Origin: a virus | Taxonomy: Duplodnaviria > Heunggongvirae > Uroviricota > Caudoviricetes | IMG/VR virus record: IMGVR_UViG_2619619126_000011 | DNA length: 16,729 nucleotides | Strand: one strand, 5' to 3' | In this document: one piece after another, positions 1 through 16,729 of the stretch | Numbering within the stretch: position 1 is the first letter of the stretch | How the letters are laid out: the number at the start of each line of letters is the position of its first letter | The notes under the pieces: generated by a model | Told to the model about the DNA's origin: nothing | The model's input: the letters and a program-made list of their open reading frames with translations, nothing else | Database searches by the model: none | Translations under genes and position numbers: made by a program

Positions 1-163
1 CTAACTTAAGGGTTGAACCATCTGAAGAATGCGACGCCTCGGTGCCTCGTTAAGACGATGCCTCGCGTTCTTCAATTGCGTTTTGTAGGCTGTCAGGGAT
101 ACTGTCCCACGAATGGCCACCTGTAAGCTCCAGATGACCATTTTTGTTATTCTCCACAACGAG

Positions 164-1276
164 TTAGTTCTTCTTTTCGGATCCGGCACTTCTGGGGGGG
201 AAATCCAGCGATGGCTGGATTATGTCGTCAATTAAAAATGCGGCGAGTAGATTAGCAAATATCCACGCTTTCGCGAGTTCAGGTTCCTTTGCACGCAAAG
301 CATCCAGGTGCAGCAAACTTTTGAGCCGCTTAAAAGCCAGTTCAATTTGCCATCGCAGACGGTAACAATCAGCCACTTGCTCTGCTGAATATTCATCTTC
401 CGGTAATGATGTTAGCAATAGCACATGGCCCGCTGCTTCCAGCGTTTCCGCCTGAACTACTCGTCCTTTTCGACGATTCTCGCTGAGCAGTCGGGTTTTA
501 CTGATTAATGCTTTTTCGGGAGGAAGTGATACGGCAATGAGACGTGCCGGAAAGGGAGCTCCGGCTTTTTTATTACCTGAATTGCCTATCATTACAGTGG
601 TTTCACCGTTCTTACCGCAATCCAGCCCGCGCAGAAAACCCATCATGTCAAAGCGCATTCCTTCTGCAGTTAACCAGCGCAATCCTCGCCAGTGAACCCG
701 GACGATATAATCAGCTTCTCCAAAAGCAAGTGAGCGGATACATTCGGGACGCGAACCGAATCCCCGGTCAGCAATGCGTATCTCGTCTGCCGTTTGCGCA
801 AATCGGTCCAGCCGTTCAGCGTCTCTGCTGTCGGTTAGCTCAAAATCAGTGAACTGACAGGTATGAGGATCATATCCCATATGTAGTCGCCATTCAGCGC
901 TGCCGCCCCCGGGCGCACTGATTGCTGTTCCATCGACAAGACGCAATCTCTTTCCGCTTGTACAACCCGTAACTGCGGCGCGTACAGCAAGTGTTTGTGC
1001 GGCAAGTATGCCAAACCAGTCGGCGGCATTCCGCAGCCGCTTCAGGAGAGCCACGTCAGATAATGTTGCAACGTCATGGAGCTGAGCCCATGCAGTGACT
1101 TCACGTAATGACATCCCCCCGGGGCCGTAAGCCAGCCCCAGACGTAGCAGAGTTGCAGCATCACGAATTTCGCGGCGGCGGGTTAGAGCCCCGGCATTAC
1201 GTGCCGAAGTATCCAGTTCTTCGGGCTTACCAATATGGGCCAGAATTGCTGACCAGTTATCGTGAGAGTAATTCAT
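164..1276 (-). CDS. insL: IS186 transposase InsL (IS4-family DDE transposase), 370 aa
   Basis: ORF starting at ATG 1276 (MNYSHDNWSAILAHIGKPEELDTSARNAGAL...), matching the InsL N-terminus as I recall it. C-terminal YRLRWQIELAFKRLKS fits the IS4-family Y-R-E-K signature. The ORF-track start at GTG 1282 is two codons upstream. Confidence 0.9.
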   Translation of the reverse strand: MNYSHDNWSAILAHIGKPEELDTSARNAGALTRRREIRDAATLLRLGLAYGPGGMSLREVTAWAQLHDVATLSDVALLKRLRNAADWFGILAAQTLAVRAAVTGCTSGKRLRLVDGTAISAPGGGSAEWRLHMGYDPHTCQFTDFELTDSRDAERLDRFAQTADEIRIADRGFGSRPECIRSLAFGEADYIVRVHWRGLRWLTAEGMRFDMMGFLRGLDCGKNGETTVMIGNSGNKKAGAPFPARLIAVSLPPEKALISKTRLLSENRRKGRVVQAETLEAAGHVLLLTSLPEDEYSAEQVADCYRLRWQIELAFKRLKSLLHLDALRAKEPELAKAWIFANLLAAFLIDDIIQPSLDFPPRSAGSEKKN

Positions 1277-1308
1277 CGGCACGTTAAATCATATCAGGCG
1301 TAATACCA

Positions 1309-1331
1309 CAACCCTTAAGTTAGCGCTTATG
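1309..1331. repeat. IS186 right terminal inverted repeat
   Basis: 1309-1323 is a perfect reverse complement of window positions 1-15; extension to 1331 is inferred because the partner bases lie outside the window. Confidence 0.65.
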
Positions 1332-1353
1332 GGATTTCTCCCCGCCGGTCCTC

Positions 1354-1509
1354 TTACTCCCCAAGTTCGTAAGCTGTGAAGACAGCGACCTCCGTCTGGT
1401 CGGTTCGGATTCGTACCTCGCAGAGGTCTTTCCTCGTTACCAGTACCGTCACTATAACGGTTAAACAGATGACGATCAGGGCGACTAACATCGCCTTTTG
1501 CTGCTTCAT
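1354..1509 (-). CDS. Hok/Gef-family type I toxin (small membrane-depolarising peptide), 51 aa
   Basis: MKQQKAMLVALIVICLTVIVTVLVTRKDLCEVRIRTDQTEVAVFTAYELGE: one TM helix followed by the conserved RKDLCEV and TEVAVFTAYE motifs of HokC/HokD (RelF) as I recall them. ATG at 1509 is preceded by an AGGAGAAG RBS. Confidence 0.85.
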   Translation of the reverse strand: MKQQKAMLVALIVICLTVIVTVLVTRKDLCEVRIRTDQTEVAVFTAYELGE

Positions 1510-1566
1510 AGCCTGCTTCTCCTTGCCTTTCGGCACGTAAGAGGCTAACCTACATGTGCAAAGCAT
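1354..1566 (-). CDS. mok-like reading frame (in-frame upstream extension of hok, needed for hok translation in hok/sok systems)
   Basis: 70-codon frame MLCTCRLASYVPKGKEKQAMKQQ... with the same layout I recall for K-12 MokC, where Hok is the C-terminal 50 residues. The frame begins with a non-ATG start at 1566. Confidence 0.45.
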   Translation of the reverse strand: MLCTCRLASYVPKGKEKQAMKQQKAMLVALIVICLTVIVTVLVTRKDLCEVRIRTDQTEVAVFTAYELGE

Positions 1567-1768
1567 GAAATTGGCCTCAGATTAATGTTAAGCGTCTTGC
1601 CGGATGCGTAATGTTAACTGGGGCTTTTCTCTATCTGCCTTTGATGTTCATGCCCGAGGCAGATAGCCTCAAGTATCCGCAGCTATTTGTCTGCTGTTAC
1701 CACCTACCTGCGCCAATCACTGACTCTACAAAGATCTATCCGCGATAACATTTTGAGTTTAAGAACTT

Positions 1769-1797
1769 TTGCGTACGCACCAAAAGATGCATATACT
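1769..1797 (+). promoter_or_regulatory. Putative sigma70 promoter for the two-gene operon (TTGCGT -35, 17-bp spacer, TATACT -10)
   Basis: TTGCGT at 1769-1774 and TATACT at 1792-1797, about 40 bp upstream of the GGAG RBS and ATG at 1839. Sequence pattern only. Confidence 0.3.
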
Positions 1798-1838
1798 AGA
1801 CTAGTCATAGTTCTAATCTGCTTGATTATGGAGTCAGG

Positions 1839-2897
1839 ATGAGTTTCCTTTCTGAACAAGACGTACAAAATTTAGTCATTAATAAAATGATCTTTCACGT
1901 TGTAGGTAAGAATCTTGAAGCACCGACACTTCTCAAAGAAATAAAACCAGTTCAGCATGTGGATTTTTTTCTTGAACGTATCAAATCTTCACTGAAAGGA
2001 AATCTTTTCACTTTTCTGGAGAATTCAAATACCGAAAGAATCCTGCGTATCATTAGAGATAAAGCAGATGCTGAAGCTAATTGTTTTACAGAACAATCGA
2101 AGCTACTGGCCAGTGATTTTCAGTCACACCATTCTAGCGGTAACACGAGTATGGGATGCTTTTTCTTATTTGAATTGGTTTCAGATAAGGAAAAATTCTA
2201 TGCAATTATAAAATACGATAATGAAGATGTGGTTCGTTATGTTCTTGACGAAAAGTTATCTGAAGAACAAATGCCTACTTTAGAAAGATTTCATGAAACT
2301 TTCGTAAAAAAAGCTGAGGCAATGCAAAAAATAGCGTTAATTCAACTTGATCCAAGTGGGAAAGGCGGGAAAGTTATTGTAAAAGACAGGAGTAAAAGAA
2401 CCAATATTTCAGGATATTTTAAAGGCTTCTTAAATGTTAAAAGAGTCAACTCTGAAATTGAACTTTGCAATAAGCTTATTGATGCGCTGAAAATAACCTT
2501 CAAAAGGCATAAAGAATTATTGCCAGAGTCAATTCAAAAAAGCGGCGTAAATAAAATATATGAAGTTTTAAGCAGAGCTGATTTCGAATATAATCCTGAA
2601 GATGCTTCTCCGTTATTGACCAGCATTTTTGGGCCGTTAGATGAAAAATCACCAATTCTCAACACATTCAAAACTCAAACAAAAAATGCTGGTATTGAAG
2701 GCGAATCCTTTACTATAAAAGCAGATGGCATTCATAAACCACCAAGACGAAAAATTGAAACTGCAGAAAGTGTAGTAATTAGTTATAATGAAGATGACCG
2801 TCCAGAAATAAGAAACTTAGATGATGGGCGAAAACAAATTATTGTTACTACTGCGAGGATTATTACTGATGACATCGATACTTCAAAAAATCGATGA
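1839..2897 (+). CDS. Hypothetical protein, 352 aa, soluble; gene A of the low-GC two-gene operon, with a tentative by-eye resemblance to the NdpA/YejK (NA37) nucleoid-associated protein family
   Basis: ATG at 1839 preceded by GGAG (1830-1833). The long ORF is about 30% G+C, sampled by hand on 60-nt lines. No catalytic motif recognised. The NdpA resemblance rests on short patterns such as G-F-LF and Y-FKG and is not a search result. Confidence 0.8.
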   Translation: MSFLSEQDVQNLVINKMIFHVVGKNLEAPTLLKEIKPVQHVDFFLERIKSSLKGNLFTFLENSNTERILRIIRDKADAEANCFTEQSKLLASDFQSHHSSGNTSMGCFFLFELVSDKEKFYAIIKYDNEDVVRYVLDEKLSEEQMPTLERFHETFVKKAEAMQKIALIQLDPSGKGGKVIVKDRSKRTNISGYFKGFLNVKRVNSEIELCNKLIDALKITFKRHKELLPESIQKSGVNKIYEVLSRADFEYNPEDASPLLTSIFGPLDEKSPILNTFKTQTKNAGIEGESFTIKADGIHKPPRRKIETAESVVISYNEDDRPEIRNLDDGRKQIIVTTARIITDDIDTSKNR

Positions 2898-4302
2898 GTC
2901 TATACAGGCGTCAAGGAAAGACCCTGAATTTTTGGCATCAGAATCAATAAAAAATGATTCTGCGCGCGTTCTAATTTCTGCCAAAATGGACAAAGATGCA
3001 CTCATTCTTTGGCAGTACGTTTACGAAAACGTACCAAATTGGATTGAAATTACTGTTAAAGATGACTGTAATGATGAAGTAAAACCATCGTCATGCAGTG
3101 AAGGTGATAAACTTAACATTACGCTAAAATGCATTGCATTCGAAAATAACAGGTATATTTTTACGCTCGAAGGGTGGAATGTTTTTCTACACAATGATGA
3201 TTTAGTATCAATAACCAATAAAGTGAATATTCTCGGTTTGAAACATGGATTTGAAACTTTAGGATATTCTGTTGAGCCATGGAACCATGCTCCAGAAAAA
3301 ATTGAATCTAATGAAACCGTACGAACTTCAATCAATTTACAGAGCTACGTTAAATTCTATTCTAGTGAGTTCATGCCTGCATCTGATATAGCTCCTTGGG
3401 TACTTTATAAAATGCCTGAGGCAGAGGACAACTTTTTCAAAAAATGGTTACAAGTTTCCTGCAATATGCTTTGTCGCACTCTCGTTAATGAATTATTAGC
3501 AGATGAAAAGAAATCAATTTGTTTAACTGGAAAGCCACCAAAAAAATTAATTTATGGAGATCCAGACATTCTGCTTTCCGACTATTCAGTTTTACAAACT
3601 GTAATAAACTGGATCTTTATTGAGGGCAATGAGATTGAACTCAAACATACTTTCTTCACAAGTGAGTTAGCACGAGAATGGCCAGAGTATGTATCCTTCT
3701 GTGAGGGTTTACCAAAAAAACTCCCTATGGCCTTTGAGTCAGCAAAATTACTATATAAGGCCCACATTCGCGCTAGCAGCAGAGAGACTATTAAATCTCT
3801 GTCCGATCTAAGGAAAACCTTAGCTGAAGACACGCAAAAAATAATAAGTCAGTCTAAAGACATCACATCCGCTCTTTGGAAAGATCTGGCTCTGGTTATA
3901 AGTCTATTTGCAATAAAATATGCGCTAGACGCATCAAAGATTAATATAACCAATAACATATTCCCATATATGTTCTTCGCGTTATCTATATATATTTTTA
4001 TATCTCAGGTTACAACTCTCTTCATAAATAAAAATTACTTTAAGATACTTGATAATACTAGGCTAGTCTGGAGAGATAAACTATATGGTTTTCTTGATGA
4101 TACTGACTATGAGAATCTTGCAGTCACACCATTAAGAGAAGCATACAAAGCTTATCAGATTATAGCCACATTCGTTGTGATTCTGACTTTGCTGATTTCA
4201 TTTATAATGATCATATTAGGATTCTCAATGCTTGATGAACATGCTACGAATGCAATTACCTCTTGGCTCAGTTCTCACTTAATCAATAGTTACTGTAGTT
4301 AA
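2869..4302 (+). CDS. Hypothetical protein, ~477 aa, with a soluble N-terminal region and 2-3 C-terminal transmembrane helices; gene B of the operon
   Basis: Start ATG 2869 is chosen for the GAGGA 9 nt upstream; it overlaps the gene A stop by 29 nt. The alternative start is ATGATG at 2821. Hydrophobic stretches LALVISLFAIKYAL, IFPYMFFALSIYIFISQVTTLFI and YQIIATFVVILTLLISFIMIILGFSML lie near the C-terminus. AT-rich like gene A. Confidence 0.8.
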   Translation: MTSILQKIDESIQASRKDPEFLASESIKNDSARVLISAKMDKDALILWQYVYENVPNWIEITVKDDCNDEVKPSSCSEGDKLNITLKCIAFENNRYIFTLEGWNVFLHNDDLVSITNKVNILGLKHGFETLGYSVEPWNHAPEKIESNETVRTSINLQSYVKFYSSEFMPASDIAPWVLYKMPEAEDNFFKKWLQVSCNMLCRTLVNELLADEKKSICLTGKPPKKLIYGDPDILLSDYSVLQTVINWIFIEGNEIELKHTFFTSELAREWPEYVSFCEGLPKKLPMAFESAKLLYKAHIRASSRETIKSLSDLRKTLAEDTQKIISQSKDITSALWKDLALVISLFAIKYALDASKINITNNIFPYMFFALSIYIFISQVTTLFINKNYFKILDNTRLVWRDKLYGFLDDTDYENLAVTPLREAYKAYQIIATFVVILTLLISFIMIILGFSMLDEHATNAITSWLSSHLINSYCS

Positions 4303-4329
4303 TTTAAGGCGAGAGAAACTCGCCTTAAA
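4303..4329. terminator. Hairpin between the convergent gene B and Q-like gene (11-bp stem TTTAAGGCGAG / CTCGCCTTAAA, 5-nt loop)
   Basis: Perfect inverted repeat seen directly, lying between the gene B stop (4300-4302) and the Q-like stop (4333-4335). No clean U-tract follows the GC core on either strand, so intrinsic terminator function is uncertain. Confidence 0.4.
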
Positions 4330-4332
4330 AAA

Positions 4333-4851
4333 TCAACGGTAATAGATACAACCTGCAATAAATCCCATTGCCATTTGCATTTTTTTCCTTATTTTACCAT
4401 CTGAACATTCGTTTATCTTAGCTAAACAACGCAATGAAACTCCCATAACAAAATGAGCGATAATTAACTCATAGTCATCTATCCTATATTGTTTAAGCCT
4501 CAACATGCAGGTATCAATTATACCCCCTTCATCATTGCTGCACTGACGACGTGATTTTTTACCATGAGGAACAACATTTTTATATTTATCAGCTATTTCC
4601 TGCCAATCAATAGAACTATTTTCAGCTACAGCCCAGGCTCCCCAACCGTCCAAAATATCATATATATTAGCATTGCTATCTACCTGTTTTTTATATTCTT
4701 TTTTGAATCGCGCAAGAAGCATCCTAGCCATCGTTATTATTTCTATACTTGTAACTGATTCATAAGCATCAGGAGAAATAATTCTCCCATCACTTAATGC
4801 CCCATCACTAAGATTTGCTATTTCCAATAATCGTTCTTTAGTTATTTCCAT
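4333..4851 (-). CDS. Phage late antitermination protein Q family (QuuD-like), 172 aa, with an N-terminal extension
   Basis: WGAWA...RRQCSNDEGGIID...YELIIAHFVMGVSLRCLAK..CSDGKIRKKMQMAMGFI aligns by eye to E. coli QuuD as I recall it (WGAWA, RPQC and CSDG.IGKRLQ motifs). ATG 4851 has a GGAG RBS. Unlike the flanking prophage genes it is about 33% G+C. Confidence 0.65.
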   Translation of the reverse strand: MEITKERLLEIANLSDGALSDGRIISPDAYESVTSIEIITMARMLLARFKKEYKKQVDSNANIYDILDGWGAWAVAENSSIDWQEIADKYKNVVPHGKKSRRQCSNDEGGIIDTCMLRLKQYRIDDYELIIAHFVMGVSLRCLAKINECSDGKIRKKMQMAMGFIAGCIYYR

Positions 4852-5011
4852 TATTATCTCCACCGCCTTTTCGGGCGGCCTCCTGATGATTTGAGAGTGC
4901 AGGAATTCCTCCGGTTAAGGACTCTATTTTATTCACAGTGCTGAATTTAATTATTCAGATTTGGGTTATGCTTTCTCTTTCACTTCACCAAGTTCCGATT
5001 ATTAATTTGGC

Positions 5012-5434
5012 TCACAACAGCACCTCTTGAAAGTTTCCCCGATAAAACGCCAGTACACGCTGCATAACTTCTCTTTTACGGCACTCACTACAAATTATAT
5101 TATGACGCCTGTCGTAACGACGTATTTCTCCGTCAGATAACGAGCAGATAAGGTCAGGATCAACCATAACCGGTTCCTTCGACTTTGCACTCGAGAGTTT
5201 TTTGCTGGCGTTTTGCCAGTCTTTACGTGCCTGCTCAGACGGGAATAACCCGTAGCCAGAGTTGTATACGTAACCACTCGAAACCAGCTCTTTGGCGAGA
5301 ATACTTATCAGATATCTGGTTGCCCCTGTTTTAGCTTCCAGTTGTCGTAACGTCTCTCGCTCACTCTGGCGTACGAGATCAACAATCTGCCCTTTAATTT
5401 TTTCTCGCTCTTCCTGTGTTAATACTTTTGCCAT
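5012..5434 (-). CDS. Hypothetical prophage protein, 140 aa, with possible HTH and a C-terminal CxxC
   Basis: ATG at 5434 preceded by a strong GGGGAGGG RBS and tightly packed behind the upstream gene. The ORF-track start at 5500 would overlap that gene, so the internal Met is preferred. Confidence 0.7.
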   Translation of the reverse strand: MAKVLTQEEREKIKGQIVDLVRQSERETLRQLEAKTGATRYLISILAKELVSSGYVYNSGYGLFPSEQARKDWQNASKKLSSAKSKEPVMVDPDLICSLSDGEIRRYDRRHNIICSECRKREVMQRVLAFYRGNFQEVLL

Positions 5435-5450
5435 AAGCCCTCCCCTAGAA

Positions 5451-6176
5451 TCACTTTTCCGACACAATACGACTGGAGGAATCGACAATCTGACGGACAA
5501 TATCCTGGTGCTTGTTCAGCTCACGCAGCGCGGCGCAGACTCGCTCCCACTTCTGGACATAACTTTTCGCCCGGCGCAGTTCGCGGTTTGCCATTTGCAG
5601 CGATGGTATAATCAGGTCATTGGCTCGCGTTTCAGTGAACGATGGTAGTGACTGCACAATGTCCCCCACAGTATCTGTTTTAATTTCTTCCTGTGTTGCC
5701 GCTTCCTGTACTGGTAACGCAACACCGGCTGGCTGAGGAAAGCCTTTACCAGGTGTTTTCACTACCGATACAACTTTCGGCTCTGCTGGTAAATTACCGT
5801 CCGGCAGGCAGTAACGAAATTTACCGTTCTGATTTACGCGAATCAGACGACCTTTGCTGATGGCCATAGCCAGCGATGAGTTCACCCTGCGGGAAGTAAT
5901 TCTGAATATCAGTGCAAGTTCATCAGCCGCTTTAGGGCCATGCTGTTCAATCGCCTCGATCAGCATTTGCGCTGTCACTTTAGAAGCCTGTGCTACAGAT
6001 GCGTTTTCGTCGGTTTGAGTCAACCACCACATCGGGCCCTTGTTATCAGCTTCCCCACGACGCTTCAGTTTCCACAGCTCGTTAATCGCCTCATCCCGGG
6101 TCATTCCCAGACGTGCTGCCACTTCCTGGGAAGAGGCTTTTCCCATTGCTTTCAGTGCGTCAAAAACGGTCTCCAT
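5451..6176 (-). CDS. Hypothetical prophage protein, 241 aa, with an N-terminal winged-helix-like segment; sits in the ydaW/nin-equivalent position
   Basis: ATG at 6176 preceded by a GGGAGG RBS, 22 bp after the ydaV stop. SSQEVAARLGMTRDEAINELWKLKRRG looks HTH-like. Confidence 0.75.
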   Translation of the reverse strand: METVFDALKAMGKASSQEVAARLGMTRDEAINELWKLKRRGEADNKGPMWWLTQTDENASVAQASKVTAQMLIEAIEQHGPKAADELALIFRITSRRVNSSLAMAISKGRLIRVNQNGKFRYCLPDGNLPAEPKVVSVVKTPGKGFPQPAGVALPVQEAATQEEIKTDTVGDIVQSLPSFTETRANDLIIPSLQMANRELRRAKSYVQKWERVCAALRELNKHQDIVRQIVDSSSRIVSEK

Positions 6177-6198
6177 TAAAATTTCCTCCCGGTAAAAA

Positions 6199-6945
6199 TT
6201 ACTTCTCAATTCCTGGCTGACCAACATTCGGGCGCCAGCTCTCCCAGTTAAAATTCACCCATCGCCCGCCGTTCATGGTCATCCGATCCATAATCCTCTC
6301 GCCGAGCAATGTTTTCATGGCCTCATAGTTCAGGTTTGTCAGCATCCCCACGCTGCGGATCGACGCTGTCCGGCGATCAACAATCTGGTGCAGTACCACC
6401 TGCTCGTTTTTTGTCTCGCGCTGAATGCCAATTTCATCAAGAACCAGCAGATCCACTTCGCACAGTTCCCGCAAAAATTTTTCGCCTGATTGCCCGTCGT
6501 CATAGCTGGCGTGTAGAGCACTCATAACATCAGCCACGGTAACCACAATCACTGTCTGACCGTTTTTCAGCAGGCGATTCCCGATAGCCGCCGCCAGATG
6601 GTTTTTTCCGGTACCAGGTTTTCCGCTAAACGCAAAATTTGTACACCCGACCATCAGTTCATCGGCGATGGATTTCGCCTGGCTCAACGCGTATCGCTGG
6701 CCGTCGTTCTGCACCTGGTAATTCGAAAACGAGCATTTGCGGTGCAACGGCTGGATGCCGGAGCGATTCAGAATTTTTTCCACCCGCAACTGACGATTCT
6801 GGCGATTGATCTCCTCGCAACGTTTCTGGCCTTCTGCAAGTTGCCACTCGCGCCACTCCGCCACCGTCCTGAATGGCGCGGTTACATGTGGCGGGGCCAG
6901 TCTGCGGATACGTTCCAGAACGCCGCCTGTCGCAATATTTTTCAT
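6199..6945 (-). CDS. ydaV: DnaC/IstB-like AAA+ helicase loader (Rac YdaV), 248 aa
   Basis: Walker A GKPGTGKNHLAAAIG and Walker B-like DLLVLDEIG. Length and position match K-12 Rac ydaV. GGGGG RBS upstream of ATG 6945. Confidence 0.9.
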   Translation of the reverse strand: MKNIATGGVLERIRRLAPPHVTAPFRTVAEWREWQLAEGQKRCEEINRQNRQLRVEKILNRSGIQPLHRKCSFSNYQVQNDGQRYALSQAKSIADELMVGCTNFAFSGKPGTGKNHLAAAIGNRLLKNGQTVIVVTVADVMSALHASYDDGQSGEKFLRELCEVDLLVLDEIGIQRETKNEQVVLHQIVDRRTASIRSVGMLTNLNYEAMKTLLGERIMDRMTMNGGRWVNFNWESWRPNVGQPGIEK

Positions 6946-7348
6946 GGTCAGTTACCCCCTGAAGCCTGGCGGGATCGCACTGTCCGGAAACGAGACAGTG
7001 TTAACCTGTCGGAGCAACGTCTCAGGCCGAACACTTTTCGGCGCGAACAAGCCCTGGTATTCATTGGCGATGCTGTGTCGAATCACCTGCTCAGGGGTAA
7101 AACCCTGCTGGCGGAATTTTTCCAGTTCCCGTATCGCCCCGTTAGCGCCCTGCTCCGTTCGAATCGGTTTTCGCAATGCCTGCCTGAACTGGACCCACTC
7201 ATTCCAGAGTGTTTCTGGCAACCAGTCGGGCAGAGCAATGGCCTCCGGCTCGAATTGTTTAGACGCTCGTTTTTGCCGAGGGGGATTTAGGGGGAGATCA
7301 GTATTTATATCTTCCTCTTCCTCTGGTAACGCTTTTTGATCCGTTTGT

Positions 7349-7367
7349 GTAACGCTGGCAGCGTTAC
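7349..7367. repeat. 19-bp palindrome GTAACGCTGGCAGCGTTAC (copy 1 of 3)
   Basis: Seen directly; lies inside the ydaU coding region. Confidence 0.8.
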
Positions 7368-7556
7368 CTTTTCGCTTCAGTTCGCGTATTTTTGTAACTC
7401 TCTCGTTTGTAACCGCCCGTTTTTTTCGAGCTTTTTCCGTTATGACGCTCAAAGTTTGGTAGTGAAAGCACTCCATCACTTTCGACCAGCCATCCAACCT
7501 GAATTAACGCATCAGCAAAACCAGCCATAAAAGTGATACGGTCTATTGCACTTTTT

Positions 7557-7575
7557 GTAACGCCTCGAGCGTTAC
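7557..7575. repeat. 19-bp palindrome GTAACGCCTCGAGCGTTAC (copy 2 of 3)
   Basis: Seen directly; lies inside the ydaU coding region. A half-site GCGTTACC follows at 7580-7587. Confidence 0.8.
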
Positions 7576-7748
7576 ACTCTGCGTTACCGTCTATCATTTG
7601 TTGATCCGCCCATGCCCAGAAGCGAATGACTTTCCCTAATGCGGCATCTGGATCAATATTCAGAATCTCAGCAAGCCTGAATATTTCCGGCTTATCCGGC
7701 GTAATAACTTCGAGCTTTATCCAGTTTGAAGCCATTTGTTTTCACCTT

Positions 7749-7767
7749 GTAACGCTCGCAGCGTTAC
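7749..7767. repeat. 19-bp palindrome GTAACGCTCGCAGCGTTAC (copy 3 of 3), immediately upstream of the ydaU RBS
   Basis: Seen directly; lies between the ydaT stop (7813) and the ydaU start (7735). Confidence 0.8.
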
Positions 7768-7812
7768 ATTTAACTGATACCGAACAAAACAGTTCGGTAC
7801 GATTAATTTCAA

Positions 7813-8235
7813 TCAATGCACTACGACAGAATCGCTAGGAGAACCGCCGCCGCTGAAATGTGCTTTACGGTAAACGGCCTGGACTGCATCATCATGCGCA
7901 TCAATTGCCGTACTCAGTGCATCCTGTGCCGCCAGTAATGCACGGCGTTCCAGGGTATCGAAGATGCAGAGTCGGTGACGCAGCTCGCGAGGAAGAATTG
8001 CCAGAACCGCAGGGATCAGTTTCTGAATTTTTTCCCTTTGCGCATTCGTTTCACCTTTCAACCAACGATGATAGATATTCTGCTGATTGTTCCAGTCCTT
8101 GCCTGGTACCAGGGGCAATTCGCCGCCCCCCTGGTGCAGATATTCTTCAGTAATTGCGTTAGCGACCCACGCCTGCCCTTTTTCGGCTGCCAGGGCTAAC
8201 AACACTGATTCGATGTGCTCATGCTTGATTTTCAT
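7813..8235 (-). CDS. ydaT: YdaT (cII-like prophage regulator/toxin), 140 aa
   Basis: MKIKHEHIESVLLALAAEKGQAWVANAITEEY..., with length and position as in K-12 Rac. Its start overlaps the upstream gene stop as ATGA. Confidence 0.85.
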   Translation of the reverse strand: MKIKHEHIESVLLALAAEKGQAWVANAITEEYLHQGGGELPLVPGKDWNNQQNIYHRWLKGETNAQREKIQKLIPAVLAILPRELRHRLCIFDTLERRALLAAQDALSTAIDAHDDAVQAVYRKAHFSGGGSPSDSVVVH

Positions 8236-8486
8236 GAATCAACTCCCATCAGCTTTTTCGTAGTAGTTTTATTTCTGCCAATAGTTAAAATTGCATCGGC
8301 AGAAAATAATCCGTTTGATGCATGAGCGATTTTTTCAGCGTAATATGTTTCGCCGGTATATTCTGTGCGAGGCAATTTTCCGTTATCCATCCATTTGTAG
8401 ATTGCTCTTTGGCTGACACCACAAACGTCGGCCACAACAGAAACGCGAACAGTTTTGATTACATCTTCAAGTGTTTTCTGGTTCAT
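8232..8486 (-). CDS. ydaS: Cro-like HTH regulator (positional YdaS equivalent), 84 aa from ATG 8486
   Basis: Divergent from racR and translationally coupled to ydaT. HTH segment VCGVSQRAIYKWMDNGKLP. Start 8486 has a GAGG RBS and leaves a 79-bp operator region; the ORF-track start at 8558 would leave only 7 bp. The gene symbol is positional; the length differs from what I recall for K-12 YdaS. Confidence 0.65.
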   Translation of the reverse strand: MNQKTLEDVIKTVRVSVVADVCGVSQRAIYKWMDNGKLPRTEYTGETYYAEKIAHASNGLFSADAILTIGRNKTTTKKLMGVDS

Positions 8487-8565
8487 ATCATCCTCACAAT
8501 GTGAACTTTGAGTACATGCTATAACAGAACTGACAGTACATTCAAGAGCGAATATCATTGAACTT
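8487..8565. promoter_or_regulatory. Divergent cro/racR control region with repeated AGTACAT motifs (OR-like)
   Basis: AGTACAT at 8511-8517 and 8535-8541, 24 bp apart, between the divergent start codons. Promoter elements not resolved. Confidence 0.35.
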
Positions 8566-8985
8566 ATGGTTCATGAAGATAAAGCGCGTAAAGAGTTCGC
8601 CAGTAGGCTTGCGCTAGCCTGTGAAAACGCTGGTTATGAACAACATGGAAGGCAGGCAGAAATTGCCCGTCGAATGAAATTAACACCAAAAGCGGTTAGC
8701 AAATGGTTTAATGGTGAAACAATTCCTCGCCGAGAGAAATTAAGGGAATTAGCAACACTCATTGGAACAACACCAACCTATCTTTTGGGAGAGGATACAG
8801 AAGAAAGTGGACAGATACGTTTCTATCAGGAGTTAAATCCAAGACAAAAAATCATCATTGACCTTCTGGACGAGCTCCCTGACAGTGAGACAGATGAACT
8901 TTTAAAAACTCTTGAGGAGAAAAAACAGAAGTACAATGCAATTTACGAAGAGTTAGCACGAAAGAAAAAACAAAAAGCCTCTTAA
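8566..8985 (+). CDS. racR: RacR prophage repressor (HTH, no recognisable S24 peptidase domain), 139 aa
   Basis: MVHEDKARKEFASRLALACENAGYEQHGRQAEIARRMKLTPKAVSKWFNGETIP has an HTH. It sits divergent from the cro/ydaT operon as in K-12 Rac. An in-frame stop at 8509-8511 forbids a longer N-terminus. Confidence 0.8.
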   Translation: MVHEDKARKEFASRLALACENAGYEQHGRQAEIARRMKLTPKAVSKWFNGETIPRREKLRELATLIGTTPTYLLGEDTEESGQIRFYQELNPRQKIIIDLLDELPDSETDELLKTLEEKKQKYNAIYEELARKKKQKAS

Positions 8986-9052
8986 ACCAGCATAAATCCG
9001 GTAGCGTCCCCCTCCGGGTTTGTGCTTCACTTTATCCCGTCTCATTTTTTTA

Positions 9053-9105
9053 TACATAAAATGTACTTAAAGTACTTTACAATGATGAACACAAAGTACA
9101 TTATA
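9053..9105. promoter_or_regulatory. OL-like operator/promoter candidate downstream of racR, with overlapping palindromes and AGTACAT-family motifs
   Basis: TACATAAAATGTA (9053-9065), GTACTTAAAGTAC (9063-9075), ATGTACT (9061-9067, reverse complement of AGTACAT) and AGTACAT (9095-9101), all upstream of the rightward ydaG-ydaF-kilR-racC-recET genes. Confidence 0.3.
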
Positions 9106-9272
9106 TACCTACCAACCCACCCCGCCCCACAGAACGCCGGGCAATACTTCGAGTTACCAGGCAGTGGTCAGGGGTTAAGTAGCCAGCCCGAGGCGTATGA
9201 ACATGACGGCGGGATTCAAATTTTGCAGTGCAGCAGTTAGTTCCGCCACCCGGCGTTAAGGGGATAGATAAG

Positions 9273-9407
9273 ATGGTGCATTACGAAGTAGTTCAGTATT
9301 TGATGGATTGTTGCGGTATCACTTACAACCAGGCTGTGCAGGCTTTACGCAGCAACGACTGGGATCTCTGGCAGGCAGAAGTCGCTATACGTAGCAACAA
9401 GATGTGA
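9273..9407 (+). CDS. ydaG: Small Rac prophage protein YdaG, 44 aa
   Basis: ATG 9273 preceded by AAGGGGAT, translating to MVHYEVVQYLMDCCGITYNQAVQALRSNDWDLWQAEVAIRSNKM. Below the ORF-track size cut-off. Matches K-12 Rac by position and size. Confidence 0.7.
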   Translation: MVHYEVVQYLMDCCGITYNQAVQALRSNDWDLWQAEVAIRSNKM

Positions 9408-9417
9408 GATTCGCAAA

Positions 9418-9573
9418 ATGCAAAAAATCGACCTCGGCAACAACGAATCCCTGGTGTGCGGCGTGTTCCCCAACCAGGATGGAACGTTCACTGCCATGAC
9501 GTATACCAAAAGCAAAACATTTAAAACCGAAACTGGTGCGCGCCGATGGTTGGAGAAGCACACAGTAAGCTAA
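9418..9573 (+). CDS. ydaF: Small Rac prophage protein YdaF, 51 aa
   Basis: Translating to MQKIDLGNNESLVCGVFPNQDGTFTAMTYTKSKTFKTETGARRWLEKHTVS. Its 3' end overlaps the sieB 3' end by 4 bp, convergently. The RBS is weak. Confidence 0.65.
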   Translation: MQKIDLGNNESLVCGVFPNQDGTFTAMTYTKSKTFKTETGARRWLEKHTVS

Positions 9574-10058
9574 CGATTAAAACGTCTACTCCTGCTGTTC
9601 CAGAATAACTTCATAAAATGGGAGTATTTTTCGGTGACGAGATAATAAGAACAGTTTGCGCTATCACTCTGATGTTGAATGATGCCCTTCCGTTCTAATT
9701 TTTTCATAACCGGGTTACGGCAAGGAGAAGTGATAATAAGATTTCCTGTTTTAAGGAAATCTTTAAATACAGCGATTTCTTTCTCAGATAAACGAAGCAA
9801 TACTCGTTGCTCTGGTAGTAATGAATAATGCTTTTGAATATGTGCTCGCAATCTTGTGAAGGAAATGGCGACCACGAAAGAAAAGGCAAAAACGATAATC
9901 TGAAAGAGCCAAGGTATTTCAGTATAAGCATTGAATGCGACAGTAAACTCTTTCGGTATCAGCCAGAGAGTGAGACCAAAAATGATAATCGTATACATAA
10001 GTCTTTCGAGTGGCTCGTTAGCAAAAAGTTTCAACAATGGAGTAAATACATCCAACAT
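9570..10058 (-). CDS. sieB: Superinfection exclusion protein SieB, 162 aa
   Basis: ATG at 10058 (MLDVFTPLLKLF...) followed by hydrophobic helices. Length matches K-12 SieB. The ORF-track N-terminal extension to 10181 is not supported. Confidence 0.85.
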   Translation of the reverse strand: MLDVFTPLLKLFANEPLERLMYTIIIFGLTLWLIPKEFTVAFNAYTEIPWLFQIIVFAFSFVVAISFTRLRAHIQKHYSLLPEQRVLLRLSEKEIAVFKDFLKTGNLIITSPCRNPVMKKLERKGIIQHQSDSANCSYYLVTEKYSHFMKLFWNSRSRRFNR

Positions 10059-10499
10059 ATCAATAACTCTCAACTGTAAGGGTATTGAAATGTTAACACA
10101 AGCTCTCGCTGTAGGGGTATAGCCGAGACCACCGAAGCCCGGAGGTGGTGAAATAAAACCGGGCACAACACGAAGGCGCATTTCCGATATCCATAAAGAG
10201 TCGGTCTTGTCTGTTAAATTTAAATGGTGGGAGTGCGCCTCCGGTTGTAAATAACGACATTGCTGTGTGTAGTCCTGGCGGCATCAGTTTTTTTCTTGAA
10301 GTTCGGCTGATGTCCGCCCTTTTTAAAGTGAATTTTGTGATGCGGTGAATGCGGCTAAGCGCACGTGGCACAGTTAAAAGTCATGTTAGTCCTTATTGGT
10401 TTGGGTGGGAAAGCCGACTGTAATTGTTAACTGGTTGCAGTCACCTGGAGGCACCAGGCACCGCATCAACAAAGTTCATTTGTAAAAATGGAGATAATT

Positions 10500-10721
10500 A
10501 TGATTGCACATCACTTCGGAACTGATGAAATACCACGTCAGTGTGTGACTCCTGGCGATTATGTTCTTCATGAAGGCCGGACATATATTGCCTCGGCAAA
10601 CAATATTAAAAAGCGAAAACTATATATTCGTAACCTGACCACAAAAACATGCATTACTGACCGCATGATTAAAGTCTTCCTCGGTCGTGATGGTTTACCT
10701 GTAAAGGCGGAGTCATGGTGA
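10500..10721 (+). CDS. kilR: KilR (FtsZ-inhibiting killing protein of Rac), 73 aa
   Basis: [35 protein letters not shown]..., ATG 10500 with a GGAG RBS. Confidence 0.85.
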
Positions 10722-10891
10722 TGACTAAGAAAATAAAATGTGCTTGCCACCTTTGCAAAAAAGACGTTGAAGAAAGCAAAGCTATTGAAAGAATGCTTCA
10801 CTTCATGCACGGGATTTTATCAAAAGACGAACCGAGAAAATATTGCAGTGAAGCTTGTGCCGAAAAAGACCAGATGGCACATGAACTTTAA
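10721..10891 (+). CDS. ydaE: YdaE, small zinc-ribbon-like protein, 56 aa
   Basis: ATG overlaps the kilR stop (TGATG) and translates to [56 protein letters not shown]. Below the ORF-track cut-off. Confidence 0.7.
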   Translation: MTKKIKCACHLCKKDVEESKAIERMLHFMHGILSKDEPRKYCSEACAEKDQMAHEL

Positions 10892-10965
10892 TTAATTGAC
10901 TATTCGAAACTGAATTTATGCCAGAAATGGCAGGTATTCGCTCAACCTTAATTAAGGAGAAAAAC

Positions 10966-11241
10966 ATGATTACCAATTATGAAGCCACTGTTGTAACTAC
11001 CGATGACATTGTTCACGAGGTGAATCTGGAAGGAAAGCGCATTGGCTACGTAATTAAAACAGAAAATAAAGAAACCCCATTCACTGTGGTTGATATCGAT
11101 GGTCCATCAGGCAACGTAAAAACACTTGATGAAGGTGTCAAAAAAATGTGCCTGGTGCATATCGGAAAGAATCTGCCCGCAGAAAAAAAAGCCGAATTTC
11201 TGGCAACTCTAATTGCAATGAAATTAAAAGGTGAAATCTGA
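10966..11241 (+). CDS. racC: RacC, 91 aa
   Basis: ATG 10966 preceded by an AAGGAG RBS (MITNYEATVVTTDDIVHEV...). Length and position as in K-12 Rac. Confidence 0.85.
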   Translation: MITNYEATVVTTDDIVHEVNLEGKRIGYVIKTENKETPFTVVDIDGPSGNVKTLDEGVKKMCLVHIGKNLPAEKKAEFLATLIAMKLKGEI

Positions 11242-11246
11242 AAGAA

Positions 11247-11271
11247 ATAGCCTGCGTATGGCGCAGGCTAT
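11247..11271 (+). other. Strong hairpin between racC and recE (10-bp stem ATAGCCTGCG / CGCAGGCTAT, 5-nt loop)
   Basis: Perfect inverted repeat starting 6 bp after the racC stop. No U-tract follows, so it is not a canonical intrinsic terminator; it may be an attenuator, an RNA stability element or a protein site. Confidence 0.35.
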
Positions 11272-11342
11272 GAACAGTGTGTATCCGGCAAGATCATTCA
11301 CTGAACAAAACGAATTTTAATCTGAGTTGAGGTTAAAAAACA

Positions 11343-13943
11343 ATGAGCACAAAACCACTCTTCCTGTTACGGAAAGCGAAAAAATCATCCGGTGAACCTG
11401 ACGTCGTCCTGTGGGCAAGCAACGATTTTGAATCGACCTGTGCCACTCTGGACTACCTGATCGTTAAGTCAGGTAAAAAACTGAGCAGCTATTTTAAAGC
11501 TGTTGCCACGAATTTTCCTGTCGTTAATGACCTGCCCGCTGAAGGTGAGATCGATTTTACCTGGAGTGAACGCTATCAACTCAGCAAAGACTCCATGACA
11601 TGGGAACTAAAACCGGGAGCAGCACCAGACAACGCTCACTATCAAGGCAATACCAACGTCAACGGCGAAGACATGACTGAGATTGAGGAGAATATGCTAC
11701 TCCCAATTTCTGGCCAGGAACTGCCCATTCGTTGGCTTGCTCAACACGGCAGCGAAAAACCGGTAACGCACGTTTCACGCGACGGACTCCAGGCATTACA
11801 CATTGCTCGGGCTGAAGAACTACCGGCTGTTACTGCCCTGGCTGTTTCCCACAAAACCAGCCTGCTCGACCCGCTGGAAATTCGCGAACTCCACAAACTG
11901 GTTCGTGACACTGACAAAGTTTTCCCTAATCCTGGTAATTCAAACCTGGGACTGATAACTGCTTTTTTCGAAGCATACCTGAACGCTGACTACACCGATC
12001 GAGGACTGCTGACAAAAGAGTGGATGAAGGGTAATCGTGTTTCACACATCACTCGCACGGCTTCCGGTGCTAATGCTGGCGGCGGAAACCTCACCGATCG
12101 CGGCGAAGGTTTCGTACACGATCTGACGTCACTGGCGCGCGACGTAGCCACTGGCGTACTGGCCCGTTCAATGGATCTGGACATCTATAACCTTCATCCG
12201 GCACACGCTAAACGCATTGAGGAAATTATCGCTGAAAATAAACCGCCCTTTTCTGTTTTCCGCGACAAATTCATCACCATGCCTGGCGGGCTGGATTATT
12301 CCCGCGCCATCGTGGTTGCGTCCGTAAAAGAAGCACCAATTGGGATCGAGGTCATCCCCGCGCACGTCACTGAATATCTGAACAAAGCACTGACTGAAAC
12401 CGATCATGCCAACCCTGATCCGGAAATCGTGGATATTGCCTGCGGTCGCTCCTCTGCCCCGATGCCGCAGCGAGTAACAGAAGAAGGAAAACAGGATGAT
12501 GAAGAAAAACCGCAACCATCTGGAACAACGGCAGTTGAACAGGGAGAGGCTGAAACAATGGAACCGGACGCAACTGAACATCATCAGGACACGCAGCCGC
12601 TGGATGCTCAGTCACAGGTAAATTCTGTTGATGCGAAATATCAGGAACTGCGGGCAGAACTCCATGAAGCCCGGAAAAACATTCCATCAAAAAATCCTGT
12701 CGATGCCGATAAATTGCTTGCTGCATCACGTGGTGAATTTGTTGACGGAATTAGCGACCCGAACGATCCGAAATGGGTAAAGGGGATCCAGACTCGCGAT
12801 TGTGTGTACCAGAACCAGCCAGAAACGGAAAAAACCAGCCCAGATATGAATCAACCTGAGCCAGTAGTGCAACAGGAACCGGAAATAGCCTGCAATGCCT
12901 GCGGCCAGACTGGCGGGGGTAACTGCCCTGACTGTGGGGCGGTGATGGGCGACGCAACATACCAGGAAACATTCGATGAAGAGAGTCAGGTTGAAGCTAA
13001 GGAAAATGATCCGGAGGAAATGGAAGGCGCTGAACATCCGCACAATGAGAATGCTGGCAGCGATCCGCATCGCGATTGCAGTGATGAAACTGGCGAAGTC
13101 GCAGATCCCGTAATCGTAGAAGACATAGAGCCAGGTATTTATTACGGAATTTCGAATGAGAATTACCACGCGGGTCCCGGTATCAGTAAGTCTCAGCTCG
13201 ATGACATTGCTGATACTCCGGCACTATATTTGTGGCGTAAAAATGCCCCCGTGGACACCACAAAGACAAAAACGCTCGATTTAGGAACTGCTTTCCACTG
13301 CCGGGTACTTGAACCGGAAGAATTCAGTAACCGCTTTATCGTAGCACCTGAATTTAACCGCCGTACAAACGCCGGAAAAGAAGAAGAGAAAGCGTTTCTG
13401 ATGGAATGCGCAAGCACAGGAAAAACGGTTATCACTGCGGAAGAAGGCCGGAAAATTGAACTCATGTATCAAAGCGTTATGGCTTTGCCGCTGGGGCAAT
13501 GGCTTGTTGAAAGCGCCGGACACGCTGAATCATCAATTTACTGGAAAGATCCTGAAACAGGAATTTTGTGTCGGTGCCGTCCGGACAAAATTATCCCTGA
13601 ATTTCACTGGATCATGGACGTGAAAACTACGGCGGATATTCAACGATTCAAAACCGCTTATTACGACTACCGCTATCACGTTCAGGATGCATTCTACAGT
13701 GACGGTTATGAAGCACAGTTTGGAGTGCAGCCAACTTTCGTTTTTCTGGTTGCCAGCACAACTATTGAATGCGGACGTTATCCGGTTGAAATTTTCATGA
13801 TGGGCGAAGAAGCAAAACTGGCAGGTCAACAGGAATATCACCGCAATCTGCGAACCCTGTCTGACTGCCTGAATACCGATGAATGGCCAGCTATTAAGAC
13901 ATTATCACTGCCCCGCTGGGCTAAGGAATATGCAAATGACTAA
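11343..13943 (+). CDS. recE: RecE (exonuclease VIII), full length, 866 aa
   Basis: [30 protein letters not shown]... Length matches K-12 RecE. It sits directly upstream of recT with the stop overlapping the recT start. Confidence 0.95.
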
Positions 13944-14745
13944 GCAACCACCAATCGCAAAAGCCGATCTGCAAAAAACTCAGGGAAACCGTGCACCAGC
14001 AGCAGTTAAAAATAGCGACGTGATTAGTTTTATTAACCAGCCATCAATGAAAGAGCAACTGGCAGCAGCTCTTCCACGCCATATGACGGCTGAACGTATG
14101 ATCCGTATCGCCACCACAGAAATTCGTAAAGTTCCGGCGTTAGGAAACTGTGACACTATGAGTTTTGTCAGTGCGATCGTACAGTGTTCACAGCTCGGAC
14201 TTGAGCCAGGTAGCGCCCTCGGTCATGCATATTTACTGCCTTTTGGTAATAAAAACGAAAAGAGCGGTAAAAAGAACGTTCAGCTAATCATTGGCTATCG
14301 CGGCATGATTGATCTGGCTCGCCGTTCTGGTCAAATCGCCAGCCTGTCAGCCCGTGTTGTCCGTGAAGGTGACGAGTTTAGCTTCGAATTTGGCCTTGAT
14401 GAAAAGTTAATACACCGCCCGGGAGAAAACGAAGATGCCCCGGTTACCCACGTCTATGCTGTCGCAAGACTGAAAGACGGAGGTACTCAGTTTGAAGTTA
14501 TGACGCGCAAACAGATTGAGCTGGTGCGCAGCCTGAGTAAAGCTGGTAATAACGGGCCGTGGGTAACTCACTGGGAAGAAATGGCAAAGAAAACGGCTAT
14601 TCGTCGCCTGTTCAAATATCTGCCCGTATCAATTGAGATCCAGCGTGCAGTATCAATGGATGAAAAGGAACCACTGACAATCGATCCTGCAGATTCCTCT
14701 GTATTAACCGGGGAATACAGTGTAATTGATAATTCAGAGGAATAA
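13936..14745 (+). CDS. recT: RecT single-strand annealing recombinase, 269 aa
   Basis: [59 protein letters not shown]... The ATG lies within AATGACTAA, overlapping the recE stop. Confidence 0.95.
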
Positions 14746-14801
14746 TTCAGCCTGGCGGGGTAATGCACCGCCAACTTGAAATATTTTTTATGAGAAAAAT
14801 T

Positions 14802-14996
14802 ATGAGATATGACAATGTTAAACCATGTCCATTTTGTGGTTGTCCATCAGTAACGGTGAAAGCCATTTCAGGATATTACCGAGCGAAGTGTAACGGATGC
14901 GAATCCCGAACCGGTTATGGTGGAAGTGAAAAAGAAGCACTCGAAAGATGGAATAAACGAACCACTGGAAATAATAATGGAGGTGTTCATGTATAA
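14802..14996 (+). CDS. ralR: Restriction alleviation protein Lar/RalR, 64 aa
   Basis: MRYDNVKPCPFCGCPSVTVKAISGYYRAKCNGCESRTGYGGSEKEALERWNKR, with CxxC...CxxC. Position is downstream of recT as in Rac. Confidence 0.85.
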   Translation: MRYDNVKPCPFCGCPSVTVKAISGYYRAKCNGCESRTGYGGSEKEALERWNKRTTGNNNGGVHV

Positions 14997-15198
14997 AATT
15001 ACCGCCACTATTGAAAAGGAAGGTGGCACTCCTACTAACTGGACAAGATATTCAAAATCTAAACTAACGAAATCAGAATGCGAAAAAATGCTCTCAGGTA
15101 AAAAAGAAGCAGGCGTTTCCAGAGAGCAGAAAGTAAAACTGATAAATTTTAATTGCGAGAAACTTCAGTCCTCGAGAATTGCATTGTATTCAAATTAA
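14989..15198 (+). CDS. ydaC: YdaC (RcbA), 69 aa
   Basis: ATG 14989 with a GGAGGT RBS (MYKITATIEKEGGTPTNWTRYSKSKLTKSECEKMLSGKKEAG...). It overlaps the ralR 3' end. Confidence 0.8.
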   Translation: MYKITATIEKEGGTPTNWTRYSKSKLTKSECEKMLSGKKEAGVSREQKVKLINFNCEKLQSSRIALYSN

Positions 15199-15210
15199 AA
15201 CTTCATAGCT

Positions 15211-15224
15211 GATTATTAATAATC
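15211..15224. repeat. 14-bp perfect palindrome GATTATTAATAATC upstream of xis
   Basis: Seen directly between ydaC and xisR. Confidence 0.8.
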
Positions 15225-15276
15225 AACATCGGGCGTCAATTTCAGTCTAACATTGGCGCCTGCCAGAGGTGATGCG

Positions 15277-15492
15277 ATGGCACAAGTAATCTTTAATGAA
15301 GAGTGGATGGTTGAATACGGCCTGATGCTTCGCACTGGTCTGGGGGCCAGACAAATTGAAGCATACCGCCAGAACTGTTGGGTGGAGGGCTTCCACTTCA
15401 AACGAGTATCTCCTTTAGGTAAGCCAGACAGCAAACGAGGGATTATCTGGTACAACTATCCAAAGATAAATCAGTTTATCAAAGACTCATGA
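15277..15492 (+). CDS. xisR: Excisionase XisR (YdaQ), 71 aa
   Basis: ATG 15277 ([46 protein letters not shown]...). Its stop is 1 bp from the int start. The ORF-track TTG start at 15253 is less likely. Confidence 0.8.
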
Positions 15493-15493
15493 T

Positions 15494-16729
15494 ATGTCTA
15501 AATTACCAACAGGTGTCGAGATTAGAGGTAGATACATTCGCATCTGGTTCATGTTTCGAGGAAAACGATGTCGGGAAACATTAAAAGGCTGGGAGATTAC
15601 AAACAGTAATATTAAAAAGGCCGGAAATTTAAGATCGCTGATAGTTCATGAAATAAACTCCGGTGAATTTGAGTATTTAAGACGTTTTCCCCAGTCCAGC
15701 ACTGGGGCAAAAATGGTGACAACGAGAGTCATAAAAACGTTCGGAGAGCTTTGTGATATCTGGACAAAAATTAAAGAGACAGAGTTAACAACAAACACAA
15801 TGAAGAAAACGAAATCACAATTAAAAACACTCAGAATAATAATTTGTGAAAGTACCCCGATATCACATATTCGTTATAGCGATATCTTAAACTACCGGAA
15901 TGAACTGCTGCATGGAGAAACGCTTTACCTGGATAATCCAAGATCCAACAAAAAAGGAAGAACCGTGCGCACAGTTGATAACTATATCGCCCTGCTCTGT
16001 TCGCTGTTGCGTTTTGCGTATCAGTCGGGATTTATATCAACTAAACCATTTGAAGGAGTAAAAAAATTACAGCGAAACAGAATAAAGCCTGATCCGTTAT
16101 CTAAAACAGAATTCAATGCATTAATGGAAAGTGAAAAAGGACAGAGCCAGAACTTGTGGAAATTTGCCGTTTACTCAGGACTTCGTCACGGGGAACTGGC
16201 AGCTCTGGCGTGGGAGGATGTGGATCTCGAAAAGGGAATAGTGAATGTCAGAAGAAACCTGACGATACTTGATATGTTCGGTCCCCCAAAAACAAATGCC
16301 GGGATCCGAACAGTAACACTACTGCAGCCTGCTCTTGAAGCACTGAAGGAGCAATACAAACTGACCGGGCATCATCGCAAAAGCGAAATCACCTTTTATC
16401 ATCGGGAGTACGGCAGAACCGAAAAGCAAAAACTGCATTTTGTTTTCATGCCCAGGGTGTGTAACGGAAAACAAAAACCTTATTACTCGGTAAGCAGTTT
16501 GGGGGCAAGGTGGAATGCAGCAGTAAAACGTGCTGGTATTCGCCGCCGTAATCCGTACCATACGCGGCATACTTTTGCCTGCTGGCTGTTGACGGCAGGA
16601 GCGAACCCGGCATTTATAGCCAGCCAAATGGGGCATGAAACTGCGCAGATGGTGTATGAAATTTACGGTATGTGGATTGATGACATGAACGACGAACAGA
16701 TAGCCATGTTGAATGCGCGGTTATCGTAG
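15494..16729 (+). CDS. intR: Rac prophage tyrosine integrase IntR, 411 aa
   Basis: MSKLPTGVEIRGRYIRIWFMFRGKRCRETLKGW... with the C-terminal catalytic region (R...HTRHTFACWLLTAG...Y). The stop is the last codon of the window, so attR lies beyond it. Confidence 0.95.
   Translation: MSKLPTGVEIRGRYIRIWFMFRGKRCRETLKGWEITNSNIKKAGNLRSLIVHEINSGEFEYLRRFPQSSTGAKMVTTRVIKTFGELCDIWTKIKETELTTNTMKKTKSQLKTLRIIICESTPISHIRYSDILNYRNELLHGETLYLDNPRSNKKGRTVRTVDNYIALLCSLLRFAYQSGFISTKPFEGVKKLQRNRIKPDPLSKTEFNALMESEKGQSQNLWKFAVYSGLRHGELAALAWEDVDLEKGIVNVRRNLTILDMFGPPKTNAGIRTVTLLQPALEALKEQYKLTGHHRKSEITFYHREYGRTEKQKLHFVFMPRVCNGKQKPYYSVSSLGARWNAAVKRAGIRRRNPYHTRHTFACWLLTAGANPAFIASQMGHETAQMVYEIYGMWIDDMNDEQIAMLNARLS

Follow-up and report, generated by a model that had tools for sequence, protein, structure and literature searches.

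In the 16,729-nucleotide stretch of tailed-phage DNA analysed here (the window; one strand, read 5' to 3'), an IS186 element most probably (we would put this at about 0.8) entered its preferred GGGG-N6-CCCC target in the stem-loop that follows the stop codon of a hok toxin gene, and so uncoupled hok from its fold-back element and terminator. The course of events that we propose is as follows: the GGGG-N6-CCCC palindrome would form a stem-loop right after the hok stop codon in loci of the hokC, hokD and hokE type; IS186 transposed into this palindrome, duplicating 10 bp and leaving hok, the in-frame leader ORF and the Sok gene intact; the insertion split the first hairpin of the 3' UTR, and both fold-back element and terminator came to lie some 1.35 kb away, on the far side of the IS. 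The anatomy of the insertion, its empty site, the target duplication and the recurrence of such insertions at homologous hok sites are all evident from the aligned sequences, and the consequences for the hok transcript are predicted from the model published for the plasmid R1 locus. The features on which the argument depends are given below by window position and, where it applies, strand.

1-1331, minus strand: IS186 (IS4 family), complete save for the first 8 nt of its distal inverted repeat, which are cut by the window edge
1-15: final 15 nt of the distal 23-nt terminal inverted repeat (CTAACTTAAGGGTTG)
164-1276, minus strand: insL, the IS186 transposase gene, 370 aa from the ATG at 1276 (from the ORF list)
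1309-1331: transposase-proximal 23-bp terminal inverted repeat, CAACCCTTAAGTTAGCGCTTATG, ending in GCGCTTATG at 1331
1332-1341: GGATTTCTCC, one of the two copies of the 10-bp target-site duplication, its partner falling outside the window, before position 1
1332-1353, minus strand: 22-nt remnant of the hok 3' UTR, comprising the 5' arm and loop of its first hairpin (mRNA sense GAGGACCGGCGGGGAGAAAUCC)
1354-1509, minus strand: hok toxin gene, 51 aa, TAA stop at 1354-1356, Pfam HOK_GEF at 1.1e-21
1354-1566, minus strand: mok-type leader ORF of 70 aa that shares the frame of hok, an arrangement also seen for K-12 mokC/hokC
1504-1678, minus strand: hok mRNA 5' leader with the Sok target and upstream complementary box (RF01794; alignment of ten loci)
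1523-1551, plus strand: Sok promoter, TTGCCT-17 nt-TAACCT, read from the sequence and conserved in locus L007 and K-12
1558-1634, plus strand: predicted antisense RNA Sok, including a long terminator hairpin and U tract, aligned from the annotated K-12 sokC
1667-1678, minus strand: 5'-terminal element (tac), GGAUACUUGAGG
1685-1716, minus strand: non-canonical hok promoter remnant, TTGGCG (1716-1711), a 20-nt spacer and ACAAAT (1690-1685)

The IS186 copy, its empty site and the hok locus

Strain 2024CK-00188 (L003) has an IS copy that measures 1339 bp between 23-bp terminal inverted repeats (CATAAGCGCTAACTTAAGGGTTG) and shows 0 differences over 1339 bp to both IS186A and IS186B of K-12; window positions 1-1331 match nt 9-1339 of this copy without a difference. 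The product of insL, the single DDE transposase gene of IS186, is recovered by the Pfam model DDE_Tnp_1 (1.6e-26) and is annotated as WP_001300563.1 in L003 and L015; the gene is co-directional with hok, both being encoded on the minus strand. An earlier note on this DNA had placed the right end of the IS at about 1331, some 22 bp from the hok stop codon. The gap is exactly 22 nt (1332-1353), and the term "right end" is apt in window coordinates, although in terms of the element itself position 1331 is the transposase-proximal end. The junction between IS186 and hok is present at 100% identity in six complete-genome records, with two more at 99.5%, and is therefore not an assembly artefact. 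An outward promoter at the IS end, directed antisense into hok, was also considered and dropped, as neither inspection by eye nor a consensus scan turned up convincing hexamers.

The 507 bp flanking the IS on its right recur in 29 complete-genome records at 99.6-100% identity, and two of the strains compared, THO-008 (L001) and 13E0767 (L002), carry the same prophage hok locus without the IS. A 120-nt probe spanning the unoccupied site finds 118 records that cover at least 80% of its length, including 14 with 100% identity. Comparison of L001 with L003 resolves the event to the nucleotide: GTTGCGG-GGATTTCTCC-CCGCC in the former becomes GCGG-GGATTTCTCC-IS186-GGATTTCTCC-CCGCC in the latter. Both copies of the duplication are present in L003, L015 and L016, and the empty site reads GCGGGGATTTCTCCCCGC in L001, also written GGGGATTTCTCCCC in related genomes, i.e. 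a GGGG-N6-CCCC motif with the duplicated segment at its centre. In mRNA sense the element entered the loop of GCGGGGA-GAAA-UCCCCGC, the first hairpin of the 3' UTR, a structure that starts 11 nt past the stop codon of hok. A search of the window for GGGG-N6-CCCC returned 0 matches, since the site is split by the IS. Strain LH10-b-1 has IS186 at this same locus in the opposite orientation, with the same duplication and at the identical nucleotide position, which implies that the locus was targeted at least twice. The variant of the locus in L016 has lost the N-terminus of hok altogether.

The locus is part of a Rac-type lambdoid prophage, which adjoins trkG in complete genomes: the window also encodes a Q antiterminator (4336-4863), RecE, RecT and the RalR/RalA toxin-antitoxin pair, and has an integrase at its end. 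The hok ORF itself is intact over its full 51 codons, as the earlier note had read it, and its counterpart in related genomes is annotated as Hok/Gef WP_197731663.1. The Rfam family RF01794 (hok leader/sok) matches from 1678 to 1504 with 99.4 bits over model positions 1-157. An alignment of ten related loci suggests that hok transcription starts at about 1678, which is 7 nt after the -10 hexamer and is where the Rfam model begins. A start site 6 nt before this one would afford perfect GCUGCG:CGCAGC pairing; it was judged unlikely, as both the alignment of the -10 hexamer and the Rfam model place the start at about 1678. The tac element at this 5' end reads GGGUGCUUGAGG in all nine relatives examined. 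On the opposite strand, the terminator of Sok is predicted to fold at -30.7 kcal/mol (z = -4.2). A PADLOC scan of two neighbouring ORFs gave no matches.

The 3' control element and the promoter region

The earlier note had further proposed that the insertion probably truncates the 3' fold-back element of the hok mRNA, and alignment to the IS-free alleles L001 and L002 supports this reading: just 22 nt of 3' UTR stay attached to hok, and the fold-back pairing element (tac/fbi) is absent from them. Had the whole 3' UTR been preserved ahead of the IS, the proposal would have been refuted; the alignment shows that it was not. In the mRNA of the intact allele the stop codon occupies nt 323-325 and the IS insertion point falls after nt 347; nt 373-385, i.e. 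48-60 nt after the stop codon, hold the segment complementary to the 5' end (CCUCAACGCAGCC), and a terminator-like hairpin and T tract come directly after it (L001 5956-5940). Both elements lie beyond the insertion point. They are displaced by about 1.35 kb and not deleted, as in L003 the fold-back element and terminator persist just past the far IS end, outside the span of the window.

Folding predictions follow this anatomy. In L007 the 5' nt 1-12 are predicted to pair with nt 377-389 at a probability of about 1.0, and L018 and L019 behave similarly; in the intact allele of the present locus nt 7-11 are predicted to pair with nt 374-378 at probabilities of 0.6-0.87, and nt 1-2 at 0.53. For the IS allele no stable 3' partner of the 5' end is predicted, and the partner that is proposed shifts with each assumed 3' end and has a low probability. 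The table of 5'-3' pairs is complete (12/12) in seven relatives, with 11/12 in L018 and L019 and 10/12 at this locus. We found no compensatory covariation for the tac/fbi helix among the related loci, where it is near-invariant and shows only G-C to G-U changes and mismatches; its support thus comes from complementarity, position, predicted pairing probability and the R1 model. In addition to displacing the fold-back element, the insertion splits the hairpin beside the stop codon, with the first 3'-UTR hairpin predicted at -21.8 kcal/mol (z = -5.4) in the intact allele versus -8.8 kcal/mol (z = -0.5) in the IS allele.

In the model published for R1, full-length mRNA is held by the tac/fbi stem in a closed form that is untranslatable and inaccessible to Sok, and slow processing at the 3' end releases it from this state. 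Extended to the present locus, the model predicts that the hok transcript of the IS allele could not adopt the closed, inert and stable full-length fold, that the processed transcript would likewise be without its capping hairpin, and that Sok could bind the transcript, and decay set in, from the moment of its synthesis. A latent reservoir of toxin mRNA would then not build up, since transcripts would be immediately exposed to Sok and decay; delayed (post-segregational) activation would be lost, and Sok would still protect the cell. With hok and the transposase gene running in the same direction, any hok transcript would enter the IS and, more speculatively, continue into insL.

The region upstream of hok bears on how much this would matter. 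In the 29 records that share this 5' region the sequence reads TTGGCG-20 nt-ACAAAT, as against TTGGCG-17-TAGAAT in the closest alleles, and the -10 hexamer of the relatives is TAGAAT, or TACAAT/TATAAT. A scan for consensus promoters, which does not measure activity, found nothing in window positions 1200-1900, although it did find the promoter in L007. The 5' end of the mRNA is GGAUAC in this lineage versus GGGUGC, and with these two substitutions in the 5' element the predicted 5'-3' duplex amounts to -9.3 kcal/mol even without the IS, as against -17.4 to -21.5 kcal/mol in the relatives. These features go against the main explanation to the extent that fold-back control may already have been compromised without the IS, and IS186 may have landed in a locus whose canonical regulation was already weakened; its consequence in this lineage was probably small, given that the hok promoter and 5' element already look impaired. 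The Hok protein of the window differs from seven relatives by A22V, G37D, P48L and E49G, with pairwise dN/dS values of about 1-1.6. An interpretation of these changes as lineage-specific decay was rejected, since L018 and L019 share the residues and yet have a canonical promoter and 5' element.

IS186 target choice and alternative readings

All five IS186 sites examined, namely this locus in both orientations, K-12 hokC, K-12 hokE and the nupC terminator, have the GGGG-N6-CCCC motif with a 10-bp duplication. The last of these houses the third K-12 copy, IS186C, within a GGGG-N6-CCCC terminator hairpin after nupC. SaiSree et al. in 2001 reportedly worded a consensus for IS186, and the one used here was re-derived from the five sites. 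On plasmids, the hok locus of pANT_2 carries IS186 at the same position, and plasmid hok loci are occupied there in both orientations. Altogether eight combinations of locus and orientation were seen: hokC in both, hokE, the Rac-prophage hok in both, plasmid hok in both, and other prophage hok loci. Among 5,426 complete E. coli genomes, junction records number 954 for the orientation seen in the window, 858 for the opposite one and 1,734 for hokE; as IS186 ends are found at 8,490 places in these genomes, at least 3,546 of about 8,490 copies (at least 42%) abut hok, with the proviso that junction counts are not independent events, many being shared by descent and inflated by laboratory K-12 strains. 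A hotspot survey in the literature also flagged hok/sok genes. Taken together, the aligned sites indicate that the position of the insertion is set by the choice of GGGG-N6-CCCC by IS186, and that the spacing from the stop codon is always 21-22 nt because the hok hairpin itself is the consensus target of the element. The hok hairpins of L007 and L008 have the form GAGGG...CCCTC, without GGGG/CCCC.

This explanation of the association can be weighed against selection. It is unlikely, in our estimate, that recurrent insertion beside hok is adaptive, with selection for disarming hok and not target preference accounting for it. The sheer share of IS186 ends that abut hok speaks for such selection, given that GGGG-N6-CCCC sites should occur elsewhere in the genome. 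However, the palindrome and the 10-bp duplication are common to all sites examined, including the non-hok site in the nupC terminator; both orientations are found at the identical nucleotide, as target choice predicts; the toxin ORF itself is never targeted; and the hairpin of this very allele is still unoccupied in 118 records. Moreover, descent inflates the counts, and retention bias alone would enrich such sites, insertions in the 3' UTR being harmless. A likelier rival, though still judged less probable than not, is that the insertion into the target site was functionally neutral, i.e. that hok had already fallen silent or begun to decay in this lineage and that IS186 simply landed, and stayed, in a hotspot where it did no harm. 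This differs from the explanation preferred here on the consequence only, being compatible with its structural part. The 20-nt promoter spacer and ACAAAT hexamer (against TTGGCG-17-TAGAAT in the closest alleles), the lack of a promoter-like site in the consensus scan of positions 1200-1900, the two substitutions that cut the predicted duplex to -9.3 kcal/mol and the L016 variant without the hok N-terminus are what one would anticipate from it. So is the report that intact chromosomal hok loci do not mediate post-segregational killing (Pedersen and Gerdes 1999, as summarised elsewhere), on which account there was possibly no such function to lose. Against neutrality, hok and mok keep intact frames and Sok an intact promoter and terminator, the Hok residue differences are common to alleles with canonical promoters and so are not signs of decay, and a consensus scan cannot prove a promoter dead.

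A further reading, which we regard as very improbable, holds that the insertion rewired expression, such that the hok promoter drives or modulates the transposase, or that a read-through RNA keeps fold-back control over a long range. In its favour, hok and insL lie on the same strand, and the scan of window positions 1200-1900 predicts nothing terminator-like that would separate them; with the fold-back element and terminator persisting past the far IS end in L003, an RNA reading through the whole IS could in theory still reach that element and pair with it. Yet the hok promoter looks weak here, transcription of K-12 gef/hokC reportedly stops within IS186, about 200 bp past the stop codon (with the IS in the other orientation there), and the opposite orientation at the same site means that orientation is unconstrained. 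Co-transcriptional folding as envisaged by the R1 model also implies that some 1.3 kb of extra transcription would let the 5' end refold before its distal partner is made.

With uncoupling by insertion into a preferred target as the reading adopted, this prophage-borne hok joins K-12 hokC and hokE as toxin genes separated from their 3' control by IS186. For annotation, this means that an intact hok ORF beside IS186 is not enough to score a complete toxin-antitoxin module. The role of fold-back in a chromosomal hok could be probed cleanly in matched strains that do and do not carry the IS, e.g. 2024CK-00188 and THO-008, respectively. The main by-product of the analysis is the size of the IS186-hok association together with a simple explanation for it, namely that the hok hairpin is the IS186 consensus target: the hairpin holds a large share of IS186 copies and might be used as a natural reporter of IS186 activity. 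That IS186 effectively specialises on the hok 3' hairpin is an improbable extension of this; should there be more to the association than target preference and harmless retention, the hairpin could be a safe landing pad on mobile plasmids and prophages, and hairpins without GGGG/CCCC, like those of L007 and L008, could be escape alleles.

Comparison with known systems

The closest precedent is hokC (gef)/sokC::IS186A of K-12, whose DNA is about 75% identical to the present locus. There too the IS lies 22 nt after a TAA stop codon, in the loop of a GGCGGGGA-N4-TCCCCGCC hairpin and with a 10-bp duplication, and the toxin frame, the leader frame and the antisense RNA gene are intact, with mokC and hokC sharing a common stop codon. 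The differences are that the K-12 IS has the opposite orientation, such that hokC and insL1 converge; that hokC is chromosomal beside nhaA, whereas this locus sits in a prophage; and that hokC retains a canonical TATAAT -10 hexamer and a GGGUGC 5' end. According to the literature IS186 disrupts the fold-back element of hokC/gef, and transcription and antisense control persist. The second K-12 case, hokE/sokE::IS186B, has the IS 21 nt after a TAG stop codon, again in the loop of a GGGG-N6-CCCC hairpin with a 10-bp duplication, and shares the orientation seen here, with hok reading into the transposase-proximal end. Unlike the present locus, it is a divergent paralogue at a fixed chromosomal site near entD, and its junction is found in 1,732 of 5,426 genomes, whereas the one described here is rare (six records at 100% and two at 99.5%).

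K-12 hokA, hokC and hokE are all thought in the literature to have been inactivated by nearby insertion elements, and the earlier note had described the chromosomal hok loci of K-12 as flanked by IS elements in a similar manner. This is accurate for hokC (22 nt) and hokE (21 nt); it does not extend to hokA, where the element is an IS150 on the 5' side, in mokA, so that a generalisation placing all three K-12 elements 22 bp downstream is wrong.

Relative to hok/sok (parB) of plasmid R1, this locus has the same leader with a Sok target (RF01794), a leader ORF and a Hok of about 50 aa, and its intact allele also fits R1 in having a hairpin after the stop codon, a 3' element complementary to the 5' end and then a terminator. 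R1 is intact and mediates post-segregational killing, in contrast to the present locus, whose 3' part is severed by the IS, whose leader ORF is in frame with hok and which departs from the family consensus in its promoter and 5' element. As regards the mobile element, the insertions of IS186 at lon offer a parallel: they too are repeated, occur in both orientations and fall in one short G/C-rich palindromic site of a matching target type. They differ in that the lon promoter is destroyed, with a clear selectable phenotype, whereas the site occupied here is, from its sequence, a 3' UTR. The arrangement as such is already described for K-12 hokC and hokE; here it is found at a prophage hok paralogue and is polymorphic among strains.

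Mosaic hok loci, hairpin variants and the hok promoter

The related hok loci, as compared in a ten-locus alignment (A2), show a patchwork of relationships: when columns 100-135 are set against columns 300-400 for L001 (the IS-free allele of the window locus, from THO-008), L007, L008 and L018, the leader of the window hok locus matches L007, while the 3' half of its coding region and its 3' UTR match L018 and L019. The leader of L018, in turn, matches L008. At the level of sequence, this mosaic pattern of matches points to recombination of prophage hok loci with one another. The hairpin that follows the hok stop codon also varies: in L007 and L008 it reads GAGGG...CCCTC instead of GGGG...CCCC (A2 columns ~335-360), such that the paired changes preserve the stem and the IS186 consensus is absent from these alleles.

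The window lineage is further distinguished at its promoter:

1685-1716, minus strand: non-canonical hok promoter, comprising TTGGCG, a 20-nt spacer and ACAAAT

In contrast, the nearest hok alleles show TTGGCG-17-TAGAAT. The hok mRNA of the window lineage additionally carries two substitutions within its first 6 nt.

A low-GC cassette, RalR/RalA and the window ends

Two further features accompany hok in the window:

1839-4302, plus strand: two-gene low-GC cassette between the Q antiterminator and hok
14917-15198, plus strand, and 14995-15173, minus strand: Rac-prophage RalR/RalA pair (type I toxin-antitoxin)

The cassette, which occupies a moron position, has a GC content of 33-36% as against ~50% in the surrounding DNA. 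One of its products, of 352 aa, is an NA37-family nucleoid-associated-like protein (Pfam, 1.2e-12), and its gene shares a 77-nt overlap with a 493-aa ORF, for which Pfam and PADLOC searches returned no match. The cassette could have an accessory or defence function. In the toxin-antitoxin pair, the RalA RNA is recovered with an Rfam score of 225 bits and the RalR ORF matches DUF1187.

At position 1, the first 8 nt of the IS186 inverted repeat are already missing from the window, and position 16729 coincides exactly with the integrase stop codon. Such ends fit the boundary of a contig or provirus better than a biological end.

IS186 at hok in other strains and at a K-12 site

In strain LH10-b-1 (NZ_CP100530.1, 462-1800) IS186 is present at the window's hok locus in reverse orientation, with a 10-bp duplication identical to that of the window locus. 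The annotated start of the NA37-like gene is ~150 nt farther from hok here than in L001 or L003 (2024CK-00188, the same locus with IS186), which suggests that the LH10-b-1 locus underwent further rearrangement. Strain PCP06101 (NZ_CM129875.1, 2623-4916) retains the hok-IS186 junction, with a cassette of Sll1717-family P-loop ATPases substituting for the hok N-terminus and all upstream sequence, and hok reduced to a 3' remnant. The third IS186 copy of K-12 (NC_000913.3, 2514273-2515617) lies within a GGGG-N6-CCCC hairpin, with GGATAATTCC as its 10-bp duplication; runs of A and of T border this hairpin, which appears to be the nupC terminator.

Follow-up and report, generated by a model that had tools for sequence, protein, structure and literature searches.

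What do two overlapping genes of low GC content, lying antisense within a Rac-like prophage, do for the element that carries them or for its Escherichia coli host? The genes, here called A and B, were found in IMG/VR virus record IMGVR_UViG_2619619126_000011, of which the whole stretch of 16,729 nucleotides was analysed and is referred to as the window. A reading made from the sequence alone had proposed that the pair was an undescribed defence or abortive-infection module. The defence part of that proposal is now well supported, as a nucleoid-associated protein (NAP) is paired with a transmembrane (TM) protein that has an acidic N-terminal domain, the two genes are inherited together and are mobile, and their layout is that of type II PANGU systems. 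Because that class was named in 2026, A-B can no longer be called an undescribed kind of system. We conclude that A-B is very probably a defence module; by analogy, it is likely to be a lysogen-expressed anti-phage abortive-infection cassette of the type II PANGU kind, carried as antisense cargo in the prophage.

Locus and flanking genes

The region contains the following genes.

1839-2897, plus strand: gene A, open reading frame of 352 amino acids (RefSeq WP_001586997.1)
2869-4302, plus strand: gene B, open reading frame of 477 amino acids (RefSeq WP_001586996.1, annotated "hypothetical protein")
4333-4851, minus strand: antiterminator Q-family gene of the prophage (Pfam Phage_antitermQ, E = 1.3e-33; RefSeq CDS), convergent with gene B
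1354-1678, minus strand: hok/sok type I toxin-antitoxin locus, divergent from gene A
1354-1509, minus strand: hok (HOK_GEF, E = 2.6e-21)
1504-1678: sok RNA (Rfam sok, 99.4 bits)
164-1282, minus strand: IS4-family (IS186-like) transposase (NCBIfam IS4 family transposase, E = 1.1e-38)

The sequence-only reading had described two co-directional open reading frames of 352 and about 477 amino acids in a low-GC segment flanked by a Q-like gene, hok and IS186, and each of these elements was recovered. The reading frames of A and B run in the same direction and overlap by 29 nt, an overlap seen again in homologues, and the pair is placed between the Q-family gene and hok/sok. The GC content is 0.33 to 0.36 over positions 1750 to 4500, against about 0.45 to 0.57 in the flanks. 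This Q allele occurs at an identity of at least 99% in 29 genomes. By blastn, positions 1 to 1330 of the window are missing from the prophage of strain Ecol_316, which is otherwise 99.9% identical.

The location had been likened to the slot in which lambdoid phages carry cargo such as stx, a comparison that holds in part. In an intact relative, the usual position of the late antiterminator, adjoining tRNA and lysis genes, is taken by a second gene, so the interval between the Q-family gene and hok is not strictly the stx-type Q-to-lysis slot; however, in another lambdoid prophage a copy of the pair, 62% identical, does occupy the Q-to-lysis slot. In sister prophages the Q-hok slot is filled by other antisense cargo, which, apart from DUF6731 and a weak RexB-like match, PADLOC and Pfam did not identify firmly. 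Antisense cargo operons are thus exchanged in the Q-hok interval of Rac- and Qin-like prophages, and several of them are uncharacterised and worth screening. The host prophage is also rich in toxin-antitoxin loci, for example, RalR/RalA and YdaT, and carries exclusion genes such as sieB.

Gene A: a predicted nucleoid-associated protein

Neither product had been assigned to a family from the sequence alone; for gene A, the family is clear. Protein A matched Pfam NA37 with an E value of 1.2e-12 and 48.3 bits (cut-off, 24.6), and the match spans residues 18 to 335, which correspond to positions 1 to 316 of the 325 in the profile. In a search with its AF2 model (pLDDT 84), E. coli YejK (PDB 9be2) was the sole significant PDB fold match (E = 7.2e-7, probability 1.00). 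Judged by profile and predicted fold, gene A clearly encodes a full-length member of the YejK/NdpA (NA37) family of NAPs. No hydrophobic TM-type segment was found on the Kyte-Doolittle scale, in agreement with the earlier view that A is soluble and B has C-terminal hydrophobic helices. The pI of protein A is 6.7 (A-family median, 5.9), which is near neutral, and its DNA binding is therefore an assumption.

In PADLOC-DB v2 (2023), neither A nor B matched any family, even when E values of up to 1 were admitted. DefensePredictor (Science 2026), on the other hand, has exactly gene A in its list, under the label "Predicted novel defense gene" and with log-odds of 8.42.

Gene B: a predicted membrane protein

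The profile searches and structure-based fold searches that had been suggested as ways to place the two proteins succeeded for A and not for B. Gene B gave nothing above threshold in Pfam, PADLOC, NCBIfam, PHROGs or PDB sequences; a weak Pfam Saf_2TM match at residues 422 to 455 (E = 0.045), which is below threshold, is noted here and was not relied upon. Fold searches with the AF2 model (pLDDT 87) returned only generic helical bundles, with no pore-forming homologue and no solved fold. Nevertheless, B belongs to a family with 669 cluster representatives at an E value of up to 1e-3, and its parts are as follows.

2869-3693, plus strand: residues 1-275, acidic alpha/beta N-domain (net charge -14, pI 4.8; pLDDT above 90)
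3694-3933, plus strand: residues 276-355, juxtamembrane "stalk" (long helices 277-303 and 305-355 in the AF2 model)
3958-4029, plus strand: residues 364-387, TM segment 1 (Kyte-Doolittle 19-residue windows above 1.6; within helix 364-404)
4141-4245, plus strand: residues 425-459, TM segment 2 (Kyte-Doolittle maximum 3.07; within helix 411-454)

The N-domain, a mixed strand/helix fold in the AF2 model that gave no informative PDB fold match, is acidic in 58 of 58 aligned members of the family (net charge -4 to -21; median, -12.5). In protein B itself, with a pI of 4.8, this acidity is moderate. The best-conserved part of the protein is the stalk, with a mean pairwise identity of 44%, where the N-domain reaches 27% and the TM region 25%; it carries a net positive charge, and its invariant residues include A292, A298, H299, T307, L311, R315, L318, Q328, W337 and D339. 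The position of TM segment 1 is kept across the family, and TM segment 2 is kept in nearly all members.

Expression signals

Four candidate signals were located.

1769-1797, plus strand: candidate promoter TTGCGT-17 nt-TATACT
1830-1833, plus strand: Shine-Dalgarno sequence GGAG of gene A, read from the sequence, 5 nt ahead of the ATG at 1839
2855-2859, plus strand: Shine-Dalgarno sequence GAGGA of gene B, read from the sequence, within the 3' end of gene A
4303-4329, no strand assigned: hairpin between the convergent B and Q-family genes, 11-bp stem and 5-nt loop (arms 4303-4313 and 4319-4329)

The sequence-only reading had given the operon its own sigma70-like promoter, a ribosome-binding site and a terminal hairpin with an 11-bp stem. 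The ribosome-binding site and the hairpin are present; the promoter claim did not hold. The candidate matches 8 of 12 positions, is weak and unproven and fails a consensus promoter scan, and promoter-like sites in the region are at chance frequency (11 found versus 11.9 expected from shuffled sequences). The true promoter must lie within the 160 nt (1679 to 1838) that separate sok from gene A. The start of gene B is best set at the ATG at 2869, because the family consensus N terminus aligns there and GAGGA lies at 2855 to 2859; this motif inside gene A, together with the overlap of the frames, suggests that A and B may be translationally coupled. The hairpin is stable (dG of -21.7 kcal/mol with flanking pairs, z of -7.3); however, it lacks a U-tail on both strands, is followed by A6 rather than a T-run and was not called as a terminator. 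It was therefore rejected as a canonical intrinsic terminator.

Distribution and mobility of the gene pair

Conservation of the pair had been put forward as a point to map, and a homologue of A lies directly upstream of, and overlaps, the B homologue in all 74 of the loci with a B homologue. These loci cover Enterobacterales, Pseudomonas, Rhizobiales, Sphingomonadales, Methylococcales, Acidobacteria and one Bacteroidetes metagenome-assembled genome. The divergence of A tracks that of B (r = 0.96), and A is the more conserved of the two. Among 5,426 complete E. coli genomes, the full pair is present in 29 (approximately 0.5%), inside a prophage, and the B family is represented in this species by two subfamilies. 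The pair also occurs on plasmids, beside the repressor of a temperate Thiobacimonas phage and, in some loci, directly after P4-type integrases in integrase islands. A-B is a mobile, patchily distributed cassette.

Some of its neighbours are of the defence type: Saf_2TM-SAVED, JAB and ThiF genes at one locus, a NERD-helicase at another, Multi_ubiq, ThiF and RNase_T genes at a third and MazE/PIN at a fourth. These are Pfam-labelled genes at individual loci and are anecdotal.

Relationship to type II PANGU and proposed mechanism

Type II PANGU (Pag2A plus Pag2B) was named by Li et al. in April 2026 (bioRxiv 10.64898/2026.04.06.716658). In the part of that preprint available to us, the system consists of a NAP and a TM effector with an acidic DNA-mimic (DMK) domain; the nucleoid protein departs from the degraded chromosome and activates the membrane effector. 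The same part reports that PANGU-Ecu, from uropathogenic E. coli, gave 3 to 4 logs of protection and required both genes, that its phenotype was abortive infection, that T4 escaped via denA mutations and that, from Pag2A-GFP data, Pag2A leaves the nucleoid upon infection. The route by which Pag2B is activated is unknown according to the preprint itself.

PANGU-like NAPs were defined there by IPR007358 or Pfam NA37 at an HMM E value below 1e-10 and a length of at least 300 amino acids, and PANGU-like operons by the presence of a partner other than a NAP and by gaps of under 40 bp between neighbouring genes (bioRxiv 10.64898/2026.04.06.716658). With the Pfam HMM rather than that of the authors, the NA37 match of gene A lies below this E value and is full length in a protein of sufficient size; the A-B overlap places the genes within the distance limit, with order and overlap the same throughout the 74 loci. 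The C-terminal helices of B, which are conserved in its family, correspond to the TM domain described for type II effectors, and the composition of its N-domain is acidic, as in the type II DMK domain.

By this analogy, protein A is presumed to be the PagA-like sensor and protein B a Pag2B-like membrane effector, with the B N-domain a candidate DMK-like DNA mimic that would bind A. The YejK-like protein A would normally be held on the host chromosome, as its family membership and the Pag2A-GFP data in the available part of the preprint suggest. A phage such as T4 would degrade the chromosome via the EndoII/denA nuclease and, if A behaves as described there for Pag2A, would thereby release it. 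Free A could then bind the acidic, possibly DNA-mimicking N-domain of B; its acidic composition is what was observed here. It can be envisioned that this binding, acting through the conserved juxtamembrane helices, turns on the two-helix membrane domain of B, such that the inner membrane would be damaged or depolarised and the infected cell would cease to support phage growth. If this scheme is correct, the prophage allows its E. coli host to sense chromosome destruction by lytic phages like T4 and to abort the infection. For annotation, the "hypothetical" label for gene B should go, and gene A should not be taken for a housekeeping nucleoid protein.

Alternative explanations

The alternative that survives best is that A-B is a NAP-based defence cassette whose effector family is unrelated to the tested Pag2B, and that it forms a separate PANGU-like cluster with an output beyond simple membrane disruption. 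B matches no family, nor the second protein of the DS-1 system discussed below, and its conservation peaks neither in the acidic domain nor in the TM helices but in the stalk, where charged and histidine residues are invariant; this conserved stalk (E257/H260/E266/R269/W271...H299) might, for example, have a catalytic or signalling role. According to the available part of the preprint, moreover, NAP operons come in dozens of types, and the partner is a hypothetical protein in clusters 3, 4 and 10 (bioRxiv 10.64898/2026.04.06.716658). However, the acidic N-domain and C-terminal TM domain are exactly the layout described there for Pag2B, E. coli, home to the two B subfamilies, is also the source of the type II system that was tested, and Cluster 2 is reported to be inter-phylum, as is the B family. 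We regard this alternative as unlikely. A related proposal, that B stands for an effector family other than that of the tested Pag2B, one in which the stalk (E257, H260, E266, R269, W271, H299, R315 and others) serves as a new switch or catalytic element coupling NAP binding to membrane damage, is tentative and in our judgement has a modest chance of being right; if it is, the PANGU-like systems would gain a new cluster in A-B, and with it a tractable model in E. coli of how a NAP activates a membrane effector.

The pair might instead have a non-defence accessory function: either that of a prophage chromatin protein by which DNA is anchored to the membrane or organised there, or superinfection exclusion that works at DNA entry without cell suicide. 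The family of A does include the chromosome-associated YejK, B is membrane anchored, and exclusion genes such as sieB share the prophage. Against this, the cassette is patchy (29 of the 5,426 genomes) and moves among unrelated mobile elements and slots, it is located with defence genes in the loci noted above, gene A is scored as defensive by DefensePredictor, and the tested analogues, as described in the available part of the preprint, work by abortive infection. Such a function is very unlikely.

Also very unlikely is a prophage maintenance or addiction module, in which A would restrain a membrane toxin B and so stabilise the prophage rather than defend the cell: the overlapping two-gene operon next to hok/sok in a prophage rich in toxin-antitoxin loci, the membrane partner and the mobility of the cassette would fit, but no similarity to toxin-antitoxin families was found in the Pfam, PADLOC and NCBIfam searches, a 352-amino-acid NAP is an atypical antitoxin, A is the more conserved partner, which would be unlike fast-evolving antitoxins, and the NAP-effector systems tested in the available part of the preprint showed toxicity from neither a single gene nor the pair (bioRxiv 10.64898/2026.04.06.716658).

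Comparison with known systems

Two-component abortive-infection systems with a cytoplasmic sensor, such as lambda RexAB and the SAVED-2TM form of CBASS, resemble A-B, as read here, in their logic, with a small helical membrane effector under the control of a soluble partner, and in being carried by prophages; they differ in that no homology is present, with 0 PADLOC matches and only the subthreshold Saf_2TM hit.

The housekeeping protein YejK (NdpA; PDB 9be2) is a chromosome-associated nucleoid protein for which, to our knowledge, no partner gene has been described. YejK and A agree in Pfam family and in fold; however, the two are only about 14% identical in structural alignment, and A is carried as cargo by a prophage, is invariably accompanied by B and occurs in 0.5% of genomes. 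The identification of A as housekeeping YejK/NdpA was rejected, since the pair occurs in 29 of 5,426 genomes and A is not a stand-alone core gene.

DS-1 (working ID D390) consists of WP_000355468.1 (NA37) and WP_000150292.1 from E. coli and is among the 42 experimentally validated anti-phage units of the DefensePredictor study (PMC13092281). Like A-B, DS-1 is a pair of E. coli genes in which the NA37 protein comes first, and DS-1B, of about 400 amino acids, has an acidic N-terminal part (net charge -9) and a hydrophobic, basic C-terminal part. In contrast, DS-1B has 404 amino acids and B 477, and DS-1A, in which NA37 begins at residue 42, carries an additional zinc-ribbon-like segment at its N terminus that A lacks. 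BLASTP gave no significant alignment of A with DS-1A or of B with DS-1B, and hhalign of the B family profile with DS-1B gave a probability of 0.2%; on these results, A-B was rejected as a DS-1 homologue, and the NA37 domain class alone is shared.

Type I PANGU (Pag1A plus the GRel toxSAS protein Pag1B) has a sensor of the same YejK-like NAP family and is alike in principle, in that the NAP binds the acidic DNA-mimic domain of the effector after chromosome degradation. Its effector is, however, a soluble alarmone synthetase that makes pppGpp and not a membrane protein, and the Pfam search found no toxSAS domain in B.

The closest likeness is to type II PANGU, as described in the available part of the preprint: both are bicistronic and mobile, with a YejK-like NA37 NAP of about 350 amino acids encoded first and a second gene that overlaps or abuts it and encodes acidic N-terminal and C-terminal TM domains, and both occur in E. 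coli and across phyla. This likeness is one of layout and description. Since the activation step of type II systems is explicitly unsolved, A-B is useful as a model: it occurs naturally in E. coli, it comes with its own regulatory region, and the alignment of its family is well defined.

Results

Gene A and gene B form an overlapping, low-GC pair. The sequence-only reading had described two co-directional ORFs, and both were found on the plus strand, in the following setting:

1-1330: IS4-family (IS186-like) element, abutting hok
1354-1678: hok/sok (sok at 1504-1678), divergent from the pair; HOK_GEF, E 2.6e-21; Rfam sok, 99 bits
1839-2897, plus strand: gene A, ORF of 352 aa
2869 (ATG) to 4302, plus strand: gene B, ORF of 477 aa
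4333-4851: Q-family antiterminator gene, convergent with the pair; Phage_antitermQ, E 1.3e-33

The start of gene B is best placed at ATG 2869, since the consensus N terminus of 58 homologues aligns with that Met; the resulting overlap of 29 nt between the genes recurs in homologous loci. GC content is 0.33 to 0.36 across the pair versus roughly 0.45 to 0.57 in both flanks. The ribosome binding site claimed for the operon was borne out, with GGAG ahead of ATG 1839; inspection of the sequence also places GAGGA 9 nt upstream of ATG 2869. The proposed sigma70-like promoter, TTGCGT-17-TATACT at 1769-1797, did not hold up: it matches the consensus at 8 of 12 positions and was not among the sites returned by a promoter consensus scan of the region, where the 11 promoter-like sites found were no more than shuffling would be expected to give (11.9). 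The hairpin at 4303-4329, read as the end of the operon, has a real and very stable 11-bp stem (z = -7.3); because a T-run is absent on both strands, with A6 in its place on the plus strand, the hairpin was not scored as a terminator. One 90%-identity cluster (386 members) is reported to contain both exact sequences, A and B, even though the proteins are unrelated; this is probably artefactual and due to read-through, or to gene calls fused over the 29-nt overlap.

Prophage setting and cargo slot. Window positions 1331-16729 match, with 99.9% identity, a Rac-like prophage integrated at ttcA in E. coli Ecol_316; positions 1-1330 are absent from it. In the Ecol_316 element, the surrounding phage genes, from replication through the Q-family gene and hok to the lysis cassette, are all minus-strand genes, which makes the pair antisense cargo. 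The flanks named earlier, a Q-like gene and a hok/IS186 junction, were confirmed. The slot is not strictly the Q-to-lysis "stx" slot, because in the Ecol_316 relative hok is followed by DUF1367, DUF1364, and DUF1133 genes and tRNAs ahead of the lysis genes. Promoter, terminator, and slot details apart, the original observation was largely correct.

In sister prophages whose Q gene is 88 to 92% identical, the Q-hok interval is occupied by other antisense cargo, which makes it a cargo swap site. One cargo encodes a DUF6731 protein and a small 159-aa protein with a weak RexB-like PADLOC match (E 0.0015). Another, present in STEC308 and E2348/69, comprises three genes (363, 142, and 197 aa) that gave no Pfam match and, in PADLOC, only a weak match to PDC-S54 (E 0.0014). 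These operons are candidates for uncharacterised defence cargo. The interval equivalent to window 1839-4302 lies at 3566-4975, 2742-4892, and 2733-4883 in the fetched loci L083, L084, and L085, respectively; an IS421-type element is also found near hok in STEC308 (L084, 937-2049). The early region of the window is itself flanked by two type I toxin-antitoxin loci, hok/sok (1354-1678) and RalR/RalA (14995-15173; Rfam RalA, 225 bits).

Another lambdoid prophage (L089) carries a copy of the pair at 62% identity, again antisense, between the late Q gene and a methylase plus lysis cassette. The hok-DUF977 interval of that phage holds a reverse transcriptase gene (RVT_1, 428 aa) and an 8xMP-domain gene; the coordinates for the pair copy and the hok-DUF977 cargo are 6971-9434 and 13968-16315.

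Properties of the two proteins. The gene A product matches Pfam NA37, the YejK/NdpA family of nucleoid-associated proteins (NAPs), over its full length (E 1.2e-12; 48 bits, cutoff 24.6) and is named "nucleoid-associated protein" in RefSeq (WP_001586997.1). The AlphaFold2 model was confident (pLDDT 84), and E. coli YejK (9be2) was its sole significant match among solved structures (E 7e-7, probability 1.00, identity about 14%). The seventh Foldseek PDB match was KwaB of the Kiwa defence system (9mtn_K), a full-length but weak alignment (E 0.23) and a possible hint that NA37 proteins and KwaB are distantly related in fold.

For gene B, no match passed the threshold in searches of Pfam, PADLOC, NCBIfam, PHROGs, and PDB sequences. 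Its structural model, also confident (pLDDT 87), comprises an alpha/beta domain (residues 1 to about 270) and long helices at 277-355, 364-404, 411-454, and 457-476; hydropathy analysis placed two strong membrane segments at 364-387 and 425-459. The N-terminal domain is acidic (net charge -14, pI 4.8), as it is in all 58 aligned homologues (median net charge -12.5), and is followed by a basic stalk. Conservation in B is highest in this stalk, which is rich in invariant residues and has a mean pairwise identity of 44% versus 27% for the N-terminal domain and 25% for the transmembrane region. Within gene B (window 2869-4302), the most conserved stretch, residues 250-340, corresponds to the pre-membrane helices and not to the acidic domain or the transmembrane helices; it contains the motif ELKHTF..ELAREWP and the run A..LLYKAHIR..S.ET.KSLSDLRK.

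Co-occurrence and mobility. The B family is of modest size: at E <= 1e-3 it has 669 cluster representatives out of 1.84 billion. When one genome per species was scanned, 69 loci were obtained, to which 5 fetched separately were added; in all 74, an A homologue lies directly upstream on the same strand and overlaps B. Hosts include Enterobacterales, Pseudomonas, Rhizobiales, Sphingomonadales, Acetobacteraceae, methanotrophs, Betaproteobacteria, Terriglobus (Acidobacteria), and a Bacteroidetes MAG. Across 68 loci, pairwise identities of A and B are correlated (r = 0.96), with A diverging less than B in 96% of comparisons.

The cassette is patchy and mobile. It is present in 29 of 5426 complete E. 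coli genomes and on ten plasmids, adjoins the repressor gene of a temperate Thiobacimonas phage, directly follows P4-type integrases in E. coli, Citrobacter, and Serratia, and in Pantoea is carried by an integrative mobilisable element. A Serratia marcescens integrase island that begins with the pair also encodes Saf_2TM-SAVED, Prok-JAB, and ThiF-family proteins, a CBASS-like accessory set (L086, 14903-17500). A NERD-helicase giant protein and MazE/PIN each neighbor the pair at one locus. In Sphingomonas (L002, 8794-13096), RNase_T, Multi_ubiq, and DUF6791-ThiF genes, which may form a ubiquitin-like conjugation defence operon, lie just downstream, with a divergent HTH gene between. These defence-type neighbors, each seen at a single locus, are suggestive but anecdotal.

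Discussion

Our best reading, by analogy, is that the pair is a PANGU type II-like abortive-infection cassette. The defence interpretation put forward from the sequence is supported by the YejK-like A protein, the acidic head and transmembrane helices of B, their obligate pairing, and their mobility, together with this analogy. A would act as a nucleoid-bound sensor; degradation of the chromosome by a phage would release it, and free A would dock on the acidic head of B, a putative membrane effector that would then damage the membrane. Less well supported are that the pair is an addiction module or that it has a non-suicidal exclusion or DNA-tethering function. A distinct effector class for B, also less well supported, is the most interesting alternative.

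As defined in a preprint (bioRxiv 10.64898/2026.04.06.716658, April 2026), PANGU systems are two-gene operons of a YejK-like NAP and an effector. In type II, the NAP Pag2A is paired with Pag2B, which has an N-terminal acidic DNA-mimic (DMK) domain and a C-terminal transmembrane domain. In the type II system tested there, both genes were required and behavior was that of abortive infection. Mutations in denA (EndoII) allowed T4 to escape, Pag2A-GFP moved off the nucleoid upon infection, and binding of Pag2A by the DMK domain had a KD of 19 nM; the authors state that the mode of Pag2B activation is unknown. NAP operons were defined there by an NA37 HMM E of < 1e-10, a length of >= 300 aa, and a neighbor within 40 bp; the A-B pair, at E 1.2e-12, 352 aa, and a 29-nt overlap, falls within these limits. 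The likeness to Pag2A/Pag2B, a NAP with a partner that is acidic at its N terminus and membrane spanning at its C terminus, is one of description, and the pair could be identical or homologous to the tested system, or could be merely analogous to it, its effector being unrelated.

The claim that the system is undescribed has been overtaken by the literature of 2025-2026. In independent work, DefensePredictor (Science 2026, PMC13092281) validated DS-1, an E. coli unit in which an NA37 protein precedes a protein of 404 aa whose C terminus is hydrophobic. Sequence comparison of the DS-1 proteins with A and B detected no similarity beyond the shared NA37 domain class; the N-terminal part of DS-1B is acidic, as in B. 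In the supplementary table of that study, WP_001586997.1, the very protein encoded by gene A, appears as an untested "Predicted novel defense gene" (log-odds 8.42). On the reading preferred here, the pair belongs to a known, very recent kind, and is possibly the already tested system itself.

Follow-up and report, generated by a model that had tools for sequence, protein, structure and literature searches.

An overlapping gene pair in an Escherichia coli prophage raises the question of what a protein with a large soluble N-terminal part and a hydrophobic C terminus does beside a nucleoid-associated protein. The window, i.e. the whole 16,729-nucleotide stretch of DNA that was analysed (IMG/VR record IMGVR_UViG_2619619126_000011), carries the two genes, A and B, as low-GC cargo of a Rac-type prophage, with hok/sok on one side and the Q antiterminator on the other. 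The cassette comprises the following features.

1769..1797, + strand: possible sigma-70 promoter of the A–B operon (TTGCGT, 17-nt spacer, TATACT)
1839..2897, + strand: gene A, 352 aa, RefSeq WP_001586997.1; YejK/NA37-family nucleoid-associated protein (NAP), proposed DNA-bound sensor (PagA-like)
2855..2859, + strand: Shine–Dalgarno-like sequence GAGGA for gene B, 9 nt ahead of its ATG (2869) and still within the 3' end of gene A
2869..2897, + strand: 29-nt A/B overlap; relative to A, B is read in frame +1, and its ATG is embedded in conserved D-D codons of A (GAT GAC)
2869..4302, + strand: gene B, 477 aa, RefSeq WP_001586996.1; membrane-anchored, proposed PagB-like effector
4306..4326, no strand assigned: GC-rich hairpin AAGGCGAG-AGAAA-CTCGCCTT, an inverted repeat that separates gene B from Q, the two being convergent, at the end of the cassette

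The GC content of the cassette is 33–36%, against approximately 50% in its flanks, and of 5426 complete E. coli genomes only 29 contain it. In other prophages, this hokD–Q site is occupied by a different two-gene cargo. A 62%-identical copy also adjoins Q in another lambdoid prophage, relatives with 41–42% identity directly follow a P4-type integrase, and a relative is found on 10 plasmids. Disrupted forms occur: in one genome (H66) an IS lies within the cassette, and in another (H85) gene B is reduced to its 3' part, beside Q. An exclusion gene, sieB, is located at 9570–10181 of the same prophage. The hairpin at 4306–4326 was rejected as a canonical intrinsic terminator following gene B; it has no downstream T-run on either strand, and is absent from the terminator scan.

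Gene A matches Pfam NA37 (PF04245) across model positions 1–316 of 325 (E=1.2e-12; 48.3 bits, against a cut-off of 24.6), and is named 'nucleoid-associated protein' by PGAP. As the score is low for this family, gene A is, judged by its sequence, a divergent YejK/NA37 member. A GGAG motif is situated 5 nt before its ATG. The sequence at 1769–1797 is a weak candidate promoter, in which the -35 hexamer matches at three of six positions and which is consequently absent from the consensus promoter scan.

Gene B is a real gene and not a chance ORF, because the probability of a stop-free run of 477 codons arising by chance at 34.9% GC is tiny (approximately 4.5e-16) and its homologues form many clusters (101 at 90% identity, and 668 at 50% identity with E<=1e-3). 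The 150 best of these 668 clusters are mostly 440–530 aa in length and match end to end, while shorter entries cover the profile in part. A sequence-only reading of this DNA had described the start codon as ambiguous between 2869 and 2821, and an ORF at 2821..4302 (+), enclosing gene B, does exist. Four lines of evidence place the start at 2869. Homologues of 445–530 aa align to gene B from M1 ('MTSILQKI'), and the RefSeq/PGAP start for WP_001586996.1 is the base equivalent to 2869. The start at 2821 has no Shine–Dalgarno sequence upstream, and the extra residues that it would add, MMGENKLLLLLRGLLL, have no counterpart in any homologue aligned. It was rejected since the homologue alignment, the PGAP call and the position of the Shine–Dalgarno sequence all favour 2869.

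With gene A ending at 2897 and gene B starting at 2869, the 29-nt overlap reported in that reading stands. The overlap is 14–44 nt in all 63 genome loci, always of the form 3k+2 and most commonly 29 or 35 nt, and the GATGAC arrangement recurs in homologues. In 66 of 66 loci, the B homologue is immediately preceded and overlapped by an A homologue. The same holds for nine of nine viral loci, among them that of Thiobacimonas phage vB_ThpS-P1, an isolated phage. The two proteins diverge in lockstep, their pairwise identities being correlated (r=0.964). The earlier suggestion of 'coupled stoichiometric expression' gains from these observations as regards coupling, given the overlap in 63 of 63 loci and this correlation. 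The word 'stoichiometric' goes beyond the data, and is too strong because the one solved PagA–PagB complex, from type I of the PANGU system discussed below, is reported in the preprint to be 2:1 (bioRxiv 10.64898/2026.04.06.716658). Gene B would be produced by translational coupling, from an ATG that lies within gene A, 29 nt from where that gene ends. A programmed frameshift from A into B was rejected; the A_AAA_AAT heptamer near the stop codon of A gives the wrong frame, and occurs in only 6 of 66 loci.

The protein encoded by gene B falls into two parts, a soluble one of approximately 335 aa at the N terminus and a hydrophobic one at the C terminus. In a Kyte–Doolittle analysis with a 19-residue window, mean hydropathy is -0.29 for residues 1–340 and +0.64 for residues 341–477, with peaks of 3.07 (431–449) and 1.94 (368–386) and a marginal one of 1.51 (340–358). 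When the protein was shuffled 5000 times, a peak of at least 3.07 arose in six cases, and two separate peaks of at least 1.9 in 288. AlphaFold2 confidently models a globular alpha/beta and helical N-terminal part, from which a long stalk helix (305–355) leads to a bundle of long helices that contains the hydrophobic segments (pLDDT 86.6 at full length; pLDDT 93.6 and pTM 0.90 for residues 1–304). The regions of the protein, with their coordinates in the window, are as follows.

2869..3780, + strand: residues 1–304, soluble N-terminal domain (alpha/beta 1–230, helices 232–303), mildly acidic; proposed receiver for the gene A product
3781..3879, + strand: residues 305–337, stalk helix toward the membrane part, where conservation in the family is highest (SKETLKSLSDLRKTL..QK..)
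3880..3942, + strand: residues 338–358, marginal hydrophobic helix (TM1?), peak 1.51, with a conserved K/R and a conserved D
3967..4029, + strand: residues 367–387, transmembrane helix 2 (TM2), peak 1.94; at least 1.6 in 31 of 32 homologues
4030..4155, + strand: residues 388–429, conserved charged loop/helical hairpin (W401-R-x-K-L-Y406-G-F-L-D-D-x-D-Y)
4156..4224, + strand: residues 430–452, transmembrane helix 3 (TM3), the strongest hydrophobic segment, peak 3.07; at least 1.6 in 31 of 32 homologues

In 32 homologues ranging from 85% to 26% identity with gene B, TM1 reaches a hydropathy of 1.6 in only two, so that the earlier description of 'two to three' hydrophobic segments was accurate, with two firm segments and a borderline third. 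A hydrophilic N-terminal region followed by C-terminal hydrophobic segments, as described in the same reading, is borne out by hydropathy, the AlphaFold2 helices and conservation amongst homologues, and the proposal that a soluble domain, a sensor or an adaptor, is tethered to the inner membrane or acts upon it fits the modelled architecture. The stalk, part of one continuous AlphaFold2 helix (305–355), has a conservation of 0.73 and includes the invariant residues T307, L311, L314, R315, L318, Q328 and W337. In the 388–429 loop, W401, Y406 and Y429 are invariant, and AlphaFold2 places helices at 364–404 and 411–454. The median number of K and R residues in homologues is six in this loop and one in the 359–366 loop; the 388–429 loop is probably cytoplasmic. 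A three-TM topology with the N terminus inside and the C terminus outside is suggested by hydropathy, by the helices of the AlphaFold2 model and by the positive-inside rule, but this prediction is uncertain because TM1 is marginal.

Residues 1–335 of gene B have a net charge of -10 and a pI of 5.2, while in homologues the median charge is -7 (range -19 to +2) and the pI reaches 8.16. The label of 'DNA mimic' fits this part weakly, because its acidity is modest and some homologues are near neutral or basic.

No significant match for gene B was found in Pfam, PADLOC, PHROGs or NCBIfam, and a Pfam scan of 32 members of its family gave scattered sub-threshold matches only. Among candidate domains, Saf_2TM (PF18303) was rejected as a chance likeness of hydrophobic helices; the match scores 14 bits, where the cut-off is 29.5, with E=0.045 over 34 residues, and is seen in one of 32 members. 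The TM effectors of CBASS and Pycsar, in which Saf_2TM occurs, share with gene B the concept of a cytoplasmic receiver domain joined to two to four membrane-disrupting TM helices, but gene B has neither a SAVED nor a nucleotide-binding domain. Searches by sequence for solved relatives in the PDB gave none for gene A and none that was convincing for gene B.

A function for the pair is suggested by type II PANGU, described in April 2026 in a preprint (bioRxiv 10.64898/2026.04.06.716658). Type II PANGU consists of two genes, encoding a YejK-like NAP sensor and a TM effector with an N-terminal acidic 'DMK' NAP-binding domain and a C-terminal TM domain; its loci are linked to defence genes or mobile elements, and operationally it is defined by the authors' PagA/PagB HMMs (Cluster2). 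The operon tested, from 'E. coli upec' (PANGU-Ecu), defends against T4 and needs both genes to do so, while its constructs, including each gene alone, are not toxic. T4 escapes through denA mutations, i.e. by loss of the host-DNA nuclease EndoII, and Pag2A leaves the nucleoid upon infection. According to the same source, the N-domain of PagB binds its A partner at 19 nM, the growth curves fit abortive infection, and in type I, where the NAP is of a like kind, its partner is clearly the toxic enzyme.

The A–B pair is also a two-gene operon of E. coli in which the YejK/NA37 gene comes first. The bicistronic arrangement with a YejK-like NAP is seen in the NA37 match and the 29-nt overlap, a partner with a C-terminal TM domain in the two firm hydropathy peaks and the AlphaFold2 helices, and linkage to defence genes or mobile elements in the neighbours, integrase islands, prophages, viral contigs and plasmids. 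The N-terminal domain of gene B is acidic, but not strikingly so. Set against the type II account in the accessible part of the preprint, the prophage-moron context, the overlap of 14–44 nt and the most conserved module (residues 253–337) are features noted in the current study. The NZ_JSGY accession series presumably corresponds to E. coli strains named 'upec-N'. The exact gene A protein, WP_001586997.1, is placed on NZ_JSGY01000132.1 in the DefensePredictor supplement (PMC13092281), where it is a 'Predicted novel defense gene' with log-odds of 8.42.

The same study (DefensePredictor, Science 2026, PMC13092281) includes DS-1 (D390: WP_000355468.1, with a YejK domain, and WP_000150292.1), an experimentally validated two-gene defence system of E. 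coli. Here too, a YejK/NA37 protein has a partner, the N-terminal part of which has a net charge of -9 and a pI of 5.19, and the C-terminal segments of which are weakly hydrophobic. The DS-1 genes are 2 nt apart whereas A and B overlap, and the DS-1 NAP differs from gene A in having an extra N-terminal part (NA37 matches residues 42–382). Homology to A and B was rejected (BLASTP E>0.2 for both proteins; hhalign profile–profile probability 0.8%); on these comparisons, DS-1 appears to be a different family that works alike. Since the N-terminal part of the DS-1 partner is similarly acidic, architecture alone cannot tell which family was tested in the preprint. Likened to type II PANGU by its architecture and not by sequence alignment, A–B is probably a self-contained two-gene anti-phage abortive-infection module of this kind.

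By this analogy, the roles envisaged in the sequence-only reading would be refined: gene A would be the sensor, the N-terminal domain of B the receiver, and B itself the effector, most likely a PagB-type effector activated by freed nucleoid protein. In a healthy cell, the gene A product would reside on chromosomal DNA. An infecting phage that degrades the host chromosome (in T4, by EndoII) would set it free to bind B at its N-terminal domain, which is mildly acidic and would be cytoplasmic. The signal would then pass through the highly conserved helical and stalk module (253–337) to the two or three membrane helices, which would perturb the inner membrane; growth of the infected cell would stop and phage spread would be blocked. 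That B acts by damaging the membrane is something we infer. A more specific proposal, that the B family is a new class of NAP-gated membrane effector, is tentative: on NAP docking, the 253–337 module and the WRxKLYGFLDDxDY loop would open or oligomerize two or three TM helices into a pore, with the variable alpha/beta region (1–230) setting partner specificity. Possibly, the family-wide overlap of 14–44 nt sets a low B:A ratio that leaves the effector harmless until the mass release of A.

The prophage-encoded RexAB system of lambda is abortive, and RexA, a DNA-related cytoplasmic sensor, is thought to activate RexB, which depolarizes the cell. A–B resembles it in being prophage-borne and in pairing a proposed cytoplasmic sensor with a membrane protein. 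However, RexB is small, with four TM helices, and lacks a large receiver domain in the cytoplasm, RexA does not belong to NA37, and no sequence relationship was found.

In Kiwa, the TM protein KwaA is paired with the DNA-binding protein KwaB, and the membrane protein is the sensor. The likeness of A–B, also a membrane protein and a DNA-binding protein encoded by two genes, raises the alternative that the polarity is reversed, such that B senses phage attachment, DNA injection or envelope stress and releases or licenses A, the effector, which covers DNA and thereby prevents replication or transcription of the phage. The architecture would suit this order of events equally well. It is nevertheless unlikely: A and B lack any PADLOC model match, and so any similarity to KwaA or KwaB by that measure. 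Pfam DUF4868, the family of KwaB, is not matched, NA37 being the sole Pfam match of gene A, and gene order and domain sizes differ from those of Kiwa. The escape of T4 from type II PANGU by loss of EndoII, the movement of Pag2A off the nucleoid and the toxicity of the type I partner, as given in the preprint (bioRxiv 10.64898/2026.04.06.716658), also argue for A as the sensor.

The neighbourhood of the cassette and its relatives bears on two further alternatives. Among the 122 genes that directly adjoin the pair at the 63 loci are seven integrases, four NERD+UvrD, two to three UvrD-helicase/GajB-like, three Fic/SoFic, three DRT-like, three PDC-S24, two AbiJ, two Abi_C, two Mrr, two RES and two AbiEii-type AAA_21 genes, all of these being raw counts without a matched background control. 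In one locus (L002), VapBC adjoins the relative of the cassette. Such toxin–antitoxin genes (VapBC here, RES and AbiEii elsewhere), together with the position of an overlapping two-gene operon beside hok/sok, its occurrence on mobile elements and a membrane protein as a possible toxin, would be in keeping with an addiction module that stabilizes the prophage, in which A holds B in check and any defence is no more than a by-product. This is very unlikely, given that gene A encodes a 352-aa DNA-binding NAP, unlike the typical small, labile antitoxins, and that the IS-disrupted cassette of H66 and the 3' remnant in H85 indicate that loss of A, or of an intact B, is tolerated. The type II constructs, single genes included, are likewise non-toxic according to the preprint (bioRxiv 10.64898/2026.04.06.716658).

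The least probable of the alternatives is a non-defensive one, in which nucleoid or prophage DNA with A bound to it is anchored to the membrane by B, for example to aid segregation or to exclude superinfecting phages where their DNA enters, and the cell is not killed. A NAP and a membrane anchor could physically join DNA to the membrane, and exclusion is represented elsewhere in the prophage by sieB (9570–10181). The patchy distribution on mobile elements, the neighbours rich in defence genes and the hotspot site are better suited to immunity cargo than to a housekeeping function, and the growth curves in the preprint fit abortive infection (bioRxiv 10.64898/2026.04.06.716658). The preferred reading of A–B is that it belongs to the type II PANGU kind and acts by abortive infection.

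The locus is a compact natural example, of approximately 2.6 kb, and apparently has a promoter of its own; the prophage that carries it is well understood, and natural empty, replaced, IS-disrupted and truncated alleles of the cassette exist for comparison. As the gene B family has no Pfam, NCBIfam or PADLOC model, its members are annotated as 'hypothetical protein' and are missed by defence-finding pipelines. The sensing principle is already described in the 2026 preprint (bioRxiv 10.64898/2026.04.06.716658). If the preferred reading is correct, the prophage would give its E. coli host an immunity that senses the destruction of the host's own chromosome, and not a phage molecule, and that responds at the membrane.

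The open reading frames listed for the pair are 1839..2897 (+) for gene A and 2821..4302 (+) for gene B. A frame of 477 codons would remain open by chance with a probability of ~4.5e-16 at 34.9% GC, and homologues of gene B form 101 clusters at 90% identity and 668 clusters at 50% identity. The sequence-only reading had left the start codon ambiguous between 2869 and 2821. The former is favoured by the alignment of homologues, whose sequences start at MTSIL..., by a GAGGA 9 nt upstream (there is none before 2821), and by the PGAP start in THO-008, which falls on the equivalent base. Translation from 2869 gives a product of 477 aa, and with this start the ORF coordinates confirm the proposed 29-nt overlap of gene B on gene A.

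The hydrophilic front and hydrophobic C-terminal segments described for this protein are borne out by its hydropathy profile (Kyte–Doolittle, 19-residue windows) and by conservation across 32 homologues, whose identity to gene B ranges from 85% down to 26%. Peaks of 3.07, 1.94 and 1.51 lie at residues 431-449, 368-386 and 340-358, in hydrophobic segments TM3, TM2 and TM1, respectively, and the highest window ahead of residue 335 reaches at most 1.16. Shuffling of the protein generates a peak of at least 3.07 in 6/5000 shuffles. Hydropathy of at least 1.6 is found for TM2 and TM3 in 31 of the 32 homologues, and for TM1 in only two. The distribution of Lys and Arg residues (six in the stalk, one in loop 359-366, six in loop 388-429 and two in the tail) favours three membrane passes with a cytoplasmic N-terminus, a topology that we infer because TM1 is marginal.

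AlphaFold2, run with the family alignment, returned confident models, with a pLDDT of 86.6 for the full length, and 93.6 with a pTM of 0.90 for residues 1-304. The model comprises:

Residues 1-230, alpha/beta region
Residues 232-303, three helices
Residues 305-355, continuous 51-residue helix that leaves the soluble part and enters the first hydrophobic segment
Residues 364-404 and 411-454, two very long helices bearing TM2 and TM3
C-terminus, short helix

This combination of a soluble part and transmembrane helices supports overall the earlier interpretation of a soluble part that may act on the membrane. Conservation is uneven: the alpha/beta region is variable (0.42), and conservation across the family is highest (0.69) over residues 253-337, with the motifs ELKHTFLTSELAREWP, ESAxLLYKAHIR and SKETLKSLSDLRKTL. 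The TM2–TM3 loop contains invariant W401, Y406 and Y429 within WRxKLYGFLDDxDY. Searches of Pfam, PADLOC, PHROGs and NCBIfam revealed no known domain in gene B, and no solved relative was found.

Gene A encodes a divergent NA37/YejK nucleoid-associated protein (NAP; Pfam E=1.2e-12, near full length). A homologue of gene A lies immediately upstream of the gene B homologue, with overlapping reading frames, in 66/66 loci spanning Enterobacterales, Pseudomonas, Methylomonas, Rhizobiales, Sphingomonadales, Acetobacteraceae and others, and the arrangement is the same in 9/9 viral loci, one of them that of an isolated phage, Thiobacimonas phage vB_ThpS-P1. When profile alignment is used to set the start of B, all 63 of 63 genome loci show an overlap of 14-44 nt whose length fits 3k+2 throughout, 29 and 35 nt being commonest; the ATG of B typically sits inside the conserved Asp-Asp codons of A. 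Pairwise identities of A and B are closely correlated (r = 0.964). On these comparisons, the two genes are evidently inherited and diverging as one unit. An A_AAA_AAT heptamer at window positions 2884-2890, in the A frame before the A stop, was rejected as a link between the genes: a shift there leads into a frame out of register with B, and only 6/66 related loci have a comparable heptamer, so that it is probably incidental.

The window is E. coli chromosome with a Rac-type lambdoid prophage, and is matched at 100% identity by complete E. coli genomes. The THO-008 annotation gives the following order along it:

Hok/Gef, 'nucleoid-associated protein' WP_001586997.1, 'hypothetical protein' WP_001586996.1 (gene B)
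Antiterminator Q family protein (opposite strand), DUF977, ydaV, ydaT, sieB
kilR, recET, ralR, xisR, intR, then ttcA at the end

The cassette has a GC content of 33-36% vs ~50% on either side, and was found in only 29/5426 complete E. coli genomes. Immediately upstream, on the opposite strand, is a hok/sok type I toxin–antitoxin (1354-1678; Hok ORF 1354-1566, minus; sok RNA 1504-1678, minus, Rfam 99 bits). Directly adjoining hok/sok is a complete insertion sequence (1-1323), absent there in THO-008, with perfect 15-bp terminal inverted repeats at 1-15 and 1309-1323 and a DDE_Tnp_1 transposase ORF at 164-1282 (minus). A SieB superinfection-exclusion protein (9570-10181, minus, Pfam E=3.6e-31) and the RalR/RalA type I toxin–antitoxin of Rac (14763-15173; RalA sRNA 14995-15173, minus, Rfam 225 bits) are also present; THO-008 has an annotated ralR at the corresponding site. 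With sieB, kilR, recET and ralR, the Rac-type prophage thus has several further host-protective or toxic modules.

In other E. coli prophages the slot between hokD and Q is filled by two other genes, encoding a DUF6731 protein and a 159-aa protein, and this suggests a cargo or defence hotspot. In E. coli 10035776-3 (3130-4539) the DUF6731 protein is of 304 aa and its partner lacks a Pfam match, in the same slot and orientation. Two of the matching genomes have natural disrupted alleles: NZ_CM146015.1 has an IS5-family, ISKpn26-like element inside the cassette, and in NZ_CM143909.1 all that is left of gene B is its 3' part, beside Q (query 2549-3718, window 3831-5000). A 62%-identical pair again adjoins Q in a different lambdoid prophage, from a metagenome; at 15968-18315 that prophage encodes a reverse transcriptase (RVT_1) beside an 8xMP protein, and it has a second hok gene, and so bears several candidate defence cargos. 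At two separate chromosomal sites, a P4-type integrase is followed by relatives of 41-42% identity as its first cargo, and others are on ten plasmids. A qualitative survey, by raw counts, of the pair's immediate neighbours in 63 genomes, 122 ORFs in all, found integrases (7), NERD+UvrD (4), UvrD-helicase/GajB-like (2-3), Fic/SoFic, DRT-like and PDC-S24 (3 each), and AbiJ, Abi_C, Mrr, RES and AbiEii-type AAA_21 (2 each). In a Sphingomonas sp. locus, ~1.4 kb downstream of the pair, a cluster at 10794-15096 (RNase_T exonuclease, two unannotated proteins, Multi_ubiq and ThiF/E1-like DUF6791) resembles a defence cluster for ubiquitin-like conjugation.

In the DefensePredictor study (PMC13092281), the exact protein of gene A (WP_001586997.1) appears in the list as a 'Predicted novel defense gene' (log-odds 8.42); that study validated DS-1, another YejK-containing two-gene system. 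The DS-1 partner resembles gene B in its similarly acidic N-terminal part; homology of the pair to DS-1 was rejected on sequence comparison. As described in the available text of an April 2026 bioRxiv preprint (10.64898/2026.04.06.716658), PANGU denotes operons of two genes, one for a YejK-like NAP (PagA) and the other for an effector (PagB), which is transmembrane in type II. The A–B locus shows every feature of type II that could be compared, by description rather than by sequence, apart from the acidity of the N-domain, which is modest (residues 1-335, net charge -10, pI 5.2; family median charge -7). We therefore file the pair, on described features, as of the type II PANGU kind; the odds that it is identical to the operon used in the preprint's experiments are roughly even to good.

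According to the same text (10.64898/2026.04.06.716658), a type II operon protects against T4 and requires both genes, denA (EndoII) mutations of T4 escape it, Pag2A-GFP leaves the nucleoid upon infection, and the Pag2B N-domain binds Pag2A at 19 nM. The preprint's mechanism most likely holds for A–B by analogy: the NAP would be set free by chromosome degradation and dock onto the cytoplasmic domain of gene B, which would then act on the membrane. We further propose the conserved module of helices and stalk at residues 253-337 as the relay. For type II, we infer both the membrane action of gene B and the direction of signalling; a rival is a Kiwa-like system of reversed polarity. The pair could alternatively be an addiction module; type II constructs are reported to be non-toxic, each gene alone included (10.64898/2026.04.06.716658). 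A third rival is a non-lethal tether; the type II growth curves are described as abortive-infection-like (10.64898/2026.04.06.716658). The family of gene B is still unannotated, and the pair is taken as a further case of this newly reported kind, or possibly as the one on which it was founded.

Follow-up and report, generated by a model that had tools for sequence, protein, structure and literature searches.

The stretch of DNA analysed here (the window, 16,729 nucleotides) is a Rac-like lambdoid prophage of E. coli, and it raises a simple question: how did a low-GC block holding two genes, A and B, and a convergent gene for a Q-like antiterminator come to lie in it, and what might the block do? 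The initial annotation had proposed that an island of about 3 kb, covering the two-gene operon and the Q-like gene, was brought in whole from a lower-GC donor by lambdoid mosaic exchange.

Composition and borders of the island

An identical locus is present in RefSeq (L001, E. coli 201609), with the gene order ydaV, DUF1627, DUF977, Q-family gene, A and B on the opposite strand, hok, DUF1367, DUF1364, DUF1133, tRNAs and lysis genes. The island is an accessory slot between DUF977/lygF, on the replication side, and hok/sok. A two-changepoint maximum-likelihood fit to the whole window places it at 1725-4850, with 34.6% G+C inside, 46.8% outside and about 50% in the immediate flanks, and the same fit on the first 9 kb alone gives 1744-5103. 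The gain in log-likelihood is 84.4 nats, compared with 13.6 ± 3.7 and a maximum of 27.0 in 100 shuffles of 100-nt blocks, and a chance or artefactual origin of the step is rejected on that comparison. The proposed island depended on steps in G+C near 1.8 and 4.9 kb; both are present, and the block is step-like and lies at the place named. By interval, G+C is 34.5% for 1839-4863, 50.2% for the left flank (1-1838) and 49.9% for 4864-8000.

The hand-counted contrast of 28-33% versus about 57% was too strong, since the island has about 35% and the replication genes 49-53%, 57% being reached only in single 300-nt windows. The Q-like gene does share the composition of the operon, as had been suggested: G+C is 33.7% in gene A, 34.9% in gene B and 34.7% in the Q-like gene, with GC3 values of 0.25, 0.31 and 0.24 respectively, whereas the backbone genes have GC3 values of 0.44-0.62. 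The features of the block and its borders are, from left to right:

1331 to 1687, minus strand: hok/mok/sok type I toxin-antitoxin locus (Hok/Gef annotation in L001; mok ORF at 1354-1566), which is conserved and anchors the variable slot on its left
1688 to 1757, unstranded: junction segment from the hok/sok anchor to the A-B cassette, absent from the comparators with other cargo and from the closest A-B cassettes
1758 to 1838, plus strand: 5' region of the cassette; a candidate promoter spans about 1770-1798 (TTGCGT, 17 nt, TATACT), and the ATG at 1839 is preceded by a GGAG ribosome-binding site
1839 to 2897, plus strand: gene A, encoding a 352-aa nucleoid-associated protein of the YejK/NdpA family (Pfam NA37, PF04245), the proposed infection sensor
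2869 to 4302, plus strand: gene B, for the proposed effector, an acidic protein of 477 aa whose transmembrane helices lie at the C-terminus (the start in RefSeq corresponds to 2869)
4303 to 4332, unstranded: hairpin with an 11-bp stem, TTTAAGGCGAG-agaaa-CTCGCCTTAAA, which fills the entire gap between the convergent stop codons and forms the 3' end of the minimal cassette
4333 to 4500, minus strand: 3' part of the Q-like gene, its last ~45-55 codons, with the helix-turn-helix (HTH) recognition helix and C-terminal tail; it co-segregates with A-B, and its boundary is approximate (~4470-4530)
4501 to 4851, minus strand: 5' part of the Q-like gene, encoding a 62-aa N-terminal extension and the first half of the Q core, the conserved right anchor common to loci with other cargo
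4852 to 5011, minus strand: intergenic region upstream of the Q-like gene, 40.6% G+C, part of the backbone and outside the exchanged block

The junctions were sought, as had been proposed, by comparison with Rac-like prophages. On the left, the hok/sok locus has 84-92% identity in L003-L006 and L012, and every comparator loses homology at 1682-1688; the alignments to the closest A-B cassettes begin at 1758/1761. On the right, the junction depends on the comparator, lying at 4852 against phage Rac and inside Q against the loci with other cargo. Phage Rac (MN652886, L003) has neither the Q-like gene nor A-B, and because homology with it is lost at 1687 and returns at 4852, the Q-like gene plus cargo is one replaced segment relative to this phage. 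The loci L003-L006, L020 and L021 have their flanks in common and hold five different contents, i.e., between the same conserved flanks, related elements hold cargo that is unrelated from one to the next, as expected of a hotspot. The intergenic region contains a palindrome, CTGAATAATTAAATTCAG, at 4941-4958 and a GC-rich hairpin at 4862-4880. Together with the DUF977 flank it is common, with matches in ~2,800 E. coli genomes.

The A-B cassette and its likeness to type II PANGU

The A-B cassette (1758-4331, 2.57 kb) is self-contained, comprising an upstream region, gene A, the overlapping gene B and the 3' hairpin. Its 5' region is inherited together with A-B in L014 and L015, and homology to L015 stops at 4331. 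A consensus scan of 1300-5500 for promoters and terminators gave counts at the level of shuffled sequence, so the promoter of gene A is a putative one, and since there is no U-tract beside the hairpin on either strand, a role of the hairpin as terminator is likewise conjectural.

The product of gene A, named 'nucleoid-associated protein' in RefSeq, matches PF04245 at E 1.2e-12 (48.3 bits, cut-off 24.6) over profile positions 1-316 of 325, and most of the 79 homologues found match the same family. Gene B begins on the same strand before gene A ends, giving a 29-nt overlap. Its product has a pI of 5.3 and hydrophobic segments at about residues 364-387 and 425-459, and the AlphaFold model (pLDDT 87) shows residues 1-230 as an alpha/beta domain and residues 364-474 as long helical hairpins. 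It matched no family in Pfam, PADLOC or PHROG; the PADLOC models gave zero matches to A, B and the Q-like protein, and sequence searches of the PDB with A and B returned nothing meaningful.

A type II PANGU system pairs a nucleoid-associated protein (NAP) with an effector whose N-terminal domain is acidic and whose C-terminal domain is transmembrane (Li et al., 2026 preprint, bioRxiv 10.64898/2026.04.06.716658). Both genes, for the NAP Pag2A and the transmembrane effector Pag2B, are needed for activity against T4, and escape mutants map to EndoII (Li et al., 2026). The same preprint accepts as NAPs those proteins of at least 300 aa that match IPR007358/NA37 at E < 1e-10, and its operons are bicistronic with adjacent genes less than 40 bp apart. 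The near full-length match and length of gene A and the overlap of the two genes lie within these limits, and gene B has the C-terminal transmembrane domain of the effectors. Likened by architecture, the A-B locus thus resembles type II PANGU: a two-gene operon with a NAP of ~350 aa from the YejK/NdpA family first and an overlapping acidic protein with a C-terminal transmembrane domain second. Like type II PANGU, it occurs in E. coli and is widespread across Proteobacteria. However, the type II PANGU effector binds the NAP through an N-terminal domain that is a DNA mimic and highly acidic, whereas the N-terminal domain of the gene B product is only mildly acidic. The main text of the preprint also makes no mention of prophages, whereas A-B is here the cargo of a lambdoid prophage slot.

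On this analogy, A-B is probably an anti-phage operon that combines a nucleoid-protein sensor with a membrane effector, and its mechanism is one that we infer from the PANGU preprint. In the lysogen, A would sit on the chromosome while B stayed inactive in the inner membrane. A lytic phage that degrades the host chromosome would release A, and the freed A would bind the N-terminal domain of B. B would then damage the membrane, and the infected cell would die before phage release.

The 16 loci examined (L007-L019) all have homologues of A and B side by side and in the order seen here. Their sources are enteric assemblies and metagenomes with prophage-like loci, as well as Serratia, Pantoea, Citrobacter and Methylobacterium; the wider lists of A and B homologues extend to Yersinia, Ewingella, Sodalis and Methylomonas. 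Every phage-slot copy in enteric bacteria, those of Serratia and Pantoea among them, has 33-36% G+C whatever the G+C of the host. Distant homologues have a host-like composition, with 48% G+C in an integrase island and 66% in Methylobacterium, where a homologue adjoins a giant NERD-helicase protein. A lower-GC donor lineage could not be identified, the closest relatives all lying in enterobacterial prophage slots within that narrow G+C range. The full island is present in 29 of 5,426 E. coli genomes, and neither the long Q nor a close homologue of A was found in any of 50,697 phage records.

The Q-like gene and its breakpoint

The Q-like gene (4333-4851), convergent with A-B, is a long form of the Q21/Q933W family. 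Its product matches Pfam PF06530 at E 1.3e-33 (115.8 bits, cut-off 26) and phrog_79, 'Q-like', at E 5e-33, and its best sequence match in the PDB is Q21, a weak one (E 0.25). As in other members of this family of late-gene antiterminators (PF06530; Yin et al., bioRxiv 10.1101/651190), the core can be aligned, with 51-65% identity to the short Qs of Stx-converting and other lambdoid phages. Unlike them, the protein has the 62-aa N-terminal extension, which is absent from deposited phages, and its gene does not precede late or lysis genes: in L001 the convergent A-B, hok, DUF1367, DUF1364, DUF1133 and tRNAs lie between it and the lysis genes. DUF1133, ~4 kb downstream, is another Q-position gene, and since the same prophage contains this second one, the Q-like copy is accessory. 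The AlphaFold model of the Q-like protein is poor (pLDDT 53); its predicted C-terminal helices (124-146 and 151-171), together with PF08281 matches of some homologues, are compatible at that model quality with a sigma-R4-like helix-turn[loop]-helix fold. Neither a QBE nor a pause element or promoter was identified for the Q-like gene, the consensus promoter scan being at chance and no target motif being known for this subfamily.

The two parts of the gene have different relatives. The 5' part (~4500-4851) has 95-100% identity to L006 and 88-98% to L005 and L004, which are E. coli loci with unrelated cargo. The 3' part has 80-85% identity to L014, a locus where a short Q accompanies A-B, compared with 62-72% to the long-Q alleles with other cargo, and the C-terminal peptide of Q covaries with the type of cargo. 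Copies of the A-B cassette with 80-88% identity, whether or not they include the final ~130-230 nt of Q, lie next to a different short Q in L014 and have no neighbouring Q in L015. Read from these alignments, the Q-like gene is chimeric, and the island was put together from two or more pieces that were exchanged separately, and not from one block. A full-length long Q is found in 68 E. coli genomes and is intact in all of them, any match to Q being found in 484; 38 of the 68 have other cargo. Between long-Q alleles dN/dS is 0.30-0.37.

In Stx-converting phages, stx, tRNA and methylase genes lie downstream of Q, and stx is co-oriented with late transcription and Q-dependent. The present locus is like this moron position in that the cargo directly follows a lambdoid Q, and the short-Q loci L012, L022 and L023 read Q, cargo, a small ORF plus methylase, and late genes. 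It is unlike it in that the cargo is convergent with Q and that this copy of the slot lies in the early region beside hok.

Q-anchored slots and the origin of the island

Slots of this kind were surveyed with a Q alignment profile as the query; a single long-Q protein as query recovered no relatives. Using our own ORF calls and one genome per species, we find the first ORF after a PF06530 Q to be convergent and within 400 nt in 48 of the 64 species-representative loci. The cargo of 51 slots falls into 56 protein clusters and has a mean G+C of 36.4%, compared with 51.9% upstream, the cargo being lower in 50 of the 51. Throughout Enterobacterales, cargo in Q-anchored slots is generally low in G+C, and the low G+C is no evidence of one recent import from a named donor. 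A NAP is present in at least 12 of the 51 slots, and the cargo includes NA37 with RelA_SpoT (toxSAS; the architecture of type I PANGU), NA37 with a 406-aa transmembrane protein, KAP NTPase, AAA_15/AAA_21, D12 methylase, PDC-M53A, PDC-S33 and DUF262 with HEPN. Most of the 20 representative cargo proteins scanned matched no Pfam family, and PADLOC matched two of the 10 scanned with it.

Defence hotspots are described in P2/P4 prophages and satellites (Rousset et al. 2022, PMC9122126; Vassallo et al. 2022, PMC9519451). As there, conserved phage genes flank short, hypervariable, AT-rich cargo that bears defence-type genes and is swapped between similar prophages. The difference is that the anchor here is the PF06530 Q antiterminator gene of lambdoid prophages, that the cargo is convergent, and that the crossover lies inside the anchor gene. 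To judge by its gene content, the PF06530 Q-proximal slot looks like a Q-anchored defence hotspot. Within the library searched, we found no account of a Q-anchored or hok-adjacent lambdoid defence hotspot.

We consider it probable that the island is an accessory slot whose two components have separate histories, a PANGU-type A-B cassette and a convergent accessory long Q that serves as recombination anchor. Hok/sok on the left and the Q-like gene on the right would anchor the slot, and cassettes would be swapped by homologous recombination with the crossover in the conserved middle of Q; with the crossover inside Q, each cassette would bring its own Q C-terminus. The initial proposal of a single, recent import of the whole Q-plus-cargo block is quite improbable by comparison. 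The uniform G+C and GC3 across the three genes and the replacement of all of 1688-4851 at once relative to phage Rac speak for such an import, and A-B does lie beside a PF06530 Q in otherwise different contexts (L008, L012, L014 and L016), where Q, A and B have diverged roughly in parallel. However, the breakpoint within Q divides a 5' part that matches alleles with unrelated cargo from a 3' part that follows A-B, A-B occurs without Q in L015, L007, L010 and L017-19, long Q occurs with other cargo in 38 E. coli genomes, and the data at hand point toward incongruent trees for Q-5', Q-3', A and B. A donor was sought and not found, and the enteric phage-slot copies have the same low G+C in every host. 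Of the original idea, the kind of process, lambdoid mosaic exchange, and the single replaced segment relative to phage Rac are supported, while the single block and the lower-GC donor are not.

The functional reading of the probable two-component slot has its own competitors. A-B might be a prophage moron unrelated to immunity, e.g., a pair in which the NAP silences or organises the DNA of prophage or host and the membrane protein excludes superinfecting phage or alters host physiology. Nucleoid association is the canonical role of NA37/YejK according to the Pfam description, the defence-system models matched nothing here, and the Rac neighbours sieB and kilR are accessory functions other than abortive infection that are common in this prophage. 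We nevertheless think this unlikely, because the operon architecture fits a system reported to defend E. coli, the same slot elsewhere contains NA37 with toxSAS, KAP NTPase, AAA_15/21, DUF262 with HEPN, and PDC-M53A, and the Methylobacterium homologue lies next to the NERD-helicase protein. Somewhat less doubtful is a role for the Q-like protein as a functional accessory antiterminator, with a target set by its cassette-linked C-terminus, which would either extend early transcription across the convergent cassette into the genes downstream or, by antisense read-through in the prophage's own lytic cycle, silence the cassette. Purifying selection on the long-Q alleles, the intact gene in every carrier and the convergent geometry kept in most slots agree with it, as does the content of the cassette-linked segment (HTH recognition helix and C-tail), since in Q21 that module binds the QBE and C-terminal residues contact RNA polymerase (RNAP). 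Against it, A-B is a two-gene unit elsewhere without Q, PANGU systems are active as two genes on plasmids, and linkage to a crossover hotspot would account for the covariation equally well; the scans for target elements and the structural model of the Q-like protein also lend it nothing.

The second NAP and transmembrane pair in the same slot (L005/L043 type) could instead be the validated type II PANGU. A broader and rather unlikely extension of the two-component slot would make the PF06530 Q the anchor of an undescribed defence hotspot in which NAP (PANGU-type) systems are the commonest cargo and each cassette carries its own Q C-terminus, with DNA-recognition helix and RNAP-contacting tail. 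The long Q-like protein would then be a cassette-coupled accessory antiterminator that acts in the lytic cycle of its own prophage. There it would control whether the convergent abortive-infection cassette is read through or silenced by antisense transcription and, if this is true, would be a built-in self-immunity switch.

What began as a compositional anomaly thus becomes a concrete object that can be tested, probably an operon for nucleoid-sensing abortive infection in a common type of E. coli prophage, and PANGU-type systems are placed in a specific phage niche. The breakpoint inside Q is a clear example of cassette exchange with a regulatory gene as the crossover site, and it prompts one to ask whether an exchange of cargo also reshuffles antiterminator specificity. 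These results suggest the gene that follows a PF06530 Q as a rewarding target in the search for new defence systems of Enterobacterales.

The low-GC island and its prophage setting

The G+C content of the window, taken as a 300-nt profile, falls from 45-59% to 31-40% between ~1.75 and ~5.0 kb. The initial annotation had described a compositional island at 1839-4863, and this step is real and was correctly positioned, but the contrast of ~30% with ~57% was overstated: the interval has 34.5% G+C, against 50.2% in the left flank and 49.9% for 4864-8000. A two-changepoint likelihood fit to the whole window places the low-GC block at 1725-4850 (34.6% inside, 46.8% outside), with a log-likelihood gain of 84.4 nats compared with 13.6 ± 3.7, and a maximum of 27.0, in 100 shuffles of 100-nt blocks. 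The bias is greatest at the third codon position, where G+C is 0.25 in gene A, 0.31 in gene B and 0.24 in the Q-like gene, and 0.44-0.62 in DUF977, DUF1627, ydaV, ydaU, ydaT and recE.

Features of the window
1-1334, IS421 (IS4-family) copy, abutting the hok locus
1839-2897, gene A, 352 aa, Pfam NA37 (YejK/NdpA nucleoid-associated), nearly whole profile, E 1.2e-12
2869 (start per RefSeq), gene B, 477 aa, overlapping A by 29 nt
4333-4851, Q-like gene, 172 aa from ATG, PF06530 at 115.8 bits, Q21/Q933W family
8566-8985, 9570-10058, 14700-15300 and 15600-16050, smaller AT-rich patches
11.3-16.7 kb, + strand, recE (866 aa), recT, xis, int
minus strand, ydaS/T/U/V, DUF1627, DUF977/lygF

Of several AT-rich patches in the prophage, the 3-kb island exceeds all others in size and has the lowest G+C; the smaller ones are a repressor-like gene (40.5%), sieB (37%) and the stretch downstream of recT into int (35-39%).

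The window is a Rac-like lambdoid prophage, 99.9% identical from 1331 onward to a prophage adjoining ttcA in E. coli 201609 (NZ_CP048107.1). The - strand order there is ydaV, DUF1627, DUF977, the antiterminator-Q-family gene, [A and B on the opposite strand], hok, DUF1367, DUF1364, DUF1133, two tRNAs and the lysis genes. From this order the Q-like gene lies away from the late-gene position, and DUF1133 is a further Q-position gene. A 99.9% identical IS421 copy occupies the same hok-proximal site in E. coli STEC367 (L006, 1947-3280) in the opposite orientation, which suggests that a single preferred, GC-rich target was hit twice independently. The Q-like start is closely preceded by a perfect 18-nt palindrome, CTGAATAATTAAATTCAG (4941-4958), and a GC-rich hairpin, GGCCGCC-cgaaaa-GGCGG (4862-4880); both are backbone sequence common to Rac-like phages without the Q-like gene, and may serve as operator or terminator.

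Assembly of the island around the Q-like gene

The full island is present in 29 of 5,426 complete E. coli genomes. Homology to phage Rac (MN652886) ends at 1687 and starts again at 4852, so that the Q-like gene and its cargo are exchanged for five small ORFs in Rac. The Q-like protein has the core of a short Q with a 62-aa extension ahead of it. Among the database clusters only those of E. coli and Salmonella include this long form, and it is absent from the 50,697 phage records. Its dN/dS of 0.30-0.37 indicates purifying selection; it is an accessory gene of the prophage. A full-length long Q is carried by 68 genomes, 38 of which have other convergent cargo.

Other cargo following the long Q
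L004 and L020, DUF6731 protein and a 159-aa membrane protein
L005, a different nucleoid-associated protein (NAP) and a 406-aa transmembrane protein
L006 and E2348/69 (L021), three hypothetical proteins

Sliding identity between the window and L006 is 95-100% over ~4530-4860, drops to 62-72% below ~4500 and is random past the stop codon. The complementary comparison is with L014, which couples a short Q to A-B: here identity is 80-85% from the cargo via the hairpin into Q as far as ~4470, and then 53-65%. Both profiles switch within Q and show the junction to lie inside that gene. The window and L014 also share the Q C-terminus SLRCLAKIN.CSDGKIR...GFIAGCIY in protein alignment, and this segment is the same in L004 and L020, and in L006 and L021, each pair being matched by cargo type. 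The breakpoints and the shared C-termini thus make the island a composite. It is bounded by two anchors, the conserved 5' part of the long Q and, on the left, hok/sok, and between them lies a cassette with which the last ~45-55 Q codons frequently travel; the minimal A-B cassette, from L014 and L015, spans 1758/1761-4331. The breakpoints lend direct support to exchange by homologous recombination between the conserved Q core and hok/sok. The proposed exchange of Q plus cargo therefore holds insofar as the segment is accessory and replaced as a whole relative to MN652886, but it did not move as one block, since a junction lies inside Q.

The cassette-linked segment of the Q-like gene encodes the recognition helix of the HTH and the tail; in Q21 the corresponding module binds DNA and the tail contacts RNAP (Yin et al., bioRxiv 10.1101/651190). 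A consensus scan of window 1300-5500 for promoters and terminators found no target site for the Q-like protein, and linkage alone sufficiently explains the covariation of Q C-terminus and cargo.

A variable cargo slot behind PF06530 Q genes

A Q-alignment scan with one genome per species gave 80 loci from many Enterobacterales. Flanks were long enough to assess in 64 of them, and in 48 of these a convergent ORF of 100 aa or more begins no further than 400 nt from the Q stop. The cargo is diverse (56 protein clusters from 51 slots) and nearly always AT-rich: its G+C averages 36.4%, that of the upstream sequence 51.9%. In 50 of the 51 slots the cargo has the lower value, with a gap of 10 points or more in 44. 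At least 12 of the 51 slots contain a NAP. The commonest cargo, in ~8-9 species, pairs an NA37 protein with a 406-aa acidic transmembrane protein; slots of five species combine NA37 with RelA_SpoT, the type I architecture (NAP plus toxSAS) of PANGU abortive-infection systems.

NAP-containing pairs in the slot
L035, L045, L066, L074 and L084 (Kosakonia, Enterobacter, Serratia, Erwinia), NA37 and RelA_SpoT-domain protein, ~0-2.2 kb downstream of PF06530 Q
L005, L043 (Shigella flexneri), L055/L059 (Xenorhabdus), L058 (Ewingella) and L061 (Proteus), second, unrelated NAP (~380 aa, NA37 E 4e-46) and 406-aa acidic protein with C-terminal transmembrane segments

Other slots hold a KAP NTPase, AAA_15/AAA_21, a D12 methylase with a partner, or the PADLOC candidates PDC-M53A and PDC-S33, and an ST131 prophage has DUF262 plus HEPN in the same position. 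The literature searched contains no description of a PF06530-Q-anchored hotspot. Upstream of hok in a metagenomic E. coli-like prophage (L012, 11968-13434) we also observed a reverse transcriptase (RVT_1) with an 8xMP-family gene, suggesting that this phage type has another cargo slot, with contents resembling retrons or DRTs.

The initial annotation had also proposed a lower-GC donor, but none emerged among the A-B copies compared. The phage-slot copies in enteric bacteria all have 33-36% G+C, including those of Serratia, in a locus of 54%, and Pantoea, in an AT-rich, plasmid-like locus of 41%; the Methylobacterium copy has 66%, against a background of 67%. An A-B homologue in a non-phage island, where it adjoins a tyrosine integrase (L017-L019, 5968-8485; B ~41% identical), has 48%; it comes from an NCBI enterobacterial assembly (P0029, named from Citrobacter braakii). 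AT-richness is a trait of the phage-borne cargo pool and not of a traceable recent import.

Genes A and B as a candidate defence cassette

Homologues of A and B lie side by side in all 16 loci examined (L007-L019), which are prophage-like loci of enteric assemblies and metagenomes together with Serratia, Pantoea, Citrobacter and Methylobacterium; Yersinia, Ewingella, Sodalis and Methylomonas also appear in the homologue lists. Protein B has a pI of 5.3 and hydrophobic segments at ~364-387 and ~425-459, and matches no family in Pfam, PHROG or PADLOC. Its longest ORF is 493 aa from 2821; RefSeq and all homologues back the ATG at 2869, and the 16 codons at 2821-2868 are probably not translated. 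The 30 nt that separate the convergent stop codons of B and the Q-like gene are wholly taken up by an 11-bp-stem hairpin (4303-4332); as neither strand has a U-tract 3' of the stem, the hairpin does not qualify as a canonical intrinsic terminator. In E. coli E01 (L002, 7252-8500), gene A and the 5' two-thirds of B were lost through IS1A insertion or deletion: homology to the window begins at 3831, tail-fibre genes now join the B remnant, and the Q-like gene is intact.

In PANGU systems, as described in a 2026 preprint, a YejK-like NAP is the sensor and its partner the effector; the type II effector is a transmembrane protein, its N-terminal domain acidic and its membrane-spanning region C-terminal (10.64898/2026.04.06.716658). 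For an E. coli example, protection against T4 required both genes and escape mutations fell in EndoII, and the NAP departs the nucleoid upon infection; the main text of the preprint does not mention prophages (10.64898/2026.04.06.716658). Compared by architecture alone, A-B fits type II in NAP family, length, operon spacing and C-terminal transmembrane partner. We consider it likely, by this analogy, that A-B acts in abortive infection as a cassette of the PANGU type II kind, expressed in the lysogen from its own upstream region. Protein A would be nucleoid-bound until a phage causes the chromosome to be degraded; it would then be free to engage B, and B, once engaged, would compromise the membrane. 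The second NAP pair, as in L005 and L043, could equally with A-B be the experimentally tested type II PANGU.

By architecture, then, the island is a NAP-based defence operon within a prophage hotspot, both of kinds already known; the generality of the PF06530-Q slot and the breakpoint within Q are a moderately novel by-product.

Follow-up and report, generated by a model that had tools for sequence, protein, structure and literature searches.

In a Rac-like lambdoid prophage of Escherichia coli, the gene for the replication initiator has very probably been inactivated by a real, vertically inherited insertion that extended a run of six As on its coding strand to seven, a conclusion drawn with high confidence from comparison of the prophage with its relatives. 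The window, meaning the whole 16,729-nucleotide stretch of IMG/VR virus record IMGVR_UViG_2619619126_000011 that was analysed, holds the gene in two overlapping frames. An earlier sequence-only reading of this DNA had proposed that the split reflects a true inactivating mutation, a homopolymer sequencing error or low-level slippage-dependent expression. The first of these is now supported, as the A7 allele is shared by many public records, lies on a single haplotype and is called 'frameshifted' by PGAP. The frameshift as such is already known, since public annotation flags the gene as a pseudogene, and it represents ordinary, lineage-specific prophage decay. As a typical step in prophage domestication the lesion is of little weight by itself; a set of conserved DNA dyads and the DnaT-like architecture of the intact protein are the parts worth following up.

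Lesion and gene layout

The broken gene occupies 6952..7735 on the minus strand, in the position of ydaU, and is annotated 'frameshifted' by PGAP. Its lesion is a T7 run on the plus strand at 7420-7426, flanked as CCCG-TTTTTTT-CGAGC, which reads as A7 on the coding minus strand. ORF1 (7364..7735, minus strand) extends from an ATG at 7735 to a TAA at 7364-7366 and specifies 123 amino acids, namely a native stretch of 105 residues, which is the predicted DNA-binding domain at the N-terminus, and 18 out-of-frame residues. A second frame, +1 relative to ORF1, is open from approximately 7497 to a stop at 6952-6954; its portion beyond the run (6952..7419, minus strand) carries native residues 106-260 and the stop codon, that is, a basic/acidic linker followed by a DnaT-CTD-like domain. 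Across the run the codons are TCG AAA AAA ACG in frame 0 and CGA AAA AAA CGG in the downstream frame, and deletion of one A yields a single ORF of 260 codons and 260 amino acids. The extra A falls in codon 105, where the linker begins, and in the intact allele the corresponding A6 encodes the Lys-Lys of a conserved SKKRA motif. The run sits between two dyads of the form GTAACGC-N5-GCGTTAC, and the premature TAA of ORF1 is itself the G-TAA-C of a dyad arm. Inspection by eye showed no Shine-Dalgarno-like sequence before candidate internal starts of the +1-frame part.

After repair, the protein aligns with PHROG 2509, 'replication initiation protein', across residues 1-260 and profile positions 1-277 of 277 (E 5e-87). 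Each fragment also matches this family separately, one its N-terminal part and the other its C-terminal part, and because these matches cover successive parts of the profile the two frames represent one truly split gene rather than two chance ORFs. The earlier claim that loss of one base from the A7 run reconstitutes a 260-codon ORF was thus right in both its coordinates and its description. Likewise, the ydaV-like gene directly downstream (6199..6945, minus strand), which encodes a helicase-loader ATPase of the DnaC/IstB type, proved intact as had been stated: its product is WP_000788982.1, identical in every relative examined.

The prophage

The window belongs to a Rac-type E. coli prophage and is nearly identical to the corresponding regions of strains 300033 (NZ_CM128588.1, 2663901-2680629) and CB209, with about seven single-base differences from 300033. 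Six single-base differences of the window (8345, 9857, 12919, 12938, 14727, 14759) were not seen in any of the 11 closest public relatives, so that its source is closely related to 300033 but is none of the public records in this comparison. The gene order begins intR, xisR, rcbA, ralR, recT, recE, racC, ydaE and kilR and continues with sieB, ydaF, cI-like and cro-like HTH genes, ydaT, the broken gene, ydaV, DUF1627, DUF977 and Q, among others. In 300033 the prophage is approximately 49 kb long and includes lysis, terminase, capsid, tail and tail-fibre genes together with a DUF4055 protein in the portal position; most of its genes other than the initiator, those for head, tail and lysis included, are annotated as intact. 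Apart from the frameshift, the visible lesions are IS421, inserted at the left of the window, and two genes present as partial copies, ynaK and a tail-fibre assembly gene. The IS421 (IS4-like) element spans window positions 1 to about 1330, with its transposase CDS at 164-1276 on the minus strand, and adjoins a hok/gef gene; 300033, CB209, AHB5 and a few others carry it, while most relatives are without it, their matches starting at about 1309-1331.

Between ydaT and the initiator gene, at 7778-7799, lies a hairpin with a perfect 8-bp stem and a 6-nt loop (TACCGAAC-AAAACA-GTTCGGTA), which also occurs in phage vB_EcoS-673R7 and may be regulatory or terminator-like. A promoter and terminator scan around the initiator gene gave nothing better than shuffled controls.

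Intact relatives

Intact alleles of the gene are common and are represented by WP_021529524.1 (260 aa) and WP_001326319.1 (262 aa). The records of phages vB_EcoS-673R7, -613R10 and -666R9 likewise contain an intact, 95% identical gene annotated 'DNA replication protein O'. Across the Enterobacterales, in genera that include Citrobacter, Salmonella, Klebsiella, Serratia and Yersinia, each homologue is one ORF of 255-315 aa. The sequence-only reading would have been contradicted had homologues also carried two separate genes here, and they do not. The frameshift strikes the near-invariant motif HNGxSSKKRA(V/L)TNxRV, and at homologous loci of other species that keep this motif AAA AAA stands in frame, as A6, in all 16, with A7 in none. 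Comparison of these sequences indicates that the split, two-ORF layout is not a feature of the family.

Variants of 374-380 aa (P0029, P0046 and about 45 similar clusters) are common and carry a linker insertion of roughly 115 residues (...RIDIVVTDRNGVRCGIELD...) that separates the poly-Glu tract from the DnaT-like domain. The N-terminal domain has homologues of 39-52% identity in MAGs labelled Pirellulaceae, Pirellula and Verrucomicrobiaceae (L039 and L041-L043) and assigned to Planctomycetota and Verrucomicrobiota; these matches could reflect either contamination or real transfer.

Domain architecture of the intact protein

The label 'ydaU' holds only in part. The gene stands in the ydaU position, and the C-terminal half of its product resembles K-12 YdaU, residues 138-260 aligning by BLASTP with residues 163-285 at 79% identity over 123 residues. 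The N-terminal ~137 residues, on the other hand, are unrelated, showing no similarity to K-12 YdaU by BLASTP. DUF1376 (Pfam PF07120) was not found, no Pfam family matched either fragment at E<=0.01, and neither Pfam nor NCBIfam yielded anything useful for the two fragments or the repaired protein beyond a 19-residue match to the DnaT tail. The name is nevertheless in use for this protein: a 98% identical allele is named ydaU in GenBank MN652886, and PGAP calls some intact alleles 'phage replication initiator YdaU family protein'.

Residues 167-260 resemble the C-terminal domain of DnaT in phmmer searches (PDB 2RU8, E 5e-4; 9ZBT, E 1e-3), the alignment extending to the last residue and including a shared IPPGFRG end, and a homologue of 54% identity (P0120) contains PF17948, the DnaT-like ssDNA-binding domain. 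These similarities argue, with moderate confidence, for homology between the C-terminal domain and the ssDNA-binding domain at the C-terminus of DnaT (PF17948). In DnaT itself this domain forms filaments on ssDNA and is preceded by an acidic linker (PMC13377028). In an AlphaFold2 model based on 25 homologues, residues 11-96 form a confident N-terminal domain of helices and a beta hairpin, residues 97-159 are disordered and hold both codon 105 and the poly-Glu tract, and three confident C-terminal helices follow at 176-225. Foldseek comparison of this model with the PDB returned no significant match, the best being winged-helix regulators at E~0.4; from its predicted secondary structure the N-terminal domain may be winged-helix-like. 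As judged by these alignments, the protein called ydaU here is a mosaic that joins an apparently exchangeable N-terminal specificity domain to a DnaT-like C-terminal domain.

Conserved dyads in and around the gene

Three perfect 19-bp dyads, GTAACGC-N5-GCGTTAC, lie in the window, where 0.04 would be expected by chance. One is non-coding and stops 13 bp short of the start codon, on its upstream side (7749..7767), one lies in the region coding for the N-terminal domain (7557..7575, gene position +160) and one in the region coding for the linker (7349..7367, gene position +368). The spacer is 5 nt, and the pattern with a 4-nt spacer has no match. Of 23 loci from other genera, 19 have dyads at the homologous positions, up to three per locus (loci with dyads are L017, L018, L022-L039 and L044, so that one of the MAG loci above, L039, is among them). 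These positions are approximately -32 to -44 (non-coding), +148 or +160, and +357 to +412 of the gene, and no dyad occurs elsewhere in the 1.5-kb flanks of the homologous loci. Further, the arms are near-invariant, with no more than one mismatch, and the 5-nt spacer varies freely. In 38 cases the dyad is read in the phase xGT AAC GCx ... xGC GTT ACx, giving the peptide 'NAxxVT', and in 4 cases in the other phase, GTA ACG C..; the residues that flank the dyad codons vary only among those with NGT and NGC codons. K-12 ydaU, which has another N-terminal domain, is without the dyads. Taken together, this pattern of conservation points to a constraint at the level of DNA that shapes the 'NAxxVT' motifs of the protein, and the dyads are probably initiator-binding sites, serving as origin, operator or both. 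They thereby provide testable candidate origin or initiator-binding sites for a widespread group of enterobacterial prophages.

Probable consequences of the frameshift

In the intact protein, the N-terminal domain of about 100 residues, with its helices and beta hairpin, presumably recognises specific sites in DNA; a disordered linker, basic and then acidic, would connect it to the three-helix C-terminal domain, the homologue of the ssDNA-binding domain of the primosomal protein DnaT. By analogy with DnaT, the N-terminal domain would find the origin and the DnaT-like domain would ready ssDNA for the loading of DnaB by the DnaC-like YdaV. Replication slippage in the homopolymer could have converted A6 to A7, and translation of the A7 allele would then produce the N-terminal domain with 18 aberrant residues and a stop, leaving the DnaT-like domain unattached. 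Because the frameshift parts the N-terminal domain from the DnaT-like domain, the initiator of the A7 prophage is most likely dead. What the sequences show is the lesion, the way it is inherited and the homology of the domains, whereas loss of function and the roles of the domains are inferred. The A7 prophage would, by the same inference, be unable to start its own replication. No further decay of the initiator gene was seen in A7 strains.

It is also conceivable that the gene is down-tuned instead of dead, the A7 run permitting transcriptional slippage or a +1 slip of tRNA-Lys to furnish a useful fraction of full-length initiator, although this is unlikely. A transcript that lost one A, or a +1 tRNA-Lys slip, would restore the exact wild-type SKKRAV, and partial rescue of frameshift mutations in A/T runs by transcriptional slippage is known (PMC1088944). 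The two-ORF layout, however, is not conserved, as the 16 motif-keeping loci attest, and A7 is limited to one haplotype; as the split layout is not a family feature, the main argument for programmed recoding is gone. Nor is the run well suited to the purpose. In a large share of bacterial genomes, coding regions show evident selection against A/T runs from about 9 nt (PMC1088944), and indel bypass by E. coli RNA polymerase is put at 7 or more Ts and still more As (PMC6260861), so that A7 lies at or below the thresholds given for slippage. The classic -1 slip on A-AAA-AAG would lead to the wrong frame, and no Shine-Dalgarno-like stimulator, rare codon or stop codon was seen by eye beside the run. 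A trace of full-length product from a +1 slip or from loss of an A in the transcript is possible, but recoded expression by design is unlikely, and the earlier suggestion of slippage-dependent expression as a designed feature finds no support, given A6 in the homologues and a run too short for efficient slippage.

Co-option of the 123-aa product is decidedly unlikely. The N-terminal domain with its 18-residue tail, bound to the dyads, would in that case act as a dominant-negative blocker of the origin, which might silence the origin of the resident prophage, exclude superinfecting Rac-like phages of the same initiator-origin specificity, or both, and could help explain why the allele has lasted in a successful ExPEC lineage, where hundreds of contigs carry it.

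Inheritance of the A7 allele

Whether the insertion was inherited, recurs, or was introduced in sequencing can be judged from its distribution. An 81-nt probe centred on the run, searched against 5426 complete E. coli genomes, found its allele in 66, as exact A7 in 14 records and in other form (nearly all A6) in 52. The A7 records originate from the USA, Japan, Australia, Germany, Mozambique and elsewhere and from different laboratories; one of them, Ecol_316, is a PacBio assembly (doi 10.1101/111914), and two, THO-008 and STN0717-11, are ST393 (PMC8709547), these being the only strain names for which the literature yielded a sequence type. More broadly, the exact 123-aa product is present on 323 public contigs in NCBI, ENA, JGI and Logan, including that of strain KTE50, compared in the same archives with at least 1000 contigs for the intact 262-aa form and 116 for the 260-aa form. 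PGAP calls the identical sequence a 'frameshifted' pseudogene in 300033, CB209, Ecol_316, EC-1639 and MINF_7C. An alignment of 12 sequences (six A7, six A6) over window positions 5451-14200 further showed that two recE SNPs, 5-6 kb from the run, are 12388C and 13545A in 6 of 6 A7 sequences and T and G in 6 of 6 A6 sequences. Tied in this manner to two distant SNPs, A7 marks one haplotype, and the simplest reading to which these 12 sequences and two linked SNPs point is that it arose once.

A phase-variable contingency locus, in which reversible switching between A6 and A7 toggles replication of the prophage, is very improbable when set against this distribution. The run does lie in an indel-prone stretch. 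Close by, at 7312..7323 on the minus strand, is a hexamer repeat, TTCCTC x2 (GAGGAA, Glu-Glu, on the coding strand), that near-identical prophages carry in 2 or 3 copies; its copy number varies on A6 and A7 backgrounds alike and is therefore homoplasic. Further, strain 1919D3 carries a G3 to G2 deletion 3 nt from the run in the same allele, likewise annotated 'frameshifted'. Yet A7 is found on a single haplotype (6/6 versus 0/6) instead of being scattered among strains, and 6-7 nt is short for a phase-variable run. Recurrent switching between A6 and A7, an idea raised by the homoplasic hexamer, was dropped, as the linked SNPs favour one origin of A7. Among other alleles, P0046 and P0010 have longer Glu runs.

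The remaining explanation, an error of sequencing or assembly that conceals a true A6 and an intact gene, has a negligible chance of being correct and is excluded for practical purposes: homopolymer indels are indeed a frequent type of long-read error, and one noisy public contig of this same region (L021) has 8 of them in 3 kb, but A7 appears in 14 independently assembled complete records, one of them by PacBio, and its product on 323 contigs across four archives, its linkage to two SNPs 5-6 kb from the run is without exception, comparison with 11 relatives reveals no indel private to the window, and only one feature in about 56 kb of strain 300033 is called 'frameshifted'. The homopolymer error that the sequence-only reading had entertained is accordingly refuted.

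Repeated breakage and its implications

In other strains the same allele has been broken independently of the vertically inherited A7 insertion. Besides the deletion in 1919D3 described above, strain GPEC206-621 (NZ_CM142770.1, locus L011 179-952) has a deletion that joins residues 1-136 of the initiator to YdaV's C-terminal half; the fusion, annotated 'ATP-binding protein', is without both the DnaT-like domain and the Walker A motif of the loader, and NZ_LR881940.1 probably carries the same deletion. The database also holds several truncated clusters of the initiator protein. Elsewhere in these prophages, racC is 'frameshifted' in KE55 by an A7 to A6 change at 11140 (window 11140-11146), and in LH10-b-1 a T7 to T6 change at 1964 (window 1964-1970) shortens the call for a nucleoid-associated protein gene. 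Repeated inactivation of this kind is the usual pattern of prophage decay. An apparent second-site suppressor, P0117, in which A7 is followed 17 codons on by a -1 deletion, was set aside as assembly noise, its sole contig being the noisy L021.

The A7 allele may serve as a marker of its carrier clade, of which at least two members are ST393, and it predicts that an otherwise nearly complete Rac-like prophage will fail to replicate on induction.

Comparison with known systems

The broken gene resembles the A/T-run rescue described by Baranov et al. 2005 (PMC1088944) in that a broken ORF has frames that can be rejoined at a mononucleotide run. It differs in that the run is here 7 nt and not 9 or more, and the layout is not conserved in homologues.

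A second system for comparison is the ydaU-ydaV pair of the K-12 Rac prophage (b1359-b1360), whose ydaU occupies the same slot after ydaT and before the DnaC-like ydaV, shares the C-terminal 123 residues at 79% identity and lies in the same prophage setting of intR, xisR, recET, kilR and sieB. The two differ in that the N-terminal ~137 residues of the present protein are unrelated and give no DUF1376 match, and in that the K-12 gene is without the GTAACGC dyads. Further, K-12 ydaU is intact in a 23-kb remnant, whereas the gene examined here is broken in a nearly complete prophage of about 49 kb.

A further parallel is offered by phage lambda, in which the two-domain initiator O, with ori inside the O gene as a tight array of four sites, is followed by the loader P. 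The prophage likewise has a two-domain initiator followed by a helicase-loader gene, with conserved 19-bp dyads inside the initiator CDS, near and within the part for the inter-domain linker. Its sites, however, are approximately 200 bp apart instead of forming a tight array of four, one of them is upstream of the gene, and the partner is DnaC-like and not P-like; profile and protein searches of the initiator detected no sequence similarity to lambda O.

Finally, the ydaU-like/ydaV pair parallels the dnaT-dnaC operon of the host. E. coli DnaT shares the C-terminal domain with its ...PDSxIPPGFRG end, has an acidic linker ahead of it and is followed by a DnaC-family gene. The prophage protein differs in having another N-terminal domain, in the modest E-values of the similarity (5e-4) and in giving no Pfam match of its own at E<=0.01, and its role would be origin-specific initiation rather than the restart of replication.

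Follow-up and report, generated by a model that had tools for sequence, protein, structure and literature searches.

What are three near-identical palindromes doing in and just upstream of a single phage gene, and which protein reads them? The question is raised by a 16,729-nucleotide stretch of Caudoviricetes DNA (IMG/VR record IMGVR_UViG_2619619126_000011; hereafter, the window), in which an initial annotation described three 19-bp palindromes around a gene called ydaU. It proposed that they are either initiator-binding sites marking a prophage origin or operators for a regulator such as YdaT or the Cro-like protein, with looping as a further possibility. The description itself is accurate. 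A search with GTAACGCNNNNNGCGTTAC, allowing up to two mismatches on both strands of the window, returned exactly three matches, all without a mismatch, placing the dyad GTAACGC-N5-GCGTTAC at 7349-7367 (site 1), 7557-7575 (site 2), and 7749-7767 (site 3). At that stringency there is no further copy outside 7326-7767, the cI-cro intergenic region included. The dyads differ solely in their central five bases (TGGCA, CTCGA, and TCGCA, respectively), are spaced 208 and 192 bp apart from start to start, and in two of the three cases extend to a 21-bp palindrome, TGTAACGC-N5-GCGTTACA.

Chance is a poor explanation for this arrangement: the dyad is expected 0.04 times per shuffle of the window, and none of 200 shuffles gave three copies. 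The GTAACGC heptamer is similarly concentrated, with 8 of the window's 10 copies falling within 7326-7767 (440 bp), whereas 1.37 would be expected for the whole window. Two of these are orphan half-sites beside the dyads, at 7326-7332 and 7581-7587.

The gene in question (6952-7735, minus strand) encodes a replication initiator with a winged-helix N-terminal domain, a linker, and a DnaT-like C-terminal domain. Its ATG (7733-7735) and Shine-Dalgarno sequence AAGGTG (7743-7748) can be read from the minus strand (7733-7748 together), and its translation begins MASNWIKLE, in agreement with the family consensus. In the window it is a pseudogene. The coding sequence is split over two frames (open reading frames 7364-7735 and 6952-7497), and alignment to the intact gene of strain AHB29 places a +1 frameshift in a T7 run at 7420-7426 (A7 on the gene strand); residues 1-106, the N-terminal domain, are intact. 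Intact relatives have A6 at this run, other contigs carry separate A7 and A8 frameshift alleles, and PGAP labels a 99.9%-identical copy of the gene "frameshifted." Because of this lesion, the element in the window is a relic, with an origin that probably needs the protein in trans to be active. Seven base pairs downstream lies a gene annotated ydaV in relatives (6199-6945, minus strand), whose product is a DnaC/IstB-like helicase-loader ATPase matching the Pfam families IstB_IS21 (E=1e-19) and, for the ATPase domain, Bac_DnaA (E=2e-8).

The placement of the sites given in the initial annotation stands; its view of the gene needs correcting. Two copies are indeed intragenic, site 1 at gene position 369-387, in the linker that joins the two domains, and site 2 at gene position 161-179, within the winged-helix coding region. 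Site 3 falls within the 77 bp that separate ydaT from the initiator gene; counted from the ATG it covers -32 to -14, and it abuts the Shine-Dalgarno sequence (it ends one base before it); its center differs between strains while its arms are constant. However, besides being frameshifted, the gene is not the K-12-type ydaU, and the name "ydaU" is misleading. K-12 YdaU matches DUF1376 (PF07120, E=2.7e-26), the window-type protein does not, and alignment of the family profile to the K-12 YdaU N-terminal domain with hhalign gave a probability of 0.1%, that is, no detectable homology. Despite this, the intact homologue is listed at NCBI as "phage replication initiator YdaU family protein"; the PHROG annotation is "replication initiation protein."

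As to its domains, neither the intact 262-aa protein nor either open reading frame of the window matches any Pfam family at E≤0.01, and so no lambda O family model either. Pfam and NCBIfam scans assign the N-terminal domain to no family and match the DnaT tail weakly, and a PDB sequence search with the N-terminal profile returned nothing relevant. The predicted fold of this domain is a helix-turn-helix followed by a beta-hairpin wing, as expected of a winged helix. The C-terminal 115 aa of the window match the single-stranded DNA-binding domain of DnaT (2ru8_A, E=8e-5; 9zbt_D, E=3e-4), and relatives match the DnaT-like family PF17948 at E=1e-11 to 1e-18, with the window type below the Pfam reporting level.

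When the truncated open reading frame of the window is used as a query, nearly all of the protein matches are truncated or near-identical. We therefore used a profile built from phage homologues, which detects a family of >3,000 proteins. Its members come from prophages and from phages, temperate as well as virulent, of Enterobacterales, Xanthomonas, Ralstonia, Pseudomonas, Vibrio, and Planctomycetota. We took 167 distinct N-terminal proteins found in viral contigs and looked for a recurrent perfect 5-N9-5 palindrome in the interval from -150 to +520 of the gene; 112 have one there, as against 0 of 167 in the control region. The arms fall into three site classes, GTAAC (78 genes), GTCCG (23), and GTCAC (10), with AAATT in one further gene. 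Each class is restricted to its own protein subgroup; site class follows protein subgroup. The GTAACGC dyad recurs at the same two gene positions in homologues from Klebsiella, Escherichia, Xanthomonas, Ralstonia, and Pseudomonas phages, while the 19-bp dyads of Vibrio phage 1.211.B and of SPN1S and BUCT711 read GTCAC-N9-GTGAC and GTCCGC-N7-GCGGAC, respectively.

The layout is also conserved. Homologous genes carry two intragenic clusters at equivalent positions, each a 19-bp dyad with half-sites at steps of about 11 bp, and this holds for genes of E. coli, Klebsiella, Xanthomonas, Ralstonia, Pseudomonas, Vibrio, and Planctomycetota. The dyad of what we call cluster A lies at gene position 149-161, and that of cluster B at about 347-392. 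On average a gene has 2.9-3.9 orphan half-sites, whereas controls have 0.2-0.25 even when every kind of half-site is counted, and the offsets of the orphans peak family-wide at -12, -24 and +11, +23, +33. The observation that the spacing is unlike that of tandem iterons was thus correct: the dispersed layout (192-208 bp in the window, 195-290 bp in relatives) is a family trait, and each copy centers an array of one dyad and one to three half-sites. The distances between clusters A and B (195-243 bp, but also 279 or 288 bp) share no common phase, and we therefore rejected helical phasing or looping as a defining feature. A full site upstream of the gene is found in 28 of the 78 distinct GTAAC-class genes, all in the Rac-like subgroup, and in none of the other classes.

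In the window, site 2 is the core of cluster A, and its orphan half-site (7581-7587, minus strand) lies 12 bp from the same-orientation half of the dyad. Judging by the sequence, a 12-bp duplication seems to have created this half-site and added four residues to a protein loop; DGNAECNARGVTK in the window subgroup stands in place of the DGNAGSVTK of other members. Site 1 is the core of cluster B, which spans gene position 369-411. Measured to the half of site 1 that points the same way, the orphan half-site at 7326-7332 (plus strand) is 23 bp away, and it is the last before a polypurine tract. Two degenerate half-sites reduced to GTAAC, at 7394-7398 and 7409-7413 (both plus strand), are of uncertain membership; the former is on the upstream side of cluster B along the gene, the latter near the cluster. 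The half-site pattern "<<><<" occurs in 9 distinct genes. Directly after the last half-site comes the polypurine tract and then a short AT-rich stretch (7296-7325, minus strand; cagaggaagaggaagatataaatactgatc on the gene strand), a candidate DNA-unwinding region. Such a tract follows cluster B in all site classes and in every homologue displayed: across 111 distinct genes, the 30 nt after the cluster average 87% purine, compared with 55% in a control segment 200 nt further on.

It is important to establish that selection acts here on the DNA and not just on the encoded peptide, which at site 2 is C-N-A-R-G-V-T. The synonymous codons at this site are GGT, AAC, and GTT in 89 of 89 genes each, whereas elsewhere in the same genes the use of GGT is 18% and that of GTT 27%; the fixation holds in 17 of 17 genes with GC3 above 0.7. 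At site B the reading frame differs by lineage, the frame in Klebsiella phi3.2 and ZX5 being unlike that in the window. The genome-wide search, in turn, upheld the specificity of the motif. In 185,579 species genomes (596 Gb), the paired motif occurs at 25 loci, every one of them within a homologue and at the positions expected; of 187 single sites in viral contigs, 168 fall within the gene region of the family. The sites exist, are non-random, are under DNA-level selection, and are specific to this initiator family.

The initiator is also the only protein constant across these loci. Its upstream neighbor may be ydaT, a metallophosphoesterase, KilAC, a methylase, or Rha, and its downstream neighbor is DnaC-like or DUF1064. 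A plasmid search for an independent replicon gave two records only, both of them phage-like circles. In CP2, the initiator lies 1-2 kb from a divergent-transcription switch, and therefore GC skew cannot separate replication from transcription there.

Taken as a whole, the dyads are a conserved signature of a widespread, apparently undescribed initiator-gene family whose members probably carry their own binding sites inside the gene, and therefore the replication origin most likely lies inside the gene as well. We consider it probable that the palindromes are initiator-binding arrays forming a lambda-like origin within the initiator gene, with site 3 serving autoregulation. From sequence we infer the identity of the binder (the initiator), the firing of the region as an origin, and the role of each cluster.

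Four other explanations have to be weighed, and a natural swap bears most directly on the regulators named in the initial annotation. That the dyads are operators of the YdaT/CII-like protein, the Cro-like YdaS homologue, or a CI-like repressor might be suggested by their location, adjoining ydaT and with one copy in the ydaT-initiator spacer. However, E. coli 6883, which carries the K-12-type initiator cassette, lacks the motif, although its ydaT-to-cI region is 98% identical to that of the window, intergenic operator region and YdaT box included. The swapped segment, from about 7300 to 7815, contains all three dyads; the sites are co-inherited with the N-terminal domain and not with the immunity genes, and they are retained in phages with unrelated immunity regions. 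The YdaT box, determined experimentally by footprinting, is the inverted repeat (A/T)TGATT-N6-AATCAA (PMC11879457). It differs from the dyads in sequence and geometry, and a perfect copy lies apart from them at 8225-8242. The dyads were likewise rejected as CI/Cro immunity operators, since none lies in the cI-cro intergenic region and 6883 lacks them. We regard this as the least credible of the explanations, and the repressor-side regulators YdaT and Cro/CI are excluded as binders. Of the roles first proposed for the sites, it is the initiator-site option that is favored by the co-variation with the N-terminal domain, the cross-phylum conservation of the DNA, and the polypurine/AT-rich tract, as far as sequence can tell.

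A purely regulatory role for binding by the initiator, or by a truncated form of it, would leave the true origin elsewhere and make the intragenic and pre-RBS sites roadblocks for autoregulation of the initiator and of the early genes downstream. The position of site 3 against the Shine-Dalgarno sequence and that of cluster A early in the gene both suit a roadblock. In many relatives, moreover, the gene lacks its own promoter and shows translational coupling to the upstream gene, so that a roadblock would be the only way to autoregulate it. In the window, a promoter scan found no sigma-70-like site near site 3 on either strand; this also fits a roadblock, and it led us to drop the idea of an operator overlapping a promoter. 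Against this, the polypurine/AT-rich tract invariably follows cluster B in the domain linker, an arrangement known from lambda ori, and the K-12-type cassette has repeats of its own at the same junction; most family members lack the upstream site, and head-to-head arrays of half-sites exceed what a roadblock needs. We think a regulatory role alone unlikely.

RNA hairpins in the early mRNA, acting on stability, processing, or translational control, have some points in their favor: every copy could fold into a 7-bp stem closed by a 5-nt loop, arm complementarity is kept in the three site classes, and a terminator scan did flag site 1 on the plus strand. That strand, however, is antisense to the gene, and we rejected the terminator-like call as a by-product of the palindrome. 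The orphan half-sites have no partner at hairpin distance and yet are enriched 10-20 times, at multiples of 11 bp and in defined orientations; the imperfect copies listed (e.g., CGTTAG opposite GTAACG) are not G-U-compatible; and within each class the arms are invariant in sequence across Pseudomonadota and Planctomycetota, beyond mere complementarity. Hairpins are thus highly improbable. More improbable still is some other DNA transaction traveling with the module, such as a recombination or module-exchange hot spot, a packaging or partition site, or a restriction/modification target. Cassette boundaries do lie close to the sites and DNA methylase genes stand beside the initiator in several relatives, but no protein apart from the initiator recurs at every locus, ParAB or terminase genes are not adjacent, and site class tracks the initiator subgroup, not the neighboring genes.

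Returning to initiator-binding arrays within an origin, the following course of events can be proposed. The winged-helix N-terminal domain would bind palindromes within its own gene, one dimer per full 19-bp dyad, and the flanking half-sites, about one helical turn apart and pointing at the dyad, may extend the complex into a head-to-head array. Cluster B in the domain linker, together with the polypurine/AT-rich tract, would be the most likely replication origin, organized like lambda ori. After melting, the DnaT-like C-terminal domain and the DnaC-like YdaV would recruit the host DnaB helicase. Cluster A, about 208 bp upstream in the coding region of the DNA-binding domain, may be a conserved second part of the origin complex. 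At site 3, in the Rac-like subgroup only, the initiator probably limits its own expression at the ribosome-binding site. A mutual-information search for specificity residues has to be read with care: its top column is the Asn/His codon, itself within a half-site, and the remaining columns are confounded by phylogeny, so that we draw no recognition residues from it.

How does this compare with systems already known? In lambda ori, the repeats lie inside gene O as four tandem iterons of about 19 bp, each of them dyad-symmetric. The main cluster falls where the N/C-domain linker is encoded, a purine-biased AT-rich tract and the helicase-loader gene follow, and the origin specificity of lambdoid phages swaps with the N-terminal half as a cassette. 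By analogy, the window and its family look much the same: the sites are inside the initiator gene (sites 1 and 2 here; 112 of 167 distinct homologues by a strict criterion), cluster B in the linker is followed by a purine-biased AT-rich tract, the sites swap with the N-terminal half, and ydaV comes next. Unlike lambda, the family has no block of four or more tandem iterons at spacings of about 20-24 bp. It has two intragenic clusters about 200-290 bp apart, with a third site upstream in the Rac-like group, and each cluster consists of a single full dyad from which half-sites run outward in steps of about 11 bp. In addition, the N-terminal domain of the window protein is unmatched to lambda O and the C-terminal domain is DnaT-like.

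The K-12 Rac prophage is the closest comparison at the locus level. It shares the order ydaT, initiator, ydaV, and about 90% or more DNA identity over the C-terminal half and ydaV, being near-identical from about 7300 leftwards through ydaV. The K-12-type cassette also carries its own repeat family, TTGAACATCTG (five direct copies and one inverted), at the equivalent place in its initiator gene, ending at an AT-rich junction that is common to both cassette types and at which homology between them resumes. Unlike the window, it has repeats of another sequence, mostly direct, its initiator gene starts 12 bp after ydaT with no upstream site, and its N-terminal domain is DUF1376. An active origin, oriJ, has been reported for Rac (PMC3945230); the oriJ plasmid paper is that of Potrykus et al. 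(2000), as cited in PMC11014345. The literature we consulted on YdaU, oriJ, the epsilon15 group, and the motif, with limited coverage of oriJ, holds no description of the origin proposed here.

Similarly, the initiator resembles the E. coli DnaT-DnaC pair of the replication-restart primosome, in which dnaT is followed by dnaC: its C-terminal domain matches that of DnaT, and a DnaC-like gene comes next. DnaT acts after PriA/PriB at stalled forks and, to our knowledge, has no sequence-specific origin-binding domain, whereas in this family the winged-helix domain would direct such a DnaT-like module to one fixed origin. Initiator sites in head-to-head arrays are known from the left and right DnaA arrays of E. 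coli oriC and from the site II pentanucleotides of SV40. The half-sites of this family may be viewed as comparable opposed arrays converging on a dyad, which would suit two oppositely oriented assemblies. The proteins are unrelated, however, as the family initiator is neither an AAA+ DnaA nor a helicase, and its arrays, at 2-5 half-sites, are short and occur twice, about 200 bp from each other.

It is tempting to go one step further and propose a widespread, so far undescribed class of origin, in which a winged-helix/DnaT-fusion initiator reads dyad-centered, helically stepped half-site arrays twice in its own gene, and its DnaT-like domain assembles a PriA-independent primosome on the adjacent polypurine strand. 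One of the arrays would lie among the loop codons of the domain that reads it, so that the site would dictate the conserved peptide G-N-A-x-x-V-T, and a change of site class would alter the encoded residue, from AAC (Asn) to CAC (His). We put this forward tentatively, and rate its prospects as slightly below even.

If the overall reading is true, it would provide a sequence-level definition of the origin and a recognition code for the initiator, in three 19-bp classes, for a family of more than 3,000 detected proteins. It would also open three questions to testing: how a DnaT-like module loads DnaB when the origin is fixed, why that origin is divided among clusters separated by about 200 bp, and how a cis-element embedded in coding sequence constrains the protein that binds it. 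In practice, the paired motif can be used to mark this replication module specifically, given that every match in the species genomes lay within the gene family. Finally, the three site classes allow a prediction of which phages and prophages could cross-activate the replication of others or interfere with it.

Searching both strands of the window with up to two mismatches allowed returned exactly three matches to GTAACGC-N5-GCGTTAC, at 7349-7367 (site 1), 7557-7575 (site 2), and 7749-7767 (site 3). All are perfect and differ from one another solely in the central five bases. The initial annotation had listed these three copies, alike except at their centers and with no full copy elsewhere in the window, and it was right on each point; the observation lies far beyond chance, since 0.04 dyads are expected and none of 200 shuffles gave three. 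Two of the three extend to a 21-bp palindrome, TGTAACGC-N5-GCGTTACA. Of the ten GTAACGC heptamers in the window, eight are clustered in 7326-7767, two of them as orphan half-sites (7326-7332 and 7581-7587).

The window is a Rac-like prophage of Escherichia coli, and its 6900-8600 segment is 99.9% identical to strain 300033, where neighboring genes are annotated as sieB, kilR, recE, recT, xisR, and intR. The minus strand carries a cro-like HTH gene (8232-8558), ydaT (7813-8235), the replication-initiator gene (6952-7735), and the DnaC-like ydaV (6199-6945); a cI-like gene lies on the plus strand (8566-8985). At the left end, homology to a near-identical strain identifies an IS4-like IS421 transposase gene (164-1282) and a Hok/Gef toxin gene (1354-1566), a finding that suggests replacement or truncation of the prophage's late region.

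The initiator gene had been named ydaU, but it is not of the K-12 type. Its product matches PHROG 2509 “replication initiation protein” (E=3e-89) and no family in a Pfam scan; K-12 YdaU matches DUF1376, and a profile comparison of the two N-terminal domains gave a probability of 0.1%, which rules that identity out. The C-terminal domain (window 6952-7299) resembles the C-terminal ssDNA-binding domain of E. coli DnaT (PDB 2ru8, 9zbt), and in relatives of the initiator it matches PF17948; a DnaT-like domain followed by a DnaC-like gene recalls the E. coli dnaT-dnaC pair. SPN1S, BUCT711, and Klebsiella phi3.2 have no DnaC-like gene, and a DUF1064 gene follows the initiator instead.

In the window, the gene is split between two frames (ORFs 7364-7735 and 6952-7497). 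Aligned with the intact 262-aa gene of strain AHB29, it has a base too many in a homopolymer (T7 at 7420-7426) and has lost 6 bp in frame; PGAP labels a near-identical copy “frameshifted.” On the gene strand the run is A7 here and A6 in intact genes, and because different frameshift alleles of it occur in other viral contigs (TA7, TA8, and GA7, with ORFs of 113-123 aa), it looks like a recurrent slippage hot spot. The window product is 123 aa, the DNA-binding domain alone, and its TAA stop falls within site 1. With the initiator truncated in this way, the putative origin in the window should be silent unless complemented in trans.

The sites are conserved in related phages. Initiators were located by tblastn in bona fide phages, gene starts were set at a fixed position, and palindromes were then sought. 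Klebsiella phi3.2, Escherichia ZX5, and TL-2011b carry GTAACGC-N5-GCGTTAC at gene positions 149 and 358, and Xanthomonas CP2 at 149; Ralstonia QkW1 and Pseudomonas VW-6S have a GTAACGC dyad or one-mismatch copy at ~150, with more copies or half-sites at ~345-395. Vibrio phage 1.211.B has GTCAC-N9-GTGAC at ~150 and 358, and SPN1S and BUCT711, which have diverged further, show GTCCGC-N7-GCGGAC at 66 and at 345 or 354. Sites of all three classes measure 19 bp, start with GT, and end with AC. The genes flanking the initiator vary from phage to phage, and it is the only protein always present. Four scans of IMG/VR added 318 loci. Of 167 distinct N-terminal sequences, 112 have, from -150 to +520 relative to the gene start, a perfect 5-N9-5 palindrome that recurs; an equally large control region gives 0/167. 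Their arms are GTAAC (78), GTCCG (23), GTCAC (10), and AAATT in one gene, where the match is regarded as coincidental. Hexamer half-sites average 6.5 per gene region versus 0.26 in the control.

Frequent occurrence genome-wide, which the initial annotation had said would refute its reading, is not what the motif shows. Two perfect dyads 176-206 bp apart occur at 25 loci in 185,579 species-representative genomes (Enterobacterales, Comamonas, Polaromonas, a Pseudomonas relative, Thiodiazotropha, five Planctomycetota, and one Oscillospiraceae MAG), every time inside a homologue of the initiator N-terminal domain. The pair sits at 149-161 and 347-392 of the gene in 24 of them; three sites, at 218, 410, and 434, are present in the Oscillospiraceae locus (34% identity). 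Among the matches listed for the first 120 stretches of a single-dyad scan of viral contigs, 168 of 187 sites fall in an initiator-family gene region. Planctomycetota genomes have the same GTAACGC dyad pair in homologous genes, with two copies on one Stieleria magnilauensis chromosome (NZ_CP036432.1), and this host range is unusually wide for an identical 14-base recognition sequence. The initiator is also coded amid phage genes (CII, NinB, Rha) on two non-mobilizable plasmid records of 41 and 52 kb, Pusillimonas sp. T7-7 plasmid NC_015459.1 and E. coli pE16EC1016-8, which may be phage-plasmids or circular phage genomes replicating from the initiator module.

Each full dyad is the center of a small half-site array: site 2 of cluster A, within the N-terminal domain codons, and site 1 of cluster B, in the linker. 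Genes of the GTAACG class have 2.9 orphan half-sites on average, and those of the GTCCGC class 3.85, compared with 0.25 and 0.19 for control half-sites of any kind. The orphans lie upstream at -12 and -24 in forward orientation and downstream at +11, +23, and +33 in reverse, >><< and ><< being the commonest cluster-B patterns. Spacing by single helical turns, with the orientations opposed, suits proteins stacked on one side of the DNA and argues against a role of the palindromes as RNA hairpins. The A-B distance is 195-243 bp, or else 279 or 288 bp, without helical phasing. The last half-site of cluster B is followed immediately by a polypurine tract with a short AT-rich end (window 7296-7325); over the 30 nt after the cluster, purines average 87% versus 55% in the control. 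Tract length differs among strains by whole GAGGAA units (two in the window, three in AHB29), altering the count of Glu-Glu pairs in the linker.

The codons themselves indicate that the palindromes are selected as DNA and are no by-product of a protein motif. Cluster A codes for G-N-A-x-x-V-T, and its GGT, AAC, and GTT are each fixed in 89/89 distinct genes bearing the motif, and in 17/17 genes with GC3 >0.7; elsewhere in the same genes they make up 18%, 72%, and 27% of codons for the respective amino acids. In the Vibrio class, CAC (His) replaces AAC (Asn), exactly the half-site change. Cluster B reads G-N-A-A-S-V-T in the window type and, in another frame, K-V-T-L-A-A-L-Q in phi3.2 and ZX5, and SPN1S-type genes have cluster A at a different gene location.

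The initial annotation had also offered the sites as operators for YdaT or the Cro-like protein, the regulators coded alongside. In effect, nature has performed a swap in E. coli strain 6883, which has a K-12-type initiator cassette. From ydaT to cI it shares 98% identity with the window, the cI-cro intergenic region and YdaT box being identical, and it has no copy of GTAACGC-N5-GCGTTAC; the two diverge only over ~7300-7815, the segment holding all three palindromes and their half-sites. YdaT moreover has its own site, (A/T)TGATT-N6-AATCAA, footprinted across the ydaT start codon in K-12 Rac and CP-933P (PMC11879457), and a perfect box, TTGATT-TTCATG-AATCAA, spans the ydaT start at window 8225-8242. 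The swap and this distinct box rule the operators out. YdaT-box matches at ≤2 mismatches number four in the window against 1.9 expected, not above chance; one two-mismatch copy (7799-7816) lies just 3' of the ydaT stop, adjoining a hairpin.

That hairpin, TACCGAAC-N6-GTTCGGTA (perfect 8-bp stem, 7778-7799), occupies the ydaT-initiator spacer, 10 bp from site 3. Because two A-to-G changes in the AHB29 arms (gene strand) keep pairing only as G-U in sense RNA, they point to an element of the mRNA (for processing or stability, or a weak terminator) and not to a DNA site. The spacer is 77 bp in the Rac-like subgroup, against an initiator close behind ydaT elsewhere, and only this subgroup (28 of 78 distinct GTAAC-class genes) has the upstream third dyad.

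In the K-12-type cassette, repeats of a different family, TTGAACATCTG (five direct, one inverted), occupy the corresponding part of the gene and end at the same shared AT-rich junction. The TTGAACATCTG(C/T) repeats lie within 1952-2267 of the K-12 Rac ydaU locus (L003) and 1452-1767 of a second compared locus (L004), four copies being packed into 70 bp just ahead of the junction as the gene reads. Rac is reported to have an origin, oriJ (PMC3945230), and these repeats are candidate oriJ iterons.

Initiator-binding sites marking a prophage origin, the other suggestion made initially, are well supported by comparative evidence (conservation, co-variation, and specificity). We think it reasonably probable that the dyads are both initiator-binding sites and origin, and hold to binding sites alone with greater confidence. 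Winged-helix domain dimers would bind the dyads, with further subunits along the half-sites; cluster B and its tract would be the likely melting site, and cluster A a conserved second anchoring point. The DnaT-like domain and DnaC-like YdaV would load DnaB. Site 3, placed just upstream of the RBS as first described, abuts the Shine-Dalgarno sequence; because a promoter scan found no promoter-like site nearby, it is probably an autoregulatory roadblock.

The lambda ori lies within gene O as repeats with an adjoining tract, an arrangement that cluster B and its tract resemble. Lambdoid phages are a classical case of an origin that lies within the initiator gene and changes specificity along with the N-terminal domain. 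Our literature search found no paper describing the origin of this initiator family. What appears to be new is the joining of a DnaT-like domain to a winged-helix domain that has no Pfam model, the split, dyad-centered array architecture of the putative origin, the three site classes, and the placement of one array among the codons for the very domain presumed to read it.

Follow-up and report, generated by a model that had tools for sequence, protein, structure and literature searches.

The motif AGTACAT, which recurs on both sides of a repressor gene in a Rac-like prophage, raises the question of whether these copies are operators and, if so, to which regulatory system they belong. The window analysed here is the whole stretch of 16,729 nucleotides from a virus of the Caudoviricetes (IMG/VR record IMGVR_UViG_2619619126_000011). 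AGTACAT occurs in it exactly four times (8511–8517, 8535–8541, and 9095–9101 on the plus strand and 9061–9067 on the minus strand), and an earlier note on this DNA had placed the motif at 8511 and 8535 and in the region 9053–9105. The count by itself is weakly significant (1.36 expected by chance, with four or more in 8 of 200 shuffles), so that it is the clustering that carries the signal. The heptamer is the right half of a larger unit, a 13-bp pseudo-palindrome of the form G[A/T]AC-N5-GT[A/T]C, of which six copies are present in the window against 0.58 expected, a 10-fold enrichment not reached in any of 200 shuffles. Five of the six lie inside the two regulatory regions, starting at 8503, 8527, 8560, 9063, and 9087. 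All ten half-sites of these five copies contain G(A/T)AC, and position 6 is T in eight of them, C in one, and A in one. The heptamer is not the conserved unit, as one relative (L009) has AGTACAA at the first of these sites and keeps the 13-mer. The features of the locus are as follows (the operator sites and the cassette have no strand).

7813–8235, minus strand: ydaT, the CII analogue, 94% identical to K-12 YdaT.
8225–8242, minus strand: YdaT-box TTGATTcatgaaAATCAA around the ydaT start codon, read from the sequence, at the left cassette edge.
8232–8486, minus strand: cro-like gene (84 aa), an annotated CDS in NZ_AP022536.
8242–9109: immunity cassette (cro-like gene, OR, repressor gene, and OL/PL), which replaces the K-12 ydaS–racR cassette.
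8503–8515: candidate operator OR1, GAACTTTGAGTAC (15-mer 8502–8516), a strict motif match that covers the predicted PR start region.
8518–8523, minus strand: predicted PR −10, TATAGC (alternative TAGCAT, 8516–8521), from positional homology to HK022 in a gapless alignment.
8527–8539: candidate operator OR2, GAACTGACAGTAC, a strict motif match that fills the PR spacer and holds the −35 of the repressor promoter.
8530–8558, plus strand: predicted PRM-like promoter CTGACA-17-TATCAT, from a promoter scan (10/12 match).
8540–8545, minus strand: predicted PR −35, TTGAAT, from positional homology with HK022 TTGACT.
8560–8572: candidate operator OR3, GAACTTATGGTTC, a strict motif match centred on the repressor start codon (8566–8568).
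8566–8985, plus strand: repressor gene (139 aa), with an HTH domain from 1 to ~75, a disordered linker, and a two-helix tail at ~92–138.
9063–9075: candidate operator OL2, GTACTTAAAGTAC, a strict motif match that abuts the PL −35.
9076–9104, plus strand: predicted PL, TTTACA-17-CATTAT, from a promoter scan (9/12 match).
9087–9099: candidate operator OL1, GAACACAAAGTAC, a strict motif match inside the PL spacer that overlaps the −10.

The two motif clusters are most probably the right and left operators of an HK022/933W-type lambdoid immunity region, carried by a Rac-like prophage beside ttcA. We put the probability of this explanation as a whole at about 85%. It is supported by the spacings, half-sites, and promoter positions, which match those of the 933W-type phages and HK022, and by conservation in relatives. 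The lambda-like OR/OL layout proposed in the earlier note is thus borne out by the motif statistics, the shared architecture, the footprint of conservation, and the replacement of the operators together with the repressor. The finding is largely an ordinary one: operators of a well-studied phage type, together with another, non-K-12 repressor.

In the right operator region, three sites (centred at 8509, 8533, and 8566) span the 79-bp intergenic region between the divergent cro-like and repressor genes as well as the repressor start codon, with 24 bp between OR1 and OR2 and 33 bp between OR2 and OR3. Only two sites had been claimed here previously; OR3 was overlooked because it contains no AGTACAT. 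The position of OR1 and its 24-bp spacing to OR2 are also found in HK022, the 933W type, and six other relatives, and the sequence GAACTGA.AGT.CA at OR2 is nearly invariant across seven loci. OR3 is identical to the HK022 site at the start of cI, and its half-site GGTTCA fixes codons 2–3 of the repressor (Val-His/Gln) in 75 of 75 family loci. The PR hexamers are weak (TTGAAT-16-TATAGC, the HK022 counterparts being TTGACT-16-CATAAT), and because they fall below the threshold of the promoter scanner, we infer PR from position. The −10 of the PRM-like promoter (TAT.AT) is conserved in seven loci and ends 8 nt ahead of the repressor ATG, with no Shine–Dalgarno sequence, which suggests that the repressor mRNA is leaderless. 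Precedents for this are cI and paaR2 (PMC8630535). The centre of OR2 lies near −33 relative to the repressor promoter, which would be unusual for an activator site, and positive autoregulation should therefore not be assumed.

In the left operator region, OL2 and OL1 are centred at 9069 and 9093, and this 24-bp spacing matches that of OL1/OL2 in 933W and HK022. The sequence TGTACT...GTACTTTACA at OL2 and the PL −35 TTTACA are invariant in an alignment of seven loci, in which the PL −10 (CAT.AT) is also conserved. The genes read from the predicted PL are ydaG, ydaF, kilR, ydaE, racC, and recE, and homology to K-12 Rac resumes at 9110, which is about PL +1. A search for structured RNA in the conserved leader (9110–9275) gave no Rfam match at the gathering threshold or at E ≤ 1, and the fold z-score of this leader was only −1.5. 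The earlier note had counted two overlapping palindromes, TACATAAAATGTA at 9053–9065 and GTACTTAAAGTAC at 9063–9075, as part of the system. The second is OL2; the first was rejected both as an operator of its own and as a third OL site, since its left arm is not conserved in six relatives and conservation there is limited to an A-tract and to the right arm, itself the OL2 half-site. No third OL site was found within one mismatch between the repressor stop codon and OL2, nor was any operator site found beyond the cro-like gene in the window, so that the equivalents of the HK022 OL3 and of its site beyond cro are absent here.

The layout of three plus two sites also occurs in relatives from E. 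coli, Salmonella, Raoultella, Klebsiella, and Citrobacter, whose repressors are 62–89% identical, and each of these loci (4.5–6.7 kb) holds no more than one or two further strict sites. The same site geometry was observed in GQ499361 (with 32 bp between OR2 and OR3), in HK022, and in seven other loci. A scan with a composite OR pattern recovered 75 species, in each of which the pattern was followed by a repressor starting with MV[QH] and containing TPKAxSKW[LF]N. The pattern of conservation within the non-coding DNA resembles a footprint: the half-site cores are kept, and the changes fall in the central 5 bp and in the flanks. Specifically, 45 of 45 core positions were identical in the comparison with L009, against 60 of 82 other non-coding positions (p = 3e-5), and the corresponding values were 43/45 and 43/82 for Salmonella (p = 1e-7) and 43/45 and 47/82 for Raoultella (p = 1.5e-6), although these statistics are not fully independent because the compared loci are related. 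The operator geometry is conserved across Gammaproteobacteria, to the point of forcing the first three residues of the repressor.

The open reading frames called earlier, an 84-aa Cro-like protein and a 139-aa repressor, agree with the RefSeq annotation of an almost identical locus; database names for the repressor are generic. The only domains that Pfam detected in the 139-aa protein are of the HTH type; an S24 peptidase domain was absent, whereas its long relatives and HK022 cI match PF00717 (S24), and homology to the S24-bearing forms stops near residue 102, the site of their cleavage. The earlier statement that no autocleavage domain is recognisable in this protein therefore stands. The HTH domain is 46% identical to that of HK022 cI (E 9e-32) and 51% identical to that of 933W cI over residues 1–73; K42, V44, S45, K46, W47, and F48 are identical, and K42 and K46 are base-contacting residues in the 933W repressor (PMC3317979). 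The structure model contains a five-helix HTH domain, a disordered linker (79–88), and helices at 92–103 and 106–138, with the tail modelled as a confident helical hairpin. The protein aligns with DicA over residues 30–137 (E 8e-15) and with GtgR over residues 11–108 (E 4e-10), and phrog_5736 matches residues 27–139 end to end. A PDB sequence search with the repressor returned weak HTH matches only (P22 C2 and 434) and nothing for the tail. On these alignments, the repressor is an HK022-cI-like DNA-binding domain with a DicA/Gifsy-type helical tail that replaces S24. The phage record vB_EcoS-673R7, which has an identical repressor, was rejected as evidence of an inducible phage, being a prophage predicted from a clinical genome.

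This domain structure bears on the best-surviving alternative, namely that the sites serve mainly or only the Cro-like protein or YdaT, the 139-aa protein being a decayed remnant of cI and the operators relics. The repressor does lack the domain through which most of its relatives dimerise and bind cooperatively, and lambdoid Cro proteins share the operators of the repressor. K-12 YdaT also binds within the racR–ydaS intergenic region (PMC11879457). We nevertheless consider this very unlikely. The tail is under strong purifying selection: in a comparison with a relative at dS ~1, dN/dS was 0.017 for the tail (17.5 synonymous vs 2.5 non-synonymous differences) and 0.051 for the HTH domain. The exact 139-aa protein is found on at least 1000 contigs, and its tail, besides being confidently modelled, is homologous to those of the functional repressors DicA and GtgR. 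As for YdaT, its box is a different sequence, which is separately present at 8225–8242 and matches the published TTGATT-N6-AATCAA / ATGATT-N6-AATCAA (PMC9986795, PMC11879457). Furthermore, the operators co-vary with the repressor/cro cassette and not with ydaT, and they occur in HK022 and 933W, both of which are without YdaT. Site sharing by the Cro-like protein is expected and belongs to the operator explanation itself.

The remaining question is whether the operators could be those of RacR, that is, whether a K-12-type repressor acts on AGTACAT-family sites on both sides of racR, as was implied when the gene was named racR in the earlier note. The backbone is Rac-like (ydaT, ydaF, sieB, kilR, racC, recET, and intR next to ttcA), and the gene occupies the racR position. 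However, in a blastn comparison with K-12 Rac, identity was 92% at 7815–8241 (ydaT) and 99.7% over 9110–13729, with none in between; the left cassette junction thus lies at 8241/8242, and 8242–9109 is without DNA homology to K-12. Alignment of the repressor to K-12 RacR is confined to a 33-residue HTH stretch with 12 identities, so that the name does not hold. The footprinted RacR operators are (T/A)TAGGC-N3-GCCTA(T/A) and TTAGGC-N3-GCCTAA (PMC9638921, PMC5700373), and TTAGGC/GCCTAA is absent from the entire window. The sequence already refutes this alternative, to which we give almost no credence, and the comparison with published RacR binding that was suggested for this locus would be misleading; the published binding work that applies here concerns the HK022 and 933W repressors. 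The cro-like gene was likewise rejected as ydaS, since only 6 of 18 residues align with K-12 YdaS; its product is 62% identical to HK022 Cro and 46% identical to 933W Cro. The operators switch together with the repressor, and the flanking ydaT and the PL-transcribed genes remain Rac-like. The immunity module was present at ≥80% coverage in 1047 of 5426 complete E. coli genomes, and these carriers, about a fifth of the total, include O111 and O157 strains. Least credible of all is that the clusters arose by chance and have no protein-binding role: both regions are AT-rich promoter regions and the heptamer count is marginal, but the enrichment of the 13-mer, the fixation of the 24/33/24-bp spacings across genera, the conservation of the half-site cores next to a variable centre and flanks, and the likeness to the annotated 933W-type operators (PMC3317979) all oppose it.

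Under the explanation that we prefer, operators of an HK022/933W-type immunity region, the binding unit would be a 13–15-bp pseudo-palindrome, tG(A/T)AC-N5-GT(A/T)Ca, recognised by the 139-aa repressor as a dimer. In lambdoid phages, Cro uses the operators of the repressor, and the Cro-like protein would likewise bind the five sites. OR1 and OR2 would cover the start region and spacer of the promoter of the cro-like–ydaT–replication operon, and OR3 would lie on the start codon and probably also on the transcription start of the leaderless mRNA, so that abundant repressor could shut off its own promoter. At the ydaG–ydaF–kilR–ydaE–racC–recE promoter, OL2 and OL1 would flank the −35 and occupy the spacer. 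With all five sites occupied, neither early operon would be expressed; both would be freed once the repressor is lost. We infer from the sequence that the sites are in fact bound, where transcription starts at each promoter, that translation is leaderless, and how an occupied OR2 acts on the repressor promoter; no binding, transcription-start, or reporter results on this allele were found in the literature searched. The earlier expectation that derepression would free kilR and ydaT is reasonable by analogy, because in K-12 Rac both arms, with kilR and ydaS/ydaT among their genes, are derepressed when the resident repressor is lost (PMC11014345; bioRxiv 10.64898/2026.09.06.749655).

As for induction, RecA-stimulated self-cleavage of the 139-aa repressor is implausible, given that a DicA/Gifsy-type tail stands in place of the S24 peptidase domain, and the doubt expressed previously about LexA-like self-cleavage was well placed. 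For DicA and the Gifsy repressors, control is exerted by antirepressors (PMC10448788, PMC3121763), and our best guess, by analogy with Rem for DicA and with the Gifsy systems, is that an antirepressor is the most likely inducer. It may possibly be supplied in trans by another prophage, as trans-acting antirepressors have been documented (PMC3121763). This step is the weakest in the explanation, as the search for an antirepressor gene was negative: K-12 Rem, used as the tblastn query against the window and two related prophage segments (L002 and L004), gave noise only, no GfoA- or GftA-type antirepressor was found in the window, and the PHROG families matched by the neighbouring ORFs in the window were Q-like, Ren-like, or of unknown function, none of them an antirepressor. 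The window also contains no perfect LexA box (CTGT-N8-ACAG), and its one-mismatch boxes (8 vs 4.7 expected) are at chance level.

These results correct an annotation error: many Rac-like prophages carry a heteroimmune HK022/933W-type cassette and not racR–ydaS, so that results on RacR operators, essentiality, and cross-talk are not transferable to them. Exact, testable operator and promoter coordinates are now available for this cassette, and the exchange of S24 for a DicA-type tail offers a clean natural case in which the induction input was changed and DNA recognition was kept. A further idea, which we regard as rather unlikely, is that the repressor is a natural domain swap, with an HK022/933W-specificity domain placed onto a non-cleavable tail and the five operators kept, that acts in trans as an SOS-resistant repressor on phages of HK022/933W immunity. 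The recognition helix and operators close to those of HK022, the core shared with 933W, and the presence of the cassette in about a fifth of genomes would make trans repression of co-resident or incoming phages possible. If so, the consequences would be superinfection immunity against phages of HK022/933W immunity, including some Shiga-toxin phages, and damped induction; conversely, the cleavable repressors of such phages could keep this prophage silent. Cross-immunity with 933W-type Stx phages is thereby raised as a question.

Among known systems, HK022 shares the operator core G(A/T)AC-N5-GT(A/T)C with the window, and its OR3 is the identical 15-mer TGAACTTATGGTTCA, likewise centred on the repressor ATG. 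The spacings (24/33 in OR and 24 in OL) and the promoter placement are also alike, with OL2 and OL1 on either side of the PL −35 TTTACA and the PRM −35 contained in OR2, and the recognition helices of the two repressors compare as TPKAVSKWFNGETIPR vs TPKAISKWFNGESIPR. In contrast, HK022 cI has 235 aa with an S24 peptidase domain; it binds cooperatively, with OL–OR looping (PMC8053113). The HK022 immunity region (cI, cro, OR1–3, OL, and O_FR) is that of Carlson & Little 1993, cited in PMC8053113. HK022 further differs in that it carries an OL3 at a distance and one more site on the far side of cro (a strict match at L005 2948), both missing from the window, whereas the window has YdaT as its CII analogue and a Rac-like backbone. 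The immunity region of the Shiga-toxin phage 933W is known from the Koudelka and Friedman laboratories (PMC3317979, PMC5977221). The 933W type (GQ499361), with annotated OR1–3 and OL1–2, has the same core, centre spacings of 24/32 and 24, and an OR3 that overlaps the cI ATG, as here. Its three OR and two OL sites correspond to those of the window, and OL3 is reported to be lacking in 933W (PMC5977221). The 933W operator is a rotationally symmetric 15-bp sequence with G at position 2, A/T at 3, A at 4, and C at 5 (PMC3317979); positions 2–5 are as here, and position 6 is mostly T. The differences are that 933W cI possesses an S24 domain and cleaves itself on induction, that residue 41 is Ser in 933W (contacting the G at position 2) and Pro here, that the OR2–OR3 distance is 32 bp vs 33 bp here, and that OR2 of 933W is degenerate (AAAC...GTTC), whereas all five sites here are canonical.

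DicA of the Qin prophage and GtgR/GfoR/GfhR of the Gifsy prophages resemble the window repressor in size (135–139 aa), in having an HTH domain and a short helical tail, and in lacking both an Ala-Gly cleavage site and an S24 domain. The tail motif L-x-P-[KR]-x3-[IL][IL]-x-L[LF]-x2-LP[DE][SA]E is common to all of them, and the genetic position is the same, with a divergent cro-like gene and then a DUF1391 gene and division inhibitors. However, the DNA-binding domain of the window repressor is much closer to HK022/933W cI than to DicA (P22 C2-like) or GtgR, from which it follows that the operators differ from those of DicA/Gifsy. K-12 Rac has the same backbone and gene order, YdaT with a YdaT-box, and operator motifs on both sides of the repressor gene, with TTAGGC-type sites around TTGACA-17-TATAGT upstream of ydaG, but its repressor (158 aa) and YdaS are unrelated to their counterparts in the window, and its intergenic region is 123 bp vs 79 bp here. 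In CP-933P, a cryptic lambdoid prophage with PaaR2/YdaS/YdaT, the repressor gene is leaderless, YdaT is the CII analogue, and the OR and OL/PL analogues are regulated by the repressor and a Cro analogue (PMC8630535). The operators there are 18-bp GTTTAGTAA palindromes, four in OR and three in OL, and as the source of the window motif they were rejected, the motif being a different one (PMC8630535). In CP-933P a toxin–antitoxin pair follows the repressor gene, and higBA occupies this place in the Salmonella relatives of the window family.

The pattern GWAC-N5-GTWC had six matches in the window where 0.58 would be expected, a count reached in 0 of 200 shuffles, and five of the six sites lay within the two regulatory regions that flank the 139-aa repressor gene.

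Candidate repressor sites
8503-8515: OR1, match to GWAC-N5-GTWC
8527-8539: OR2, match to GWAC-N5-GTWC
8560-8572: OR3, GAACTTATGGTTC, with the repressor ATG (8566-8568) at its centre
9063-9075: OL2, match to GWAC-N5-GTWC
9087-9099: OL1, match to GWAC-N5-GTWC

All 10 half-sites read G(A/T)AC, with T at position 6 in eight, and no third OL site within one mismatch was found in the window. The earlier note had based its operator candidates on the heptamer AGTACAT, and a motif search confirmed its copies at 8511, 8535, and 9095 (plus strand) and 9061 (minus strand), the only ones in the entire window, together with the palindromes GTACTTAAAGTAC at 9063-9075 and TACATAAAATGTA at 9053-9065. The AGTACAT sites are thus real, but the third right-hand site at 8560-8572 had been missed because it lacks the heptamer. 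The AGTACAT total is by itself only mildly unusual (4 against 1.36 expected; at least four in 8 of 200 shuffles). Repeat analysis placed the heptamer within a larger repeated unit, with a 22-nt alignment of TGAACTTTGAGTACAT, AGAACTGACAGTACAT, and TGAACACAAAGTACAT and a second alignment of ATGTACTTAAAGTAC with ATGAACACAAAGTAC; the start-to-start spacing is 24 bp in both regulatory regions.

The sixth strict site, GAACAAGACGTAC (1854-1866), the only one outside the immunity region, lies 15 nt into the ORF at 1839-2897 and is at about chance level (0.58 per window). This 352-aa ORF, annotated as a nucleoid-associated protein, and a 493-aa ORF with no PHROG match occupy 1839-4302 (plus strand) between the hok module and a Q-like antiterminator gene, and look like an accessory insertion in the nin region. 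Rfam identified the sok antisense RNA of the hok/sok module (1504-1678, minus strand) and the RalA antitoxin sRNA of ralR/ralA (14995-15173, minus strand), both expected prophage toxin-antitoxin RNAs.

The identical 3+2 arrangement and spacing were found in an 89% relative from E. coli metagenomes, in 65% and 62% relatives from Salmonella, and in S24-bearing relatives from Raoultella, Klebsiella phage Kp4864-1, and Citrobacter phage Omnitron, with at most one or two additional strict sites per 4.5-6.7 kb relative locus. A gapless alignment of seven loci gave 98-100% conservation in the half-site cores, 70-83% in the central five bases, and 72-76% in the surroundings. The motifs, on whose conservation the earlier note had staked its reading, are therefore kept in relatives, with 43-45 of 45 half-site positions retained, even where the synonymous divergence of the repressor gene is about 1 (89% relative).

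Identity to the window in half-sites and in other non-coding positions
89% relative (L009): half-sites 45/45; other non-coding 60/82; p = 3e-5
Salmonella relative (L006): half-sites 43/45; other non-coding 43/82; p = 1e-7
Raoultella relative (L011): half-sites 43/45; other non-coding 47/82; p = 1.5e-6

The second palindrome of the earlier note, TACATAAAATGTA, did not hold up as a conserved element, its left arm varying freely in the seven-locus alignment, and AGTACAT was rejected as the conserved unit because OR1 of the 89% relative reads AGTACAA. When one genome of each species was scanned for OR1-N11-OR2-N20-GWACNNATGGTTC, a composite pattern, 75 loci were recovered, from Pseudomonas, Halomonas, Salinicola, Vibrio, Acinetobacter, and Enterobacterales, and at all 75 there followed an ORF beginning MV(Q/H) and containing TPKAxSKW(L/F)N. 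Codons 2-3 of the repressor are fixed by the right half-site of OR3 (GGTTCA), which explains why every repressor of the family starts in this way. The predicted operator/repressor family is old and widespread. In the Salmonella relatives (L006, 3553-4220; L007, 3588-4255), a higB-higA toxin-antitoxin pair lies between the repressor gene and OL/PL, the equal position to that of paaA2-parE2 after paaR2 in CP-933P.

The repressor gene had been taken for racR, an identification that is refuted here. The window is a Rac-like prophage adjoining ttcA; in E. coli THO-008, a near-identical locus carries annotations for ydaT, ydaV, ydaF, sieB, kilR, ydaE, racC, recE, recT, ralR, xisR, and intR. Identity to K-12 Rac is 99.7% over 9110-13729 and 92% over ydaT (7815-8241; YdaT protein, 94%), and no homology to K-12 Rac was found across the 868 bp of 8242-9109, which contain the cro-like and repressor genes, the interval between the two, and the motif cluster downstream. 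Similarity of the 139-aa protein to RacR is confined to a 33-residue HTH stretch, and the cro-like protein has essentially no similarity to YdaS. Comparison with published RacR binding, which the earlier note had proposed, points the same way: the footprinted operators are (T/A)TAGGC-N3-GCCTA(T/A) (PMC5700373, PMC9638921), and TTAGGC and GCCTAA have zero occurrences in the whole window. The operator system is outside the RacR regulon. At the exact position of the downstream cluster, K-12 has a TTGACA-17-TATAGT promoter with two TTAGGC-N3-(G/A)CCTA sites around it. The exchange of the repressor relative to K-12 was accompanied by exchange of the flanking motifs on both sides, a natural swap experiment which argues that the motifs are the operators of this repressor. 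The module was present in 1047 of 5426 complete E. coli genomes; the database names of the repressor are generic only, and our literature search found no paper describing this allele. The practical value of the analysis is a corrected racR label and precise operator coordinates.

In K-12 (NC_000913.3), the interval from the racR stop to ydaG, equivalent to window 9050-9110, reads cATTAGGCataGCCTAtTGACAatcaaTTAGGCattACCTATAGT, in which two RacR-type repeats bracket and fill the near-consensus promoter; for RacR, this would be the counterpart of OL/PL. The papers on RacR that were consulted describe operators in the racR-ydaS intergenic region only, and report that RacR loss derepresses kilR, ydaG, and ydaF. 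The ydaT start codon lies inside a perfect YdaT-box, TTGATTcatgaaAATCAA (8225-8242, minus strand). The left junction of the swapped cassette (8241/8242) abuts this box and the right junction (9109/9110) falls at about +1 of PL, so that the cassette boundaries coincide with regulatory sites. The leader from PL to ydaG (9110-9275, about 170 nt) is 86-99% identical in 3799 E. coli records, a number well above that of the cassette carriers. Rfam gave no match to this leader, whose predicted fold only slightly outscores shuffled sequences (z -1.5).

A promoter scanner reported two promoter-like plus-strand sites in these regions, and a third candidate was placed by its position relative to HK022 only.

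Candidate promoters
8530-8558, plus strand: PRM (repressor gene), CTGACA-17-TATCAT
9076-9104, plus strand: PL (ydaG to recE), TTTACA-17-CATTAT
8545-8540 (-35, TTGAAT) and 8523-8518 (-10, TATAGC), minus strand, 16-nt spacer: PR (cro-like gene)

The predicted PR is weak by consensus. The PL -35 is invariant (7/7 loci), and K-12 homology restarts at about PL +1. The -10 of PRM (TAT.AT conserved in seven loci) ends eight bases 5' of the ATG, and a Shine-Dalgarno sequence is absent; the repressor mRNA is likely leaderless, as are those of lambda cI and paaR2 (PMC8630535). We infer repressor binding, the promoter start sites, and the sign of the OR2 effect on PRM. OR1 would lie over the PR start region, OR2 would occupy the PR spacer and include the PRM -35, and OR3 would cover the PRM start and the ATG, while OL2 would adjoin the PL -35 and OL1 would occupy the PL spacer and touch the -10. 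With this geometry, repressor occupancy would be expected to shut down both early operons and, when the repressor is abundant, its own gene as well. The earlier proposal that derepression would release kilR and ydaT is supported by analogy with K-12, where ydaS/T, kilR, ydaG, ydaF, ydaE, and racC are derepressed once the resident repressor is depleted (PMC11014345; bioRxiv 10.64898/2026.09.06.749655).

LexA-like self-cleavage had been considered unlikely, and this was well founded. Pfam detected only HTH domains in the 139-aa protein, whereas 55 of 67 complete ORFs of the family have at least 175 aa, with Peptidase_S24 in the long ones sampled. Homology to the long relatives stops at about residue 102, in their cleavage-site region (...IDVLDIAVSAGPG...), and the remaining tail aligns with those of DicA (homology over residues 30-137, E = 8e-15) and the Gifsy-2 repressor GtgR (E = 4e-10), with the common motif L-x-P-(K/R)-x3-(I/L)(I/L)-x-L(L/F)-x2-LP(D/E)(S/A)E. 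In the AlphaFold model (mean pLDDT 80), the HTH domain has five helices, residues 79-88 form a disordered linker, and further helices span 92-103 and 106-138. The tail is not a frameshift relic, since its dN/dS of 0.017 indicates strong purifying selection. DicA and the Gifsy repressors are uncleaved and are freed by small antirepressors, namely Rem for DicA and the LexA-controlled GfoA, GfhA, and GftA for Gifsy, sometimes from another prophage (PMC10448788, PMC3121763); by this analogy, antirepression would be the best candidate for the induction route. Neither a Rem-like ORF nor a convincing LexA box was found in the window, which spans part of the prophage, and no antirepressor family was found among the neighbouring ORFs. 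A few family members from Halomonas, Salinicola, and Neptuniibacter likewise have only 152-174 aa, and their tails show no relationship to the DicA type; this suggests that the S24 domain was lost or replaced repeatedly.

Three repressor groups have N-terminal domains homologous to residues 1 to 73-102 of the 139-aa protein: HK022 cI (46% identity, E = 9e-32), 933W-type cI (51%, residues 1-73), and S24-peptidase repressors of Klebsiella and Raoultella (62-72%). Identity of the cro-like protein is 62% with Cro of HK022 and 46% with that of 933W. For a 933W-type immunity region, five repressor sites are annotated in GenBank.

Annotated 933W-type operators (GenBank)
OR1: CGTACTGAAAGTACG
OR2: AAAACTTTCAGTTCA
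OR3: TGAACCATGAGTACG
OL1: TGAACCAATAGTTCGA
OL2: CAAGAACTATTGGTAC

The candidate 3+2 sites match this annotation and the HK022 geometry, in agreement with the OR/OL-like layout of the earlier note. The 933W-type sites have the same core as those of the window, with sites centred 24 and 32 bp apart in OR and 24 bp apart in OL, and their OR3 likewise overlaps the cI ATG; in HK022, the strict sites are spaced 24/33 and 24, and the OR3 15-mer is identical to that of the window. The published operator of the 933W repressor is symmetric and 15 bp long; recognition depends critically on positions 2-5 (G, A/T, A, C), T or C is preferred at position 6, and the bases are contacted by K42 and K46 (PMC3317979). 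K42, V44, S45, K46, W47, and F48 are conserved in the 139-aa protein, and S41 is replaced by Pro. An OL3 site is reportedly absent from 933W (PMC5977221), as it is, at up to one mismatch, from the window. Cross-action of this presumably non-cleavable repressor, with its near-HK022 and 933W-like predicted specificity, on HK022/933W-immunity phages resident in the same cell is considered unlikely. By sequence, geometry, and DNA-binding-domain homology, the predicted operator system is of the HK022/933W type; the S24 domain is the feature of that type which the window repressor lacks, and by its predicted domain content it is placed in that respect with the DicA/Gifsy class.
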